A DNA stretch of 55,078 nt from a virus (Duplodnaviria; Caudoviricetes): positions 1 to 55,078 of the IMG/VR virus record IMGVR_UViG_3300043296_000111; one strand, written 5' to 3'. A model generated the notes under the pieces. The model was not told where the DNA came from and made no database searches. It saw only the letters and a list, made by a program, of their open reading frames with translations. Numbering within the stretch: position 1 is the first letter of the stretch; the number at the start of each line of letters is the position of its first letter. Below are positions 1 through 55,078 of this stretch, piece after piece. A program made the translations under genes and the position numbers.

Positions 1-5
1 GGCCA

Positions 6-512
6 TTAGGGGGCCTCCGCTACGAGAGACTCGCGCACAACTTCATATTCTAGTTCCACCTGATCGAATATCAAATCTCCGGCTGCGAGCCCGTTGATGC
101 CTTCGGCCAGGAGCTGGAACCAGGCTCCCCTCAGGGCGTTCCTGAATCGTGTCGGGCCGGTAAGCGGGAAGGGCTTCGACAGACCCATCTCGAATCGCTC
201 CGACAGCCGGTTGGGCGTGAGGTCTGGGAGAGTGAAGATCAGCCGCTCATCTGGCTGCCCGTTCGTGCCGTCGTAGGGGATGAAGTCCACGATGGGCGTG
301 AGCCTGATGTCCACGGCCATGTCGTGGGTGATCGTGATGTAGACGTTCTTGAAGACGCACTCGCCGCTGGCCCCGGCAGGAGCGACCGCGTTGCTGAGAG
401 CCGAGGGCACGTAGGCGATGGTGTTGTCATCGAAGCCCACGTTGGCCCGCAGGACGCTGGCCTCAGTGACTCGCCCGCCGTAGAAGAGGGTCGGAACCGG
501 GGTGCCGGTCAT
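6..512 (-). CDS. Tail protein, 168 aa, allele A (may correspond to the C-terminal part of a podoviral nozzle)
   Basis: Coupled to the upstream 895-aa gene; conserved in allele B with many synonymous changes; beta-rich, ends RGAWFQLL...IFDQVELEY. Confidence 0.7.
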   Translation of the reverse strand: MTGTPVPTLFYGGRVTEASVLRANVGFDDNTIAYVPSALSNAVAPAGASGECVFKNVYITITHDMAVDIRLTPIVDFIPYDGTNGQPDERLIFTLPDLTPNRLSERFEMGLSKPFPLTGPTRFRNALRGAWFQLLAEGINGLAAGDLIFDQVELEYEVVRESLVAEAP

Positions 513-3199
513 CAGACCACCACCGTCTCGGCGTAGAACACACCGTTCTCAATAGCCCAGTCGCTGTGATAGCGGCCAGACGGAGGCAGGAAGCTGCCGA
601 AGCACCTGACGTGGTGGTTGATCGCCACACGGACAGTGTTCCCGACGCTGATGGGGACCGTCGTGAGAACCGCGAAACTGTTGGTCGCGAACGAGGGCTC
701 CGTTTCGTGCAGCGTCCAGGCTCCACCCGTGGTGACGTTCCGTAGGTAGATGTGAGTCGAGTGGCCTGCGGGTGGGGTGGATGGGCAGACCCTGGGATCG
801 GTGGGCGTGACCGCATTGGCCCAGGTGACGCTCACGGTGGCCAGGAGAAAGCTCCTCGTCACAACCAAGCTGGTGATGCCATCGGTGATGGGTGGGTCGG
901 GGCCGAGGAAGCAGGGCAACACCAGACTGAGAATTCCGGTTTTAGCGCCCTTCACGAAGCGCATCTGGTAGCTGTTAAGGTCCTCTTTCTGGGGCACTGG
1001 GACGGCCTGGTCCTCCAAGTATTCGTCAATGAAGAAGTTGGGGTAGCCAGGGCTCCCAGAGTTGATGGTCGTGCGTAGCGTGAGGGGCAGGAGGACGCTG
1101 CCCCTGGCAGGCTTGGCACCGAAGCCATCCGGGTCCGTGGTATCACCCGCCTCCGTGATGAAGTGGAAGACTTCGATGTCGAGCAGCTCGTGGCCAGGAG
1201 GCAGGACCATCGGGATGGTCAGCTTGTGGTCGTCACTGTTGAGGACTTCCCAGAGCCCATTGTTGTCTCCCACGCGGGTAGTGAGGACGATGCGACCCGC
1301 GAGCGTCTCGGTGGTGCCCTGGCTGTCGAACTGGGGGGTGTCCCACACGTCGGGATCTATGTCGTCGTAGCCCGGCGAGAAGAGACCGCCCAGCCGGTAG
1401 CGGAGACTGAACTTGTAGTCCGTGAGGGGTTGGATCGCCAACCCGGTGGACTGGTTTTCTATCGTGACGTTGATGAACTGTGGCGCGGGGAACAGTCCGT
1501 CAGCCGGGAAGAGGCCGCAGAAGGTGTAGTTCGCACCGCCATCGTTGGAGACATGGACCTCAATGTCCTCGGCTCCGATCTGGCCAATGTTGTCGAACTT
1601 GATCCCGACGTTGATGAACGACTTGCCGATTCCGTTCTTCGTGACGGGAGTGTTCCAGGAGGCGTTCACCATATTCGTCTCCAGCGGCCTGCCGTTCCCG
1701 AAGAACCCGTCAGCGAGCCTCCCGGAAGCCTCCACGGTCAGCAGCGGGCTCAATGGTGGAAGGGCGGGCCCCGCCGTCATGTCGGAGTTGATCGTCATGG
1801 AGAGCGCGTAGTCCGTGCCCGGTACGCCCGTGAGGGTGACGGCTGCGATCAGGTTGTCTGCCGAGAGTTGGTCGGTCGCTCCGATCTGCACGTTCCCATC
1901 TACGTCCGTCAGGACGGTCTGCCAGGTGTAGAGCTTGTTGTTGATCAGGACCGTCTCGTTGTTCAGCGCGTTGCCGGTGTTGAACGTGAGGACCCCACGG
2001 GCCTCCTCATCGAACACCAGATTCTCCGGGGCTCCCACTGGTGGCCCGCCGCCACCTGCCGTGGACTGGGTGGCGAAGAAGAGCCCTGCACACTGCGCCA
2101 CCTCGCCCAGCTCGTAGTAGCTCCAGCGCGGCCGGGTGGGGTCTCGGATGGAGAGCGCGTACACCCGCTGGCCCCACACGAACTGCACGACCCTGGTGGC
2201 TGGATCGTACTCCGCGAAGGCATCCTGAACCTCGGACTCAGCGACGAGAGTGGACGGGTCAGGGCCGCCGATGTCGAGCGGCACGGCGATGTCCTGAGAC
2301 GTGCCGCCCGTCGTGATCCTGGGCCCCTGGGTGGACCAGAAGAGGACGCTGCCAGCAACGCTCACCGCCAGCCTGCTGCTCACACAGCCGAAGAGTGAGT
2401 CCGCGAGCCGGACGCCGAAGGTGTCGGGGCTGTACCCGAAGATCTCGTAGGTCTCGTTCTCCTTGAAGACCATCAGACTCTGGCCTGCGGGGCGGCACAC
2501 CATCACCGTCTCACCCTGCTGGCCCACCTCGAAGAAAGCGAAGTCCTCGAAGACCGCGCTGTTCCCGGAGTTGCTGACCCTGACCACGTCTCCGCGCACC
2601 GGGTCATCGAAGCTGCCGTAGCCCCAGCCGAAGATGTACGACAGGTGGCGCACGACGCCCCTGAAGAAGATGTCTTGCTGGCCGTTGATCCCGTCGAGAT
2701 CGCCTCGGAGGTCGGCGAGGTTCGGGAACCCACCCGGATCGTAGATCTGAGTGACGAGCCTGGAGGTCGGGTTCGGCTCATCGTGAGCGATGAAGAACTT
2801 GTTGTCGGAGTCGGCCCCGACGATGATCGGTGGGTCGAACGTGGCCCCACCGTCGAGCGTCCCGAGAAGGCCCACGGGTATCGGGGAGGTCCCGTCCACC
2901 GACAGCCGGTTGAGCCAGATCTCCCGGTTCAGGCCGCCGGTCGTGTTGTACCCGATGCCCATGGCTGCCGCCTCAGAGCGGAGCGGAGCGAGCAGCACAG
3001 TCACGTCGAGATCCACGACGCTGCCGTCCACCAGGACGCTGGCCAGAGACGTCCCCTGGCGCACCTGGGCCTTGCCGTCGAAGAGGAAGACGTTCCTCAG
3101 GTCCTCGAAGCTGCTGGGCCTCACCACCATGATGCCCTTCGAGCGTTCGAGGCCCTCACCGTAAGGCAGCGTGAGGATCCTCCGGTCTCTATCCGACAT
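512..3199 (-). CDS. Nozzle/tail tubular protein B-like beta-propeller with C-terminal extension, allele A (895 aa)
   Basis: N-terminal DLRNVFL motif and propeller-like segments (LMVFKENETYEIFG, GCVSSRLAVSVAGSVLFWSTQG); lies between adaptors and ejection proteins. Confidence 0.7.
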   Translation of the reverse strand: MSDRDRRILTLPYGEGLERSKGIMVVRPSSFEDLRNVFLFDGKAQVRQGTSLASVLVDGSVVDLDVTVLLAPLRSEAAAMGIGYNTTGGLNREIWLNRLSVDGTSPIPVGLLGTLDGGATFDPPIIVGADSDNKFFIAHDEPNPTSRLVTQIYDPGGFPNLADLRGDLDGINGQQDIFFRGVVRHLSYIFGWGYGSFDDPVRGDVVRVSNSGNSAVFEDFAFFEVGQQGETVMVCRPAGQSLMVFKENETYEIFGYSPDTFGVRLADSLFGCVSSRLAVSVAGSVLFWSTQGPRITTGGTSQDIAVPLDIGGPDPSTLVAESEVQDAFAEYDPATRVVQFVWGQRVYALSIRDPTRPRWSYYELGEVAQCAGLFFATQSTAGGGGPPVGAPENLVFDEEARGVLTFNTGNALNNETVLINNKLYTWQTVLTDVDGNVQIGATDQLSADNLIAAVTLTGVPGTDYALSMTINSDMTAGPALPPLSPLLTVEASGRLADGFFGNGRPLETNMVNASWNTPVTKNGIGKSFINVGIKFDNIGQIGAEDIEVHVSNDGGANYTFCGLFPADGLFPAPQFINVTIENQSTGLAIQPLTDYKFSLRYRLGGLFSPGYDDIDPDVWDTPQFDSQGTTETLAGRIVLTTRVGDNNGLWEVLNSDDHKLTIPMVLPPGHELLDIEVFHFITEAGDTTDPDGFGAKPARGSVLLPLTLRTTINSGSPGYPNFFIDEYLEDQAVPVPQKEDLNSYQMRFVKGAKTGILSLVLPCFLGPDPPITDGITSLVVTRSFLLATVSVTWANAVTPTDPRVCPSTPPAGHSTHIYLRNVTTGGAWTLHETEPSFATNSFAVLTTVPISVGNTVRVAINHHVRCFGSFLPPSGRYHSDWAIENGVFYAETVVV

Positions 3200-5763
3200 C
3201 AGGGAGCCCAGCCAGTGGGGGGCGGTGGCGGTGCCGTGAAGAACGCACCCGTGAGGAAGGCTTCCATCTCCAGGATCTGGGTGTCAGACACTTCGATGTT
3301 GTGGCCAGAGTACCAGGCGAGCTTCATCGGAGAGCCCTGGAAGAAGCGGTAGTTGCCTATAAACATCGTAGGATAGGTGATGAGGGTTCCGGTGCCAATC
3401 GAACTAGCGACCTCCACACCGTTCACCCGGATGATCCGACCCCCATCTCCGGCCCTGCAAGTGATCTGCAGCCTGTCCCCTTCAGCCACGACGCCGGGAG
3501 CGGACCTGGTGTTGTCAACGCCGCCGCTGTCGTTGTAGTCGAACGCCACCCTGCCGTCGTCAAGGATGGCGACCAGGACGTTCCTGCGGATCCGATTATC
3601 GTTCCCCCCGATGAGGACGATGTGGCCTTGCGTGAGGTCGGTCGCTTCGACTACGAAGAAGAGCGTCACGCGCCGACCCTGGGGGTCGCCCTGTGGCCCG
3701 GCGTTGTAGCCGAGCCCAAGGCCACCGTCGTTGATGTTCATGTGAGTCGAGAGGGTGGAGAAGTCCACCACACCCAGCGCCCGGCCGTTCGGATCCCAGC
3801 CCTTCTCCTCCCAGGTGGGCCTCGGTGTCCCGGTGCCGCTTATCGTTACCGCCCCCGGCACGGTGCTGCCCGAGCCGTCAGGCCAGGTCCCGAAGAAGCC
3901 CGACCCTATTGGATTCTCGACAAGCGGGAGGGGTTCGGGCCCCCTGGAGTCTACTTGGATCCGCTGCTCCGCGATCACCGGCTGCAGGGGAGGATCGACA
4001 ACGGCGGTCCAGGGCGTGTCGCCAGCAACGATGATGGGAGGTGGCTCGAACGTCCACTCCGTGCCGATGGAGATCTGGAAGGTGAACGCCAGGAACTTCT
4101 CGTACTCTGCGATCTGCTGCGTGGTGAGGAGTCCCCCGAACGCCGCGAAGTAGACGATCAGCCGGTCTAGGCCACCGACCACACCGACGCCCGGCCCAGC
4201 CTGCTGTGGCTGAGACTCGCCCAGGGAGGGTCTGTTCATTTCCTCCAAGAGGCGGGTCGCGCTTGTGTTCCTAGCTATCTCTTTGCCGTTGAGCCGCATG
4301 GTCGCCCCTGTCCGTGGCCCGGTGAGTGCGGAGTGCGTCACTGTGATGATGACGCTGTCGCCAGCCTTCACGAGCCCCGGTGCGCTCTCCAGGGAGTAGG
4401 AGCTTCCAGGCTGTACCGAACTGCCGAACGACTCCTCATCCATGTGGTGCATGGCCACCGAGCCATCGGATTGGACCCACACGCTCGTCTTGAACGGGTT
4501 CCCAATCACCGGGATGATCCCCGACGTGCCACCGAAGAGGCAGGCGTGTTCCGAGATGTCCGTGCAGCGCATGACGCCGATGTAGCTGTACTCGTTCCCC
4601 GGCCAGTGGGTGTTCTGGGGGTCATTCCCGCCACCGTTCCAGGCGACACTGGTCTGCTGGAGGACGGGAGCGCCGGGGGGCTCGCCCACGAACCTGACGG
4701 CGTCGATCTGGCGCTTGAGGTTCCACCCGTTCTTCACGAAGAGGACGTTGCCCGCGCCGAAGCCAGGCAGGATACCAGCGTCGGTGCGGCCCTGGGGGTC
4801 GGTTATCTCCAAGTCCTGCCAGCCCACCCCGCCCTCGTCCCCACGGATGTTCTCCTCGTTCGCGTATTCCATGCCGTCGCTGCGAATCTTACGGACATCG
4901 AACTCCACGATGGGCCGGAAGAGGTCGGTCGGCTTGGGAGCCGGGCCCTCGACGGTTCCGGGGAGCAGAGGCAGCGGTTCGGGGATCCAGATCGTTGTAC
5001 CGGGCGGGAGGATGTCAGAGGGCACCGGAGGGGGCTCAGTCAGCGGATCGGCGGTGAACGCGATGTACGCGACCCGCTGTTCCTCGGTGGCCGCAGCCAA
5101 GCCCACACCCCAGCCCATGGCACCGAGGATGCGCCTGGCAGCGGCGAGACTGTTCACCGTAGCGTCAACGCTCACGGGCTCGTCATCTAAGTCCCCGAAC
5201 CACGACGTTATCTGCCAGTCGTCCAGTGAGGGTGAGGTGAGGTTCGCCGTCCTCCGAACCCGGATCCAGGCCCACTCCGGGACCTGCACGGCCTCCTGCA
5301 TGAGTCCGCTCAGTGGGACGCCCGTAGAGCCGTTGATGTAGGAGAGCGTCTGGCTTCTGTACGGCCCGCTGTCCTGATGCTGAAGCGCCCCGCCGATGAA
5401 GTTCATGTCAGAGGCAGGGAAGCCGACGAGGCCCGCGAGGTTCCACACTGGCCCGTTGCTCGACCAGTTGAAGATCGTGCCCACGTTATACATCCGGCAG
5501 AGCATCTCACCGAAGATGATCTGGTTGTCGAAGCTGTCGAGCCCGAACCCGTAACCTTGTTGGCCGCCAGCGTGGCCGGTCATCTCGAAGTAGTTGCCTT
5601 CGACGGGGTCGTTCGCGATGGCGACTGCGGTAGGAGAACTCGTGCCGATCCCGAACTCCGTGATGCCCGAGGGGAGGCCAGCGGCGACCTCGAACTCGCT
5701 GAAGTCAGAGGCTCCTACGAGGATCCCGTTGACGGTCGTGGGGACACCTGACGGGACGCCCAT
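3199..5763 (-). CDS. Tail fibre/receptor-binding-like protein with concanavalin/LamG-like domains (854 aa)
   Basis: Beta-rich modules with MRLNGKE / IRVNGVEV motifs, each ending LTTQQIAEYEKFL / VSDTQILEMEAFL; Pro-rich linkers. Confidence 0.6.
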   Translation of the reverse strand: MGVPSGVPTTVNGILVGASDFSEFEVAAGLPSGITEFGIGTSSPTAVAIANDPVEGNYFEMTGHAGGQQGYGFGLDSFDNQIIFGEMLCRMYNVGTIFNWSSNGPVWNLAGLVGFPASDMNFIGGALQHQDSGPYRSQTLSYINGSTGVPLSGLMQEAVQVPEWAWIRVRRTANLTSPSLDDWQITSWFGDLDDEPVSVDATVNSLAAARRILGAMGWGVGLAAATEEQRVAYIAFTADPLTEPPPVPSDILPPGTTIWIPEPLPLLPGTVEGPAPKPTDLFRPIVEFDVRKIRSDGMEYANEENIRGDEGGVGWQDLEITDPQGRTDAGILPGFGAGNVLFVKNGWNLKRQIDAVRFVGEPPGAPVLQQTSVAWNGGGNDPQNTHWPGNEYSYIGVMRCTDISEHACLFGGTSGIIPVIGNPFKTSVWVQSDGSVAMHHMDEESFGSSVQPGSSYSLESAPGLVKAGDSVIITVTHSALTGPRTGATMRLNGKEIARNTSATRLLEEMNRPSLGESQPQQAGPGVGVVGGLDRLIVYFAAFGGLLTTQQIAEYEKFLAFTFQISIGTEWTFEPPPIIVAGDTPWTAVVDPPLQPVIAEQRIQVDSRGPEPLPLVENPIGSGFFGTWPDGSGSTVPGAVTISGTGTPRPTWEEKGWDPNGRALGVVDFSTLSTHMNINDGGLGLGYNAGPQGDPQGRRVTLFFVVEATDLTQGHIVLIGGNDNRIRRNVLVAILDDGRVAFDYNDSGGVDNTRSAPGVVAEGDRLQITCRAGDGGRIIRVNGVEVASSIGTGTLITYPTMFIGNYRFFQGSPMKLAWYSGHNIEVSDTQILEMEAFLTGAFFTAPPPPPTGWAP

Positions 5764-5765
5764 CT

Positions 5766-6461
5766 CTACAACCTCTGAGCGCCGCGCACATCTCCGAAGC
5801 GGGAGACCTGGACACCAGCGTAATCGGCCACCTCGGCCAGGAACGCCTCCAGCATCTGCCCTGCATCCACGGCCAGGTTTTCGAGCGCGGCCACCTTCTT
5901 GGAAGCGTCCATCTCCAGGGTCTGGGAGATCAGCCAGCGCGTCAGGTCGTACACCAGAAGCTCCTGGTACGCGAGCGGCAGCTCCACTTCCTCGAACCCC
6001 GTGAGGGGCACGGCCTTGGTCTCCGGGAAGTACCCGTAGTGGATGACGATGGTGGCCACCCCAGCCAGGTCCTGGCCGACCCCCTGGAGGATGAAGTTCC
6101 TCAGGGTCATGCGGGGAGCGAGTTCAACCTCGGGGTCGCTGATGGAGACGATGTTCACCTGGTCTCCGTTCTGCAGGGTCGGATGCGTCCCCGGATCTCC
6201 GATCTCCACCCGCGTCACGTTGGCGGCCGGATCCACGTCAGCCGCTACGTCCAGGTCCTTGAGGTTGGCACGGAACTCAGTGTCTATCGGCCCCTCCGAG
6301 TTCACCCCGAAGTAGTCGGGGTTGAGCCGACACGCCGCGCTGAACAGCTCCTGCTGCCGGATCTCAACCCGCCGAAAGAGGACACGCTCAGTCGAGGGGT
6401 ACGTGACGCTGAAGTCGAGCCCTCGGGACTTCGCGTTGTCCACGATCTCCTGGAAGGTCAT
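5766..6461 (-). CDS. Head-tail adaptor/tail tubular protein A-like (231 aa)
   Basis: N-terminal helix MTFQEIVDNAK and C-terminal ELPLAYQELLVY pattern typical of podoviral adaptors. Confidence 0.6.
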   Translation of the reverse strand: MTFQEIVDNAKSRGLDFSVTYPSTERVLFRRVEIRQQELFSAACRLNPDYFGVNSEGPIDTEFRANLKDLDVAADVDPAANVTRVEIGDPGTHPTLQNGDQVNIVSISDPEVELAPRMTLRNFILQGVGQDLAGVATIVIHYGYFPETKAVPLTGFEEVELPLAYQELLVYDLTRWLISQTLEMDASKKVAALENLAVDAGQMLEAFLAEVADYAGVQVSRFGDVRGAQRL

Positions 6462-7144
6462 CAGGCTCCCCCGGTGAGCATCGGCAGCAGCGTCTCGACG
6501 TCAACGTGCTTCATGTGGCCGAACCGCCTCTGCAGGTTGGCGGTCGAGTGCTGCAGGTAGCTCGCGAAGACCTGGGCCCACTGGTTCCGCTCTGACTTCA
6601 GCAGCTCCAGCTCGCTCTCACGGCCGTCCTTCAGTGAGAGGTAGATCGCCAACTCGTAGATCATCAGATCGGTGTAGGCGTCATCCCAGTCGGGATCCAG
6701 GACGCCAGTCAGGTCGTCTGGGTTCGGATCGTCGGGCCTCTTCGAGAACCAGAACGTCAAGATGTCGGTGTCCCCCGGAGGGTTCGACTGAGCAGCGTCG
6801 GCCGTGAACAGCCCACCGAACTCGTAGAGCGAGATCTTGGGCTCCGCTGCCAGGCGGTCATCGTAGGGGACCACGACCACCTCCGCGAAAGCAGCGTCCT
6901 CAATCCTGAAGATCGCGTTGGCCGCCTCCGGCCGCTCCCACTGCCCGGCCACGCCGGTCACGGGCAGGCTGGCCGAGAAGTGGATCGGGTTGATCCGGGC
7001 CGCGAAGGCGTAGACCCCCGCCAGCTTCCGCTTGACGACCGCCAGCAGCTCGACCGCCTCGTTGGCGATGGTTTCGGGCTGGTTCTTCGTGCTCGTCCCG
7101 TAGGCTCCGTCCAGGATGTCCTGGACCGTGGTGATCGCCGCCAT
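6461..7144 (-). CDS. Head-tail adaptor/tail tubular protein A-like (227 aa)
   Basis: TTVQDILDGAY ... DWDDAYTDLMIYELAIYLSLKD; same architecture as its neighbours. Confidence 0.6.
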   Translation of the reverse strand: MAAITTVQDILDGAYGTSTKNQPETIANEAVELLAVVKRKLAGVYAFAARINPIHFSASLPVTGVAGQWERPEAANAIFRIEDAAFAEVVVVPYDDRLAAEPKISLYEFGGLFTADAAQSNPPGDTDILTFWFSKRPDDPNPDDLTGVLDPDWDDAYTDLMIYELAIYLSLKDGRESELELLKSERNQWAQVFASYLQHSTANLQRRFGHMKHVDVETLLPMLTGGA

Positions 7145-8331
7145 CAGCCAGGCCAGACGTCGAGAGTACCAGAGGCCTGGGCCGCCTTCTGCTGTGCCAC
7201 CGTGGCCAGGAAGTCCTTCTCCATCTTGTCCGCGTCGAGCAGCACGTTGCCTCCCAGCTCCTGCCTGATGGCCATCTTGTTCACGAGGGCCCCGATGTAG
7301 GTGTCCTCGCCCCAGTCGGGCAGGACCAGGACGTCTGAGAGCCTCTCCAGGCGTCTCGGCACGAGCACCAGCTCCAGGATGATCTGGTCGAAGTTCCTGT
7401 AGTTCGAGGCCCGCCGTCCGAGGAAGAGGTTGTTGCCCTTCAGGTAGGCGAACTTGTGGTTCATGTCCAGCTCGCCCCGGAGCGTAGCGTCCACCAGGTC
7501 CATGGGCTCCTTCAGATCGACGTTCACGTTATTCCGCAGCAGGACGCCTGGCAGGACGTAGGTGTTGGCCGGGAGCTTCACGCCAGCGTTGAAGTCGTCC
7601 AGCGGCAGCGCGATGATGAGCTGAGAAGCGCAGAGCGGGGCGTTCACCCGTGCGATCTTCGAGGTGATGTTGCGCTGGTAGCTGGAGAGGAGCCGGAGCA
7701 GCGTCCCGTTGGGGTGCTGCCGGGGGTTGAAGGCGGGGTGGGCATCCCGCGCCTCGTTGATCACCGTCGCAGCCGTGAGGCTACCGAGGTTGCAGACGTT
7801 CGTGATCACGGCTGGGATGCAGGACAGCACCTCGACCCATGAGACCTGACCCTGCTGGGTCACGTCGGCCGGGTCCGGTGTCATCTCCACGTAGACCCCG
7901 AAGGCGGCAGCGTCTCCGGCGAAGTCGCCGTAGTCGAAGATGACCTCGAACTCCATGAACTCAAGCTGGGTTTCGGTGCTGAAGCCGAAGATCTCGGAGC
8001 CCGACAGCGACTGCTCGAACAGCAGCGTCGGGTCGTCCACCCCGAGGTCGGCCACGTCGGCCAGCCCGATCCGCACTGCGATGGGGGCCACCGTGAGGAT
8101 CTCGCTCCAGCGCAGCCTGACGCGGACCTCTATCCTGCCCTGGGATCCGTAGGGGATCTCCAGATCAGGGAGGCCCAGCGCGACCTGGGGGTCCTCGCTG
8201 TTGAGGACCGGGGCCGTGATGAAGACCGAGTCATCGGGCTCCACGTCGTTCACCTTCGAGAACAGCGGAGCTACCTGCCACTCAGCCGCCGGGAAGCTGG
8301 CGATGTCAGAGGTGGGTCTCACCAACCCCAT
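7144..8331 (-). CDS. Adaptor-like protein with an extra N-terminal beta domain (395 aa)
   Basis: C-terminal half TAATVINEARD ... LPDWGEDTYIGAL resembles the two downstream adaptors. Confidence 0.55.
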   Translation of the reverse strand: MGLVRPTSDIASFPAAEWQVAPLFSKVNDVEPDDSVFITAPVLNSEDPQVALGLPDLEIPYGSQGRIEVRVRLRWSEILTVAPIAVRIGLADVADLGVDDPTLLFEQSLSGSEIFGFSTETQLEFMEFEVIFDYGDFAGDAAAFGVYVEMTPDPADVTQQGQVSWVEVLSCIPAVITNVCNLGSLTAATVINEARDAHPAFNPRQHPNGTLLRLLSSYQRNITSKIARVNAPLCASQLIIALPLDDFNAGVKLPANTYVLPGVLLRNNVNVDLKEPMDLVDATLRGELDMNHKFAYLKGNNLFLGRRASNYRNFDQIILELVLVPRRLERLSDVLVLPDWGEDTYIGALVNKMAIRQELGGNVLLDADKMEKDFLATVAQQKAAQASGTLDVWPG

Positions 8332-8343
8332 GATCTACTCCGG

Positions 8344-8772
8344 TTACAGTGCGGCTTCGATCTCGGCCTTGCGGTCGTCTCGGTCCTCGTGCTCCATCTC
8401 GAACTTCAGGAAGAGCCTGAGAGCGCCCTTCCTCGCGCCTGCCGGGCGCAGCATCTCCTGGGTGTAGAGACCTTCGTAGAACGCCGCGTTGCCCTCCAGC
8501 GCAGCCTCCAGCTCCTCCAGGCTCGCTGTCACGGGAGCCTCTATGATCTCGGCCTTGGATGCAGCCTCCTGGGACGCCTTCTTCTTCGCCTTCTTCACGG
8601 ACGGATCCGAGCGGCTGTCCTTCGCGCCGTCGTCCTTCCGGGCCAGCAGCCTCCGCTTGGCCAGCACATCCCCGATCACGCGAGACCCGAAGTGGGAGGA
8701 CTTGGTGGCGACCGCCTCGGCTTCCTCGGCCGCCTTCTGGTGGCCTATGACTCTGTTTCCGAAATGGCTCAT
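8344..8772 (-). CDS. Hypothetical protein (142 aa) with duplicated SHFG[N/S]RVIG motif
   Basis: Coupled ORF in the virion operon; motif repeat visible in the translation. Confidence 0.75.
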   Translation of the reverse strand: MSHFGNRVIGHQKAAEEAEAVATKSSHFGSRVIGDVLAKRRLLARKDDGAKDSRSDPSVKKAKKKASQEAASKAEIIEAPVTASLEELEAALEGNAAFYEGLYTQEMLRPAGARKGALRLFLKFEMEHEDRDDRKAEIEAAL

Positions 8773-9311
8773 GTCAGGTTTGCTCCCACTGTGACAGGTC
8801 GCGGATTCTGGCGTACCAGGCGACTGAACAGATACCGCTCGTCTCCAGCCAGCCGGTGAACAGTAGCCGCCCGAGCCCGGAGACGCACATCGTCATCCAC
8901 GACACCCGAGTCAGCGATCTGCATCCTGATCTTCTCGTTCTCCGCTCCCCAGTTCCGGTAGACGAAGTCAGCGAAGGTGAAGTCCTTCAGGATGGCATCG
9001 AAGTCGGCCCCCTCGTCTCCGAAGCGGTACTTGCCGCAGAGGGCGAACCCCTGCTCTTGGAGACGCCAGCGACGGACGATGGCCTTGGCATACTTCCGCT
9101 CTTCGATCACGCCCGTCTTCGAGTCCCTCATCCTCTCCAGGGTGTCCCTGGCGATCTCTCGGGCCGGGGCTTCTGGCTTGACGATGCCCACCCACCACCA
9201 GCCGTGATCCACGTACAGGAGTTCGGCCATCGGATGGACTTCCCGGAGGAGAAGGAGCACCGAGTCGGGCGTCTCCTTCTCCACCGGAATGTCGATGAAG
9301 CGTTCAACCAT
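8769..9311 (-). CDS. Hypothetical protein (180 aa)
   Basis: Tightly packed ORF with codon usage like its neighbours. Confidence 0.75.
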   Translation of the reverse strand: MVERFIDIPVEKETPDSVLLLLREVHPMAELLYVDHGWWWVGIVKPEAPAREIARDTLERMRDSKTGVIEERKYAKAIVRRWRLQEQGFALCGKYRFGDEGADFDAILKDFTFADFVYRNWGAENEKIRMQIADSGVVDDDVRLRARAATVHRLAGDERYLFSRLVRQNPRPVTVGANLT

Positions 9312-9312
9312 C

Positions 9313-10194
9313 CTACGGAACGAACTGCGGGCTGGTCTGGCTCACGGAAGTGTCGCCGCGACCCTCGGTCCCTGCCGGTGACGGCCTGATGTCACAGACC
9401 CCGATCCCGTTGGTGAGAACTGCCGCGCCATCGCTCCGGGCGCTGACCACCAGTAGGTCGCCGCCTGGCCCACCCGCGCCGTCCAGGATGCGCGTACCGG
9501 AGGCATCCTTGGTCTTCTGGCCCAGCGTAGCGTTCACCCACTGCGGATCGGCTGCTATCGCCAACGTGGCGACGTGGCCGTCTTGGGGGGCGGTGTTGAA
9601 GTCAGCCACCAGGGCCGCATCCAGGTTGGTCGTTCCGCCGATGAAGTCCCCGCCCACTGCATGGAGCGTGGCGATGGCGATACGTCCTTCGTTGCCGGTG
9701 GAGGTCGCGCTGGGCCTGACCGCTGGGGCGTTCGCCAGGGCAAGCTCTTCTGTCGCATACGCCTGGATCGCGCCGTTCACGAGAACGTGGAGGGATTCGC
9801 CGTTGTCGATGATCACGGTGAACACACCCCAGAAGCCATCCAGGACCGTGAAGGGCACCCCTGAGAACCCCTGAGACTGGGAGCCTTGGTTGTTCAGGAT
9901 CCCCTCGTCGTTGAACCAGAACTCTTCGACGGTGAACGTGATCGCCGTTTGCTGGCCGAGCTGTGGGCTCCCAACCACCGCTCCAGGCGGGACCACCTGG
10001 GCCTTTAGAATGAGAGCCGCAGTCGCCACCACGTCGGCATACGCCTGCAGATCGGAGATCCGGTAGTTGTACCGGGGCTGGGTCGCGTAGATCGGTTCGT
10101 CCTGATCGACGCCTGCAGCGGGGACACGAAGGGGGATGCTCAGAGCCCTGCGGAGGGCGATGGCGTCACGATGGATATTGCGATCCTGCAGCAT
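9313..10194 (-). CDS. Putative capsid decoration/minor virion protein (293 aa)
   Basis: Directly follows the capsid gene; Ala/Gly/Thr-rich; ATG preceded by GGAGA. Confidence 0.55.
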   Translation of the reverse strand: MLQDRNIHRDAIALRRALSIPLRVPAAGVDQDEPIYATQPRYNYRISDLQAYADVVATAALILKAQVVPPGAVVGSPQLGQQTAITFTVEEFWFNDEGILNNQGSQSQGFSGVPFTVLDGFWGVFTVIIDNGESLHVLVNGAIQAYATEELALANAPAVRPSATSTGNEGRIAIATLHAVGGDFIGGTTNLDAALVADFNTAPQDGHVATLAIAADPQWVNATLGQKTKDASGTRILDGAGGPGGDLLVVSARSDGAAVLTNGIGVCDIRPSPAGTEGRGDTSVSQTSPQFVP

Positions 10195-10229
10195 GATGAT
10201 TCTCCGTTTTTTCAAAGCCAATGATGTGG

Positions 10230-10255
10230 CCCTGGGGGGCTCTCACCCCCCAGGG
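10230..10255 (-). terminator. 10-bp GC hairpin after the capsid gene (attenuator or stabiliser)
   Basis: ccctgggggg-ctctca-ccccccaggg; no U-tract, so not a classical intrinsic terminator. Confidence 0.45.
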
Positions 10256-10281
10256 TTCTCCACCTGCTGACTACTCGACGC

Positions 10282-11631
10282 TTAGAACGAGGCGTCGAGG
10301 TTGTCGATGCGGACGTTCTTCCGGGGAGCGATGCAGAAGAGCTGCTCGTACATATTCCCGGTCGCGTAGAAGGCGTCCTTCCGCCCTACGCTGTCCGTGA
10401 CGCGGTTCCAGATCGAACCCGTCCGGTCGTCCCAGTCCCACGTCCCGAGCGTCAGACGACGCCAGGTGTCGGCCTGGAGCCCGAAGGCCACCTCGGGCGG
10501 TAGTTTCCGGGCCACCTTCAGCATCACTTCCCGGTCGCCCAGGATGATGCTCAGACCGTTCTTCCCGCCTGCGAACGAACGCGGATCGTTGAAGACCCGG
10601 TCGCCCTTCAGGGACTGCCAGTACCCGCGAGCTGCGGAGCGGGACGAGATCACGGTGTCGATCCTACCGGCACCCTTCACGCCGACCTCGTCGTCCGCGA
10701 ACGACAACAGCTCCTCTGTGAGCTGGCCACCCCAGGCTGCGTCGGATCCATCAATGATGATGGCCTTCCACAGCCGGGACAGGGGGCCCGAACGCGAGAT
10801 GTTGTTGTACGTCGCGATGATCCCACCATCGTCCGCTCCGGCCATCAGGCCAGCGATCTCTCGGTCCTCTCCACCAGCGGTCAAGGTCGATGCTCCGGCC
10901 TCGTCGCCAGGGAACAGATAGATGTCTGCTCCGGCCGCTACGACGGCGTCGATGAGGGCTTCCAATCCGGTGAACTGGATCGTGTTCGTGTCCTCATCAA
11001 TGTCCGTCACCTGCAGCGCCTGGTCGCCACCACCCGTGATGAGCGTCTGCCCATCGGCGGCCGTGTCGAACACGATCCGCTCGCCTTCGAGGAACTGAAG
11101 GAAGGCATCCGTGAAGCCGTCCACTCCGAGGGAGCGGTTGACCTGGATGTCCATGGTGGTCACTGAGAGCTTGACCGGGGTCAGCTCCGCTCGTGCCTTG
11201 ATACCGGCTCCGAAGCCGATATACATTCGGTCGATCTCGTTCACCAAACGAGTCACCAGATCTGGGAGCGCCCGCTCCATGTAGTTGATGAAAGCGCCTT
11301 CGTCCCCAACCACTCGCCGCATCGTGTCGCCGGTCATCTCCACGGTCCCCTGGATCTTCCGAAGGAAGAGCCTGGAGTTCTTGAAGACGGGGTCGTCGGC
11401 TTCCGGGATGTACTCGTTCTCTGCCCGAGCACCCACACCTGCTGGGAGCTGGAAGTAGTGAGCCATCTCAATGAACCGACCGCCGGTCGTCTCGTCCACG
11501 CTGACGTTCATGTCAGTCTGGAAGATGGACAGCAGCTCGCTGTCCTCTACGATGTTGGTGATCAGGGGATCCGAGAAGATGATCTTCATCGCCTCGGTAA
11601 TGGCATCAGTGGTGGTCGTCGCACTGGACAT
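10282..11631 (-). CDS. Major capsid protein (449 aa)
   Basis: Follows portal and scaffold; GVGARAENEYIP, RKIQGTVEMTG and C-terminal QLFCIAPRKNVRIDNL are typical of HK97-fold capsids. Confidence 0.88.
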   Translation of the reverse strand: MSSATTTTDAITEAMKIIFSDPLITNIVEDSELLSIFQTDMNVSVDETTGGRFIEMAHYFQLPAGVGARAENEYIPEADDPVFKNSRLFLRKIQGTVEMTGDTMRRVVGDEGAFINYMERALPDLVTRLVNEIDRMYIGFGAGIKARAELTPVKLSVTTMDIQVNRSLGVDGFTDAFLQFLEGERIVFDTAADGQTLITGGGDQALQVTDIDEDTNTIQFTGLEALIDAVVAAGADIYLFPGDEAGASTLTAGGEDREIAGLMAGADDGGIIATYNNISRSGPLSRLWKAIIIDGSDAAWGGQLTEELLSFADDEVGVKGAGRIDTVISSRSAARGYWQSLKGDRVFNDPRSFAGGKNGLSIILGDREVMLKVARKLPPEVAFGLQADTWRRLTLGTWDWDDRTGSIWNRVTDSVGRKDAFYATGNMYEQLFCIAPRKNVRIDNLDASF

Positions 11632-11656
11632 AGTCCCCAACCTTTATTTCAGAGGG

Positions 11657-12892
11657 TCACTTGTCAGGGAGGAACGCCGCCAGGCCCTTCTTCCTGGCCA
11701 GAGCGATGCTCTCCTTGATCGTCATGCCCGCTGGCAGCTTCGTTGGTTGGGTGGGTGCAGCCTTCTTGCCTGCTCCAGGCGCTGCCGCCACGCTCTTCCG
11801 TTTAGCACTGGCCCTAGCGAGTTCTTTCCCGCTCTTCGGCTTTTTCTCAGGACGCTTTTTCGTCGTGATTTTGCCACGGCTTCGGGAGCCGTCTTGGACC
11901 GCTTTCCTCGCGTCGAGGGGGTCGATCCCGTTCGTTTCGAGTCGTGCAGCCAGGATCGGCACGAGGTCTTTGACGTCGAGCTTCTCCAGCTTGTTCCTAG
12001 TGATATGGTCGGTCGTGTCGCGAGTCAAGTCTGTGATGAGCTGCTCGCGCCTGGTCCCGTCGATGCTGTCTGGGACCATCAGGTCGATGGCATCGGCCAT
12101 CTTCCGGCCGCTCTCAGCGTTCTCTTTTCGGATTGCCGACCTCTTCGTGAGCTTGTCCTTCGCCTCCAGGCGGCCCGCTTTGATCTCGGCCCGGAGGGTG
12201 CGAAGCTCGCCCGTGTCGCTGAAGAGCTTGTCCACCTGGCCGCTCACCGAATCCCAGACCTCAGGGAGGGTCAGCAGCGCGAGAGCCACCTGACTCAGCT
12301 CCTCTTTGTTCTCCGTGTACTGCATGACGAACCCGGCCGGATCGACCGCGAACTCCTCACTCAGCGCGGCCATCGCGTCCTCGGAGGCACCCATGGCCAC
12401 CTCGCGCTCGCGAACCTCCTCGCCGCGCATGAAGCCGCTCTTCAGGTGGGCGATCCGCTCCGCGATCTCCTTGTCCTCGACCACCAGTTCGATGTCTTCG
12501 GAGTTCGGGTGGCGGCCGGGCACGGAGACCGTGATCGGCTCGTCCTTGGCCTCCTCGTCCTCGGCCTCCTCCTCCCCCTCTACCTCATCGTCGGCATCTC
12601 CGGCATCGCCTTCTGCATCCGTCTCTCCCTCCTCGCCCTCTGCGTCCTGATCCCCTTCCTCTTCAGCTTCCTCCTCCCCGCCCTCTTCTTCTTCTGCCTC
12701 TGACTCACCCTCAGACCCGGCATCGTCCTCCTCCTCCTTGTCATCGACCATGGCCATCATGGTCCCCTTGTCGGCCAGGACCTCACGGGCCTTGGCCAGG
12801 GCCTCTTCGATGGTCGGTGGACCCGTCTTCTCCTCTGACTGAGACTCGTCGGTTCCCTCGGCCTCGCCGGTTCCCTCTTCCTCTCCTGCCAC
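11657..12892 (-). CDS. Scaffolding protein (411 aa)
   Basis: Very acidic N-terminus, helical middle, basic C-terminus; between portal and capsid; GTG start with AGGAGG. Confidence 0.75.
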   Translation of the reverse strand: MAGEEEGTGEAEGTDESQSEEKTGPPTIEEALAKAREVLADKGTMMAMVDDKEEEDDAGSEGESEAEEEEGGEEEAEEEGDQDAEGEEGETDAEGDAGDADDEVEGEEEAEDEEAKDEPITVSVPGRHPNSEDIELVVEDKEIAERIAHLKSGFMRGEEVREREVAMGASEDAMAALSEEFAVDPAGFVMQYTENKEELSQVALALLTLPEVWDSVSGQVDKLFSDTGELRTLRAEIKAGRLEAKDKLTKRSAIRKENAESGRKMADAIDLMVPDSIDGTRREQLITDLTRDTTDHITRNKLEKLDVKDLVPILAARLETNGIDPLDARKAVQDGSRSRGKITTKKRPEKKPKSGKELARASAKRKSVAAAPGAGKKAAPTQPTKLPAGMTIKESIALARKKGLAAFLPDK

Positions 12893-12919
12893 AACGACCT
12901 CCTGGTTGGTGCGGGTGGC

Positions 12920-15286
12920 CTATTGGCCCGCCGCTGCTGGTGCCTCGGCAACGCTCTCGGGGTTCCTCGTCGCGGAACCAGCCGGGACTGCCGATTGTGA
13001 TGTGGATGGCCCTTCGGGCGATCCTGCTGCGCCTTCACCTGACGGACTGCCGCTGCCGTCGAACTGGTTGTCACCGGCCTCCCCACCTTCGGGATCGGCC
13101 TCGGCTGACTGCAGCGTCTTGATCATAATGTTCGTGATGTGCATCTGACGGTGTGCCTCGAACCCAGCCTGGATCTGTGGGTCCAGCTCCAGGAACTCCG
13201 GCGAGGACATGATCTCCTCGTGGGAGAGCAGGTGGACCAGGTCGTTGTACCACTCGAAGACCGGGATCTCCTGGAAGGGCACACCCTGCAGCAGCTTCCC
13301 GTTCTCCTGGTCGGCCGTGATCCGGTGGATGCCACCGAACTTCCCAGCTCGCCCGAGGTGAGGGAACTGACTCAGCTCGAAGAACGTGGACACGGCCTCG
13401 GGGGTTCCCGGAGGTCCGAAGAGCCCGTTGGCGTAGAGCGCGGTGATGTTCTTCTGCTTCTCGCCCCGGCCCTCGGGGAGCATCGACTCCACGTCGGCCA
13501 CGACGTTCACGGAGCCTTCCTCGAACATCTCCGGCTGCACGAGGATCGTCCTGGCCACGTTGTCGTCGCCCGCGTAGGAGAGGATCTCCTCCTCGTCGTA
13601 GATCACCGGGAAGAGCTGTTCCCAGTCCTCGGCCATGCGAGCGAACTCCTCTGCAGCTCGACGCATCGTCGGGCCCAGGAAGCGGTCGGAGTTGAAGCGC
13701 AGCTCCTTGACCAGCTCGCCGCTGGCGTCATCTGTCGGAGCGTCTCCCTCGGTCCCGGCCAGGTTCCCCATCTCGTCAATCTGCTGGGCCATGAACTCCA
13801 GGACTTTGTAGGCGTCGTTCGAGAGCGGGGGCGGGGCGACCCACTCGAACGGGGGCACCCGCTCCCGCCGGTTGACGCTGATGGCCAGGCCTGGGCGGTT
13901 GGTGATCTGGGTCTCTTCGATGCCGCTCTGGGAGTCGATGATCTTGAGCGGGTTGGCGCACAGGTTCGCGTGTTCGATGATCAGAGCCGCGACCTTGTTG
14001 AAGACCCTCTGCGGGAAATTCATCGCCTCCTGGGGAGACGAGCCGCCAGCCGGTCGGCCTGGCAGGCTGATGAACTCGAAGCGCCGGATCGGGCTCGTGT
14101 TGCCGTACCTCACGGGCCTGGTCGCGTCATGGAGAACCTGCTTCCGGGTGCAGATCAGGAGACGGCCGCCAGGCTCCTTTTTGGACTCCTGCATCCGGGC
14201 GAACTTCGCTGGCTTGTGCCAGAGCGTGAACACCTCGTGGGTCACCTCGGGGATGGCGACATCCTGGCTGAAGTCGGATCCGAAGACGGACGGATCCGCT
14301 GCTCCGAAGTAGCCGCTGCCGTAGGTCAGCCGTTCCTGGATCCCGGTGGTGCTGCCGCCCTTCTCGTCTCCCGTGATCTTGATGCCGTAGGCCTCGAAGA
14401 TCTCGGCCGACGTCAGGAAGCTCCGCACCATGTGCCAGGACTTCTCGTGCCACGGAGCTGGGCCCCACTCGCCTCTCACCTGGACGGGGTTGAGGACCTC
14501 GACTGCCAGGTCTCCCTTCCTCTCGGAGTGGGCATCCTCTGGCCCCAGGGGCTGGCCCGTCTCATCGAACTGGAGCTGGCCCTGCTCGTTGAAGCCGACG
14601 TTGCCACCGTTCTCCTGGGCCCGTAGGACGGCCTCCTGCTGCTCCGGCTCGAAGCCCTCCATGTCGGCCTCGTCGGCCTGCCCCTCGAAGTCGATGAAGT
14701 CGCCCTTGGAGAGGTCGATGGTGCTCTGCAGGTAGACGGTCCCGGCCGGGATGATCCAGGCGCTCGCCCGGTCCCAGATCTCCTGCATCTTCACCTCCCG
14801 CCACTTCGTCTTGAAGATCACGTCCTGGGTGGCCGCCAGCATCGCGTCGATGCGGTCGGGGCCTGGGACGAAGGTGATGATCGGGGGGTTCTCGTTCATC
14901 CGGGCGTGGGTGATGATGAACCAGGAGAGGAGCTTGTTGAAGACCGGCCGCTGCCGCCACTTCTTCTCCTCGGCCGTCATCCACTGGGTCACGTCCACGA
15001 ACCGCCCGATCCTCGGATTGAAGACGGCCCACTGCTGGCCCGCCAGCATCCTGATGTTCTCTTCGATCTGCCGGTCTCGCCTGCGGAGGACGTCGTCCTG
15101 GGTGTCCCAGTTGTAGACGGCCCAGGCGATGCGGTCGCTGTCTCGCTCGTCCTCTTCGCCGTGCCCGTCGTTCCCGTCTGCCCTGATGTCGGGGATCTCA
15201 TCGAAGTCGAACGGCTTCCCGCCGGGCCCGATGGAGGTCGAGGAGGATCCGGTCTTCCCTCCGAAACGCGATGAGGCGAGGGCCAT
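12920..15286 (-). CDS. Portal protein (788 aa)
   Basis: ENIRMLAGQQW, RPVFNKL and HANLCANP motifs, size and position fit P22-like portals. Confidence 0.88.
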   Translation of the reverse strand: MALASSRFGGKTGSSSTSIGPGGKPFDFDEIPDIRADGNDGHGEEDERDSDRIAWAVYNWDTQDDVLRRRDRQIEENIRMLAGQQWAVFNPRIGRFVDVTQWMTAEEKKWRQRPVFNKLLSWFIITHARMNENPPIITFVPGPDRIDAMLAATQDVIFKTKWREVKMQEIWDRASAWIIPAGTVYLQSTIDLSKGDFIDFEGQADEADMEGFEPEQQEAVLRAQENGGNVGFNEQGQLQFDETGQPLGPEDAHSERKGDLAVEVLNPVQVRGEWGPAPWHEKSWHMVRSFLTSAEIFEAYGIKITGDEKGGSTTGIQERLTYGSGYFGAADPSVFGSDFSQDVAIPEVTHEVFTLWHKPAKFARMQESKKEPGGRLLICTRKQVLHDATRPVRYGNTSPIRRFEFISLPGRPAGGSSPQEAMNFPQRVFNKVAALIIEHANLCANPLKIIDSQSGIEETQITNRPGLAISVNRRERVPPFEWVAPPPLSNDAYKVLEFMAQQIDEMGNLAGTEGDAPTDDASGELVKELRFNSDRFLGPTMRRAAEEFARMAEDWEQLFPVIYDEEEILSYAGDDNVARTILVQPEMFEEGSVNVVADVESMLPEGRGEKQKNITALYANGLFGPPGTPEAVSTFFELSQFPHLGRAGKFGGIHRITADQENGKLLQGVPFQEIPVFEWYNDLVHLLSHEEIMSSPEFLELDPQIQAGFEAHRQMHITNIMIKTLQSAEADPEGGEAGDNQFDGSGSPSGEGAAGSPEGPSTSQSAVPAGSATRNPESVAEAPAAAGQ

Positions 15287-15287
15287 G

Positions 15288-15479
15288 CTACTCCTCCGTG
15301 AGGTTCATGGGAGAGCCGTTGCGGATCGCAGGGATGAGCTGCTCGACCTGGCTGTAGGGGAGAGTCCCGAGGACGTCGAGGGCCGCCTTCCACACCGCGA
15401 TGTCGATGGCGATGTGGGTGGGGTTGCCCGCTCCGGGGTCGCCGTTCGGGGCTTCTGGTTCGGGTTTGGAGTCACTCAT
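15288..15479 (-). CDS. Small hypothetical protein (63 aa)
   Basis: LGTLPYSQVEQLI motif; coupled to neighbours. Confidence 0.7.
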   Translation of the reverse strand: MSDSKPEPEAPNGDPGAGNPTHIAIDIAVWKAALDVLGTLPYSQVEQLIPAIRNGSPMNLTEE

Positions 15480-15769
15480 CTGGTGGCCGCTTCGAGCCGG
15501 GTGATCTCCGCGTCCATGTCCCCTCGGGTGGCGTCTTGTTCGGTTCTGGCGGTCTTCAGCCTGGTGAGCTGGTCTCCGTCACTGTACCGCTTCGCTGCCG
15601 GTAAGTCTATCAGCAAACCCCACCATCGCTGGAGGGTGCGGTTGATGTCCGCGTTGTCGTTCGGGTTCCCTCCGTCCTCTGCGACCTTGGCCACGAGGGC
15701 GGCCGAGAAGTCATTGAACTCGTCGTCGGTCATCTCGAAGCCGGTCGGCGGTAGCACTCGTCTGGGCAT
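15476..15769 (-). CDS. Hypothetical protein (97 aa), C-terminal coiled coil
   Basis: ATG with GAGGA SD; possible fibre chaperone. Confidence 0.65.
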   Translation of the reverse strand: MPRRVLPPTGFEMTDDEFNDFSAALVAKVAEDGGNPNDNADINRTLQRWWGLLIDLPAAKRYSDGDQLTRLKTARTEQDATRGDMDAEITRLEAATR

Positions 15770-15776
15770 GATTCCT

Positions 15777-16070
15777 CTAGGGGTCGATGTCGGGGTTGCC
15801 CTGCCCACAGACGAACTCGAAGTCGATGGAGTCTGGGTTGATGGCCCCGCCGGTAGGGTTGAAGAGCACGGTGCGGACCAGGTCCACAGCCACCGTCATA
15901 AACGTAATCACGAGATCGTCTATCGAAGTCGCATCGCTCACGGGAGCCCACGAGATGATGTGGGTGCCGAGCGGTGTCCCTGGGGCCGCCGTGTCCACGG
16001 TCACGGTCCCGTTGCTTGGGACGTTGGGGAAGTCGATAGTCGCCCGCGTGATGAACAGGCCCGTATACAT
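15777..16070 (-). CDS. Small beta-rich virion protein (97 aa)
   Basis: IDFPNVPSNGTVTV ... NPTGGAINP resembles fibre-associated domains. Confidence 0.65.
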   Translation of the reverse strand: MYTGLFITRATIDFPNVPSNGTVTVDTAAPGTPLGTHIISWAPVSDATSIDDLVITFMTVAVDLVRTVLFNPTGGAINPDSIDFEFVCGQGNPDIDP

Positions 16071-16080
16071 CGTGTCGAAT

Positions 16081-17817
16081 CTACGCACCTGTCGTCTCCA
16101 GGATCCGCCACCGTTCTGTCGTGCCGTCATACCAGAGCAGCGCGGAATCACCAGGCCCCAGGATCAGGTCCACGCCGGTCGGGGAGATGATCCGGTTCGT
16201 GTCCACACTGCCAACGTCTTGATGCCCAAGCACCAGGTCGAACGAGCCGATGTTGACGAGTCGCAGCTCATCATCTGCCTCAGAGAAAGCGGCTGTCGTG
16301 GCGTCGATGCCCGTGATGGTGCGGGAGGCGTCAGTGGACAAGCGCAGCAGGCCACGCATCGCGAGGCCAGAACCCTGCCCCTGGTAGTCGTCCTCATCCG
16401 TCGTGATCTGAGCAGGACTGATCGGAACGAGAGCGTTGGCTCCTTGCACCTTCGAGCGAACGGTGACCGTGAACGTGAGGCCAGAAGCCTCGTAGATCTG
16501 ACTGGCCAGGCCTGCGGTGTAGACCCGCAGCCGATAGAGCCCAGAGTTGTCTGCGCCTGCACGTTCAGCCGAGAAAAACGCGATGTTGTTTACTACCGCA
16601 GCATCATCTTCGATGGACCAGAACAGTGCCGTGCCGAAGCCATCGACCATGTCGCCAGACGACCGTCCGGTGAGCCGCCACGAAGAGAGGAGCAGGTTGG
16701 TGCTGGCTGCCCGGCGAATGAAATCGGAGACTGGGAACTGATCAGCTAGGACTCGTAGCCCGCCTTGCGGGATTGTGACCCTTGCCGATGACGGTGCGGT
16801 GAAGAACGGGTCAAGGATGAGGTCCGTGCCGTCCCACCAGATGGCGGCATCTGCGAGCGCGGCTGTGGCACCAAAGCGGACCCGAGCGTTGTCGTTGAAG
16901 TGGATGTCTCCATCACCGAAGTCCGACCACGCGCCTCCGGTGTTCAGCAGCATCCATGCGTTCAGGTTTACCGGGATGTCCGAGCGCACCGCAGCCTTCT
17001 CGACGGTGCCGCCGAAGGCGATGTCCTCCACGTCGAGCCCGTAGTAGGCCACCATCGTCTCGACGCCCGCCTGGGGCTGGAAGAGAGCGACAATAGGCGT
17101 CCCGGCGAGGACAGCCCTCACCGTCCCCAGGTTGACCGTCGCTCCCAATACCGTGGCGAACGTCGGGCGGAACTGGAGCCCGTACTGCTCTGTCACGTTC
17201 ATCGTGCCGCCACTGAGAGTAGCGCGAGTCTGTGGCCCAGCGTTGATGACGGTGCTGGTGACCGACGTGCGGGAGCCAGCGAAGGCGTTTAGAGTCGTCG
17301 GGCCAGCATTGAGGACGAGAGCCCCGAGTGGATTGAAAGTACCTGACGCACCAGCAGCCAAGACCGGGAGGGCGTTGAAGAGGGTGAACGCTGCAAAGCC
17401 CGGAGCCACATCGGACTGGATGGTCGGCCCTCCTCTCATCCCCTCCCAGATGAACGTCGGAAACGTGAAGTTGATGGTCGGAGAGATGTTGACTCCTCCA
17501 CCAACGAAGGGGCCTCCACCAATGCTCTGAGTCGGGTTGAACTGATAGGCGTGGGTTTGGAGCGCAGCCGCCGCGATGATGTCCTCAACGTCGATGGGAG
17601 ACCAGACGCGGACTATCCCGAGGTTGGCGTTGGTGGTCCCTCGAAGCTCTAGCTCCTCGGAGGCTCCCGTGCCGCCGAAGGCGAACTGGCCACCGGCCCT
17701 GCCAGCCAGCAGGAGATACTGCAGGTGGTCGTCAGAGGCGAGCCCCTGGAGGGTCCTGTGGAAGGGTGGAGCTGCGGGGACGCCGCCCTGCCCTGACGCC
17801 TTGAGCCCCGAGTTCAT
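16081..17817 (-). CDS. Tail/head fibre protein (578 aa)
   Basis: GLASDDHLQYLL motif, Gly/Ala/Thr-rich beta segments, C-terminal ALLWYDGTTERWRI. Confidence 0.7.
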   Translation of the reverse strand: MNSGLKASGQGGVPAAPPFHRTLQGLASDDHLQYLLLAGRAGGQFAFGGTGASEELELRGTTNANLGIVRVWSPIDVEDIIAAAALQTHAYQFNPTQSIGGGPFVGGGVNISPTINFTFPTFIWEGMRGGPTIQSDVAPGFAAFTLFNALPVLAAGASGTFNPLGALVLNAGPTTLNAFAGSRTSVTSTVINAGPQTRATLSGGTMNVTEQYGLQFRPTFATVLGATVNLGTVRAVLAGTPIVALFQPQAGVETMVAYYGLDVEDIAFGGTVEKAAVRSDIPVNLNAWMLLNTGGAWSDFGDGDIHFNDNARVRFGATAALADAAIWWDGTDLILDPFFTAPSSARVTIPQGGLRVLADQFPVSDFIRRAASTNLLLSSWRLTGRSSGDMVDGFGTALFWSIEDDAAVVNNIAFFSAERAGADNSGLYRLRVYTAGLASQIYEASGLTFTVTVRSKVQGANALVPISPAQITTDEDDYQGQGSGLAMRGLLRLSTDASRTITGIDATTAAFSEADDELRLVNIGSFDLVLGHQDVGSVDTNRIISPTGVDLILGPGDSALLWYDGTTERWRILETTGA

Positions 17818-18236
17818 TACGCCGCGTAGCTCCCACCCCGTGCGAACACGTTGAAGACCTCGGCCTCCTCGGTAGCTGCCCCGAGGACCACGGTCGCGTC
17901 AGCCAGGTTGAGGGGTGGATCGTTGAGGACCGTCGTCAGGTCGATCAGGGCCCCGAAGGCCACCGTCACCCCATCCGGCGTGATGGCCGAGACGGGAAGC
18001 TCGCGCCACAGGTCCCAGGTGCCCCCGGAGTCGAGCGAGATGAAGAGCCGGATCATCCCGAGCGTCGTGGTCGCCTCGGCCTTCACTTCGATCTGGTCGA
18101 TCCTCACGCCGTCCGTATCGCCGTCCACCACCGCGACGATGGTGCCGGTGCCGTCGCGGTTCGGGTTGGCCGCGCTGATCGCCGCGATCCCGATGACGGG
18201 GCTCTTGGTGAAGACTGGATCTGTGTTCTTGCTCAT
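17817..18236 (-). CDS. Virion structural protein (139 aa)
   Basis: ANPNRDGTGTI ... VFARGGSY; beta-rich and coupled to the fibre gene. Confidence 0.65.
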   Translation of the reverse strand: MSKNTDPVFTKSPVIGIAAISAANPNRDGTGTIVAVVDGDTDGVRIDQIEVKAEATTTLGMIRLFISLDSGGTWDLWRELPVSAITPDGVTVAFGALIDLTTVLNDPPLNLADATVVLGAATEEAEVFNVFARGGSYAA

Positions 18237-19156
18237 GCCAGGGCTCCGTTCGCGTGGCAGCGGTCACTGGACGACCAGGGACGTCGGCTCGTGGCTCGCT
18301 GAAGGATGAAGTCGAAAGGGTCGCATTTCAAGATCTCGTCGCACCACTGGGTCACCGAGGACGCCGCGATCCGGTCGTCAGCGATCAGCCCCACAGATCG
18401 CGCCAGGATCATGTCGAAAGGTGGGCAGGCGAGGACCCCGAGGCAGATCGCTTCGATGTACTGAAGCACGGCTGCCGCAGGGACCTGGCCGGGGTCGATG
18501 AAGCCGACGATCTGGGTGAAGAGGATCGAAAGCGCGGCCTCGTGCTGGGTCACGGCCGACTCTGGGACCTGGTCGTCCGCGATGGTGTCGAAGAGCTGGG
18601 TGAACGAGAGGATGAGGGCAGCTTGGTGCTGCGTGACCGCCGACTCCGGGACCTGGCCGTCGAGGATAAACCCGAGGATCTCGGGGAAGCTGATGGCCGC
18701 CCCACCACCCCCGCTTGGAGCGCCTCCGATCTCAGGGCGTCTGTCGATGTACGTGCTCGCGACGAAGGCCCCATTCCTGGCGTCGATCTGAGCCATCGGG
18801 ATGGACGCAAGGTAGGTGAACCCCGCCTGGTTCACGGTCACCTGGCCCGCGTCTGAGCGTTGGATGAAGTTGGTCGCGCCGTCCGTCAGCTCGACGGTCC
18901 CATCCGGGATCAGCAGCCACGCTCCCCCGCTGTCGATGAGGCCGCCGTGGTAGGCGTAGCTCAGATTGAGCGACCCCTTGCTGACCGACCCGTCGCTGTT
19001 GAGCGTGTCGGATCGCTTCCAGGAGAACGGCCTGAAGACCATCGCCTCCAGGAGCTGGGTGACGCGGAAGACCCGCTGGGACGCCTGATCTTCGGCGTCC
19101 GCGTCCCAGCCGCTGGGGAACCCTTTCTGGCTTAATTCACCGCCTGAGAACGGCAC
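18233..19156 (-). CDS. Fibre-like protein with ~27-aa QVPESAVTQH repeats (307 aa)
   Basis: Tandem GQVPESAVTQHQAAL / DQVPESAVTQHEAAL / GQVPAAAVLQY repeats. Confidence 0.7.
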   Translation of the reverse strand: MPFSGGELSQKGFPSGWDADAEDQASQRVFRVTQLLEAMVFRPFSWKRSDTLNSDGSVSKGSLNLSYAYHGGLIDSGGAWLLIPDGTVELTDGATNFIQRSDAGQVTVNQAGFTYLASIPMAQIDARNGAFVASTYIDRRPEIGGAPSGGGGAAISFPEILGFILDGQVPESAVTQHQAALILSFTQLFDTIADDQVPESAVTQHEAALSILFTQIVGFIDPGQVPAAAVLQYIEAICLGVLACPPFDMILARSVGLIADDRIAASSVTQWCDEILKCDPFDFILQRATSRRPWSSSDRCHANGALA

Positions 19157-19165
19157 CAGCTACTC

Positions 19166-19588
19166 CTAGCGGCCGAGGCCGTGCAGATCCCCGGAGATGT
19201 CGATGAAGTCCACCACACAGGCAGCCGCAGCCGTGAGGATGATCTTCAGCCAGTTCTCTCCGTGATGCTCCGCGCCCGTGACTTCGAGCCCCAGCTCCAC
19301 GCCATCGACCCAGGCGGTGCCATCAATGGCAGGCTGATCGACCGTGTAGACGAAGGAGTCAGGCGGTGAGCCCGGAGCGATCTCGCGGGCGGGCCTGGAG
19401 AACTTGACACCGACCACGCCAGCCGCTCCCGTGATGCGAAGCCGGAGCCGCATCTGGTGCCACTGGACGACCGGCACGAACCGGACGATGGGGGTGGTGT
19501 CGGGGATCGCGAACCCGTCGTCAAGGAGGTGCCTGGCGGCCCTGGTGTAGGGCTTCGGGAGACTGAGGCGGGTGGGTTTCTCGGCCAT
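19166..19588 (-). CDS. Hypothetical beta-rich virion protein (140 aa)
   Basis: Clean ORF in the late operon. Confidence 0.65.
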   Translation of the reverse strand: MAEKPTRLSLPKPYTRAARHLLDDGFAIPDTTPIVRFVPVVQWHQMRLRLRITGAAGVVGVKFSRPAREIAPGSPPDSFVYTVDQPAIDGTAWVDGVELGLEVTGAEHHGENWLKIILTAAAACVVDFIDISGDLHGLGR

Positions 19589-19638
19589 GATTCGCTCGCT
19601 GGTGATCGGTGAGAGGTAGCTCTCCTAACCGCCGATAC

Positions 19639-19923
19639 TTATAGCGGCTCCCGATCCAGCGGGCCAGGCATCCAGCCCTCCCCGGTGAGCTGGTCCACCG
19701 TCGCACCCCGTCCCCAGAAGTGGATCCGCATCCGGCAGCGGAGGTCCCCAGGGATCTTGGCTGCCGCGTTGGCCAGGTGGTTGTTCACGCTCCAGGCGTT
19801 CAGGCAGAGCTTCTTCTCAATCGTGGTCCTGCTGTCGCCCCGGATGAGGAGCGCGGTCACGATGGCCTCCATCGGCGTGAACGGCCGGAGGAGGGGTGCC
19901 CTACATCTCTGTTCCTTCGGCAT
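19639..19923 (-). CDS. LuxR-type HTH protein (94 aa)
   Basis: FTPMEAIVTALLIRGDSRTTIEKKLCLNAWSVNNHLANAAAKI follows the LuxR C-terminal HTH spacing. Confidence 0.65.
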   Translation of the reverse strand: MPKEQRCRAPLLRPFTPMEAIVTALLIRGDSRTTIEKKLCLNAWSVNNHLANAAAKIPGDLRCRMRIHFWGRGATVDQLTGEGWMPGPLDREPL

Positions 19924-20287
19924 TGAGCATCCTCAGTGCTTCCTCGGTGGCCTGATCGTAGGTCAGGGCCTGGCCGTTCTCCTTCGCCTCGTGGATCAGC
20001 CAGTCGATCCCGTTCTGGAGGGTCTCCTGGGTGAACTTCGCATCCTCTGCGCTGGGCTGCCTGGCCACCTTCTTCGTACCGGCGATCCCGTGGATCCGGT
20101 CGATGGCATCCTCTATCGCGTCCTCCGCGTCGGGCTGGCTGAAGACCACGGCCTTCTTCAGCGGGGTGCCCCCGAACGTCGTGTAGTTCTGGACGAAGAT
20201 CCGCATCCGGCGCTCACCGAGCCAGAGGCCCATCATCAGGACGGCGACGATCCAGCCAACGATGGCCGTCAGAAGTAGGTCGCTCAC
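19901..20287 (-). CDS. Membrane-anchored hypothetical protein (128 aa)
   Basis: N-terminal hydrophobic helix; overlaps the TerL stop. Confidence 0.7.
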   Translation of the reverse strand: MSDLLLTAIVGWIVAVLMMGLWLGERRMRIFVQNYTTFGGTPLKKAVVFSQPDAEDAIEDAIDRIHGIAGTKKVARQPSAEDAKFTQETLQNGIDWLIHEAKENGQALTYDQATEEALRMLNAEGTEM

Positions 20288-21813
20288 TGGAGCATCCCGT
20301 CCACCATGAGGTCGTGTTCGTCCTGCCAGGAGCTGCCCCTCTTGAGGGGCCCCGAGGTGTGCCTCCGCTTCTCCATCTCGTGCAGCAGCGTGGCCTTACT
20401 GAAGGCTCTGACCTCCTGCTCTTTCCAGTTGCTCCGGGAGACGCCTGGGCGGGACGCGAGGGCGTAGCGGGTCTCGTCGTAGTCGTCGTCGCCGCCGTCT
20501 CCGGTGATCGGATCCGCGTCCACCTTCAGGACGTCCTCGGGGTCGTCGGGGTTGGTCGTCATGGTCTCCAGCGAGTCGAAGCAGCGCCGGTTCCCCTCGT
20601 TGTCCATCATGTAGAAGTTGGGCTCGCCGTCGAAGGGATCACCGCCGTCAGCGTCGGGGATGATGCCCTTCCAGGCCACCTGCTCGCGGAAGTTCTTGAG
20701 CCCGGCGTAGCGGGCGATGTTGGCGTGGGTCAGGTAGATCTGAGCGTCCGCGAACCGCTCCTGGGTGGAGGGGGTCTCGTCATCGTTCCGAGCTTTGTGG
20801 TGAGCCCAGCAGTCGTGCCCGGCGACGATGTATCTCAGGTCTGAGATGTTGACATGGTGATTTATAGCGTCCGCGATCCGCCGATCCGACATCAGGCGGC
20901 CCCGGAAGGTGTTGACCTTGTAGATCACGCCGTCCTCGTCCACCGCGTAGTGCCCGAACACCCAGGGGTGGCTGAAGCCCCAGTCGAACGATCCGAACTG
21001 GACCCAGTTGGGTGGGATCCCGAAGGGCTGCAGGAAGTGGATGTCCTCGTCCAACTCATCAAGTCCCATTCCGAAGCCAGCATCCCAGTCGCCGTAGAGG
21101 AGCTGGCGACGGAGCATATCGGGGAGACTGAAGAGCTTCGCCATGTAGACCGCATCGTTGGCGTACACGGGGTTGTCCGTCACGCGAGCTGGGATGAAGC
21201 GCCTGGTCATGGTCGCCCGGAGGACGGCACCGTCGATCCCAGGCATCTCGTAGTCGTAGCGGTAGACCTTTTCCCCACGTTTTCCACACTTGTTGATAAA
21301 CCGCCTCTTGATCCACGGGTGGCCAGGCTTCCCTGGGTTGGCCGAGCCGCGCATCATCAGGATCACGTCGGGGTTCGGGCAGCGGTTCTCGGCCATGAGC
21401 ATGACCCACACCCGCTCGTCCGCGACGTCGCCCACCTCATCGAACCCGATGTAGGCCCACTCCTGGCCGTGGTAACGCTGGACCTCGTCCTTGGTCGAGC
21501 AGTAGCCGAACTGGAGGATGCCGCCGCCTGGGAAGGTCCACCGCTTGAGACCCCCGTTCCAGTGGGGTGCGTTGGCCATCGAAGGGAAGGCGAGCTGGCT
21601 CCGGTCGATCAGCTCCTGGACCTCCGGGAACGTCTGCCGCAGGATCAGCGCCTTGTAGCGCGGCAGGTGCATCTGGGACAGGGCCGCGAAGAGGATGGCG
21701 TCACTCTTCGCGCACCCCTTCGCGCCACCGTAGAGGACCTCCGTTTCGGTGCTGGCGCAGAACTGCCGTTGGGGCTCGCTGTTCGGAGCCCAGACTACAC
21801 CCGGCTCACTCAC
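20284..21813 (-). CDS. terL: Terminase large subunit (509 aa)
   Basis: Q motif PQRQF, Walker A YGGAKGCAKS, Walker B IGFDE, GSANPG, nuclease FDWG and DDDYDETRY. Confidence 0.95.
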   Translation of the reverse strand: MSEPGVVWAPNSEPQRQFCASTETEVLYGGAKGCAKSDAILFAALSQMHLPRYKALILRQTFPEVQELIDRSQLAFPSMANAPHWNGGLKRWTFPGGGILQFGYCSTKDEVQRYHGQEWAYIGFDEVGDVADERVWVMLMAENRCPNPDVILMMRGSANPGKPGHPWIKRRFINKCGKRGEKVYRYDYEMPGIDGAVLRATMTRRFIPARVTDNPVYANDAVYMAKLFSLPDMLRRQLLYGDWDAGFGMGLDELDEDIHFLQPFGIPPNWVQFGSFDWGFSHPWVFGHYAVDEDGVIYKVNTFRGRLMSDRRIADAINHHVNISDLRYIVAGHDCWAHHKARNDDETPSTQERFADAQIYLTHANIARYAGLKNFREQVAWKGIIPDADGGDPFDGEPNFYMMDNEGNRRCFDSLETMTTNPDDPEDVLKVDADPITGDGGDDDYDETRYALASRPGVSRSNWKEQEVRAFSKATLLHEMEKRRHTSGPLKRGSSWQDEHDLMVDGMLQ

Positions 21814-22109
21814 CGATGGCTGATCGCCTGGTTGGCCCAGAACATCGCCTCGGCACAGTGCATGACCGCGTGGTCCTTCTCGGGGCCCTCTTGGACGTGG
21901 TCCTCAATCGCCATGGCCAGGAGCCGGGCTCGCTCCCGGATCGTGCCGATGGCGGCCTTCTGCCGGGTGCCGTTCTGGATCGCGACCGGCTTGTAGAACT
22001 TGTCGGTCGCCTGGATCCGCTGCCGCCTCGAAGCGGCCTGGTGTTGGGGTGGTGCTTCCTGTTCCTGATCGGACATCGTCTCTTCGACTGCTGTGTCAGT
22101 GTCGCTCAT
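21810..22109 (-). CDS. Acb2/Tad1-like helical-hairpin protein (99 aa)
   Basis: IRERARLLAMAIE...GPEKDHAVMHCAEAMFWANQAI resembles the RE.SLA.T.LEEA.MWAN.AI pattern. Confidence 0.55.
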   Translation of the reverse strand: MSDTDTAVEETMSDQEQEAPPQHQAASRRQRIQATDKFYKPVAIQNGTRQKAAIGTIRERARLLAMAIEDHVQEGPEKDHAVMHCAEAMFWANQAISHR

Positions 22110-22117
22110 GCCTGCTC

Positions 22118-22759
22118 CTAGTTGCTCGCGATGACGAAGACCAGGACCCCGACGACGACTGCCGCCCGGCCCTGCCTCCAGACCTGTGTGAGTGCTCCTG
22201 GGGATGCGGCCCGCTCCCAGGCGGCCGACTCCTGCATGGAGAGGGTCAGGGCCGTGTTGAGCCTGGTGATCTCGGTGGACGCGGCCGTGCGCTCGCTGAT
22301 GAGCTGTATCCCGAGGGTGCGCTCCCGCTGCTGGCCCGCGAAGATCTCGGCCGCACTCGTGGCCCTGAAGATCTCGTTGGCCGTCCGTTCCTCCTCCAGC
22401 TCCGTGGTGACCAGCTCCAGGGCGGCTGCCACGATGGGGAGATCCGCTGCTGCGTTCCTGGCCGCCGCGAGGGCAGCGTCGGTGCCGGTCACGGCCTCGG
22501 TGACGGTCGCCTCCGCTTCGGTGAGGATGGAGTCGGTGACTTCCTCGTTCCGATCCTGGAGGGCGATCAGGCTGTCACTCGTGGCCTTCACCAGCTCGTG
22601 GGCATCGGTGGCCACCTCAACGCTGTCGAGTGCGACTTCGAGCTGGTCAGCCAAGAGCCTGGCCTCGGCCGTGGCCGTAAAGTAACTGCGCCCTACGACA
22701 GCCAGGATCACGAGGACCACGATCTGGAAGATCCACTGCGGGCCGGTTGATGGGAGCAC
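22118..22759 (-). CDS. Membrane-anchored coiled-coil protein, spanin-like (213 aa)
   Basis: N- and C-terminal hydrophobic helices flank an Ala/Glu-rich coiled coil. Confidence 0.5.
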   Translation of the reverse strand: MLPSTGPQWIFQIVVLVILAVVGRSYFTATAEARLLADQLEVALDSVEVATDAHELVKATSDSLIALQDRNEEVTDSILTEAEATVTEAVTGTDAALAAARNAAADLPIVAAALELVTTELEEERTANEIFRATSAAEIFAGQQRERTLGIQLISERTAASTEITRLNTALTLSMQESAAWERAASPGALTQVWRQGRAAVVVGVLVFVIASN

Positions 22760-23062
22760 CTAGTCCTTGTCGCCCCGGCCGAGGAGTCCCCTGACCATCG
22801 AAGCGGCCTCCTTCGGGCTGGTGAAGCCGAAGCCGATCAGGGCCATGATGAACCCGATCAGGGCCATCCAGATGTTGTCCTGGAAGATCGCCCCGTTCGC
22901 AGCCACGACGACCCCGACAGTCCCGATCAGGATCCCGCCCTTGGTCTGGTTCTTGGCCCGCTTCGCCTTCTCGTGGGCCTCTCCGATCTTGGCCTGGACC
23001 TCGTCCTCGGACAGCTCGCGGCCGTTGCCACGGCGGTCCACTGGGGGCATTGAAGGTGTCAT
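22760..23062 (-). CDS. Two-TM membrane protein, holin-like (100 aa)
   Basis: Two hydrophobic helices and charged termini. Confidence 0.5.
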   Translation of the reverse strand: MTPSMPPVDRRGNGRELSEDEVQAKIGEAHEKAKRAKNQTKGGILIGTVGVVVAANGAIFQDNIWMALIGFIMALIGFGFTSPKEAASMVRGLLGRGDKD

Positions 23063-23310
23063 CAGTAGTTCGCCCTTCCGTTGAGGTAGACCACGCCGTG
23101 CCGGTGCTCCCACCTGTACTCCATGTCGGGGCGCTGACGGACGCGGGGCCCGAGGTCCATCCCCCGGCCCTTGAAGCTCGCCGTCGCGACCGGACGTCCG
23201 AGGCTCTCGACCACCTCCATGGACGGACCCTTAGACAGAAGAGCCTCGGCCAGCATCCCGCAGCCGAGGACTCCTGCACTGAATCGTTTGATGAACGCTC
23301 TGCGGAGCAT
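23062..23310 (-). CDS. Small protein with twin-arginine-like N-terminus (82 aa)
   Basis: MLRRAFIKR followed by a hydrophobic stretch; GGAGAG SD. Confidence 0.6.
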   Translation of the reverse strand: MLRRAFIKRFSAGVLGCGMLAEALLSKGPSMEVVESLGRPVATASFKGRGMDLGPRVRQRPDMEYRWEHRHGVVYLNGRANY

Positions 23311-23328
23311 CTCACTCTCCAAAGAATC

Positions 23329-23485
23329 GGGCCGTGTCGGGGATGCGGATCAGGCAGCCGATACGTGTCAGCGAGCGCCGTACCACGAGGGGGGCCACTC
23401 CCATCAAGCGCAGCTCTCGCGAGCCACGGCCCTCAAAGAAACGGACGCCAGGAAGGTTTGCAAGACACGGCTCTCTCAAACCGTG
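23329..23485 (-). ncRNA. Candidate structured intergenic RNA
   Basis: 8-bp stem 23329-23336/23425-23432 plus two GNRA-capped hairpins (GCGA, GAGA) that form on the minus strand. Confidence 0.4.
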
Positions 23486-23503
23486 GAGGAGCCGGTCGAA
23501 AGG

Positions 23504-23878
23504 TTAAGCCCCGGTCACCTCGGATGGATACGCGCCCGCACCACCCACCTTCCTGACGCCACTATCGTCACCCTGGGCCGCCGTAAAGAAGCCGCCCTGG
23601 AATCTGTTCATCTGAATCTGCTGGTCCTTCAGGGCCGCTGTGAGCTGGCGCTGATACTCCGTCTTCCCGCCGCCCCGGCCGCCGCCGTAGACCGCCTGGA
23701 AGGCCTCCGGGGTGATCCTCATCTTGCCGATGTACCGCTTGTATTTGACCCCGAGCGGCTTCCACTGCAGGACGCCCAGGCGCTGCAGCCGGTCCCACTT
23801 CGAGAGCCCGGCCGCCGCGACGACAGCCGCAACGGGCGCTGCCAGAATGGTCCTCAGGAATCCCCTTCGAGTCTTCAC
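23504..23878 (-). CDS. Twin-arginine-like protein carrying a Walker A-like motif (124 aa)
   Basis: GTG start with GGAG; TRRGFLRTILAAPVAAVVAAA; internal YGGGRGGGKT. Confidence 0.6.
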   Translation of the reverse strand: MKTRRGFLRTILAAPVAAVVAAAGLSKWDRLQRLGVLQWKPLGVKYKRYIGKMRITPEAFQAVYGGGRGGGKTEYQRQLTAALKDQQIQMNRFQGGFFTAAQGDDSGVRKVGGAGAYPSEVTGA

Positions 23879-23980
23879 TTTTTCGCTCCCCTGCTTGCAC
23901 CCAGGTCGATCTCTGCCTAGATCAACGATACGCGAGTTCATCCTGGGACGCCAGGGAAACACCCGAAAGGAGGCCCACCA

Positions 23981-24208
23981 ATGAGTAGCATGAACGCGAA
24001 CATCCCAGCCTGGGGCACCGAGTCCCGCATCGACCGTCTCGACCGCTGCCGGAAGTACCTGTACGGCGAGATGATCATCACCAGCACGGTCAACGAGGCG
24101 ATCAAGACGAGCCTGGAAGAGGCCCGCGACCGGCAGTACATCGCGGAGCTGGACGACCTGACGGCCAGCGCCTTCACGCCCCCGGAGGAGCCGGAGGACG
24201 AAGAGTGA
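23981..24208 (+). CDS. Hypothetical protein (75 aa)
   Basis: GAAAGGAGG SD; strong GC3 bias. Confidence 0.75.
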   Translation: MSSMNANIPAWGTESRIDRLDRCRKYLYGEMIITSTVNEAIKTSLEEARDRQYIAELDDLTASAFTPPEEPEDEE

Positions 24209-24492
24209 AGTTCACGGTGACCATGGAGTGCGAGGGCTGTGGTCAGAAGTTCGTGGGCCAGGCCGAGCACCTCGTGGACGCGGTCGGCCACCTGGTGAAG
24301 AGCGCCACCGAGGGGGACCACGCGGGCGGCAAGATGAACCAGGAGCTGGAGGCGCTGGCCGCGAAGGCCCAGAGCGTGAACAAGGTGAACGACGTCCTCG
24401 GGGCCCTGGGCATGAGCCCGAGCCAGGTGGTGGTCATGGACAAGGCCGATCTGATCGAACACCTGAAGAAGCTGGAGGGGGACGATGCCTAA
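24205..24492 (+). CDS. Hypothetical protein with CxxC motif (95 aa)
   Basis: GTGA overlap with the previous gene; CEGC. Confidence 0.7.
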   Translation: MKFTVTMECEGCGQKFVGQAEHLVDAVGHLVKSATEGDHAGGKMNQELEALAAKAQSVNKVNDVLGALGMSPSQVVVMDKADLIEHLKKLEGDDA

Positions 24493-25129
24493 GCCGAAGA
24501 TCATCATCACCGACTGGGCGAAGCGCCAGCACTTCAAGGACCGCGAGCCGATCTGGATCAAGCTCTACCGGGAGATGCGTCACGACCGCCGCTGGCGGCA
24601 GCTCTCCGGGGACGCCTGCAAGCTCTACGTCGATCTGAACCTGCTGGCGGCCGAGGAGGAGCCCTTCGGCAACATCACCCTCTACCCGGAGGACCTGGCC
24701 TGGGAGGTGCGCCTCACGCTCCCCGAGCTGATCCTGCTCCTGGCCGAGGTCGATGCCTCCGGTCTGGTGGTGGCCACAGGATATCACGCTGATATCAAGC
24801 GGATATCGTCCCGTCATCAGGATGATGCCGAGGTGCTATCCCTCACGCGCTCGCGAGAGGTAGAGGCAGAGGAAGAGGTAGAGGTAGAGAAAGAAACTAC
24901 CTTGGCCAACACCGGGATGATCGAAGTCCCCCGATCCTCCTTCGCTCCACTGCCCGGCGAAGACCCCACCCCCGAACCCGACCGCGTTCCGCACACCGGC
25001 TACGACGAACAGTGGGTCCACCTGGACCACGATGAGCTGGTCCTGTTCTGCTCCGACTTCGGCATCCCCATCGAACAGATGAACAACACCCTGAAGAGCC
25101 TGGGAGCTTCCGAGATCCTGGAAGCGTGA
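24485..25129 (+). CDS. Replication initiator/replisome organiser-like protein (214 aa)
   Basis: WAKRQHFKDREPIWIKLY N-terminus and REVEAEEEVEVEKE linker resemble phage initiators. Confidence 0.65.
   Translation: MPKPKIIITDWAKRQHFKDREPIWIKLYREMRHDRRWRQLSGDACKLYVDLNLLAAEEEPFGNITLYPEDLAWEVRLTLPELILLLAEVDASGLVVATGYHADIKRISSRHQDDAEVLSLTRSREVEAEEEVEVEKETTLANTGMIEVPRSSFAPLPGEDPTPEPDRVPHTGYDEQWVHLDHDELVLFCSDFGIPIEQMNNTLKSLGASEILEA
24780..24807. repeat. Three GATATC palindromes at 11-bp period (iteron-like)
   Basis: gatatc-acgct-gatatc-aagcg-gatatc inside the initiator-like gene. Confidence 0.55.
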
Positions 25130-25135
25130 TCCTCC

Positions 25136-25345
25136 GTGAACCGCAGGGTCGTTCCGAACTGCCTGGGGACCTACCGCCACTTCTTCGTCTGCGAAGACGT
25201 GACCTGGGACGAGCCCACCGACCTCGGTGAACAGTTGAGGGAGATCACCCTGGTCTGCGCTCGCTGCGGTCTGCACGTCTGGATCGACACCACCACCCGT
25301 CCCTTCATGGGCCTCAAGAGCGACCACGACTGGCCGGGAACCTGA
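25136..25345 (+). CDS. Small Cys-containing protein (69 aa)
   Basis: CARC motif; follows the initiator-like gene. Confidence 0.5.
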   Translation: MNRRVVPNCLGTYRHFFVCEDVTWDEPTDLGEQLREITLVCARCGLHVWIDTTTRPFMGLKSDHDWPGT

Positions 25346-25600
25346 TCCGCCACACCGTCCACACCCACCAGGCCCGCAGCGCCAGGACGTCCAGCTCCGA
25401 AAACTCAGGGAGAAAAAAAATTTGAGGGTGTCACCTGTTGAGGGGGATACTATGATCATGTAGACGCAGGCGGCCATGCGAGCAGAGGTGCCGCACCCGG
25501 CCGGGCGGGCGCAGAGTAGCCTGGCCACCCCCCACCACCTGCAGGCACACCCCCCGCAAGTCCTTGTGTGTCAACGTGTTAGCGTGTGTGAGCACGGCCA

Positions 25601-25628
25601 GGTTAACATAATGTCTATTATACGAAGT
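25601..25628 (-). other. dif-like XerC/XerD recombination site
   Basis: Minus strand ACTTCGTATAA-TAGACA-TTATGTTAACC: 11-6-11 layout; right arm matches E. coli XerD arm TTATGTTAAAT at 9 of 11. Confidence 0.8.
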
Positions 25629-25666
25629 CGCCTCGCTAACGTGCAGGGGGACATACACTTACAGCG

Positions 25667-26032
25667 TCACCCCTCCCCGCTGGTCAGTAGCCTGGGCCCC
25701 TCACCTGGCCCATTCTCAACTAGCACCTCGTCTATACCTGCCCCACGCGGGGGCCTGGGCGGCCTCACCTCCTCGACCGCTTCGAGGGCTGGCAGGTGGA
25801 CGATCCCTAGCACCATGGCCCCTTCCTGGGCATGGATGTGGACCTGGGCCTGGTCTGCAGCTCCCAGGCCGAAGCGACCAAGCGCATCTAATGCGCGGAT
25901 CCGGTCGGCACTCTTCTCTTCGGGGTCGTTCGCGATGGTCGTGAGCACCTCCAGACCGGCGTACAGCCGGGCCCGACACGCGGCCCGTATGACGTTCGGA
26001 GACGCTCCCGCAGCACCCTCGTTTTCGGACAT
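25667..26032 (-). CDS. Putative terminase small subunit (121 aa)
   Basis: GAGGTG SD; helical LTTIAND...DRIRALDALGRFG followed by a beta tail; first gene of the minus arm. Confidence 0.5.
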   Translation of the reverse strand: MSENEGAAGASPNVIRAACRARLYAGLEVLTTIANDPEEKSADRIRALDALGRFGLGAADQAQVHIHAQEGAMVLGIVHLPALEAVEEVRPPRPPRGAGIDEVLVENGPGEGPRLLTSGEG

Positions 26033-26137
26033 CTCACCTCCCAGTGGAACGGCCTGGACGTTGGCGGTTGCTGGCGCGGTCCGCAAGATGCAACCCCAGT
26101 GTCTACCTCGTTTTCTTCCTGACCTCGAACGACACTG

Positions 26138-26166
26138 TTGACACGACACGACGTCGTCGCAATAGT
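26138..26166 (+). promoter_or_regulatory. sigma70-like early promoter P1
   Basis: TTGACA-17-AATAGT at the start of the plus arm; weak -10. Confidence 0.6.
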
Positions 26167-26224
26167 GGAGGTGTCAGGGGAGACGCTCCCCGGCAGAGGA
26201 CCTCTCTCAGAAAGGACGGACAAG

Positions 26225-26512
26225 ATGACGGACCGGACACCGACACCGACCACCAGAAGCTGGATCGCTGAGATGCTCGCAGCGGGTACGACGGATGACT
26301 GGTGCTCGAACGCGCTCATCTTCCCTGACGCGCACTCTGCGGCCAACTACGCCAAGGACCTCTTCTCCAGGTGGATGGGCTGCAGCGACTGGCGGGTGGT
26401 CGAAGTGGACCCGACCCACGAGAAGTACGGGCCGCCCAACCGACCTTCCACCGCGACCCCGGAGCAGCTCGAAGGCTCCGACTACACCGACGCTGACGGC
26501 TTCCCAGCGTGA
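26225..26512 (+). CDS. Early hypothetical protein (95 aa)
   Basis: GAAAGGA SD; NALIF...YAKDLFSRW motif. Confidence 0.8.
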   Translation: MTDRTPTPTTRSWIAEMLAAGTTDDWCSNALIFPDAHSAANYAKDLFSRWMGCSDWRVVEVDPTHEKYGPPNRPSTATPEQLEGSDYTDADGFPA

Positions 26513-26521
26513 ACACCTCCA

Positions 26522-26561
26522 CCGGGCCTGGAGCTTCGGAGGGTTCGACTCCCTCCCCCGG
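26522..26561 (+). ncRNA. tRNA-like T-arm/acceptor element 1
   Basis: ccggg-(11 nt)-ggaggg-TTCGACT-ccctcc-cccgg, intergenic. Confidence 0.7.
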
Positions 26562-26595
26562 CTTTGCCTCTCTCTCTCCTGACAAGGATGACCAG

Positions 26596-27039
26596 ATGAC
26601 TCGCTTCGCTTCCCCGGTGACCAGCTTCGCCGCCGCCGACGCCTTCCTGGGCTCGAAGGACTGGCGCACCATCGGCCACAACACCGCCATCAGGCGGGTG
26701 AGCCCTGACCGGATCGCCGCCCGCTACCACTACACCGACGTCGTGACCTACCACCAGGACGGCCGGATCACCTTCTCCACCGGGGGCTGGATGTCGGTGA
26801 CCACCAAGGTCCGCTTGAACGCTCTCAGCCCCTGCCAGGTCTGGTCCGAGGGGGACGGGGACTGGGCGATCCAGGGCCCGACCGGGGACGCCGCCAGGTT
26901 CGAGGACGGGGTCACCATGGACGCTGAGATGACCTTCCAGAACTGGAAGGAAGCGCGGTTCCTCCTCCGGGAGAGCCGGGCCCGGAGAATGGCGGTGCTC
27001 GACGCCCAGGACGCAGCGGCCAACGGGGACTCAGCGTGA
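26596..27039 (+). CDS. Early hypothetical protein (147 aa)
   Basis: AAGGA SD; TGGWMSVTTKVRLN motif. Confidence 0.8.
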   Translation: MTRFASPVTSFAAADAFLGSKDWRTIGHNTAIRRVSPDRIAARYHYTDVVTYHQDGRITFSTGGWMSVTTKVRLNALSPCQVWSEGDGDWAIQGPTGDAARFEDGVTMDAEMTFQNWKEARFLLRESRARRMAVLDAQDAAANGDSA

Positions 27040-27051
27040 CCCTCTCTCGAC

Positions 27052-27095
27052 GCCTGGACTGGAGGACCGGCGGGGTTCGACTCCCCGCCCCAGGC
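27052..27095 (+). ncRNA. tRNA-like T-arm/acceptor element 2
   Basis: gcctgg-(11 nt)-ggcgggg-TTCGACT-ccccgcc-ccaggc, intergenic. Confidence 0.75.
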
Positions 27096-27128
27096 CTTGC
27101 CTCTCACCTCTCTCGAAAGGACGCTCAG

Positions 27129-27407
27129 ATGACCTTCTCACACGAGACCAAACGCCGCGACTGGAAGGTGGCCGGGACGGCCTACTACGCCACCGCCGAG
27201 GCCTTCGGAGACCGGATCGCCAAGGCCAACCGCCGCCGGGAGACAGCCCGCAAGCGGGCCCTCTTCGCTGACACCAAGGCCAACCGGAAGCTCTACGGGA
27301 CGCCCAGCGCCAACTTCCGGTTCACCCCGATGCCCTCCAGCGCCACCGACCTCCCGCCCTGGTTGGCCGCCTGGCCCGCCGCGATCACCGACGCGGTGAC
27401 CTCGTGA
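27129..27407 (+). CDS. Early basic hypothetical protein (92 aa)
   Basis: CTCTCTCGAAAGGA leader before ATG. Confidence 0.75.
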   Translation: MTFSHETKRRDWKVAGTAYYATAEAFGDRIAKANRRRETARKRALFADTKANRKLYGTPSANFRFTPMPSSATDLPPWLAAWPAAITDAVTS

Positions 27408-27610
27408 GGCCGCTCCTCTTCGCCGCCCTGGTGGCCCTCACGGGCTGCCAGGTGGACATCCAGGTGGACGTCCAGGTGGGCTCTGGCCCGCCGCCCTGCG
27501 CCTGGACGGTCAACCACTCCGGGGTCGAAGAGTGCCACGTCGCCGGGCCCCTGCCCGACCCGCCTGGGAGCTTCATGGCGGTGGACACGACCTCCCACCT
27601 GGTTCTCTGA
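27404..27610 (+). CDS. Putative small lipoprotein (68 aa)
   Basis: MRPLLFAALVALTG-C lipobox; GTGA overlap. Confidence 0.6.
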   Translation: MRPLLFAALVALTGCQVDIQVDVQVGSGPPPCAWTVNHSGVEECHVAGPLPDPPGSFMAVDTTSHLVL

Positions 27611-27626
27611 GATGACCACCCTGAAC

Positions 27627-27669
27627 GCCTGGAGCGGCCCACTGGCGGGTTCGAGTCCCGCCCCCAGGC
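27627..27669 (+). ncRNA. tRNA-like T-arm/acceptor element 3
   Basis: gcctgg-(11 nt)-ggcggg-TTCGAGT-cccgcc-c-ccaggc, intergenic. Confidence 0.75.
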
Positions 27670-27689
27670 CTACCACCAAGGAGACGCAC

Positions 27690-28580
27690 ATGAGAGACCT
27701 GAACGTGCCCACCGAGATCACCACCGCGATGGACAGCGGAGCTGCCCTGGCGGTGTCACTCTCCGGCGGGAAGGACTCCCAGGCCATGGCTCTGGCGCTC
27801 GTCGCCTGGGCCAAGCGGGAAGGCTACTGGGGCGTCAACGAGATCTTCGCGGTCCACGCCGATCTGGGCCGCATGGAGTGGAGCGGAGAGAACGCCACTG
27901 GGCCCATCGTCGCCGCCCAGGCTGCGGCCCTGGACCTGGAGCTGCACGTCGTGAGACGGAGCGACGGCCGAGACCTCCTGGAGCGGATCCGAGACCGGCG
28001 GGAAGCGGTCGGACCTGACAAGCCCTTCTGGCCCAGCTCCAAGACCCGCTACTGCACCTCGGACCTCAAGCGCGAGCCGATCAACAAGCTCCTCAGGAAG
28101 TGGACCCACATCATCAGCGCGGAGGGGATCAGGAAGGCCGAGAGCAAGGCCAGAGCCAACAAGCCCTGCTGGGCTCCCCGCAAGCGGATCCTCTCCCAGA
28201 CCCGCCAGGCCCACACCTGGAACCCGATCCTCGACTGGACTGAGGACGATGTCTGGGCCGCCCTGGGTGGCCGCGACGGCGACCTGGTCCACCCGGCCTA
28301 CGGGATGGGGAACGAACGACTGAGCTGCGCCCTCTGCGTCTTCGGCTGCGACGGCGACCTGGTCAACGGAGCCCGGAACAACCCGCAGCTCTTCGACGCC
28401 CTCCTGGAGATGGAGCGCGACAGCGGCTGGCGCTGGACACAGTCGCGGAGCCTCGAAGAGGTGAAGCTCTGCCTCGACGGGAAGGCCCCGCTGGAGCTGG
28501 TCGAGATGACCGCCGGGCCCGACAAAGGGCAGATGAAGCTGCGGATCCAGCTCCCAGTCCTCAACACCTCAGGAGCCTGA
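27690..28580 (+). CDS. PAPS reductase-family (adenine nucleotide alpha-hydrolase) protein (296 aa)
   Basis: PP-loop SLSGGKDS, RYCTSDLKREP, GIRKAESKARA, RLSCALC. Confidence 0.88.
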   Translation: MRDLNVPTEITTAMDSGAALAVSLSGGKDSQAMALALVAWAKREGYWGVNEIFAVHADLGRMEWSGENATGPIVAAQAAALDLELHVVRRSDGRDLLERIRDRREAVGPDKPFWPSSKTRYCTSDLKREPINKLLRKWTHIISAEGIRKAESKARANKPCWAPRKRILSQTRQAHTWNPILDWTEDDVWAALGGRDGDLVHPAYGMGNERLSCALCVFGCDGDLVNGARNNPQLFDALLEMERDSGWRWTQSRSLEEVKLCLDGKAPLELVEMTAGPDKGQMKLRIQLPVLNTSGA

Positions 28581-28582
28581 AC

Positions 28583-29242
28583 ATGATCTACCTGCTGGGC
28601 GACATGACCAACGGCACGGCCAAGCTGGCCGACACCTACCCGAGGGGGATCGGGCGCTGCTACGTGGACTCGCGCCTGGACCCCTTCCCGGAGGAGCCCT
28701 GGATCCTGGACAACGGGGTCTTCCGGGCCTGGAACCGCAACGGCCGCGACCCCTCCACCGACTACGCCAAGGAGTACGCCTTCTTCGAGGCGAAGCTCGC
28801 GGAGGTGGCCGACCGGGCCGACGAAGGCCGGGGCCCTCTCTTCGTGGTCGCGGCCGACAGGCCTGGAGACCCGGCCAGCCTGGACGTGACGCTGGCCTGG
28901 CTGGACGACTGGCAGGAGCTGCTCGACGGACAGGACATCCCGATCTACGCCGCCGTGCAGGACGGGATGACCCCTGACACGGTCGAGGCCTCCGGGCTCC
29001 TGGAGCGGGTCTCCGGGCTCTTCCTGGGTGGCTCTGACGAGTTCAAGCTCACCGCCGCTGACTGGCGCGAGCTGACCTCGAAGCACGGGCTGGGATTCCA
29101 CTGGGGACGCTGCACTCAGAGCGTGATCGCGACAGCGGTCGCCCTCGGCTGCGACAGCGCCGACAGCTCCCACCCCTGCCGCCTGGCCGGTGCCAGGTGG
29201 GCCAGATTCCTGGAGGTCTTCGACGCTGAGATGGCCGCCTGA
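28583..29242 (+). CDS. TGT/DpdA-like TIM-barrel protein (219 aa)
   Basis: WILDNG, AVQDG, LFLGGS, HWGR and DSADSS follow the order of tRNA-guanine transglycosylase-like motifs. Confidence 0.5.
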   Translation: MIYLLGDMTNGTAKLADTYPRGIGRCYVDSRLDPFPEEPWILDNGVFRAWNRNGRDPSTDYAKEYAFFEAKLAEVADRADEGRGPLFVVAADRPGDPASLDVTLAWLDDWQELLDGQDIPIYAAVQDGMTPDTVEASGLLERVSGLFLGGSDEFKLTAADWRELTSKHGLGFHWGRCTQSVIATAVALGCDSADSSHPCRLAGARWARFLEVFDAEMAA

Positions 29243-29255
29243 AAAGCGGAAAGCA

Positions 29256-29284
29256 TTGACCCGACATCGTGTCGGCTGTAACGT
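29256..29284 (+). promoter_or_regulatory. sigma70-like promoter P2 with inverted repeat in the spacer
   Basis: TTGACC-17-TAACGT; CCGACA-tcg-TGTCGG. Confidence 0.7.
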
Positions 29285-29323
29285 GGTAGCAGGACTCTCT
29301 CTCTCTCTCGAAAGGACCCCAAC

Positions 29324-29587
29324 ATGAGCTTCGCCCTCTCGACCACCGCCGACCGCGACCCGGAGAAGCAACCGGCCATCGTGATCACCTTCATGGAGGA
29401 TGACGCCCTCTCCTTCGACTGCACCGACGCCGCCTTCTCCTGGCTCGACTCCAACGTCAAAGGCAACCTCGCCAGGCTCCGCATGATCCGCGACAGCCAG
29501 CGCGACCTGGACCGCCAGCACCGCAGCATCCGACAGGACAACGAGATGCTCCAGGAGATCGCCACCGCCCTCGAACCCCACCTCTAG
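29324..29587 (+). CDS. Hypothetical protein (87 aa)
   Basis: CT-repeat leader with GAAAGGA SD. Confidence 0.8.
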   Translation: MSFALSTTADRDPEKQPAIVITFMEDDALSFDCTDAAFSWLDSNVKGNLARLRMIRDSQRDLDRQHRSIRQDNEMLQEIATALEPHL

Positions 29588-29599
29588 GAGGACCACCAG

Positions 29600-29944
29600 A
29601 TGATCCGAATCGGAAGCTACACTCCCTGGGGCGCGGCCGAGACCGTGACCCCGCTGGGCACCGAGGGCGCGGCCTTCGTATCGACGCCCGGCCACGGCGG
29701 GGTCTACCTGCCGCCAGCACTGGCCAAGAAGATGCCAGCCAGCATCGTCGCCGCCTCCTTCCTGAAGAGCGCAACCTGGTGGGAAGAGGACTGCGATGCC
29801 GCCTGGCCGATGGTGGTCCTGGAGCTGGGATCGGAGGCCGACCAGGCCGCCGCCCGCTCCTTCCTCGGCTGCTACAAGCCGGAGCTGCTCGCTCACCTGG
29901 ACGGGGCATACCCGACCGGCCTTCTCTCTCTCGAAAGGAACTGA
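29600..29944 (+). CDS. DUF7007-like protein (114 aa)
   Basis: TPWG, STPGHGG and WWEEDC motifs. Confidence 0.7.
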   Translation: MIRIGSYTPWGAAETVTPLGTEGAAFVSTPGHGGVYLPPALAKKMPASIVAASFLKSATWWEEDCDAAWPMVVLELGSEADQAAARSFLGCYKPELLAHLDGAYPTGLLSLERN

Positions 29945-29947
29945 CCC

Positions 29948-30103
29948 ATGGACGACACGACCTACAGCATCATCCGGTTCAGCATGGACGCGCCCCAGGA
30001 GGTGATCAAGGAGGGCCTGACGCTCGAAGAGGCCCAGGAGCACTGCCAGGACGAGGACACGCACGGCCCAGGCTGGTTCGACGGCTACCGGGAGGAAGTG
30101 TGA
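29948..30103 (+). CDS. Small acidic protein (51 aa; not in the ORF track)
   Basis: MDDTTYSIIRF...GLTLEEAQEHC...WFDGYREEV; has the CTCTCTCGAAAGGA leader. Confidence 0.75.
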   Translation: MDDTTYSIIRFSMDAPQEVIKEGLTLEEAQEHCQDEDTHGPGWFDGYREEV

Positions 30104-30969
30104 ACTCGACCACCTTCGGACTCCTCGGAGCTGGGGCCCCGTTCAGTGTGGCCTACGGGATGGGGGTGGACTCCACCGCCATGCTCGTGGGCCTGGCCGA
30201 GCGGGGGATCCGGCCCGACGCGATCCTCTTCGCTGACGTTGGCGGGGAGAAGCCGGAGACCTACGCCTACCAGGCCACCATGGACGCCTGGCTGCGCTCT
30301 GTAGGCTTCCCGGAGATCACAGTGGTCCGCTACCCTGGGCCGAAGAGCGGAGCCTACGACACGCTCGAAGGGAACTGCATCTCGAACGGGACGCTGCCCT
30401 CGCTGGCCTTCGGCTTCAAGAGCTGCTCGCTGAAGTGGAAGGTCGAGCCCCAGAAGAAGTGGGAGCGGGCCTGGCAGCCCGCCCAGGACGCCTGGGCCAA
30501 GGGCCTGCCCATCATCAAGGCCATCGGCTTCGACGCCTCTCCCAAGGACTCGAAGCGGTGCAGCTACGCGGCCGACAAAGTCGAGGACGATCCGAAATAC
30601 CACTACTGGTATCCGCTCCGCGACTGGGGCTGGACACGCGAGGAGTGCATGGCCCAGATCGAAGCGGCCGGGCTCCCGGTCCCGATGAAGAGCGCCTGCT
30701 TCTTCTGCCCCGCGAACCAGGTCGAGGAGATCGTCTGGCTGACCGACAAACACCCGGAGCTGGCCGACCGGATCATCGCGATGGAGAACAACGCCAGGCC
30801 CAGGCTGAAGAAGATCGACGGGCTCTGGCGCAACGGGGTGAAGGGCACACGGGGCGGGATCCCGAAGCCTGGCCGGATGGCTGACTTCATCCACCGCTAC
30901 CGGGGCACGGCCGAGAAGACCTGGCCGATCCAGCTCCCCGTGATTCAACCGACCAAGGAGGCCGCATGA
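30100..30969 (+). CDS. Second PAPS-reductase-like/adenine nucleotide alpha-hydrolase (289 aa)
   Basis: GTG with GGAGGA SD; AYGMGVDS, FADVGGEKPETY, CSLKWK, KSACFFCP. Confidence 0.85.
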   Translation: MNSTTFGLLGAGAPFSVAYGMGVDSTAMLVGLAERGIRPDAILFADVGGEKPETYAYQATMDAWLRSVGFPEITVVRYPGPKSGAYDTLEGNCISNGTLPSLAFGFKSCSLKWKVEPQKKWERAWQPAQDAWAKGLPIIKAIGFDASPKDSKRCSYAADKVEDDPKYHYWYPLRDWGWTREECMAQIEAAGLPVPMKSACFFCPANQVEEIVWLTDKHPELADRIIAMENNARPRLKKIDGLWRNGVKGTRGGIPKPGRMADFIHRYRGTAEKTWPIQLPVIQPTKEAA

Positions 30970-31865
30970 CCAGAGCCGTTGACCTCTTCGCTGGCTGGGG
31001 TGGGTTCACCCTGGGAGCGGAGCAGGCCGGAGTCGATGTCGTCTGGGCCGCGAACCACTGGCCCATGGCGGTGGAGGCCCACGCGCTGAACCACCCCGAC
31101 ACGATCCACGCCTGCCAGGATCTGACCCAGGCCGACTGGACCAAGCTCCCCGAGTACGAGCTGCTCCTCGCGAGCCCGGCCTGCCCTGGCCACTCGACGG
31201 CGAGCCAGCCCAGGCGACGGGCCTACCACGACGAGTCCCGCGCCACCGCCTGGGCGGTCGTGGACTGCGCCGAGGTGACCTGGCCGGAGACCCTGATCGT
31301 GGAGAACGTGCCCGCCTTCCGACGCTGGCAGCTCTACCCGATCTGGAAGAGCGCACTGCGCCAGCTAGGCTACGAACTCGAAGAGCACGTCCTCCGGGCC
31401 AGCCACTACGGGGTGCCCCAGCGCCGGGACCGGCTCTTCATCCTGGGCTCGCGGGTGGGGGCCCACATCACCCCCCGGAAGCCCTCGCAGGAGCCCGCCT
31501 TCGGGCCCTGCATCGACTGGGACGCCGGGGAGTGGCGACCCATCACGGTCGCAGGCAAGGGCGCTCAGAAGCGCATGGCTGCGGGCCACGCCCGGCACGG
31601 GGATCGGTTCCTCAGTCAACACACGACGGGCCACCGAGGCATCAGCCTGGACGAGCCCATCAGGACCATCACGGCCCAGGACCACTGGCTCGCGGTGGAC
31701 GGAGATCTCTACCGCCCGCTCACGATCCGAGAGACGGCTCGCGGGATGGGCTTCCCGGAGGACTACGCCTGGCCAGAGAACGCCACGCGGACGGACTCCA
31801 TCATCGGCCTGGGCAACGCAGTCTGCCCGCCCGTGGTCGCGGACATCATCAAGGAGGCAGCATGA
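30966..31865 (+). CDS. C5 DNA cytosine methyltransferase (299 aa)
   Basis: DLFAGWGG, SPAC, ENV, PQRRDR and GNAV motifs. Confidence 0.92.
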   Translation: MTRAVDLFAGWGGFTLGAEQAGVDVVWAANHWPMAVEAHALNHPDTIHACQDLTQADWTKLPEYELLLASPACPGHSTASQPRRRAYHDESRATAWAVVDCAEVTWPETLIVENVPAFRRWQLYPIWKSALRQLGYELEEHVLRASHYGVPQRRDRLFILGSRVGAHITPRKPSQEPAFGPCIDWDAGEWRPITVAGKGAQKRMAAGHARHGDRFLSQHTTGHRGISLDEPIRTITAQDHWLAVDGDLYRPLTIRETARGMGFPEDYAWPENATRTDSIIGLGNAVCPPVVADIIKEAA

Positions 31866-32203
31866 ACAAGACGAGAGCAGTGGTCACCTGGAGGCACCTC
31901 GGCGCTCACCCCCACCAGGGCCGCCAGCTCCACACCTGGATGGGCGAGTTCCCAACGGTGACCGAGACGGTCTGGGACCAGGAGCTGGACGACCAGCTCC
32001 AGCCCAGCAACTTCATCTGCCGGATCGAATCCTGGCAGCCGACCGGCAGCCCGGCGACCGTGGGGTTCTGGTTCCGGCTGGTCAAGCAGGGCCGCCACGC
32101 GGGAGGGCGCAGGTACTCGACCCACAAGACGCTGGCCCTCGCCCAGGCCTACGCCGACCGCTGGGCCAGGGGCCGCTTCTACTACCAGCGCGACGTCAAG
32201 TAA
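31862..32203 (+). CDS. Hypothetical protein (113 aa)
   Basis: ATGA overlap; GGAGG SD. Confidence 0.7.
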   Translation: MNKTRAVVTWRHLGAHPHQGRQLHTWMGEFPTVTETVWDQELDDQLQPSNFICRIESWQPTGSPATVGFWFRLVKQGRHAGGRRYSTHKTLALAQAYADRWARGRFYYQRDVK

Positions 32204-32231
32204 CACGATGCAACATGATGCAACGTCAGCG

Positions 32232-32260
32232 TTGACACGACGGGATGACGGGTGTATTAG
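32232..32260 (+). promoter_or_regulatory. sigma70-like promoter P3
   Basis: TTGACA-17-TATTAG; a GATGCAAC direct repeat lies just upstream. Confidence 0.65.
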
Positions 32261-32297
32261 TTCAGTAGGATCTCTCTCTCATCGAAAGGAGGCCACC

Positions 32298-32594
32298 ATG
32301 GCCGCACCGCTCTACGACGACCTCGGTCAGCGCCTGACGGACTGCTGCGCTGCCTACTCCACCTACGCGGAGTGCGGGACCTTCGACAGGCCCGGCGAGA
32401 CGACTGAGATCCTCTGCTGCAAGAGCTGCTACCACCCGGTCGCGATAGGCCAGGGTGACGGCACAGAGTTCCGGCCCGGAGTCACCTCCGAGGCCTACTT
32501 CCGGGAGACGTTCCGCCGCCAGATGTGGCGGGACATGATCTCCCAGACCCGGCCAGAGAACTGGCCAACATTCTCTCGAAAGGAGACAGCATGA
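32298..32594 (+). CDS. Cys-rich hypothetical protein (98 aa)
   Basis: TDCC...CCKSC; GAAAGGAGG SD. Confidence 0.75.
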   Translation: MAAPLYDDLGQRLTDCCAAYSTYAECGTFDRPGETTEILCCKSCYHPVAIGQGDGTEFRPGVTSEAYFRETFRRQMWRDMISQTRPENWPTFSRKETA

Positions 32595-33454
32595 AAGGCA
32601 TGATGCTTCACTGCGGAGCCGCGCTCGCGACCCGCACCGAGGTCTTCGAGGCGGCAACGCCCGACGAGACCGACACTCACTTCCCGGTGCCCCACGGGGC
32701 CCTGATCGAAGTGATCGAACGCCACGTCCAGGCCAGCGGATTCCACATCGCCAGCGAGGAGTACGGGCTCTGGAAGGATGGCAACCGGATGTTCGGAGTC
32801 TGGGGTCTGCAGAACGGGGCCCAGGTCGAACACGAGGACTTCCAGTTGGTGATGGGGGTCCGCAACTCTCACGACAAAGCGTTCAGCGCCGGGATGGCGG
32901 TGGGCAGCCGAGTCTTCGTCTGCGACAACTTGGCCTTCAGCGCCGAGATCGTGATCGCACGGAAGCACACCAGGTTCATCATGCGTGACCTGGACAAGAT
33001 GGTGGCCGAGGCCAGCGGCAAGATCGCCCAGGCCCGAGTCAGCCAGGCCCAGAGGATCGAAGCCTACAAGGCGACGGACCTGGATGACGCCCAGGCCCAC
33101 GACCTGATCATCAGGAGCGTGGACGCCCAGGTGATGGCCAACAGCTACATCTCGAAGGTCCTCCACGAGTGGAGAGACAGCGAGCACGAGGCGTTCGCAC
33201 CGCGCACCGCGTGGTCGCTCTTCAACGCCTACACCCAGGTCTTCAAACAGACCAACCCGCTGGACCTCACCCAGCGGAGCGTCCGACTCCACGGCCTGAT
33301 GGACATGGCCACGGACGCCTTCGGAGTGGAGGCCGGGACACCGGACTTCGGAGAGGGCCTGCGGAAGCTGGCCGGGATCGAAGAGGTGGAGGCGGTCGAG
33401 GTCGAGGCCGCACCGCTGCCGGAGCCCCAGGCCCGGATGGGATTCACCTTCTAA
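32591..33454 (+). CDS. DUF932-family protein (287 aa)
   Basis: RNSHDK...RVFVCDNLAF and TAWSLFNAYT motifs. Confidence 0.85.
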   Translation: MKGMMLHCGAALATRTEVFEAATPDETDTHFPVPHGALIEVIERHVQASGFHIASEEYGLWKDGNRMFGVWGLQNGAQVEHEDFQLVMGVRNSHDKAFSAGMAVGSRVFVCDNLAFSAEIVIARKHTRFIMRDLDKMVAEASGKIAQARVSQAQRIEAYKATDLDDAQAHDLIIRSVDAQVMANSYISKVLHEWRDSEHEAFAPRTAWSLFNAYTQVFKQTNPLDLTQRSVRLHGLMDMATDAFGVEAGTPDFGEGLRKLAGIEEVEAVEVEAAPLPEPQARMGFTF

Positions 33455-33462
33455 CACGGTAC

Positions 33463-33493
33463 GCCTGGCCGGGGTTCGACTCCCCGGCCGGGC
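33463..33493 (+). ncRNA. tRNA-like element 4: continuous 12-bp minihelix with T-loop
   Basis: gcctggccgggg-TTCGACT-ccccggccgggc (one G-U pair); 12 bp equals tRNA acceptor plus T stem. Confidence 0.8.
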
Positions 33494-33522
33494 CATGCAG
33501 GACCCCTCGAAAGGAGAACGAG

Positions 33523-33702
33523 ATGAGGAAGGCACAACGGAAGGCTGCGGAGGATCTGATCGGCGCAGCGCAGCAGATGATCAAGGCCGTCGTGGATCCC
33601 AGCGGGACGGGCACCAGGCCCCCGCTGGGCTGGGACGTGAGCAAGCTCCAGTTCGCCGTGCAGGCAGCAGAGGGCGAGTTCGCCCAAACGGAGGGAGCCT
33701 GA
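33523..33702 (+). CDS. Hypothetical protein (59 aa)
   Basis: TCGAAAGGAG SD. Confidence 0.7.
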   Translation: MRKAQRKAAEDLIGAAQQMIKAVVDPSGTGTRPPLGWDVSKLQFAVQAAEGEFAQTEGA

Positions 33703-33718
33703 GACGGCCCTCCGCGAC

Positions 33719-33976
33719 ATGAACCGGGCCCAGCTCGAAGAGACCCTGGAGGCCAACACCTCGGACGGCCCGTTCGGATCGGCCCTGGCCGAGGAGATCC
33801 AGGAGGCCCTGAAGTGGGTCTGCAGGACCTGTGGCAAGCCTGGAGCGGACATCGTGACCGACCGCTACGGGATCTACTACGGGACGCTCTGCGAGCCTTG
33901 TGAGAAGGCCAGCGGGATCGGGGACTTCGTCTTCGATGAAGCCTACGCGGGCGAACGACTCGAAGAGGACTACTAG
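33719..33976 (+). CDS. Zn-ribbon protein (85 aa)
   Basis: CRTC...CEPC. Confidence 0.7.
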   Translation: MNRAQLEETLEANTSDGPFGSALAEEIQEALKWVCRTCGKPGADIVTDRYGIYYGTLCEPCEKASGIGDFVFDEAYAGERLEEDY

Positions 33977-33978
33977 CC

Positions 33979-34212
33979 ATGGACAACATCGGAAGACCCT
34001 CGAAGGACCACCTCCTCGCGACCGGGAGGCTCGACAAGGTCCACGACGGGCTGGAGTGCGGAGGCATCACCGAGACCACCATGACCTCGGTCGAGGTCTG
34101 GCAGTGTGGCCGACCGACCAACCAGTGGCGGCTCTACCGCGATCAGCATGGCGTGGATCGGGTGATCCCGGAGCCGAACCCCACCATCAAGGAGTGGCCC
34201 CAGGATGACTGA
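33979..34212 (+). CDS. Hypothetical protein (77 aa)
   Basis: Packed ORF with GAGGA SD. Confidence 0.6.
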   Translation: MDNIGRPSKDHLLATGRLDKVHDGLECGGITETTMTSVEVWQCGRPTNQWRLYRDQHGVDRVIPEPNPTIKEWPQDD

Positions 34213-34579
34213 CATACAGCGAGCTGGACCCGTGATCGGGATCGTGCGCCTGGAGAAGTCACGCCACCCAGACCTGGACCCGGTCAGCTTCGCGACCATC
34301 GACGGCGACCGATACCACCAGGTGCAGGAAGGCGTGGTCCTGGGGGACGACCTGGTGCTGTGGGAGGAGGGCGACAACTCGCGGCCGATGGCCTGCGATC
34401 TGCGCTGGGTGCTCCAGCAGGCGGCCGGGTACATGACCGGCAGCCAGGAGGGCGTGACCCGAGAGGGGGCGGCCGAGCCGACCCGCCAGGAGGAGAACGA
34501 ACGCTACGGCGAGGGGGGAGTCCTCGACGCCGAAGAGGACCAGGCCCACCTCGACCGCCAGGCCGAGGAGGAGGAGTGA
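34205..34579 (+). CDS. Acidic hypothetical protein (124 aa)
   Basis: Overlapping start; acidic C-terminus. Confidence 0.65.
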   Translation: MTDIQRAGPVIGIVRLEKSRHPDLDPVSFATIDGDRYHQVQEGVVLGDDLVLWEEGDNSRPMACDLRWVLQQAAGYMTGSQEGVTREGAAEPTRQEENERYGEGGVLDAEEDQAHLDRQAEEEE

Positions 34580-34950
34580 AGTACGACCTGAAGAAGCCGT
34601 GCCACTCCTGCCCGTTCGTGATCGCCCACAAGTTCCCGCTGCGGCCTGAACGGATCGAAGAGATCCGGGACTGCCGGGCCGAGTTCTCGTGCCACAACAC
34701 CGTGGATTACGACGGCGACGAGGAGGTCTACGACGAGGAGGGGGTGGCCAACCCCTACCGCAGCACCAAGGGGGAGAAGCACTGCATGGGCCACCTGATC
34801 GTCTGCTGGGCAGACTGGGGTGGGTTCGACCAGCTCCAGGCGATGTCGGCTCGCGCTGGGCTGTTCAAGCCGGAGGAGCTGCCGACACCAGAAGAGGCCG
34901 GGGTCTTCGAGACCTGGGACGACATGATCGACGCTAACGAGGAGAGCTGA
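34576..34950 (+). CDS. Cys/His metal-binding hypothetical protein (124 aa)
   Basis: KPCHSCPF, FSCHNT, CMG; GTGA overlap. Confidence 0.75.
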   Translation: MKYDLKKPCHSCPFVIAHKFPLRPERIEEIRDCRAEFSCHNTVDYDGDEEVYDEEGVANPYRSTKGEKHCMGHLIVCWADWGGFDQLQAMSARAGLFKPEELPTPEEAGVFETWDDMIDANEES

Positions 34951-34951
34951 G

Positions 34952-35185
34952 ATGGCGAACACGAAAGACGGTGCCAGATTCATCCACGAGGAGAGCGGGC
35001 TGCGCGAGTTCATCAGGAAGGGGCTCGTGGACCAGCAGGGCCTGGAGGACGACCTGGTGCAGATCGCGATGAACCGCTGGAACGACGACTTGGATCCGGT
35101 GGGCCCCTTCGAGCACGGTGTCTTCGCCGTGATCGTGAGCATCTTCGAGAAGATGGAGGAGCAGCAGGCCAATGACGACGACTGA
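34952..35185 (+). CDS. Acidic hypothetical protein (77 aa)
   Basis: GGAG SD; packed ORF. Confidence 0.7.
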   Translation: MANTKDGARFIHEESGLREFIRKGLVDQQGLEDDLVQIAMNRWNDDLDPVGPFEHGVFAVIVSIFEKMEEQQANDDD

Positions 35186-35501
35186 GCGAGTACGACCTCA
35201 CAGAGACATGACGGGCGAGGAGCTGACCACCTGGAGGCAGCAGCAGGCCGGGGACTACGCCTACGCCAGGAACCAGCGCCGACCCGGCTGGAACCAGCGA
35301 CGGGCGGCCCACTGGTACGGGGTGAGCGAGCGCCAGTGGCAGCGATACGAGAACAGCGAGAGCCCGGTCCCGCTGTCCCTGGTGAAGAGGCTGATCGCAT
35401 ACGAGACGAGCTTCGACCAGACCGTGGACCGGCTCTTCGACACCACGCCCACGCAGCTCGAAGACCAGGACGGGATCTTCCCCGAGCTGAAGGGCCGATG
35501 A
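35172..35501 (+). CDS. XRE-family HTH protein (109 aa)
   Basis: WNQRRAAHWYGVSERQWQRYENSESPVP. Confidence 0.75.
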   Translation: MTTTERVRPHRDMTGEELTTWRQQQAGDYAYARNQRRPGWNQRRAAHWYGVSERQWQRYENSESPVPLSLVKRLIAYETSFDQTVDRLFDTTPTQLEDQDGIFPELKGR

Positions 35502-35770
35502 GCCGCCTCTTCGAGTGGGCCTGGAAGGTGGTGGGCCGCGCTGGCGGGATCGCCCGGTGGATCTTGGTCCTGGGCTTCCTGGCCGCAGCCGCCACCCCGG
35601 CCGAGGCACAGACCCACGCCCGCCTGACCTCGAAGACGGTCTCGGGGGACACCAAGACGTGCTACTACAAGGCCAACGGGAACGTCCACACGAGGCTGGT
35701 CGGGAGGTCCAGGCCCTGCCCGTTGAGCATCCCGATCCGGGAGCCCCTACCACGGCCCAGGCCAGACTGA
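35498..35770 (+). CDS. Small exported protein (90 aa)
   Basis: Hydrophobic signal ending AEA-Q; two Cys in the mature part. Confidence 0.6.
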   Translation: MSRLFEWAWKVVGRAGGIARWILVLGFLAAAATPAEAQTHARLTSKTVSGDTKTCYYKANGNVHTRLVGRSRPCPLSIPIREPLPRPRPD

Positions 35771-35791
35771 CGCGACATCCCAGCCCCCCGG

Positions 35792-35820
35792 TTGCGGGAA
35801 AAAGTTTTCGGACATATTGT
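35792..35820 (+). promoter_or_regulatory. sigma70-like promoter P4
   Basis: TTGCGG-17-TATTGT in an AT-richer intergenic gap. Confidence 0.6.
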
Positions 35821-35844
35821 GGTGGCTCGAAAGGGAGCGAAAGG

Positions 35845-36054
35845 ATGAAGTACAGGATCCACCTGGGCCGTCACGTCGGCCGGGGCAAGACGATCATCGA
35901 CGCTATCGGCAAGCTCATGCTCGAAATCCAGAAGCATGGCACCAAGAGCGAGACCGAGTCGATGGCCCGCTCCATGATGGGGATTGTCGAACTGGGCACC
36001 CGCCTGGATAAGGCCTGGGACGTGAGCACCGGGCTACCTGAGGAGAGAAACTGA
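35845..36054 (+). CDS. Hypothetical protein (69 aa)
   Basis: GGGAG SD downstream of P4. Confidence 0.65.
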   Translation: MKYRIHLGRHVGRGKTIIDAIGKLMLEIQKHGTKSETESMARSMMGIVELGTRLDKAWDVSTGLPEERN

Positions 36055-36266
36055 TGGACCGAGTCAGATCATTCACAGAGCGCCAGATCCTGGAGTGCCT
36101 GAAGGCCCCCGAGCCCCAGACCGTCCGTGACTTCGCGGCCGTTGGGCTCACGCGCAGCCACACCCTGAAACACGCGCTGATGGACCTGGAGCGGGACGGC
36201 CTGATCGTCTCCCGCCTGGAGGGAGCGAGCAGCCCCCTCCGCACCTACGAGCTAGTCGCCCAGTGA
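36054..36266 (+). CDS. Winged-helix DNA-binding protein (70 aa)
   Basis: TERQILECL...TVRDFA...LMDLERDGLI. Confidence 0.65.
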   Translation: MDRVRSFTERQILECLKAPEPQTVRDFAAVGLTRSHTLKHALMDLERDGLIVSRLEGASSPLRTYELVAQ

Positions 36267-36333
36267 ACAACGAGAGTGCCTGTGGGGGGCCACCGTGTCA
36301 GAGTTCTTGCGATTCGCTGGACGGTGGAACTAC

Positions 36334-36386
36334 GGGAGGCGGCCACATCCAAAGCGATGGCCTCCGGGTTCGAGTCCCGGCCTCTC
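36334..36386 (+). ncRNA. tRNA-like element 5 (D-armless cloverleaf)
   Basis: gggagg-c-ggcca(12-nt loop)tggcc-t-ccggg-TTCGAGT-cccgg-cctctc. Confidence 0.7.
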
Positions 36387-36402
36387 TATCGGGAGCAGAA
36401 CG

Positions 36403-36639
36403 ATGAAGTGGATCACGCTGAACGAGGCCGCTGAGTGTACCGGCTTCACGCGCCAGTGGGTCCAGAAGAGGATCGCGGACGGCACCTTCAAGGCCGAGAG
36501 GAAGGGCACCCGAGTCCACATCGACGGCAACTCCGTGCAGGACTGGATGGTGGCCGAGATGGACCTGATCCAGGAGCGATGGAAGTTCTACTATCACCAC
36601 CTTCCCAACGGATACCATGGCAAACCGAAGACCGATTAA
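36403..36639 (+). CDS. Excisionase-like HTH protein (78 aa)
   Basis: WITLNEAAECTGFTRQWVQKRIADGTFKAERKG. Confidence 0.75.
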   Translation: MKWITLNEAAECTGFTRQWVQKRIADGTFKAERKGTRVHIDGNSVQDWMVAEMDLIQERWKFYYHHLPNGYHGKPKTD

Positions 36640-37696
36640 GAAGTCCCCGGAGCAGATCCGGGAAGAGTTCCTGGCCCGACGTCGCACCGGCATCGGGGGC
36701 TCCGACGTGGGGGCCATCATGGGCGTCAGCCAGTACGCGGACGGCCTGGACGTCTACCTCGACAAGGTCGATCCCCCACCCGACTTCGATAACCCTGCGA
36801 TGGAGCGCGGCCGTTACCTGGAGCCCGTCGTCTCGAAGATGTACGAGGTGACGTCGGGCCGCCGCCTGACGCACGGCAAGTTCCGGCGCGACCAGAAGAA
36901 CAAGTTCCTGATCGGCAGCCCGGATCGGATCATCAAGCCGACCGGCCGGAAGCCCTACGCGGCCGACGTCAGCAGCCCCGGAGTCCTGGAGATCAAGACG
37001 GCCAACCGCTACGTCCTGAAGCAGATGAAGGAGGGGGGTCTGCCGAAGAGCTACATCCTCCAGCTCCAGCATTACATGGGCCTGAGTGGCACCACCTGGG
37101 GGGCCTTCGCGGTCCTCTGCGCTGACCCCTGGGAGTTCCTCACCTTCACCGTCGAGTTCGATCAGGAGCTGTACGACAGGGTGCGCGAGGTGCTCCAGCG
37201 ATTCTGGGTGGACCACGTCCAGGCCAAGGTGCCACCGATCCCGAAGCCCATCGACTACGGGGACACCGACGAGGTCAAGGCCGACACGGCCGTCACCATC
37301 TTCGACCCCGGCAGCACCGGCCTGGTGCAGTGGGAGAAGAGCGTCGATCTCTTCCGCGAGGCCAACGCGATGCTGAAGCTGGGAGCCGAGGCGAAGGAGT
37401 TCGCGAGGGCCCAGATGATCGAACAGATGACGATGGGCAAGGGGATCTACGAGGGAGGTGGGGCGAGGGTCCACTACCTCCAGAGCAAGGGGCGCAGGTC
37501 GTTCCAGCAGCGCGAGCTGCGAGCGATGCAGCCGCTGGATCCCATCAAGATGGGGTCGCTGCTCACCGAGGCAGGCCTCGACCTCGACACCATAGAGACC
37601 CTCTTCGAGAACGCGACACTCAACCTGGACGACTTCGTGAAGGTCGGGAAGCCGTTCGACACCGTGAGAATGTACGACAGCAAGGAGCTGATCTGA
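36617..37696 (+). CDS. YqaJ-like viral exonuclease (359 aa)
   Basis: RRTGIGGSD, GRYLEP, SPDR, LEIKT, QLQHYM. Confidence 0.92.
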   Translation: MANRRPIKKSPEQIREEFLARRRTGIGGSDVGAIMGVSQYADGLDVYLDKVDPPPDFDNPAMERGRYLEPVVSKMYEVTSGRRLTHGKFRRDQKNKFLIGSPDRIIKPTGRKPYAADVSSPGVLEIKTANRYVLKQMKEGGLPKSYILQLQHYMGLSGTTWGAFAVLCADPWEFLTFTVEFDQELYDRVREVLQRFWVDHVQAKVPPIPKPIDYGDTDEVKADTAVTIFDPGSTGLVQWEKSVDLFREANAMLKLGAEAKEFARAQMIEQMTMGKGIYEGGGARVHYLQSKGRRSFQQRELRAMQPLDPIKMGSLLTEAGLDLDTIETLFENATLNLDDFVKVGKPFDTVRMYDSKELI

Positions 37697-38520
37697 TGGC
37701 TGCAAAGAAAGAGACCAAGAGCCTGGTCCAGGTGATCGACACCCAGGCCCACAAGATCCGAGAGATCCTGCCCGAGGGACAGAACAGCGAGAAGGACGCG
37801 GCCCGAGTGATCCGGCTGGCCCGGCTCGCCATCGTCCGCAACCCGAAGCTCATGGACTGCACCCCGATCAGCGTGGTCGAGTCGATCATGGTGGCCAGCC
37901 AGCTAGGCCTGGAGATCAACAGCCCCATCGGTGGCGCACATCTCGTCCCTTTCGGGAAGAAGTGCCAGATGATCCCCGACTACCGGGGCCTGATCCGGCT
38001 GGCGCTGAAGAACGGGGACTGCGGAAAGCTCGTGGCTCGCGAGGTCTACGAGGGCGATATGTTCCACGTCATCCAGGGGACCACCGAGATGATCGAACAC
38101 GTCCCGCTCCTGGGTGACGAGCCCCGAGGTGACGACAACATCAGCGGCTTCTACGCCGTGGCCACCCTGGCCAACGGGCTGACCGTCCACGAGTACGCTC
38201 CCCGAGGAGACGTGGACAAGATCCGGGCCCGCTCGAAGGCGGGCAGCTCCGGCCCCTGGAAGACGGACTACGCAGCCATGGGCAAGAAGACCATGATCAA
38301 AAGGGTCCTGAAGTGGCTGGACCTCTCCCCTGACCTCGCCATGGCCATTGAGTACGACAACCGGGGGGAGACAGGCTACTCGACCTCCACGAGCGACAGG
38401 GACACCGAGGAGACCGTCGAGGAGGACATGAAGGAGCAGGCCCAGCAGGCCCAGAAGGAGCTGTCGGAGAACCTGGACGAGGCCCGTCGTAAGGAGCTGA
38501 TCGGAGAGCCCCATGATTGA
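37696..38520 (+). CDS. recT: RecT-family single-strand annealing protein (274 aa)
   Basis: CTPISV...QLGL, LVPF, YRGLIRLA, VYEGD, PWKTDYAAMGKKT. Confidence 0.92.
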   Translation: MAAKKETKSLVQVIDTQAHKIREILPEGQNSEKDAARVIRLARLAIVRNPKLMDCTPISVVESIMVASQLGLEINSPIGGAHLVPFGKKCQMIPDYRGLIRLALKNGDCGKLVAREVYEGDMFHVIQGTTEMIEHVPLLGDEPRGDDNISGFYAVATLANGLTVHEYAPRGDVDKIRARSKAGSSGPWKTDYAAMGKKTMIKRVLKWLDLSPDLAMAIEYDNRGETGYSTSTSDRDTEETVEEDMKEQAQQAQKELSENLDEARRKELIGEPHD

Positions 38521-38635
38521 GACCATAGGCATGACCCTGGTCGGGCTGGCGGGGGTCGCGGTGATCGGGCTGCTGATGACCCTGGCCGGGGGGCTCCTCG
38601 GATACATCTGGTCCGTCCTGGTGGATAGACCATGA
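38513..38635 (+). CDS. 40-aa single-TM peptide (not in the ORF track)
   Basis: MIETIGMTLVGLAGVAVIGLLMTLAGGLLGYIWSVLVDRP; GGAGA SD. Confidence 0.6.
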   Translation: MIETIGMTLVGLAGVAVIGLLMTLAGGLLGYIWSVLVDRP

Positions 38636-38730
38636 AGCTCTGGCAGGTGCTGCTGCTGATCGCCATCGTCCTCCTGGCCGGGGCCTTTCTCGTGTCGCTG
38701 TTCTTCATCGCGACCGGGCCCCGGATGTGA
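38632..38730 (+). CDS. 32-aa single-TM peptide (not in the ORF track)
   Basis: MKLWQVLLLIAIVLLAGAFLVSLFFIATGPRM; ATGA and TGATG coupling on both sides. Confidence 0.6.
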   Translation: MKLWQVLLLIAIVLLAGAFLVSLFFIATGPRM

Positions 38731-39368
38731 TGGAGCCAGACGCGGCATGGATGGACCTCTCAACCCTGGCTGACCTGGGCGGGGTGCTGCCTATCATCTC
38801 CTACACGGAGCGGTGGGGCTGGCAGAACGCGGAGGTGGCCGACTTCTTCGCCGCCCTGGAGAGGCACGGCCACCTCCGGGCCTACGACAGGACGACCTGG
38901 TGCATCACCTACCTGATCCAGGATCCAGGGCTCACGGAGGACTTCGAGGTGGTCTGGAAGATCTACCCGAAGAGGGTGGCCAAGCAGAAGGGATACCACG
39001 CCTACTCAGCCACGAGGAAGGGGCGCAACGGGAAGCCTGGGGTCACGGCCCGGCTCCTCTTCGAGGCCACCGAACGGTACGCCTTCGCCCGCGCTGGCGA
39101 GGAGGGTGAGTTCACGCTGAACCCGGCCACGTTCTTCGGGCCCGACGAGCGGTGGAAGGAGAAGCACAAGCCGAAGACCAACAGCAAAACGAAGGGGACG
39201 CAGGGATGGAGCAGACCGACGAGCAGGGACCTGACGAAGGCCCCCCAGGCTGGCACGGCGAAGAGCCCTGGCCGGAAGAAGAAGACGCCAAGTCCGAAGC
39301 CGCCTCCCAGGCCGAGGAACCCCCGGAAGAAGAGCCCGCCGAAGGACGACCCACTGGGCGATCTGTAA
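38730..39368 (+). CDS. Replication initiator-like protein, conserved C-terminal-type domain (212 aa)
   Basis: FEVVWKIYPKRVAK and NPATFF...RW motifs; immediately before the helicase. Confidence 0.7.
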   Translation: MEPDAAWMDLSTLADLGGVLPIISYTERWGWQNAEVADFFAALERHGHLRAYDRTTWCITYLIQDPGLTEDFEVVWKIYPKRVAKQKGYHAYSATRKGRNGKPGVTARLLFEATERYAFARAGEEGEFTLNPATFFGPDERWKEKHKPKTNSKTKGTQGWSRPTSRDLTKAPQAGTAKSPGRKKKTPSPKPPPRPRNPRKKSPPKDDPLGDL

Positions 39369-40336
39369 GCGTCCAGCTCTCCGAGGAGCAGGAGCTGTCG
39401 CTCACCAAGTACCGGGAGGAGCGCCACCTCGCGGAGCAGGACACCCCGCCCTACGTCGATGCCCTCGGGTACGAGCTGGAGCTTCTCAACCGGGCGAAGC
39501 TGGAGTGGACGTCAGACATGGTGCTGACCACCCCCTACGAGGCGTGGAACCGGGTGTGCGGGGACGAGGGTGGGCTCACCGGGCTGGCTAGGGGCTGGCA
39601 CGTCATGGTGGCCGGGAACACCGGGATGGGGAAGAGCCTGGTGGCCATCAACCTCGCAGCTCACGCGGTGAAGAGCGGGGAGAAGGTGGGCATCATCAGC
39701 CTGGAGATGAGCAAGCCCCAGTTGATGACCCGCTACCTGGCCATCCACACCGGCAAGGAGATCAGGAAGCTGGAGTGGGGGCCACGGTACGACGAGGCCG
39801 TGGCCCTCGAAGCGAACGCGCTGGTCGAGGAGAACCACGAGGAGAAGGGTGGGATCCTGATCACGAACGACCGGCGCGTCTCCAACCTCGAAGACATCAT
39901 CGCGTCGATGCAGTACCTCCACGAGTACCGGGGCGTGACCGCCTTCGTGACGGACTACCTCCAGCTCGCCTGGACCGGCAACGCTGAGAAGATGAGCGAC
40001 CGGATCACCGAGGTCTCCCACGCCATCCAGGGCACGGCCGCCGACCTCTCCGTGGTGTCCATCGGGGTGAGCCAGTTCAACCGGCAGACGTCGGGTGCAG
40101 CGGAGAAGCCCAAGGTCCAGGGGATGATGGGCGGCAGCGCCCTGGAGAACGACAGCGACCAGGTGCTGCTGCTCGACCACACGACGTACAAGGAGACCGG
40201 CATGAGCCAGGCCATGATCAAGCTCCTGGTCGCGAAGAACCGACACGGGAGCTGCGGGGAGATCCCGCTGATGTGGGACTACACCACCCTCCAGGCCAGG
40301 CAGACCGACGCCCGCGAGTTCGAGCGTGATGACTGA
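39206..40336 (+). CDS. DnaB-like (SF4) replicative helicase (376 aa; start uncertain)
   Basis: AGNTGMGKS, SLEMS, DYLQL, SQFNR, LENDSD, KNRHG. Confidence 0.92.
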   Translation: MEQTDEQGPDEGPPGWHGEEPWPEEEDAKSEAASQAEEPPEEEPAEGRPTGRSVSVQLSEEQELSLTKYREERHLAEQDTPPYVDALGYELELLNRAKLEWTSDMVLTTPYEAWNRVCGDEGGLTGLARGWHVMVAGNTGMGKSLVAINLAAHAVKSGEKVGIISLEMSKPQLMTRYLAIHTGKEIRKLEWGPRYDEAVALEANALVEENHEEKGGILITNDRRVSNLEDIIASMQYLHEYRGVTAFVTDYLQLAWTGNAEKMSDRITEVSHAIQGTAADLSVVSIGVSQFNRQTSGAAEKPKVQGMMGGSALENDSDQVLLLDHTTYKETGMSQAMIKLLVAKNRHGSCGEIPLMWDYTTLQARQTDAREFERDD

Positions 40337-40566
40337 TGCACACTGACTGCGACTACCCGAATCTGTGGAGGGTGACCTACGACGGCGGGGCGACGTTCAT
40401 CCCGGTCTGTGAGGTCTGCCATCGGTTCGTGAAGCCCGACAAAAAAGTGTTCTGTGGCGATGGGGGACTGAGCCCTTTGCCCAACGCGACGTGCAAGAAG
40501 TGTGGTCGCACGAGGATGCACTTCGAGGGATTCATGCCGTCGATCCACAACCAGGCCGATGACTGA
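40336..40566 (+). CDS. Zn-ribbon protein (76 aa)
   Basis: CEVC...CKKC. Confidence 0.7.
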   Translation: MHTDCDYPNLWRVTYDGGATFIPVCEVCHRFVKPDKKVFCGDGGLSPLPNATCKKCGRTRMHFEGFMPSIHNQADD

Positions 40567-40936
40567 CCGACGCCTGGGGCACGGGGATCAGATCCCGCTG
40601 ATGAAGATCCCGCCGCCGCTGGAGAAGGCAGAGCAGCGCCTGATCATCGACCTATACGAACAGGTGGGGCTCGTCGTCATCCAGTTCAGCCAGCCCTTCA
40701 GGGCCACCCAGACCGAGGGCATCGCGGACACGCTCATACTTGACCCCAAGCGCCAGGCCTCGTGGTGGCACGAGGTAAAACGTCGCCAGGGCCCCGAGTA
40801 CAAGAAGGTGAAGAGCGTTCAGTCGCCGCATCAGAAGCAGTTTCAGGCGTGGGTCGAGTCGGTGGGGATGCGCTACATCATAGGGCCGCTCTCAACGGCC
40901 AGCGAGGAACTCTACGAAAGGGGAATCATCAGATGA
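40559..40936 (+). CDS. VRR-NUC-like nuclease (125 aa)
   Basis: GIADTL...HEVK...SPHQKQF. Confidence 0.75.
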   Translation: MTDRRLGHGDQIPLMKIPPPLEKAEQRLIIDLYEQVGLVVIQFSQPFRATQTEGIADTLILDPKRQASWWHEVKRRQGPEYKKVKSVQSPHQKQFQAWVESVGMRYIIGPLSTASEELYERGIIR

Positions 40937-41322
40937 TGCCGATTCAAGAGATGCGGCTGCCGCCGCAGGTTGCAGACACCCTGGCCCACGGGACCAAGGC
41001 CTACCGGATGGGGGAGTGCGGGATCTTCGTCTCCCAGGAGCCTCTGGACCTGGTCTTCCCGAGACGCTGGCACCTGTCGATCAGTTGCCAACGCCGCTAC
41101 CCGACGTGGGATGAGATCGGCAGGGCCCGAGACTCACTGCTGCCCGACGACGTCTTCATGTGTGTGCCCTTCCCGCCGCGAGCCCACTGGATGTCGATCC
41201 ACCCGAACTGCTTCCACCTCTGGCAGTTCCGGGACGACAACCTGGAGGCGCAGATGAAGCTCGAAGGGGAGCAGGCGGCCGAGGACGGGAAGAACCAGCC
41301 GGAGCCGGAGTTCCGAGGATGA
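40933..41322 (+). CDS. Conserved phage protein (129 aa)
   Basis: WHLSIS, RYPTWDE and HPNCFHLW motifs. Confidence 0.75.
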   Translation: MMPIQEMRLPPQVADTLAHGTKAYRMGECGIFVSQEPLDLVFPRRWHLSISCQRRYPTWDEIGRARDSLLPDDVFMCVPFPPRAHWMSIHPNCFHLWQFRDDNLEAQMKLEGEQAAEDGKNQPEPEFRG

Positions 41323-41852
41323 CCACCAACGGACAGGGGGACTTCTTCGATGGCCAGCCCCCCGAGGACGGGTTCACCTTCGAGCAGCTCCTGGCGCTGG
41401 AGCGAGTGCCGGTAGCGAAGTGCCCCTACTGCACCAGGACACTCAAGGTCTACAAGTGGAAGCTGGGATCCTTTGCCACCTTCCTGATCTGGCTCTACCG
41501 AGCCCGCACGAGCCCGGAGGAGTGGCTCCACATCAGGAACTGCCCGAAGGAGATGAGGATCGACGGTGTGGACGTGACGATCTGGAATGGTGGGGGCGAC
41601 TACGCCAAGCTGGAGTGGTGGGAGCTGATCGAAAACAGGCCCCTGGATCCTAAGTCCGAGCAATCATCCAGCGGTCAATGGCGGATCACACCGAAGGGAG
41701 TGCGGTACGTCCGCAACGAGCTTGCTGTCCCCAAGTACGCCTTCTACAGGCCACCGCTGGAAGTCCTCGGGTGGCACGAGGACGTGATTATGATGGCCGA
41801 GTCCATACCAGCCTACTTCAACTATCGGGCCCTGATGAGAGGAGAGTGGTGA
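41319..41852 (+). CDS. Hypothetical protein with CxxC and a probable winged helix (177 aa)
   Basis: CPYC; GQWRITPKG. Confidence 0.7.
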   Translation: MTTNGQGDFFDGQPPEDGFTFEQLLALERVPVAKCPYCTRTLKVYKWKLGSFATFLIWLYRARTSPEEWLHIRNCPKEMRIDGVDVTIWNGGGDYAKLEWWELIENRPLDPKSEQSSSGQWRITPKGVRYVRNELAVPKYAFYRPPLEVLGWHEDVIMMAESIPAYFNYRALMRGEW

Positions 41853-41854
41853 CC

Positions 41855-42178
41855 ATGTTTGAGAACCAGATCAGAATCCTGCACGAGCCGGAGCTGCGTC
41901 ACGTCCTGGCCCACCTGTCCCAGGCCATCGAAGCCGTGGCCATGGGGCAGCCGCTCCTGGCCCAGGCCGAACTCGCCAGCATTGAGGGCCTTGTGTTCTA
42001 CGAGGATGAGTCCCAGGCTGAAGCCATACTACTCGCACGTCAGGAGGGGCAAGATGGAGACCAGGGCCAAATGCACGAAACGGAAGGGACCGAAGCGGAG
42101 ACCACCCCGGAAGGGGAAGTAGGCGAAAAACGAGGCCCTCAGTTGCCGCCTGACGGGCCTGGGGGGTCACCCAGGTAG
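41855..42178 (+). CDS. Hypothetical protein (107 aa)
   Basis: GGAG SD; last gene of the plus arm. Confidence 0.6.
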   Translation: MFENQIRILHEPELRHVLAHLSQAIEAVAMGQPLLAQAELASIEGLVFYEDESQAEAILLARQEGQDGDQGQMHETEGTEAETTPEGEVGEKRGPQLPPDGPGGSPR

Positions 42179-42179
42179 T

Positions 42180-42635
42180 CTAGTGACCCCTCTTTTTGTG
42201 CTCGTGGGGCTCCACGTTCACATCCACATCCACGTCCCCATCGTTGTGGATGTCGGCCGGTCGATCCGCGATCCGCTTCACCTGCCAGGCCATGAACGCA
42301 GCGATGATGACGAGCGCACCCTGGCCGACTCGCACCAGGTTGGAGCCCCCGCAGGTGTTGCACTCCCGCTCCGCGATCTCCTGACGTAGGCCCACCAGGT
42401 TCGCGTTGAGGTTGGCGATCATCGCACTGTCGGACATCACCGTGATCTCGTTGGTGATCTCCAGCGGTGGGAGGTTGATCGTGTTCTCCACGACAGGTGG
42501 CACCTGAGGGATCACGATTGGATCCTGGCCAGCCAGTTGCCCGACCCAGAGGACTCCCGTGACAAGCAACAGGCTAAAGCTCCTGGCGCTCCGTAAAGTC
42601 TGTGGGCTATACCTCTGAATCGGGCGCATGATCAT
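42180..42635 (-). CDS. Membrane protein in the lysis cassette (151 aa)
   Basis: Signal-like N-terminus, second TM helix and CNTC; ATGA overlap. Confidence 0.6.
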   Translation of the reverse strand: MIMRPIQRYSPQTLRSARSFSLLLVTGVLWVGQLAGQDPIVIPQVPPVVENTINLPPLEITNEITVMSDSAMIANLNANLVGLRQEIAERECNTCGGSNLVRVGQGALVIIAAFMAWQVKRIADRPADIHNDGDVDVDVNVEPHEHKKRGH

Positions 42636-42796
42636 TCTCCGGTGTTGAGTGCGTCGAGGACCCAGGCGCTCGACTCTCGGACGAGCTGCCAGACCCGCTC
42701 GCCCACGTCGGGCAGGAAGACCAGCAAGGCGACGATCACCAGGAACATGATCAGCATCAGCTTCTGGGTGCCGCTGACGTTGTCGAAGAACTTCAT
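42632..42796 (-). CDS. Small holin-like membrane protein (54 aa; not in the ORF track)
   Basis: MKFFDNVSGTQKLMLIMFLVIVALLVFLP...; directly after the endolysin. Confidence 0.55.
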   Translation of the reverse strand: MKFFDNVSGTQKLMLIMFLVIVALLVFLPDVGERVWQLVRESSAWVLDALNTGE

Positions 42797-42799
42797 GGC

Positions 42800-43306
42800 T
42801 CACACCCTCACCTCGAAGTGCGGCAGATCGTGGAACGTCTGGTCCTCCAGCTTCCGGTCGCCGTCCCAGTCACCACCCCACCGGATGTCGATCTCCATCT
42901 CCTCGGCCGTCCCGAGGACGAAGCCGCCGAAGTAGTACCACCTCGCCACCTCCCTGACGTAGCCCTCGACCAGGGCCATGACCTCGGCCTCCTGCTCGCC
43001 TGTGAGCTGCCCGGCCACGCTCTCTATACGGGAGAGCAGCTTCTGGGCCTGGGGCCAGGAGAGGGGATCTGGTGCAGCGTCAACGGCTTCCGCGAGGTCA
43101 CGTACACCCTCCCCCGTGATGTGCTTCGAGTTCATCGTCTTGCTGACGCCCTTGGCGACGTTCTTCTCCTGCTGCTCGACGGTGCGCTCGGCCTCCAGGA
43201 TGGTGTTGGGGAAGTTCTCGCCCACCCTCTTCATCAGGCGCTGCAGCTCGTCGTGCGCCGTGGCCAGGCGGGCCAGGCTCGTGGCCCCGTAGTTGTTGCC
43301 AGCCAT
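42800..43306 (-). CDS. Endolysin, peptidase M15 family (168 aa)
   Basis: RTVEQQ, SKH...AVD, WGGDW, DLPHFE. Confidence 0.88.
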   Translation of the reverse strand: MAGNNYGATSLARLATAHDELQRLMKRVGENFPNTILEAERTVEQQEKNVAKGVSKTMNSKHITGEGVRDLAEAVDAAPDPLSWPQAQKLLSRIESVAGQLTGEQEAEVMALVEGYVREVARWYYFGGFVLGTAEEMEIDIRWGGDWDGDRKLEDQTFHDLPHFEVRV

Positions 43307-46300
43307 CAGCGTCTCTGGTTGGTGAGCTGTCGGATCAGGGCCGCCCGGTTGACGTCGTCAATCCTGGGGCTGCGCCTGGGTGGGATCCCGGTGTTGACCA
43401 CGGCCGCCGCGTTGGCCCGGCTCATGCCGCCATCACGGAACTGCCGGATCACTTCCTGCGAGGTGAGCCCGTGGCTGTTGATCGCCTTCAGTGCGAGCTG
43501 GTGGGCGTCCGCGAAGACCCTGGCCCGAGACCGCTCCGACCGATGGAAGGCCTCCGTCAGCTCCTCGTCCGTGACGGTGCCCCCACGGTTGGACACGCGG
43601 TTGAGGATCCGGTTCGCATCGTTCAGCCTGCGGTCCATCTCCGTGGTGCGGAAGCGCATGGCCTGACGGACGTCGGTCTTCTGCAGCCGGTGCCCTGTGA
43701 CGACGGCCAGGAACTCCGTCGTCGCGTCGAACTCCTGGCCGAAGTTGTTGGTCTCCTGGTTGATGCCCTTCGCGATCCGCCTGGCGCTGGCGAAGGTGCC
43801 GGGCTCTATGGCACCCCACAGGTGTTCGAGGATGGCGAAGGCCTGGTCCACCTTGTGGTCCTCCGGGTTGAAGACCTGGCCGCCGGAACGCTTCAGGTTG
43901 CTGTTGATCTCCCCGAGCTTCCCGAACAGGATCTCCTCCCCGATGAACGGAGCAGCGGCCTGGAGGGTCGCCTCCAGGAGGGCCTCCTCCCAGTCGCCCT
44001 CGCCCGAGAACAGCCGCCGGAGGGGGTCACGCAGGTAGCTGTACGGATCCGTGTACGAGAGGTCGATGATCGAATAGACCCCGTCCACTGGCGGGCTGGT
44101 GTAGATCAGCGAGCTGTTCTCCTGCCACGGGGCCAGGAAGGGACGCAGATCCTTGTCCTGCTGGGCGTCCACGCCGTTCTTGAAGCGGGACGCTGCCGAC
44201 GCCGCGTAGACGCCACCGGCCGCGACGGTGAGCCCGGCCATCCGGGTGGCCCCGATCTTACGGATCTCTGGGTTGGGAGAGCGGACCTCCTTGATGGCCA
44301 GGCTGATCGTGTGCCAGCCGGTGCGGAACACCTCGGCCGGGAACGAGACGAACGAGCCCATCAGGATGTTCTTCCGCAGCGCCTGGACCCCGGAGGAGAT
44401 CATGCCGTAGTTCGGGTAGGTGTTCCTCACGATCCAGGCTGCGGTCTCTTCGACCTCGGCCTCGGTGGCGTTGGGCAGCGCCTTCCTGTACCGGGCGAAC
44501 TCGTTCTCGAACGCGACGATCTTCCAGAGGTCGTCCTCGGCCCGGTAGATCGCGGTGGCTCCCTTGATGAACCCCCTCATCCCCTTGGAGAGCAGCCCCT
44601 CGTCGGGGCTGATGTTGTCCAGCCCCTTCCTGGAGGCGTCCCTCATCACGGCCGCCAGCTCTCCGGCGTGGGCGCTGCTGTCCACGACACCGAGCATCTG
44701 GATCCGCTTGTAGTACGACTCCCACGGGCTCTCGCCCGGCAGCAGGCCATCGCGGAGCCGGAGCCTGCGCTCGTTCTTCAGCCTCTGCGCGGTGCTCTGG
44801 GCCCCGGCGCGGGCCTGGACTTCGATGCCGACCTTCCCGGCGAGGAACCGCTTGGTCAGCCGCCCTCCCCTGCTGATGCCCGTGCTGGCGTTCACGGCCT
44901 GGATCGCCCGGCCGAAGTGCTGCAGCCGCCAGTGTCCGTTGGCCGTCGCGAAGCCAGCGTTGCCGATCAGGTTCCTGACGTGGGTCATCACGGACATGAC
45001 CGTCTTGTCGAGCTTCACGACGGCGTTCGCTTTCAGGTAGGCGCTGTAGAGCCAGTTCTTCTGGCCAGGCACATCGAACTCACGCTTGAAGGCGTCCGCG
45101 ATCTCTCGGGTAGTGAAGAGACCACTGAGCGGCTCCATCACCTTCGAGCCCTTGGCCGCGATGGGCACGATGAAGGAGCCGTTGGCGTTGGTCGTCTGGA
45201 CTGTGTGGAAGAGGCCGTTCGGGTTGTCGGCTGTCGCCTTCAGGCTGTTCTTGACCTCGGTGAGGAAGCCGTGGCTGGAGAGGTCGCGAGCCATCTGCGA
45301 CACGCTCCTGGCGTAGCGCAGCCTGACGTCGGTGTGCTCCCCCATCAGGGCCCGGATGGCGGGGTGGATGTCCTTCCGCTTGATCAGCATCGACAGGTTC
45401 TTGGACCCGAGGGTGCCGCCGGTCAGGAACTGGAGCGGGCTGTCCACCTGCTTGTCCAGGATGCCTTCGATGAGCCCCTGGAGCTGATTCTCGTCCAGGT
45501 CTGGGCGCTCCTTTCGCAGCCAGCTCCTGGCCCTGTTGACGATGGGCTTCGGGATGTTCTCAAGCTGCCAGGAGGGGGTGTCGAACACCTTGTAGGATCG
45601 GCTGAGATAGACGCCCAGGTTGTCTGCGATCACGGCGGCCAGGTCACCCTCGACCATGCCCGACTGGATCATCTGCTGGGAGAAGCCGTCCACCCTCTCG
45701 CGCATCTGCCTGACGATGGGCCGGAGCGGTTCCGGGATCCTGGACAGCGGGATCTGGCCACTCAGCGCAGCGTTGAGCCGACGCTTCTGGGAGGTGTTCA
45801 TGTTGGGTGTGCCGTAGGCGTCCCGCAGGGCGTCATCGAACCGGCGCAGCGTGAACGTCATGTCCGTGATCTGAGCGCCGAACCACCCCTGGGACTTCAG
45901 CAGCAGCCGCCAGGCGCGGTGGGGGAGATCGCCAGGAGCTGTGAAGTTTCTCTGGAGGAAGGCACCCACTCGTCGCCCGGCTGCAGCGACGTCAACCTTC
46001 AGGGCTCCGGCCTTGGCACCGAGACGTCCTCTGGCCAGCTCCTTGCCCATGTTGAAGAAGCCTCCACGTCCGTTGGCCTGGGTGCCCTCGGGAGCCTTCG
46101 GTGGGATGGGATCCGTGACTCGCCTGGGGACTACCTCAGGGGCACGGGATGGGCCCTCGGCCGGTGGGGTGTGCTTGACCTCTACCTCAGGGTTATGAAG
46201 ATCCCCCTGGGCGGCCCTCGCTGGTGCTAGTCGTCCAGCTTGCCCATCTCCCGCAGAGCGCCCTGGATCCCGTTGTGTATGTTCTGGGCTTCGATCTCGT

Positions 46301-48969
46301 CCCAGTCCACCCTCCCCAGTGCCGGATCGACGTTGCCTGGCGGCCCCTGCCTCTGGCTCGCCGGGAAAGAGGAGTCGTCCGTCGGGGATCTCTCCCCCGC
46401 TCGCGATGAGCCGGGGGTCCTGTCCTTTCGGAACGTCATTGGAGTACCTCTGGTGGGATGTGAAGAGGCCTGACTCGACCGCTTCATGGTACATCGCAGT
46501 AGGAGCGTCACCTACCTCATCTAAAATATACGCTTCCGGTATGTACTTGTCACTGTTTTTGAACCTCAGATAGGCCCGACGCGCTGCCTCCAGGGGCGGG
46601 ATCTCGTTCAGCACGATGTGGACTTCGTAGCCAGCCTTCCGCAGGTTGGCCGCCTCGTCTATGACGTGTCTCCGGCTCTTGCCGATCATCGGCATGACGA
46701 TGTTGTCCCCGCGCAGCAACGCCGCTTTCAGCATCCTGTTGTGGGCGAGGAGGGACGACTCCCTGTGGACCGTGCCCGCTGCCCGGCCGCCGTCGTGCTC
46801 TGGCAGGCCCTTCTTCCACTCGTCGCTGTCGATCAGCAGCCCACGGATCGCCCTCACAATCGGGTTCGAGATCGTGGACTTCCCGGCCGCTGGCGGGCCG
46901 GTCACCATGTAGATGATCCGCTGCCGCCTCACAGCTCCCTCGAAGTAGGCACCGGCCTTCTTCCGAGCCTCAATGCCGCCCCAGAAGCCCGCGTTGTCTT
47001 CGGCCGTCAGCCTCGTGTCGATGGGGTCGTGGACCTCCGCGACCCGCTGCGGATCCCAGACCGGCCCGGCCTCTGCCCTGGTATCGCCATCGGAGTGCAG
47101 GTTCGTGGTGTCGTTGGGGTCGCCTGGCTGCGGACGCCGACGTGCTGCGATCCAATCTGGATCGTTGTTCATCACCCGCTGCAGGGCGGGCCGATCCGGT
47201 GCCGCCAGGGCCGCGTCGTGCATCGCCTGGTTCTCGGGGGTGAGCACCTTCGGCCGTCTGGTCAGGCCTGCGTCTGCTGGGTCGAGCTGGGAACCGGCAC
47301 CAGGAGGAGTCACGTCTGCCGCCTCCGCTGCCGCCGCCCGCTCTTCTGCGTCCAGGCGCACCCCCTCCGAGTCAAGGGCCTCCGCGAGCGTCTGCTCGCT
47401 CAACGGTCTGTTCTCCCCTGCCGTGGACCTCCGTATCGGGAACGCCTCGGGGCCCGTCCTGGTGCCTCCCTGGGCCGTCGTGGGATCTCTGAAGCGGGGG
47501 TCCAGGTCCCCAGGTTTCTTGATCTTGCCAGCGAACGGTGTCGCGCCGATCAGTGCGCTGGCCACGATCCCGAAGACGAGGTTGTTCGCTCGCTGCTGGG
47601 GGTTCTCGGCCTGGTACGCGAGATCGAACGGGATCCCCTCGACGGCCGCCTGCAGCATCCTGGTCCCACGAGTGACCGGGACGTTGGGGTTGAACGACTG
47701 CAGGAAGGCCCGCGTCCTCGTGCCCCTGGCAGCCATCGTCGCCGTCGCGGAGACGCCCACGTTGGTCAACCTGATCATGGCCCCGGCCGCTCCGAGGAAG
47801 CCCACGGCACCACCGACCTTCTCCCAGCCGGTGCGGTCCAGGGTGTCGAAGAGGTCCGTGATGGTCAGGGCCGTGGGCTCCAGACCGAACACGCCCCTGA
47901 CTGCGGTGGTGGCCTTGTCGATCAGGTCGTTCACATGGCTGTCGAAGCGCCCGCCGGTCTCCGCGTCGAGGAACGCACGACCGGCCGAGAGGGTCATCCT
48001 GACAGGCAGCGGGATCTTCTCGAACCTGGTCTGCAGCTCCTCCCTGGACTTCTCTATCGCAAGCCTGAGACGGTCGTGGTCCGTGACGGGTGTCCTGGCC
48101 GCGTCCTCAAGCGGTGGCGGGGGAGGGGTGACCCCCGTGCCGGTGGCCTCACGGGTGACGTCGGGCTGGGCGCGGACGACCGTCCTGGCTATGTCTTCCG
48201 GGTCGCGCTCCTTGATCCCCATCTCTGCCAACGCTGCTTCACCGGCAGCGTTCAGGGACTCCCCGAGTGACATCGGCTCCTGAACGTGGGGGATCCTGGC
48301 GGGCTCTAGTCCGAGCGTCCTCTCGAAGAACCCAGGCTCCTGCCTCTGCCGCTCCAGCACCGCCTCCTGGGCGGTGGGGATCTGCGGAGCTGGCCCAGCA
48401 TCGGGACGCTCCACGAACCCCCGCTCGAACGGATCGAAGACCTGGGTCTCGGGGTCGGGTCCACCGATCTCCCCGAGGGGCTGCATCTCCGTGGGCGCTC
48501 TCGTCTCAATGGGCGGCAGGCCAGCAGCTCGCCGCTCCATCCTGGTGCCACCGAGACCCAGCTCCTCCTCCGGCTCTTCCACGGCCGGTGCCGGGCGTGG
48601 CGGCATCCCGATCCGCCCCTCGTCCTGCCGGGGCCCGGTCTCCAGGAAGCCGTGCTGGAACACGCCCTCGCGACCACGAGGCTCTGCCTCTCTGATCACC
48701 TCCTCCGGCTCTTGCCCTCGACGTTCAGCGAGGACCCGCGAGCGGTCGGCCGCCCTGGTCTGGTCTTCGGTGGCCGCTACTTCGGGGTCGATGGTGACGA
48801 GCATCCGTTCTTGGAGTTGCGCCTCGTCCCGCGCCCTACGCGATGCCCTCAGGGATTCGAGCGGATCGTCTGACGTGGCAGCAGAGTCACGGTCACGCTG
48901 CTGCCGGGCACGTCTCAGCTCCGCGAGTGGATCGTCCTGGAGCTGCTGGTTGGTCTGGCCGGTGGCCAT
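43306..48969 (-). CDS. Large internal virion/ejection (polyvalent-type) protein with zeta-toxin domain (1887 aa)
   Basis: Last of three ejection-like genes; central GPPAAGKS, IDSDEWK and VHRESS motifs; helical C-terminal half. Confidence 0.8.
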   Translation of the reverse strand: MATGQTNQQLQDDPLAELRRARQQRDRDSAATSDDPLESLRASRRARDEAQLQERMLVTIDPEVAATEDQTRAADRSRVLAERRGQEPEEVIREAEPRGREGVFQHGFLETGPRQDEGRIGMPPRPAPAVEEPEEELGLGGTRMERRAAGLPPIETRAPTEMQPLGEIGGPDPETQVFDPFERGFVERPDAGPAPQIPTAQEAVLERQRQEPGFFERTLGLEPARIPHVQEPMSLGESLNAAGEAALAEMGIKERDPEDIARTVVRAQPDVTREATGTGVTPPPPPLEDAARTPVTDHDRLRLAIEKSREELQTRFEKIPLPVRMTLSAGRAFLDAETGGRFDSHVNDLIDKATTAVRGVFGLEPTALTITDLFDTLDRTGWEKVGGAVGFLGAAGAMIRLTNVGVSATATMAARGTRTRAFLQSFNPNVPVTRGTRMLQAAVEGIPFDLAYQAENPQQRANNLVFGIVASALIGATPFAGKIKKPGDLDPRFRDPTTAQGGTRTGPEAFPIRRSTAGENRPLSEQTLAEALDSEGVRLDAEERAAAAEAADVTPPGAGSQLDPADAGLTRRPKVLTPENQAMHDAALAAPDRPALQRVMNNDPDWIAARRRPQPGDPNDTTNLHSDGDTRAEAGPVWDPQRVAEVHDPIDTRLTAEDNAGFWGGIEARKKAGAYFEGAVRRQRIIYMVTGPPAAGKSTISNPIVRAIRGLLIDSDEWKKGLPEHDGGRAAGTVHRESSLLAHNRMLKAALLRGDNIVMPMIGKSRRHVIDEAANLRKAGYEVHIVLNEIPPLEAARRAYLRFKNSDKYIPEAYILDEVGDAPTAMYHEAVESGLFTSHQRYSNDVPKGQDPRLIASGGEIPDGRLLFPGEPEAGAARQRRSGTGEGGLGRDRSPEHTQRDPGRSAGDGQAGRLAPARAAQGDLHNPEVEVKHTPPAEGPSRAPEVVPRRVTDPIPPKAPEGTQANGRGGFFNMGKELARGRLGAKAGALKVDVAAAGRRVGAFLQRNFTAPGDLPHRAWRLLLKSQGWFGAQITDMTFTLRRFDDALRDAYGTPNMNTSQKRRLNAALSGQIPLSRIPEPLRPIVRQMRERVDGFSQQMIQSGMVEGDLAAVIADNLGVYLSRSYKVFDTPSWQLENIPKPIVNRARSWLRKERPDLDENQLQGLIEGILDKQVDSPLQFLTGGTLGSKNLSMLIKRKDIHPAIRALMGEHTDVRLRYARSVSQMARDLSSHGFLTEVKNSLKATADNPNGLFHTVQTTNANGSFIVPIAAKGSKVMEPLSGLFTTREIADAFKREFDVPGQKNWLYSAYLKANAVVKLDKTVMSVMTHVRNLIGNAGFATANGHWRLQHFGRAIQAVNASTGISRGGRLTKRFLAGKVGIEVQARAGAQSTAQRLKNERRLRLRDGLLPGESPWESYYKRIQMLGVVDSSAHAGELAAVMRDASRKGLDNISPDEGLLSKGMRGFIKGATAIYRAEDDLWKIVAFENEFARYRKALPNATEAEVEETAAWIVRNTYPNYGMISSGVQALRKNILMGSFVSFPAEVFRTGWHTISLAIKEVRSPNPEIRKIGATRMAGLTVAAGGVYAASAASRFKNGVDAQQDKDLRPFLAPWQENSSLIYTSPPVDGVYSIIDLSYTDPYSYLRDPLRRLFSGEGDWEEALLEATLQAAAPFIGEEILFGKLGEINSNLKRSGGQVFNPEDHKVDQAFAILEHLWGAIEPGTFASARRIAKGINQETNNFGQEFDATTEFLAVVTGHRLQKTDVRQAMRFRTTEMDRRLNDANRILNRVSNRGGTVTDEELTEAFHRSERSRARVFADAHQLALKAINSHGLTSQEVIRQFRDGGMSRANAAAVVNTGIPPRRSPRIDDVNRAALIRQLTNQRR
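46227..46439 (-). CDS. Nested out-of-frame 70-aa ORF (candidate antitoxin)
   Basis: AGAGGT SD 6 nt before ATG; ends VDWDEIEAQNIHNGIQGALREMGKLDD; starts at the end of the zeta domain. Confidence 0.5.
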   Translation of the reverse strand: MTFRKDRTPGSSRAGERSPTDDSSFPASQRQGPPGNVDPALGRVDWDEIEAQNIHNGIQGALREMGKLDD

Positions 48970-48971
48970 GC

Positions 48972-50252
48972 CTACCTCTCCGGCTCGTCACCCACCTGGG
49001 ATCCGGGCTGTCCCGAGATCACCGGAGCGGGGCCAGCGGCTCGCATGATCGCAGCTCTGTCGGCTGCCGTGATACCAGGGAAGACCCTGTCGAGTTCGGC
49101 GGTCCTGTCCGCGAAGTTGAGGTCTTCGATCTCAGCAGCAAAGCCTGGAATCTCTGCCGAGGTGATGGACTGACGCGGCTCGTTCCCACCCAGGCCTGAT
49201 GCCTCTGCGGGCCCAGCTCCTGGCTGTGCCGTCCGCGACACCGGCTGCAGGAACGTGCCAGCCATCTCGCGAGCCTCACGCCGTGCGTCCTGGAACCGGG
49301 CCAGCCCGACCGAGAACGCCTCTGCGGGGCCCATGTACCCGCCGTCGATCAGCGCCCTCTTCTTCGCCGTCAGCTTCTCCTCGCTGGACAGCTCGTCCGC
49401 TTCGATGTCGTCAATCCGATCCTGCATCCGGTCGAGGTCGTCCTGGATGGCTTCCTGCCGGGCCTGCGGGACCGGCCTCAGGAAGTCCTCGAACTGATCC
49501 GGGTTGTCCTCGAAGATCCCCGCCTGGGCCTCCGAGATCGGCTTGTTCACGTCCTCGGCCTGCTGCATGATGTCCGCGATCCTGGCCGCTCTCGTGCGCT
49601 CGCCACCCGTGGTCGTGGGCGTCTCCCTCCCGGTCTCTGCTGCCGTGTCCCTACCCGACTGGGCAGAGATCGACTGCAGCCGCTGCCTGGCGTCCTCAGG
49701 GTTGCGCTGCAGGACGAGGATCTCCTCCTCGGACACACCGGCCTGCCGGAGGGCGTTCGCTATCTCAGTGCGCTCCTCGGCCGTCGCGGCTGCCGCCTGC
49801 TCCCTCTCGGGCCTGCCGAGGTCGCGCTCCAGTGCAGCGTCGGATCTGACCCGCTGCTCCCTGCCCCTGGGGTTGAAGAAGACCTCATCGTCCGTGCCGG
49901 GGATCTCACCCATCGACCGCCGTGACTGATCTGAGATCTCACTGACTGCCGAGAACGCCCCGCTGATCTGCGACCCCGCTGGCGCGACGGCCCCCACCTG
50001 CTGGCGGATAGCCCTCGTGGTGGGGTCGGCCAGGGTGGAGAGTTCTGGGCTGCGAGCGATCTCCAGGCGGGTGTTGAACTCAGCCTCTGCCTTCCTCGCC
50101 TCACGGTCCTCCTGGCGGGCGTTGAACTCAGCCCCAGCTCGTGCATCTGCCTGGTCAGCCCTTCGGAGCTGCCGGGCCCGCTCGAAGCTCCTGATGAACG
50201 TCGAGAGGATGTCGTTGTCTCTGTCCGGTAGGACGCTGGGTCGGAAGGTCAC
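48972..50252 (-). CDS. Internal virion/ejection protein (426 aa)
   Basis: Helical, R/E/A/Q-rich; between the pilot-like and giant proteins. Confidence 0.7.
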   Translation of the reverse strand: MTFRPSVLPDRDNDILSTFIRSFERARQLRRADQADARAGAEFNARQEDREARKAEAEFNTRLEIARSPELSTLADPTTRAIRQQVGAVAPAGSQISGAFSAVSEISDQSRRSMGEIPGTDDEVFFNPRGREQRVRSDAALERDLGRPEREQAAAATAEERTEIANALRQAGVSEEEILVLQRNPEDARQRLQSISAQSGRDTAAETGRETPTTTGGERTRAARIADIMQQAEDVNKPISEAQAGIFEDNPDQFEDFLRPVPQARQEAIQDDLDRMQDRIDDIEADELSSEEKLTAKKRALIDGGYMGPAEAFSVGLARFQDARREAREMAGTFLQPVSRTAQPGAGPAEASGLGGNEPRQSITSAEIPGFAAEIEDLNFADRTAELDRVFPGITAADRAAIMRAAGPAPVISGQPGSQVGDEPER

Positions 50253-50812
50253 GAGCCGATCCTATCCCCGATGGCCTCACCGATCCCCTGGCCAATGCCG
50301 GGCAGCACCAAGCCACCAGCAAAGCCCAAGGCCTTGCTGAAGAACCCGCCACCCTCCGCGTTCTCCTCGGCCGTGGCCCGGTCGAACGCGCCACCCAGGA
50401 GATCCACCTGCTGCCCGAGGAGATCGGAGCCCGTGCGCTGCAGGCCCTGGATGTTCTGGAGGTTCTGCCTCGAAGCCTCCAGCGACTGCTGGGCGATGGC
50501 GTTCGAGACGCGCCGGTTGAAGTCCTGGAAGAGGCGGCCAGCGTCCTGCTGGAAGAAGCCGGTGCGGAGACGGCCACGACCGACCGACTGTCCGACGAGG
50601 CTCTGGAAGTCCTCGCCCAGGCCCTCGCGAGCTTCGTCCAGGAACCCGGATCCGAAGTCGCTGACCGCCTGGCTGGGGTCGAACGCGAGGGAACGCTCCA
50701 GGCCAGCACGGCGAGTTGCAGCTCCTGATCTGTCGGTCTCCTCTGAGAGCCGGTTGAACCGCTGCTGTGATCTGCGCTGCTGACCTTCCGAACTGAAGAA
50801 CTTCTCGGCCAT
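50249..50812 (-). CDS. Small ejection/pilot-like protein (187 aa)
   Basis: Q/G/S-rich with a Gly-rich hydrophobic C-terminus (GGFFSKALGFAGGLVLPGIG). Confidence 0.65.
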   Translation of the reverse strand: MAEKFFSSEGQQRRSQQRFNRLSEETDRSGAATRRAGLERSLAFDPSQAVSDFGSGFLDEAREGLGEDFQSLVGQSVGRGRLRTGFFQQDAGRLFQDFNRRVSNAIAQQSLEASRQNLQNIQGLQRTGSDLLGQQVDLLGGAFDRATAEENAEGGGFFSKALGFAGGLVLPGIGQGIGEAIGDRIGS

Positions 50813-51318
50813 TATGGGGCCTCCGCTACGAGCGATTCGCGCACCACTTCATATTCTAGTTCCACCTGATCGAATATCAAATCTCCTGCCGCCAGCCCGT
50901 TGATGGCCTCGGCCAGGAGCTGGAACCACGCGCCCCTCAGGCCAGTCCTGAATCGTGCCGGGCCGGTAAGCGGGAAGGGCAGACTGAGCCCCATCTCGAA
51001 CCGCTCCGTCAGCCGGTCTGGTGTGAGGTCTGGCAGGCTGAAGATCAGCCGCTCATCTGGCTGTCCGTTCGTCCCGTCGAGGGGCACGAAGTCCACGATG
51101 GGCGTGAGCCGGATGTCCACGGCCATGTCGTGGGTGATCGTGATGTAGACGTTCTTGAAGACTGCCTCGCCGCTGGCCCCGGCAGGAGCGACCGCGTTGC
51201 TGAGAGCTGACGGCACGTAGGCGACCGTGTTGTCCTCGAAGCCCACGCCAACCTCAAGGACGCTGGCCTCGACGTCTCTGCCCCCGTAGAAGAGGGTCGG
51301 AATCGGGGTGCCAGTCAT
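50812..51318 (-). CDS. Tail protein, 168 aa, allele B
   Basis: 149 of 168 residues identical to 6..512. Confidence 0.75.
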   Translation of the reverse strand: MTGTPIPTLFYGGRDVEASVLEVGVGFEDNTVAYVPSALSNAVAPAGASGEAVFKNVYITITHDMAVDIRLTPIVDFVPLDGTNGQPDERLIFSLPDLTPDRLTERFEMGLSLPFPLTGPARFRTGLRGAWFQLLAEAINGLAAGDLIFDQVELEYEVVRESLVAEAP

Positions 51319-54056
51319 ACGACCACCAGATCCACGAACCGGACCCCGCCAGTCAGAGCCCACTCACTGTCGTAGCGGTTCGAGAAGGGGATGACCGACC
51401 CGAAGCAACGCACCTTGTGGGTGATCGCGACCCGAACTGCGTCCCCAACGAGGAAGCCCATGCTCGTGATGTTGTGGGAGCTGAAGCCCGACACGTTGGG
51501 TAATGCGACCGTCTCGAAGGTCCAGGGGACGGCTGCGGTGAGGTTCCTGAGGTAGATCTTGGTGCTGTGGTCTCCTGGGGGAACGCCCGCAGCGGTGGGC
51601 CTTGGGCAGGTTCGCAGGCCACCACTCCCAGCAGTTCCGTCCGGTGTGTTCGTATTCTGCCAGAACAAGTTCAGGAAGAAGAAGCCGCCAGCGATAATGA
51701 TACCGGCCTGGCTGATGGCGTCCTGATTTTGCGCGTCAGGACCAGCGTAGCACTGCAAGAGGTTGCTGGCGGGGATCTGGACGTTCGCGCCCTTCGTGAA
51801 CTGCATTTGGTAGGAGTTGAGCTTCTCAATCTGGGGCGCGGGCAGAGCCTCGCCGTCCGTGAAGTTGTCTTGGAATCGGAGCGGGTATCCGGGCGATGCA
51901 GCGTTGTAGGTCGCACGGAAAAACGGGCCCGTAACCCCCGGAACGAAGTCACCCCTGAGTGGAGGCGTTGGGTCCGAGTCGCTCGCGGTGCCATCCGGGG
52001 ACGTCTCAGGACCAGCCTCCTGAACCGTCAAGAAGACGTTGATGTCGAGCAGCTCGTGGCCAGGAGGTAGGATGGTATCGACGTTCATCCGGGAGTCGTT
52101 GCTGTTGAGCATCTCCCAGAGCCCATCGTTGTCACCTACGCGCTCCCTGAGGACGATGGGGTCTGCTATCGTGGTGGTGGATCCCTGACTGGCAACGGGC
52201 CAGTCGTCTGGGTCGCTGGACGTGTAGCCAGGCGAGAACTGCCCGCCCAGGATGTAGCGCATACTGAACTTGTAGTCCGTGAGCGGTTGGATCGCCTTGC
52301 CCGAGGACTGGCTCTCTAAGGTGACCGTGACGATCTGAAAATCCTGGGCATTGGCCGGGACACGCCCGGTGAGTGTGTAGTTCGCCCCACCGTCTTCCGA
52401 GACGTGGATCTCAATGTCTTCAGCGCCGATCTGGCCGACGTTCTCGAAGAGGATCTCCACCTGGATGGCCATCGCCGGGCCGACCCCGAACGCCAGGGTA
52501 GTCGTGGGCTGGAACTGACGGTTGTCTGTGAAGTTGATAGTAGCGGAGGTCGTGCTGAGAGCGATGAGGTTACCGACTGAACCTGACGTTCTCGCTCTAA
52601 GGAGGATGCCATTCGGACCCCCGGATGGGGACGATACCGTGGGGTGTGGTGTCACGGTCGAGGCCGCGTAGTCCACACCAGGAGTGCCCGTCGCGTTCAG
52701 GACGTGGAACAGGTTGGTGTTTGAAGCCTGCCGATCTATCCCGATCTGCAAGTTGCCATCGACGTCCGTCAGCACGGTCTGGTAGGTGTAGACCTTCCCG
52801 TCAATCGTGACCGTATCGCCGTCCAAAACCTGGATGGGAAAATTGGCGTTCGCTTCGGCCTCATCATCGAACACCAGGTCCTCGGGGGCTCCAGCGGGTG
52901 GCCCGCCGCCGCCAGCCTGGGACTGAGTGGAGAAGAACAGGCCAGAGGACTGCGCCACCTCACCCAGCTCGTAGTAGCTCCACCGGGGACGGTTCGGATC
53001 GCGGATAGAGAGAGCGTAGACGCGCTGCCCCCAGACGAACTGCACGACCCTGGTACGCGGGTCATAGGCGGCGAAGGCGTCCTGGGGATCAGACTCAGCC
53101 ACCAGTGAGGCCGGGTCAGGCCCGCCGATGTCGAGCGGTACGGCGATGTCCTTCGACGGCCCGCCCGTCGTGACCCTGGGGCCCTGGGTGGACCAGAAGA
53201 ACACGTTGCCCGCGATGCTCACGGCCAGCCTGCTGCCCACAGCTCCGAAGAGCGAGTCGGCCAGGCGTATGCCGAAGGTGTCGGGGGAGTACCCGAAGAT
53301 CTCGTAGGTCTCCGTCTCCTTGAACACCATCAGGGTGGGGCCCGCACTGCGGCAGACCATCACGGTCTCGCCCTGCTGGCCAGCCTCGAAGAAAGCGAAG
53401 TCCTCGAAGACCCTGCTGTTCCCGGAGTTGCTGACCCTGACCACGTCTCCGCGCACCGGGTCATCGAAGTTGCCGTAGCCCCAGCCGAAGATGTACGACA
53501 GGTGGCGCACGACCCCACGGAAGAAGACGTCCCGCTGGCCGTTGATGCCGTCCAGGTCAGCCTGGAGGTTGGAGAGCTGTGGGTGATCCTCCGGGTCGTA
53601 GACCTGGGTGACGATCCGAGAGGTCGGGTTCGGCTCATCGTGGGCGATGAAGAACTTGTTGTCGGAGTCGGCCCCGATGATGATCGGCGGCTCGAATGTG
53701 ACGCCTCCGTCGAGCGTCCCGAGGAGGCCGACTGCGACTGGTGCCGTCCCGTCGATCAGCATCCGATTGAGCCACACCTCCCGGTTGCTGCCGCCCGTCG
53801 TGTTGTAGCCGACGCCCATGGCTGCGGCCTCGGAGCGCAGCGGTTCGAGCATGACCGTCACATCAAGATCGGTGGGCCCATCATCCTGGAGGACGCTGGC
53901 TACGGCCAGCCCCTGTCGGACCTGTGCCTTGCCGTCGAAGAGGGAGACGTTCCTCAGGTCCTTGAAGCTGGTGGGCCTCACCACCATGACGCCCTTGGAT
54001 CGTTCGAGGCCCTCCCCGTAGGGCAGCGTGAGGATCTTCCGGTCTCTGTCGGCCAT
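51315..54056 (-). CDS. Nozzle-like protein, allele B (913 aa)
   Basis: Homologue of 512..3199 starting MADRDRK; N-terminal part conserved, C-terminal part clearly diverged. Confidence 0.75.
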   Translation of the reverse strand: MADRDRKILTLPYGEGLERSKGVMVVRPTSFKDLRNVSLFDGKAQVRQGLAVASVLQDDGPTDLDVTVMLEPLRSEAAAMGVGYNTTGGSNREVWLNRMLIDGTAPVAVGLLGTLDGGVTFEPPIIIGADSDNKFFIAHDEPNPTSRIVTQVYDPEDHPQLSNLQADLDGINGQRDVFFRGVVRHLSYIFGWGYGNFDDPVRGDVVRVSNSGNSRVFEDFAFFEAGQQGETVMVCRSAGPTLMVFKETETYEIFGYSPDTFGIRLADSLFGAVGSRLAVSIAGNVFFWSTQGPRVTTGGPSKDIAVPLDIGGPDPASLVAESDPQDAFAAYDPRTRVVQFVWGQRVYALSIRDPNRPRWSYYELGEVAQSSGLFFSTQSQAGGGGPPAGAPEDLVFDDEAEANANFPIQVLDGDTVTIDGKVYTYQTVLTDVDGNLQIGIDRQASNTNLFHVLNATGTPGVDYAASTVTPHPTVSSPSGGPNGILLRARTSGSVGNLIALSTTSATINFTDNRQFQPTTTLAFGVGPAMAIQVEILFENVGQIGAEDIEIHVSEDGGANYTLTGRVPANAQDFQIVTVTLESQSSGKAIQPLTDYKFSMRYILGGQFSPGYTSSDPDDWPVASQGSTTTIADPIVLRERVGDNDGLWEMLNSNDSRMNVDTILPPGHELLDINVFLTVQEAGPETSPDGTASDSDPTPPLRGDFVPGVTGPFFRATYNAASPGYPLRFQDNFTDGEALPAPQIEKLNSYQMQFTKGANVQIPASNLLQCYAGPDAQNQDAISQAGIIIAGGFFFLNLFWQNTNTPDGTAGSGGLRTCPRPTAAGVPPGDHSTKIYLRNLTAAVPWTFETVALPNVSGFSSHNITSMGFLVGDAVRVAITHKVRCFGSVIPFSNRYDSEWALTGGVRFVDLVVV

Positions 54057-55078
54057 CAGCTCCAGCCAGTGGGGGGAGCGGGGGGTGCCTGGAAGAACGC
54101 GCCCTGGAGGAAGGCTTCCATCTCCAGGATCTGGGTGTCTGACACTTCGATGTTGTGGCCAGAGTACCACGCGAGCTTCATCGGGGAGCCCTCAAAGAAG
54201 CGGTAGTTGCCGATCATCATCGTAGGATAGGTGATGAGGGTTCCGGTGCCAATCGAACTCCCCACCTCCACCCCGTTCACCCTGATGATCCGACCCCCAT
54301 CTCCGGCCCTGCAAGTGATCTGCAGCCTGTCCCCTTCAGCCACGAGGCCGGGAGCGGTCCTGGTGTTGTCATCGCCGCCGCTGTCGTTGTAGTCGAACGC
54401 CACCGTGCCGTCCTGGAGGATGGCGACCAGGAGGTTCCTGCGGACCCGATTATCGTTCCCACCGAGGAGGACGATGTGGCCTTGCGTGAGGTCGGTCGCT
54501 TCGCATACGAGGAAGACTGTCACGCGCCGTCCTTGGGGGTCTCCCTGTGGCCCGGCGTTGTAGCCGAGCCCAAGGCCACCGTCGAATACGTCCATGCGAC
54601 ACGAGAGGGTGGAGAAGTCCACCACACCCAGCGCCCGGCCATTCGGATCCCAGCCTTTCTCCTCCCAGGTGGGGCGCGGGGAACCGTTGCCGGTTACCGT
54701 TACTGCCCCCGGCACGGTGCTGCCCGAGTCGTCGGGCCAGGTCCCGAAGAAGCCCGACCCCACCGGATTTTCGACAAGCGGGAGGGGCTCAGGCCCCCTG
54801 GAGTCCAGTTCAATCCTCTGCTCCGCGATCACCGGCTGCACGGGAGGATCGACAGCGGCGGTCCAGGGCGTGTCACCAGGGACGATGATGGGAGGGGGCT
54901 CGAACTCCCACTCCGTGCCGATGGAGATCTGGAAGGTAAACGCCAGGAACCTCTCGTACTCTGCGATCTGCTGCGTGGTGAGGAGTCCCCCGAACGCCGC
55001 GAAGTAGACGATCAGCCGGTCTAGGCCACCGACCACACCGACGCCCGGCCCAGCCTGCTGTGGCTGAGACTCGCCCAG
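54056..55078 (-). CDS. LamG-like tail protein, allele B, 5'-truncated by the window end
   Basis: Homologue of the C-terminal part of 3199..5763. Confidence 0.75.
   Translation of the reverse strand: MGESQPQQAGPGVGVVGGLDRLIVYFAAFGGLLTTQQIAEYERFLAFTFQISIGTEWEFEPPPIIVPGDTPWTAAVDPPVQPVIAEQRIELDSRGPEPLPLVENPVGSGFFGTWPDDSGSTVPGAVTVTGNGSPRPTWEEKGWDPNGRALGVVDFSTLSCRMDVFDGGLGLGYNAGPQGDPQGRRVTVFLVCEATDLTQGHIVLLGGNDNRVRRNLLVAILQDGTVAFDYNDSGGDDNTRTAPGLVAEGDRLQITCRAGDGGRIIRVNGVEVGSSIGTGTLITYPTMMIGNYRFFEGSPMKLAWYSGHNIEVSDTQILEMEAFLQGAFFQAPPAPPTGWS

What the first reader, a model, noticed from the sequence alone, without database searches (positions are those of the whole stretch)
26522..36386. Five tRNA 'top-half' mimics punctuate the early operons
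Seen: five intergenic elements (26522-26561, 27052-27095, 27627-27669, 33463-33493, 36334-36386) share a T-arm GGG-TTCGA[C/G]T-CCC. Its 3' side continues into a helix pairing with the element's 5' end (GCCTGG...CC[A/G]GGC in three), giving about 11-13 stacked bp. Stem sequences differ while pairing is kept. Elements 1-3 replace the D and anticodon arms with an 11-nt linker, and element 4 is a continuous 12-bp minihelix. Each lies after a stop codon and just before the next SD. None is a full tRNA or has a correctly placed CCA. Known: RNase P, RNase Z and the CCA-adding enzyme recognise the 12-bp acceptor/T helix and T-loop. Inference: the phage may use host tRNA-processing enzymes to cut early transcripts into units (like mitochondrial tRNA punctuation or T7 RNase III sites), or release mini-tRNAs as decoys for tRNA-targeting defences. 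I do not recognise this as a described phage system.
Basis: partly seen in the sequence, partly recalled or inferred. Interest (0 to 1): 0.88.

Follow-up and report, generated by a model that had tools for sequence, protein, structure and literature searches.

The report
Mini tRNA mimics between phage genes
Five short RNA elements that copy only the upper half of a tRNA sit between early genes of this phage, the same element recurs unannotated in many cultured phages of Streptomyces and Mycobacterium, and it probably lets the phage use the host's tRNA-trimming enzymes to cut its long messages.

Summary
GGTTCGANTCC occurs 5 times, all on the + strand and all intergenic, against 0.21 expected. 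Each copy is a tRNA T arm stacked on an acceptor-like stem, 11-13 bp in all.

E1-E3 carry an 11-nt one-sided linker with a conserved GG. E4 is a 12-bp minihelix. E5 has a third arm with 3 compensatory pairs against its orthologue. None is a tRNA or reaches an Rfam threshold.

The 40-nt architecture is widespread. It occurs 15 times in an R4-like viral contig and 8 times in Streptomyces phage Endor1, all intergenic. It also occurs in Mycobacterium phage Oaker, Gordonia phage VanLee and Corynebacterium phage StAB. One copy matches 132 phage records by BLAST.

Among 44 model hits, 396 of 396 pair cells are paired and 103 show double changes. It is rare in host chromosomes: 3 of 151 genomes.

Best reading (0.5): a cis signal for host RNase P and/or RNase Z, like plant mitochondrial t-elements. 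This is inferred; no RNA data exist. My ten paper searches found no description.

The parts
26522..26561 (+). E1: 5-bp acceptor-like stem, 11-nt linker (GG at linker positions 4-5), 6-bp T stem, T loop TTCGACT. Lies between the stop at 26510-26512 and the start at 26596.
   Evidence: R1 scores it at 43.4 bits, but it was in the model seed.
27052..27095 (+). E2: 6-bp stem GCCTGG/CCAGGC, 11-nt linker, 7-bp T stem, T loop TTCGACT. Lies between the stop at 27037-27039 and the start at 27129.
   Evidence: R1 38.2 bits, E 2.4e-6, not in the seed. The minimum-energy fold contains the proposed helices. The orthologue is at G001 10845.
27627..27669 (+). E3: 6-bp stem, 11-nt linker, 6-bp T stem, T loop TTCGAGT, one bulged C. 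Lies between the stop at 27608-27610 and the start at 27690.
   Evidence: R1 38.6 bits, E 2e-6, not in the seed. The G001 orthologue has a G-C to C-G compensatory change in the T stem.
33463..33493 (+). E4: continuous 12-bp minihelix capped by T loop TTCGACT, with no linker. Lies between the stop at 33452-33454 and the start at 33523.
   Evidence: z -3.74; 0 of 200 shuffles fold as well; 25.6 bits. A relative, G010, has a 12-bp minihelix with the same loop and an unrelated stem sequence.
36334..36386 (+). E5: three-helix tRNA-like element. It has a 7-bp acceptor-like stem with a G-U pair, a middle hairpin, a T arm and T loop TTCGAGT. It ends 16 nt before the start at 36403.
   Evidence: The consensus fold with the G001 orthologue has 17 pairs, 3 of them compensatory in the middle arm. 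R1 finds the T arm only.

Best explanation
The five elements are transcribed as part of the early polycistronic mRNAs. Each folds into a minimal mimic of the tRNA elbow and top half.

Shown: the acceptor-like stem stacks coaxially on a T stem, giving 11-13 bp against 12 bp in tRNA. A true T loop caps the helix. In E1-E3 an 11-nt single strand carries a GG.

Inferred: the GG reaches the T loop as D-loop G18-G19 does. Host tRNA-maturation enzymes measure this helix from the T loop. RNase P would cut at the 5' edge and/or RNase Z at the 3' edge of each element. This would split the operon transcript into units with defined ends and release a mini-RNA of about 40-55 nt that could receive CCA. The nearest analogue is the plant-mitochondrial t-element.

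In the Streptomyces and Mycobacterium phage copies a second hairpin begins 2-6 nt after the element. It would then sit at the new 5' end of the downstream mRNA as a protective cap. The window's own copies lack this hairpin.
For: 1. tRNA-specific conservation. In 18 gap-free copies the invariant columns are the closing G-C of the outer stem, the linker GG, and T-arm bases G52, G53, T54, T55, C56, A58, C61 and C62. Loop positions 59-60, which vary in tRNAs, vary here too.

2. Structure. 198 of 198 pair cells are paired and 8 of 11 pairs show double changes. The covariation score is 0.687 against 0.160 in shuffles (0 of 500). Slid controls give 39-59% paired. With 44 model hits (36 distinct), 396 of 396 cells are paired, 103 are double-change cells, and the score is 0.740 against 0.151.

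3. Helix length is fixed. It is 5+6 bp in most copies and 11-13 bp in the window. Two unrelated E4-type minihelices are both exactly 12 bp.

4. RNA-level and cis position.
- All copies run with the flanking genes: 5 of 5 in the window, 5 of 5 in G001, 15 of 15 in G003, 8 of 8 in Endor1.
- All 8 Endor1 hits lie in gaps between annotated genes.
- In VanLee 5 of 5 consecutive gaps hold one.

5. Only 16-34 nt separate an element from the next start codon. No promoter fits there, so downstream genes need read-through.

6. Upstream of the g7 orthologues the window has E1, while G001 has a promoter-like TTGACC-17-AATAGT. This would fit two ways of making the same mRNA 5' end.

7. The carrier phages share no obvious gene, and the element is rare in host chromosomes: 3 of 151 Actinomycetes genomes, one copy each. 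This points to a universal host factor exploited by phages.

8. Established knowledge.
[quoted passage not shown] The 12-bp stack acts as a ruler. Replacing the T loop lowers and shifts cleavage (PMC11143913, passages read).
- t-elements found with the same GGTTCRANYCC motif mark mRNA ends made by RNase P and RNase Z (PMC1920247, abstract and passages read).
Against: - No RNA evidence of any kind. No RNA run holds the window, so no cleavage site, released RNA or CCA addition has been seen.
- There is no 3' CCA, which bacterial RNase P prefers. After the helix the window copies have C then T or A. The actinophage copies have A then C (35 and 41 of 44).
- Most copies stack 11 bp, not 12, and the split is 5+6 rather than 7+5.
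- Folding energies of E1-E3 and E5 are not better than shuffles.
- Copies used for the pair counts were chosen by a script or a model that rewards pairing, so the 100% figure is partly by construction. The slid controls and the diversity of stems are the fairer measure.
- The promoter motifs were read by eye and fail the scan's consensus rule.
- The promoter/element swap is a single case.
Confidence: 0.5

Rival explanations
1. Uncut structural insulator. The element is not cleaved. Its stable tRNA-like fold blocks exonucleases (RNase J from the 5' side, PNPase from the 3' side). Alternatively it binds the ribosome through its elbow and helps initiation or re-initiation at the Shine-Dalgarno sequence 16-50 nt downstream.
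For: - Constant placement 8-16 nt after a stop codon and 16-50 nt before a start codon.
- A second hairpin follows in the actinophage copies.
- All copies run with transcription.
Against: - A plain hairpin would serve as a roadblock.
- This reading does not explain why exactly the tRNA-invariant T-loop bases and the linker GG are invariant.
- It does not explain why the helix length is held at tRNA length.
- No ribosome-binding precedent was tested here.
Confidence: 0.15
2. Decoy or sponge. The elements, embedded or released, titrate a host protein that binds the tRNA top half. Candidates are a defence toxin acting on acceptor ends, the CCA-adding enzyme, or T-loop modification enzymes. This can coexist with processing.
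For: - High copy number in early, host-takeover regions: 15 in G003 and 8 in Endor1, next to an Ocr-like anti-restriction gene in phiScoe10.
- The element is specific to phages and mobile elements: 3 of 151 host genomes, and the best-scoring chromosomal copy lies beside recombinase and DUF3854 genes.
Against: - There is no anticodon arm, so the common anticodon nucleases cannot be the target.
- The strict position between a stop codon and a Shine-Dalgarno sequence is not needed for a decoy.
- No link to any defence system was found or tested.
Confidence: 0.12
3. Terminators or attenuators without a U tract, of the kind reported for the early region of actinophage phiC31. I recall that report by title only; the paper (PMC306685) is not held.
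For: - The elements are G+C-rich hairpins at gene ends.
- E4 is a perfect 12-bp hairpin with z -3.74.
Against: - None is followed by a T run, and none is listed by the terminator scan.
- Downstream genes have no room for a promoter.
- 8-15 elements in series would silence distal genes if they terminated efficiently.
- An 11-nt one-sided bulge and an invariant T loop are not terminator features.
- Model R1 finds no copy in phiC31.
Confidence: 0.08
4. DNA-level element: a recombination hot spot that shuffles gene cassettes, or a protein-binding site.
For: - Mosaic joints lie at or just after element ends in related metagenome contigs. Joints occur at 36382 and 36386 in two runs, and a loose end at 26584 switches to the G001-type sequence.
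- An element is present or absent together with gene insertions or deletions.
- One 40-mer is identical in a Mycobacterium phage and a Streptomyces phage whose flanks differ.
Against: - The strict single orientation with transcription argues for an RNA.
- So does compensatory pairing with free stem sequence.
- So does tRNA-type loop conservation.
- Shuffling at repeats may be a by-product rather than the function.
Confidence: 0.05

Closest known systems
Plant-mitochondrial t-elements (PMC1920247; abstract and passages read)
   Same: - Non-tRNA sequences that keep the GGTTCRANYCC T arm and an acceptor-like stem.
- They lie beside protein genes within long transcripts.
- They are reported to direct RNase P and RNase Z cuts that form mRNA 5' and 3' ends.
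- Some released t-elements carry non-templated C or CCA.
   Different: - t-elements are degenerate cloverleaves of about 74 nt derived from tRNA genes in an organelle.
- The elements here are 31-53 nt, mostly a fixed 40-nt design with an 11-nt GG linker.
- They occur in phages, in up to 15 copies per genome.
- Cleavage has not been shown.
Synthetic acceptor/T-stem-loop model substrates of RNase P (review PMC11143913; passages read)
   Same: E4 and the G010 copy are natural 12-bp helices capped by a T loop. This is the design of the model hairpins that are cut at the canonical site.
   Different: - The natural copies lack the 3' RCCA.
- They are embedded in mRNA.
- E1-E3 add an elbow-mimicking linker.
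mascRNA / MEN-beta tRNA-like RNAs (Rfam RF01684)
   Same: A tRNA-like fold inside a longer transcript. By my recall it is processed by RNase P and RNase Z. It is the only Rfam family with any score on the window.
   Different: - Scores of 25.1 and 18.9 bits against a gathering score of 42.5.
- mascRNA is a eukaryotic cloverleaf with more arms.
- The elements here are not members of this family.
Mitochondrial tRNA punctuation and tRNA genes embedded in bacterial or phage operons
   Same: The tRNA shape serves as the cut mark between cistrons.
   Different: Those are functional tRNAs with anticodon arms. The elements here cannot decode.
tRNA-like domains of tmRNA and bacterial Y RNA (YrlA)
   Same: Acceptor/T-arm stack with a reduced D-loop substitute.
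   Different: - ARAGORN finds no tmRNA.
- No Rfam match to either family at E up to 10.
- There is no attached mRNA-like or Ro-binding domain.

Membership tests
tRNA (ARAGORN; Rfam clan CL00001) | Cloverleaf with anticodon arm and D arm | tested here: not met
   - ARAGORN finds 0 genes in bacterial mode.
- In mitochondrial, armless-tolerant mode, none of its 9 calls overlaps an element.
- No tRNA-clan hit in window 26000-37000 at E up to 10.
tRNA (ARAGORN; Rfam clan CL00001) | T arm with G53-C61 and loop T54 T55 C56 R57 A58 | tested here: met
   5 of 5 window elements. These bases are invariant in the 18-copy alignment, except R57, which is G in at least 90% of copies.
tRNA (ARAGORN; Rfam clan CL00001) | 12-bp coaxial acceptor/T stack followed by a discriminator and CCA | tested here: inconclusive
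   The stack is 11-13 bp. No encoded CCA follows it. By my recall many bacterial tRNA genes also lack an encoded CCA.
t-element-like processing signal (functional class) | GGTTCRANYCC motif within a non-tRNA fold next to protein genes | tested here: met
   The motif definition is taken from PMC1920247.
t-element-like processing signal (functional class) | mRNA 5' or 3' ends coincide with element boundaries, and the element is cut by RNase P or RNase Z | not testable with these tools
   No RNA run is listed for the window. Only DNA contigs could be laid.
mascRNA-menRNA (RF01684) | Score at or above the Rfam gathering score of 42.5 bits | tested here: not met
   25.1 bits for E4 and 18.9 bits for E5.
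Any Rfam 15 family | Match at the gathering score | tested here: not met
   - 0 matches on the whole window.
- At E up to 1 on five related loci, only a tRNA-Sec hit at 26.1 bits and a wrong-strand plastid hit appear.
Intrinsic terminator | G+C-rich hairpin followed at once by a T run | tested here: not met
   None of the 5 terminator-like sites in 23000-41000 is an element. The tails read C, then T or A, then mixed bases.
tmRNA tRNA-like domain | tmRNA gene with a tag reading frame | tested here: not met
   ARAGORN tmRNA search finds 0.

The most novel reading that the evidence does not exclude
Phages of at least one bacterial phylum, and probably two, carry a dedicated 40-nt minimal mimic of the tRNA elbow. 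The hosts are Actinomycetota for the cultured phages. For this window the host may be Gemmatimonadota, judged from named terminase relatives.

On this reading the phages use the mimic to recruit host RNase P, RNase Z and perhaps the CCA-adding enzyme. This would punctuate their early operons, as tRNAs punctuate mitochondrial transcripts. Each transcript would also release many mini-tRNAs that could occupy tRNA-directed host factors.
Probability: 0.4. Interest if true: 0.85.

Novelty: new variant of a known kind. Interest (0 to 1): 0.8.

Why it matters
If the reading is right, this is a compact, portable RNA-processing signal that tailed phages have spread across many genomes, yet it is missing from genome annotation and from Rfam.

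- It would show that bacterial viruses use tRNA punctuation, so far a hallmark of organelles, to manage polycistronic early messages.
- It would explain how strings of tiny early genes are expressed in Streptomyces and Mycobacterium phages.
- It would give a natural minimal substrate for studying how RNase P and RNase Z read the tRNA elbow.
- It would offer a 40-nt part for cutting synthetic operons in actinobacteria.

It is directly testable in laboratory systems: Endor1 on S. coelicolor and Oaker or Konstantine on M. smegmatis mc2 155. Even if the function differs, the motif is a well-supported new structured RNA class: 44 copies, all pairs kept, many compensatory changes.

Tried and rejected
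- **Known families.** ARAGORN in all modes and Rfam at gathering and permissive thresholds give no membership.
- **Window against cultured phages.** blastn of window 26000-29000 finds no match.
- **RNA evidence.** No RNA holder is listed. The four runs laid were DNA contigs only, so they say nothing on transcripts.
- **Genome pattern scan.** CTGGAG..GGGTTCGACTCCC returned 120 stretches, capped. Model R1 was run on the 80 listed loci and finds no hit in them, so I take the matches to be ordinary tRNAs (not checked with ARAGORN). The scan served only as a negative control.
- **Viral pattern scan.** The first scan returned mostly true tRNAs by eye. The useful contigs G002-G005 were picked out by hand.
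- **Link to the phiC31 U-less terminators.** The paper is not held. phiC31 has one loosely E5-like candidate at 31456-31506, and R1 finds nothing there. I dropped this link.
- **Own error, corrected.** I first noted that G001's extra element sits at the window's promoter gap 29243-29323. Synteny shows it lies between the g12-like and g14 orthologues, where the window has an extra gene. The real element-for-promoter swap is upstream of g7.
- **Alternative fold of E4.** Weak Rfam hits pair its 3' strand with GGCCCGG inside the upstream gene. That 5' strand sits 15 nt before the stop codon in the window and 30 nt before it in G001, so I rejected it.
- **Closer relatives.** More relatives found through the terminase gave only one further copy, in G010.
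- **Papers.** Supplementary files could not be seen. A mention of these repeats in the supplements of phage genome papers cannot be excluded.

Full report
**What the window is.** It is a 55,078-bp IMG/VR virus record with 64.8% G+C, and CheckV rates it 56% complete.
- The minus strand carries structural genes: large terminase, portal and major head protein.
- The plus strand from about 23.9 to 40.6 kb carries early and replication genes: a DnaD-like protein, a PAPS-reductase-like protein, a DNA methyltransferase, RecE-like and RecT proteins, and a DnaB-like helicase.
- No cultured phage resembles the DNA of 26000-29000.
- Of the 120 terminase relatives listed, only five carry a name that gives an organism or source. 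Four are MAGs of Gemmatimonadota at 45-63% identity and one is a marine sediment metagenome. This is a weak hint to the host.

- GGTTCGANTCC occurs five times, always on the plus strand, against 0.21 expected (0 of 100 shuffles reach 5).
- Each site is a T arm whose 3' strand runs straight on into a helix with the 5' end of the element.
- E1-E3 have a 5-6 bp outer stem, an 11-nt one-sided linker, a 6-7 bp T stem and a 7-nt T loop.
- E4 is a continuous 12-bp minihelix.
- E5 has a 7-bp acceptor-like stem, a middle hairpin and a T arm.
- The elements start 9, 12, 16, 8 and 67 nt after the upstream stop codon.
- They end 34, 33, 20, 29 and 16 nt before the next start codon, each of which has a Shine-Dalgarno sequence.
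- Folding energy alone is not persuasive. Only E4 beats its shuffles (z -3.74), and the others score -0.2 to -1.4. The minimum-energy folds of E1, E3 and E5 differ in part from the proposed folds.

**They belong to no known family.**
- ARAGORN finds no tRNA or tmRNA in any mode.
- Rfam 15 gives nothing at gathering score.
- At E up to 10 it gives only sub-threshold mascRNA-menRNA matches on E4 and E5: 25.1 and 18.9 bits against 42.5.

**The closest relative supports the folds.** The one close relative is G001, a 53-kb viral contig with about 75-97% protein identity. It has five elements on the gene strand.
- The E3 orthologue has a G-C to C-G swap in the T stem.
- The E4 orthologue changes G-C to G-U.
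- The E5 orthologue has three compensatory pairs in the middle hairpin. The rival minimum-energy pairing of E5 is not kept there.
- G001 has no E1. At that place, upstream of the g7 orthologue, it has a promoter-like TTGACC-17-AATAGT.
- A metagenome contig switches to that G001-type sequence just after E1.
- G001 has one extra element between two genes where the window has an inserted gene.

**The family is much wider than the window.** A pattern scan of viral contigs gave mostly true tRNAs but also unrelated high-G+C phages with the same design.
- G003 is a complete 57-kb contig with terminal repeats. It has 15 copies on one strand within about 7 kb, in three stem subtypes, and none is called a tRNA.
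- Its repeat led to cultured phages. One 81-nt copy matches 132 phage records: 113 Streptomyces, 13 Mycobacterium and 6 Riemerella. The Riemerella hits are unverified. In 37 of the 40 rows shown, no feature is annotated under the match.

I aligned 18 gap-free 40-nt copies: E1, one from G001, nine from G003 and seven from Streptomyces phage phiScoe10.
- All 198 pair cells are paired and 8 of 11 pairs show double changes.
- Covariation is 0.687 against 0.160 in shuffles. Slid controls give 39-59% paired.

Results with the covariance model R1 built from this alignment:

| Target | Result |
|---|---|
| Window | E3 and E2 at E about 2e-6, E4 at 0.002; none was in the seed; nothing else convincing |
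| 80 bacterial loci matching a T-arm pattern (probably tRNAs), 562 kb | 0 hits |
| 100 viral loci, many with tRNA-like pattern matches, 920 kb | only G003, G002 and two weak hits |
| Streptomyces phage Endor1, whole genome | 8 strong hits; all 8 lie in gaps between annotated genes, on the gene strand, at 43.5-48.1 kb |
| Mycobacterium phage Oaker, 6-kb stretch | 5 strong and 2 weak hits, all in gaps |
| Gordonia phage VanLee | 5 of 5 consecutive gaps hold a copy with a longer linker |
| Corynebacterium phage StAB | one imperfect copy |
| 151 sampled Actinomycetes genomes | 3 genomes have one copy each; the best lies beside a serine-recombinase fragment and a DUF3854 gene |

The host-genome search scored only 43 candidates per genome, so it may miss copies.

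Over 44 hits (36 distinct), 396 of 396 cells pair, with 103 double-change cells. These copies were chosen by pairing-aware methods, so the slid controls and the variety of stems are the fair measure. Those controls are clear.

**What is conserved.** The invariant bases are the ones that tRNAs keep: G52, G53, T54, T55, C56, A58, C61 and C62. R57 is G in at least 90% of copies. Loop positions 59-60 vary, as they do in tRNAs. A GG at linker positions 4-5 is also invariant. I infer that the first three linker bases span the T stem and let the GG meet the T loop as G18-G19 do. No three-dimensional test was possible.
- Helix length is tightly held: 5+6 bp in most copies.
- Both E4-type minihelices are exactly 12 bp, with unrelated stems.
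- Flanks are biased: A before the element in 32 of 44 copies, then A and C after it in 35 and 41 of 44.
- In the actinophage copies a second hairpin of varied sequence starts 2-6 nt downstream. The window lineage has a pyrimidine-rich tract instead.

**Mechanism.**
- The strand bias, the compensatory pairing and the position argue for an RNA acting in cis.
- Efficient termination is unlikely. No T run follows any element. No promoter fits before the next gene. Up to 15 copies stand in series.
- The phages that carry the element share no obvious gene, so the partner is probably a universal host factor that reads the tRNA elbow and measures the acceptor/T helix.
- RNase P does exactly this. [quoted passage not shown]
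- Plant-mitochondrial t-elements were found with the same T-arm motif. They mark mRNA ends made by RNase P and RNase Z (PMC1920247, abstract and passages).
- I therefore favour processing of the early operon transcripts at the elements (0.5).
- The E1-for-promoter swap fits this reading. So does the hairpin that would sit at the new 5' end in the actinophage copies.

Rivals are an uncut stabiliser or translation aid (0.15), a decoy (0.12), an attenuator (0.08) and a DNA-level recombination site (0.05). Mosaic joints at element ends and an identical 40-mer in Oaker and Endor1 show that the elements coincide with exchange points. This may be a by-product.

**Novelty.** Ten full-text searches found no description of such elements in phages. 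Rfam has no family for them. The GenBank records examined leave them unannotated. Supplements and unheld journals could not be checked. The principle, a tRNA-like processing signal, is known from organelles and from mascRNA. The 40-nt elbow mimic and its use between phage genes appear to be new.

Noticed in passing
window 29243-29323 and 32204-32297; L020 5270-5370 and 7967-8050: Intergenic gaps without an element hold promoter-like hexamers: TTGACC-17-TAACGT and TTGACA-17-TATTAG in the window, and TTGACC-17-AATAGT in G001. The first has a small palindrome in its spacer and is conserved in G001. These gaps and most elements are followed by a shared leader, CTCTCTC...CGAAAGGA. All were read by eye, and they fail the strict consensus scan.
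   Followed up: partly
window 27690-29242: The gene after E3 is PAPS-reductase-like with a PP-loop (phrog_424, E 2.9e-32). The next gene has a weak, sub-threshold match to queuine tRNA-ribosyltransferase (PF01702, 20.2 bits against 26.3). Together they may form a 7-deazaguanine DNA-modification module.
   Followed up: no
window 20284-21903 (-): Of the 120 large-terminase relatives listed, the four named for an organism come from Gemmatimonadota MAGs (45-63% identity); a fifth is named only for a marine sediment metagenome. DNA holders are marine sediment and seawater metagenomes. The host may therefore not be an actinobacterium.
   Followed up: partly
L166 (G003 48000-56959) and L167 (G003 1-3000), minus strand: 15 element copies in three stem subtypes. 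Each is followed by ACGAC, a second hairpin, a Shine-Dalgarno sequence and a start codon. Blocks of about 75 nt are nearly identical between copies, and one copy lies in the terminal repeat.
   Followed up: partly
L295 4549-4588 (Mycobacterium phage Oaker) and L294 47753-47792 (Streptomyces phage Endor1): The 40-nt element is identical in phages of two host genera, while the flanking sequences differ.
   Followed up: no
window 36382-36386, 33514 and 26584: Contigs from other metagenomes leave the window's sequence at or just after the ends of E5, E4 and E1 and continue into other genes. These are mosaic junctions at the elements (tables 5c and 7).
   Followed up: no
L171 (phiC31) 31456-31506: A loosely E5-like candidate between gp13 and gp14: short outer stem, GAAA hairpin and T arm with loop TTCGAAT. 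Model R1 does not detect it.
   Followed up: partly
L172 (Corynebacterium phage StAB) 28172-28237: The imperfect element is preceded by a 7-bp hairpin with a 7-nt loop TTTCAAA. Both lie in a 590-nt unannotated gap after the anti-repressor gene.
   Followed up: no
window 36279-36327: A 7-bp stem (CCACCGT/ACGGTGG) with a large loop lies just upstream of E5 in the 136-nt gap.
   Followed up: no
window 27060: Three of four metagenome runs read G instead of T in the E2 linker. This gives the ACGGG form seen in G001, and the GG is kept.
   Followed up: no
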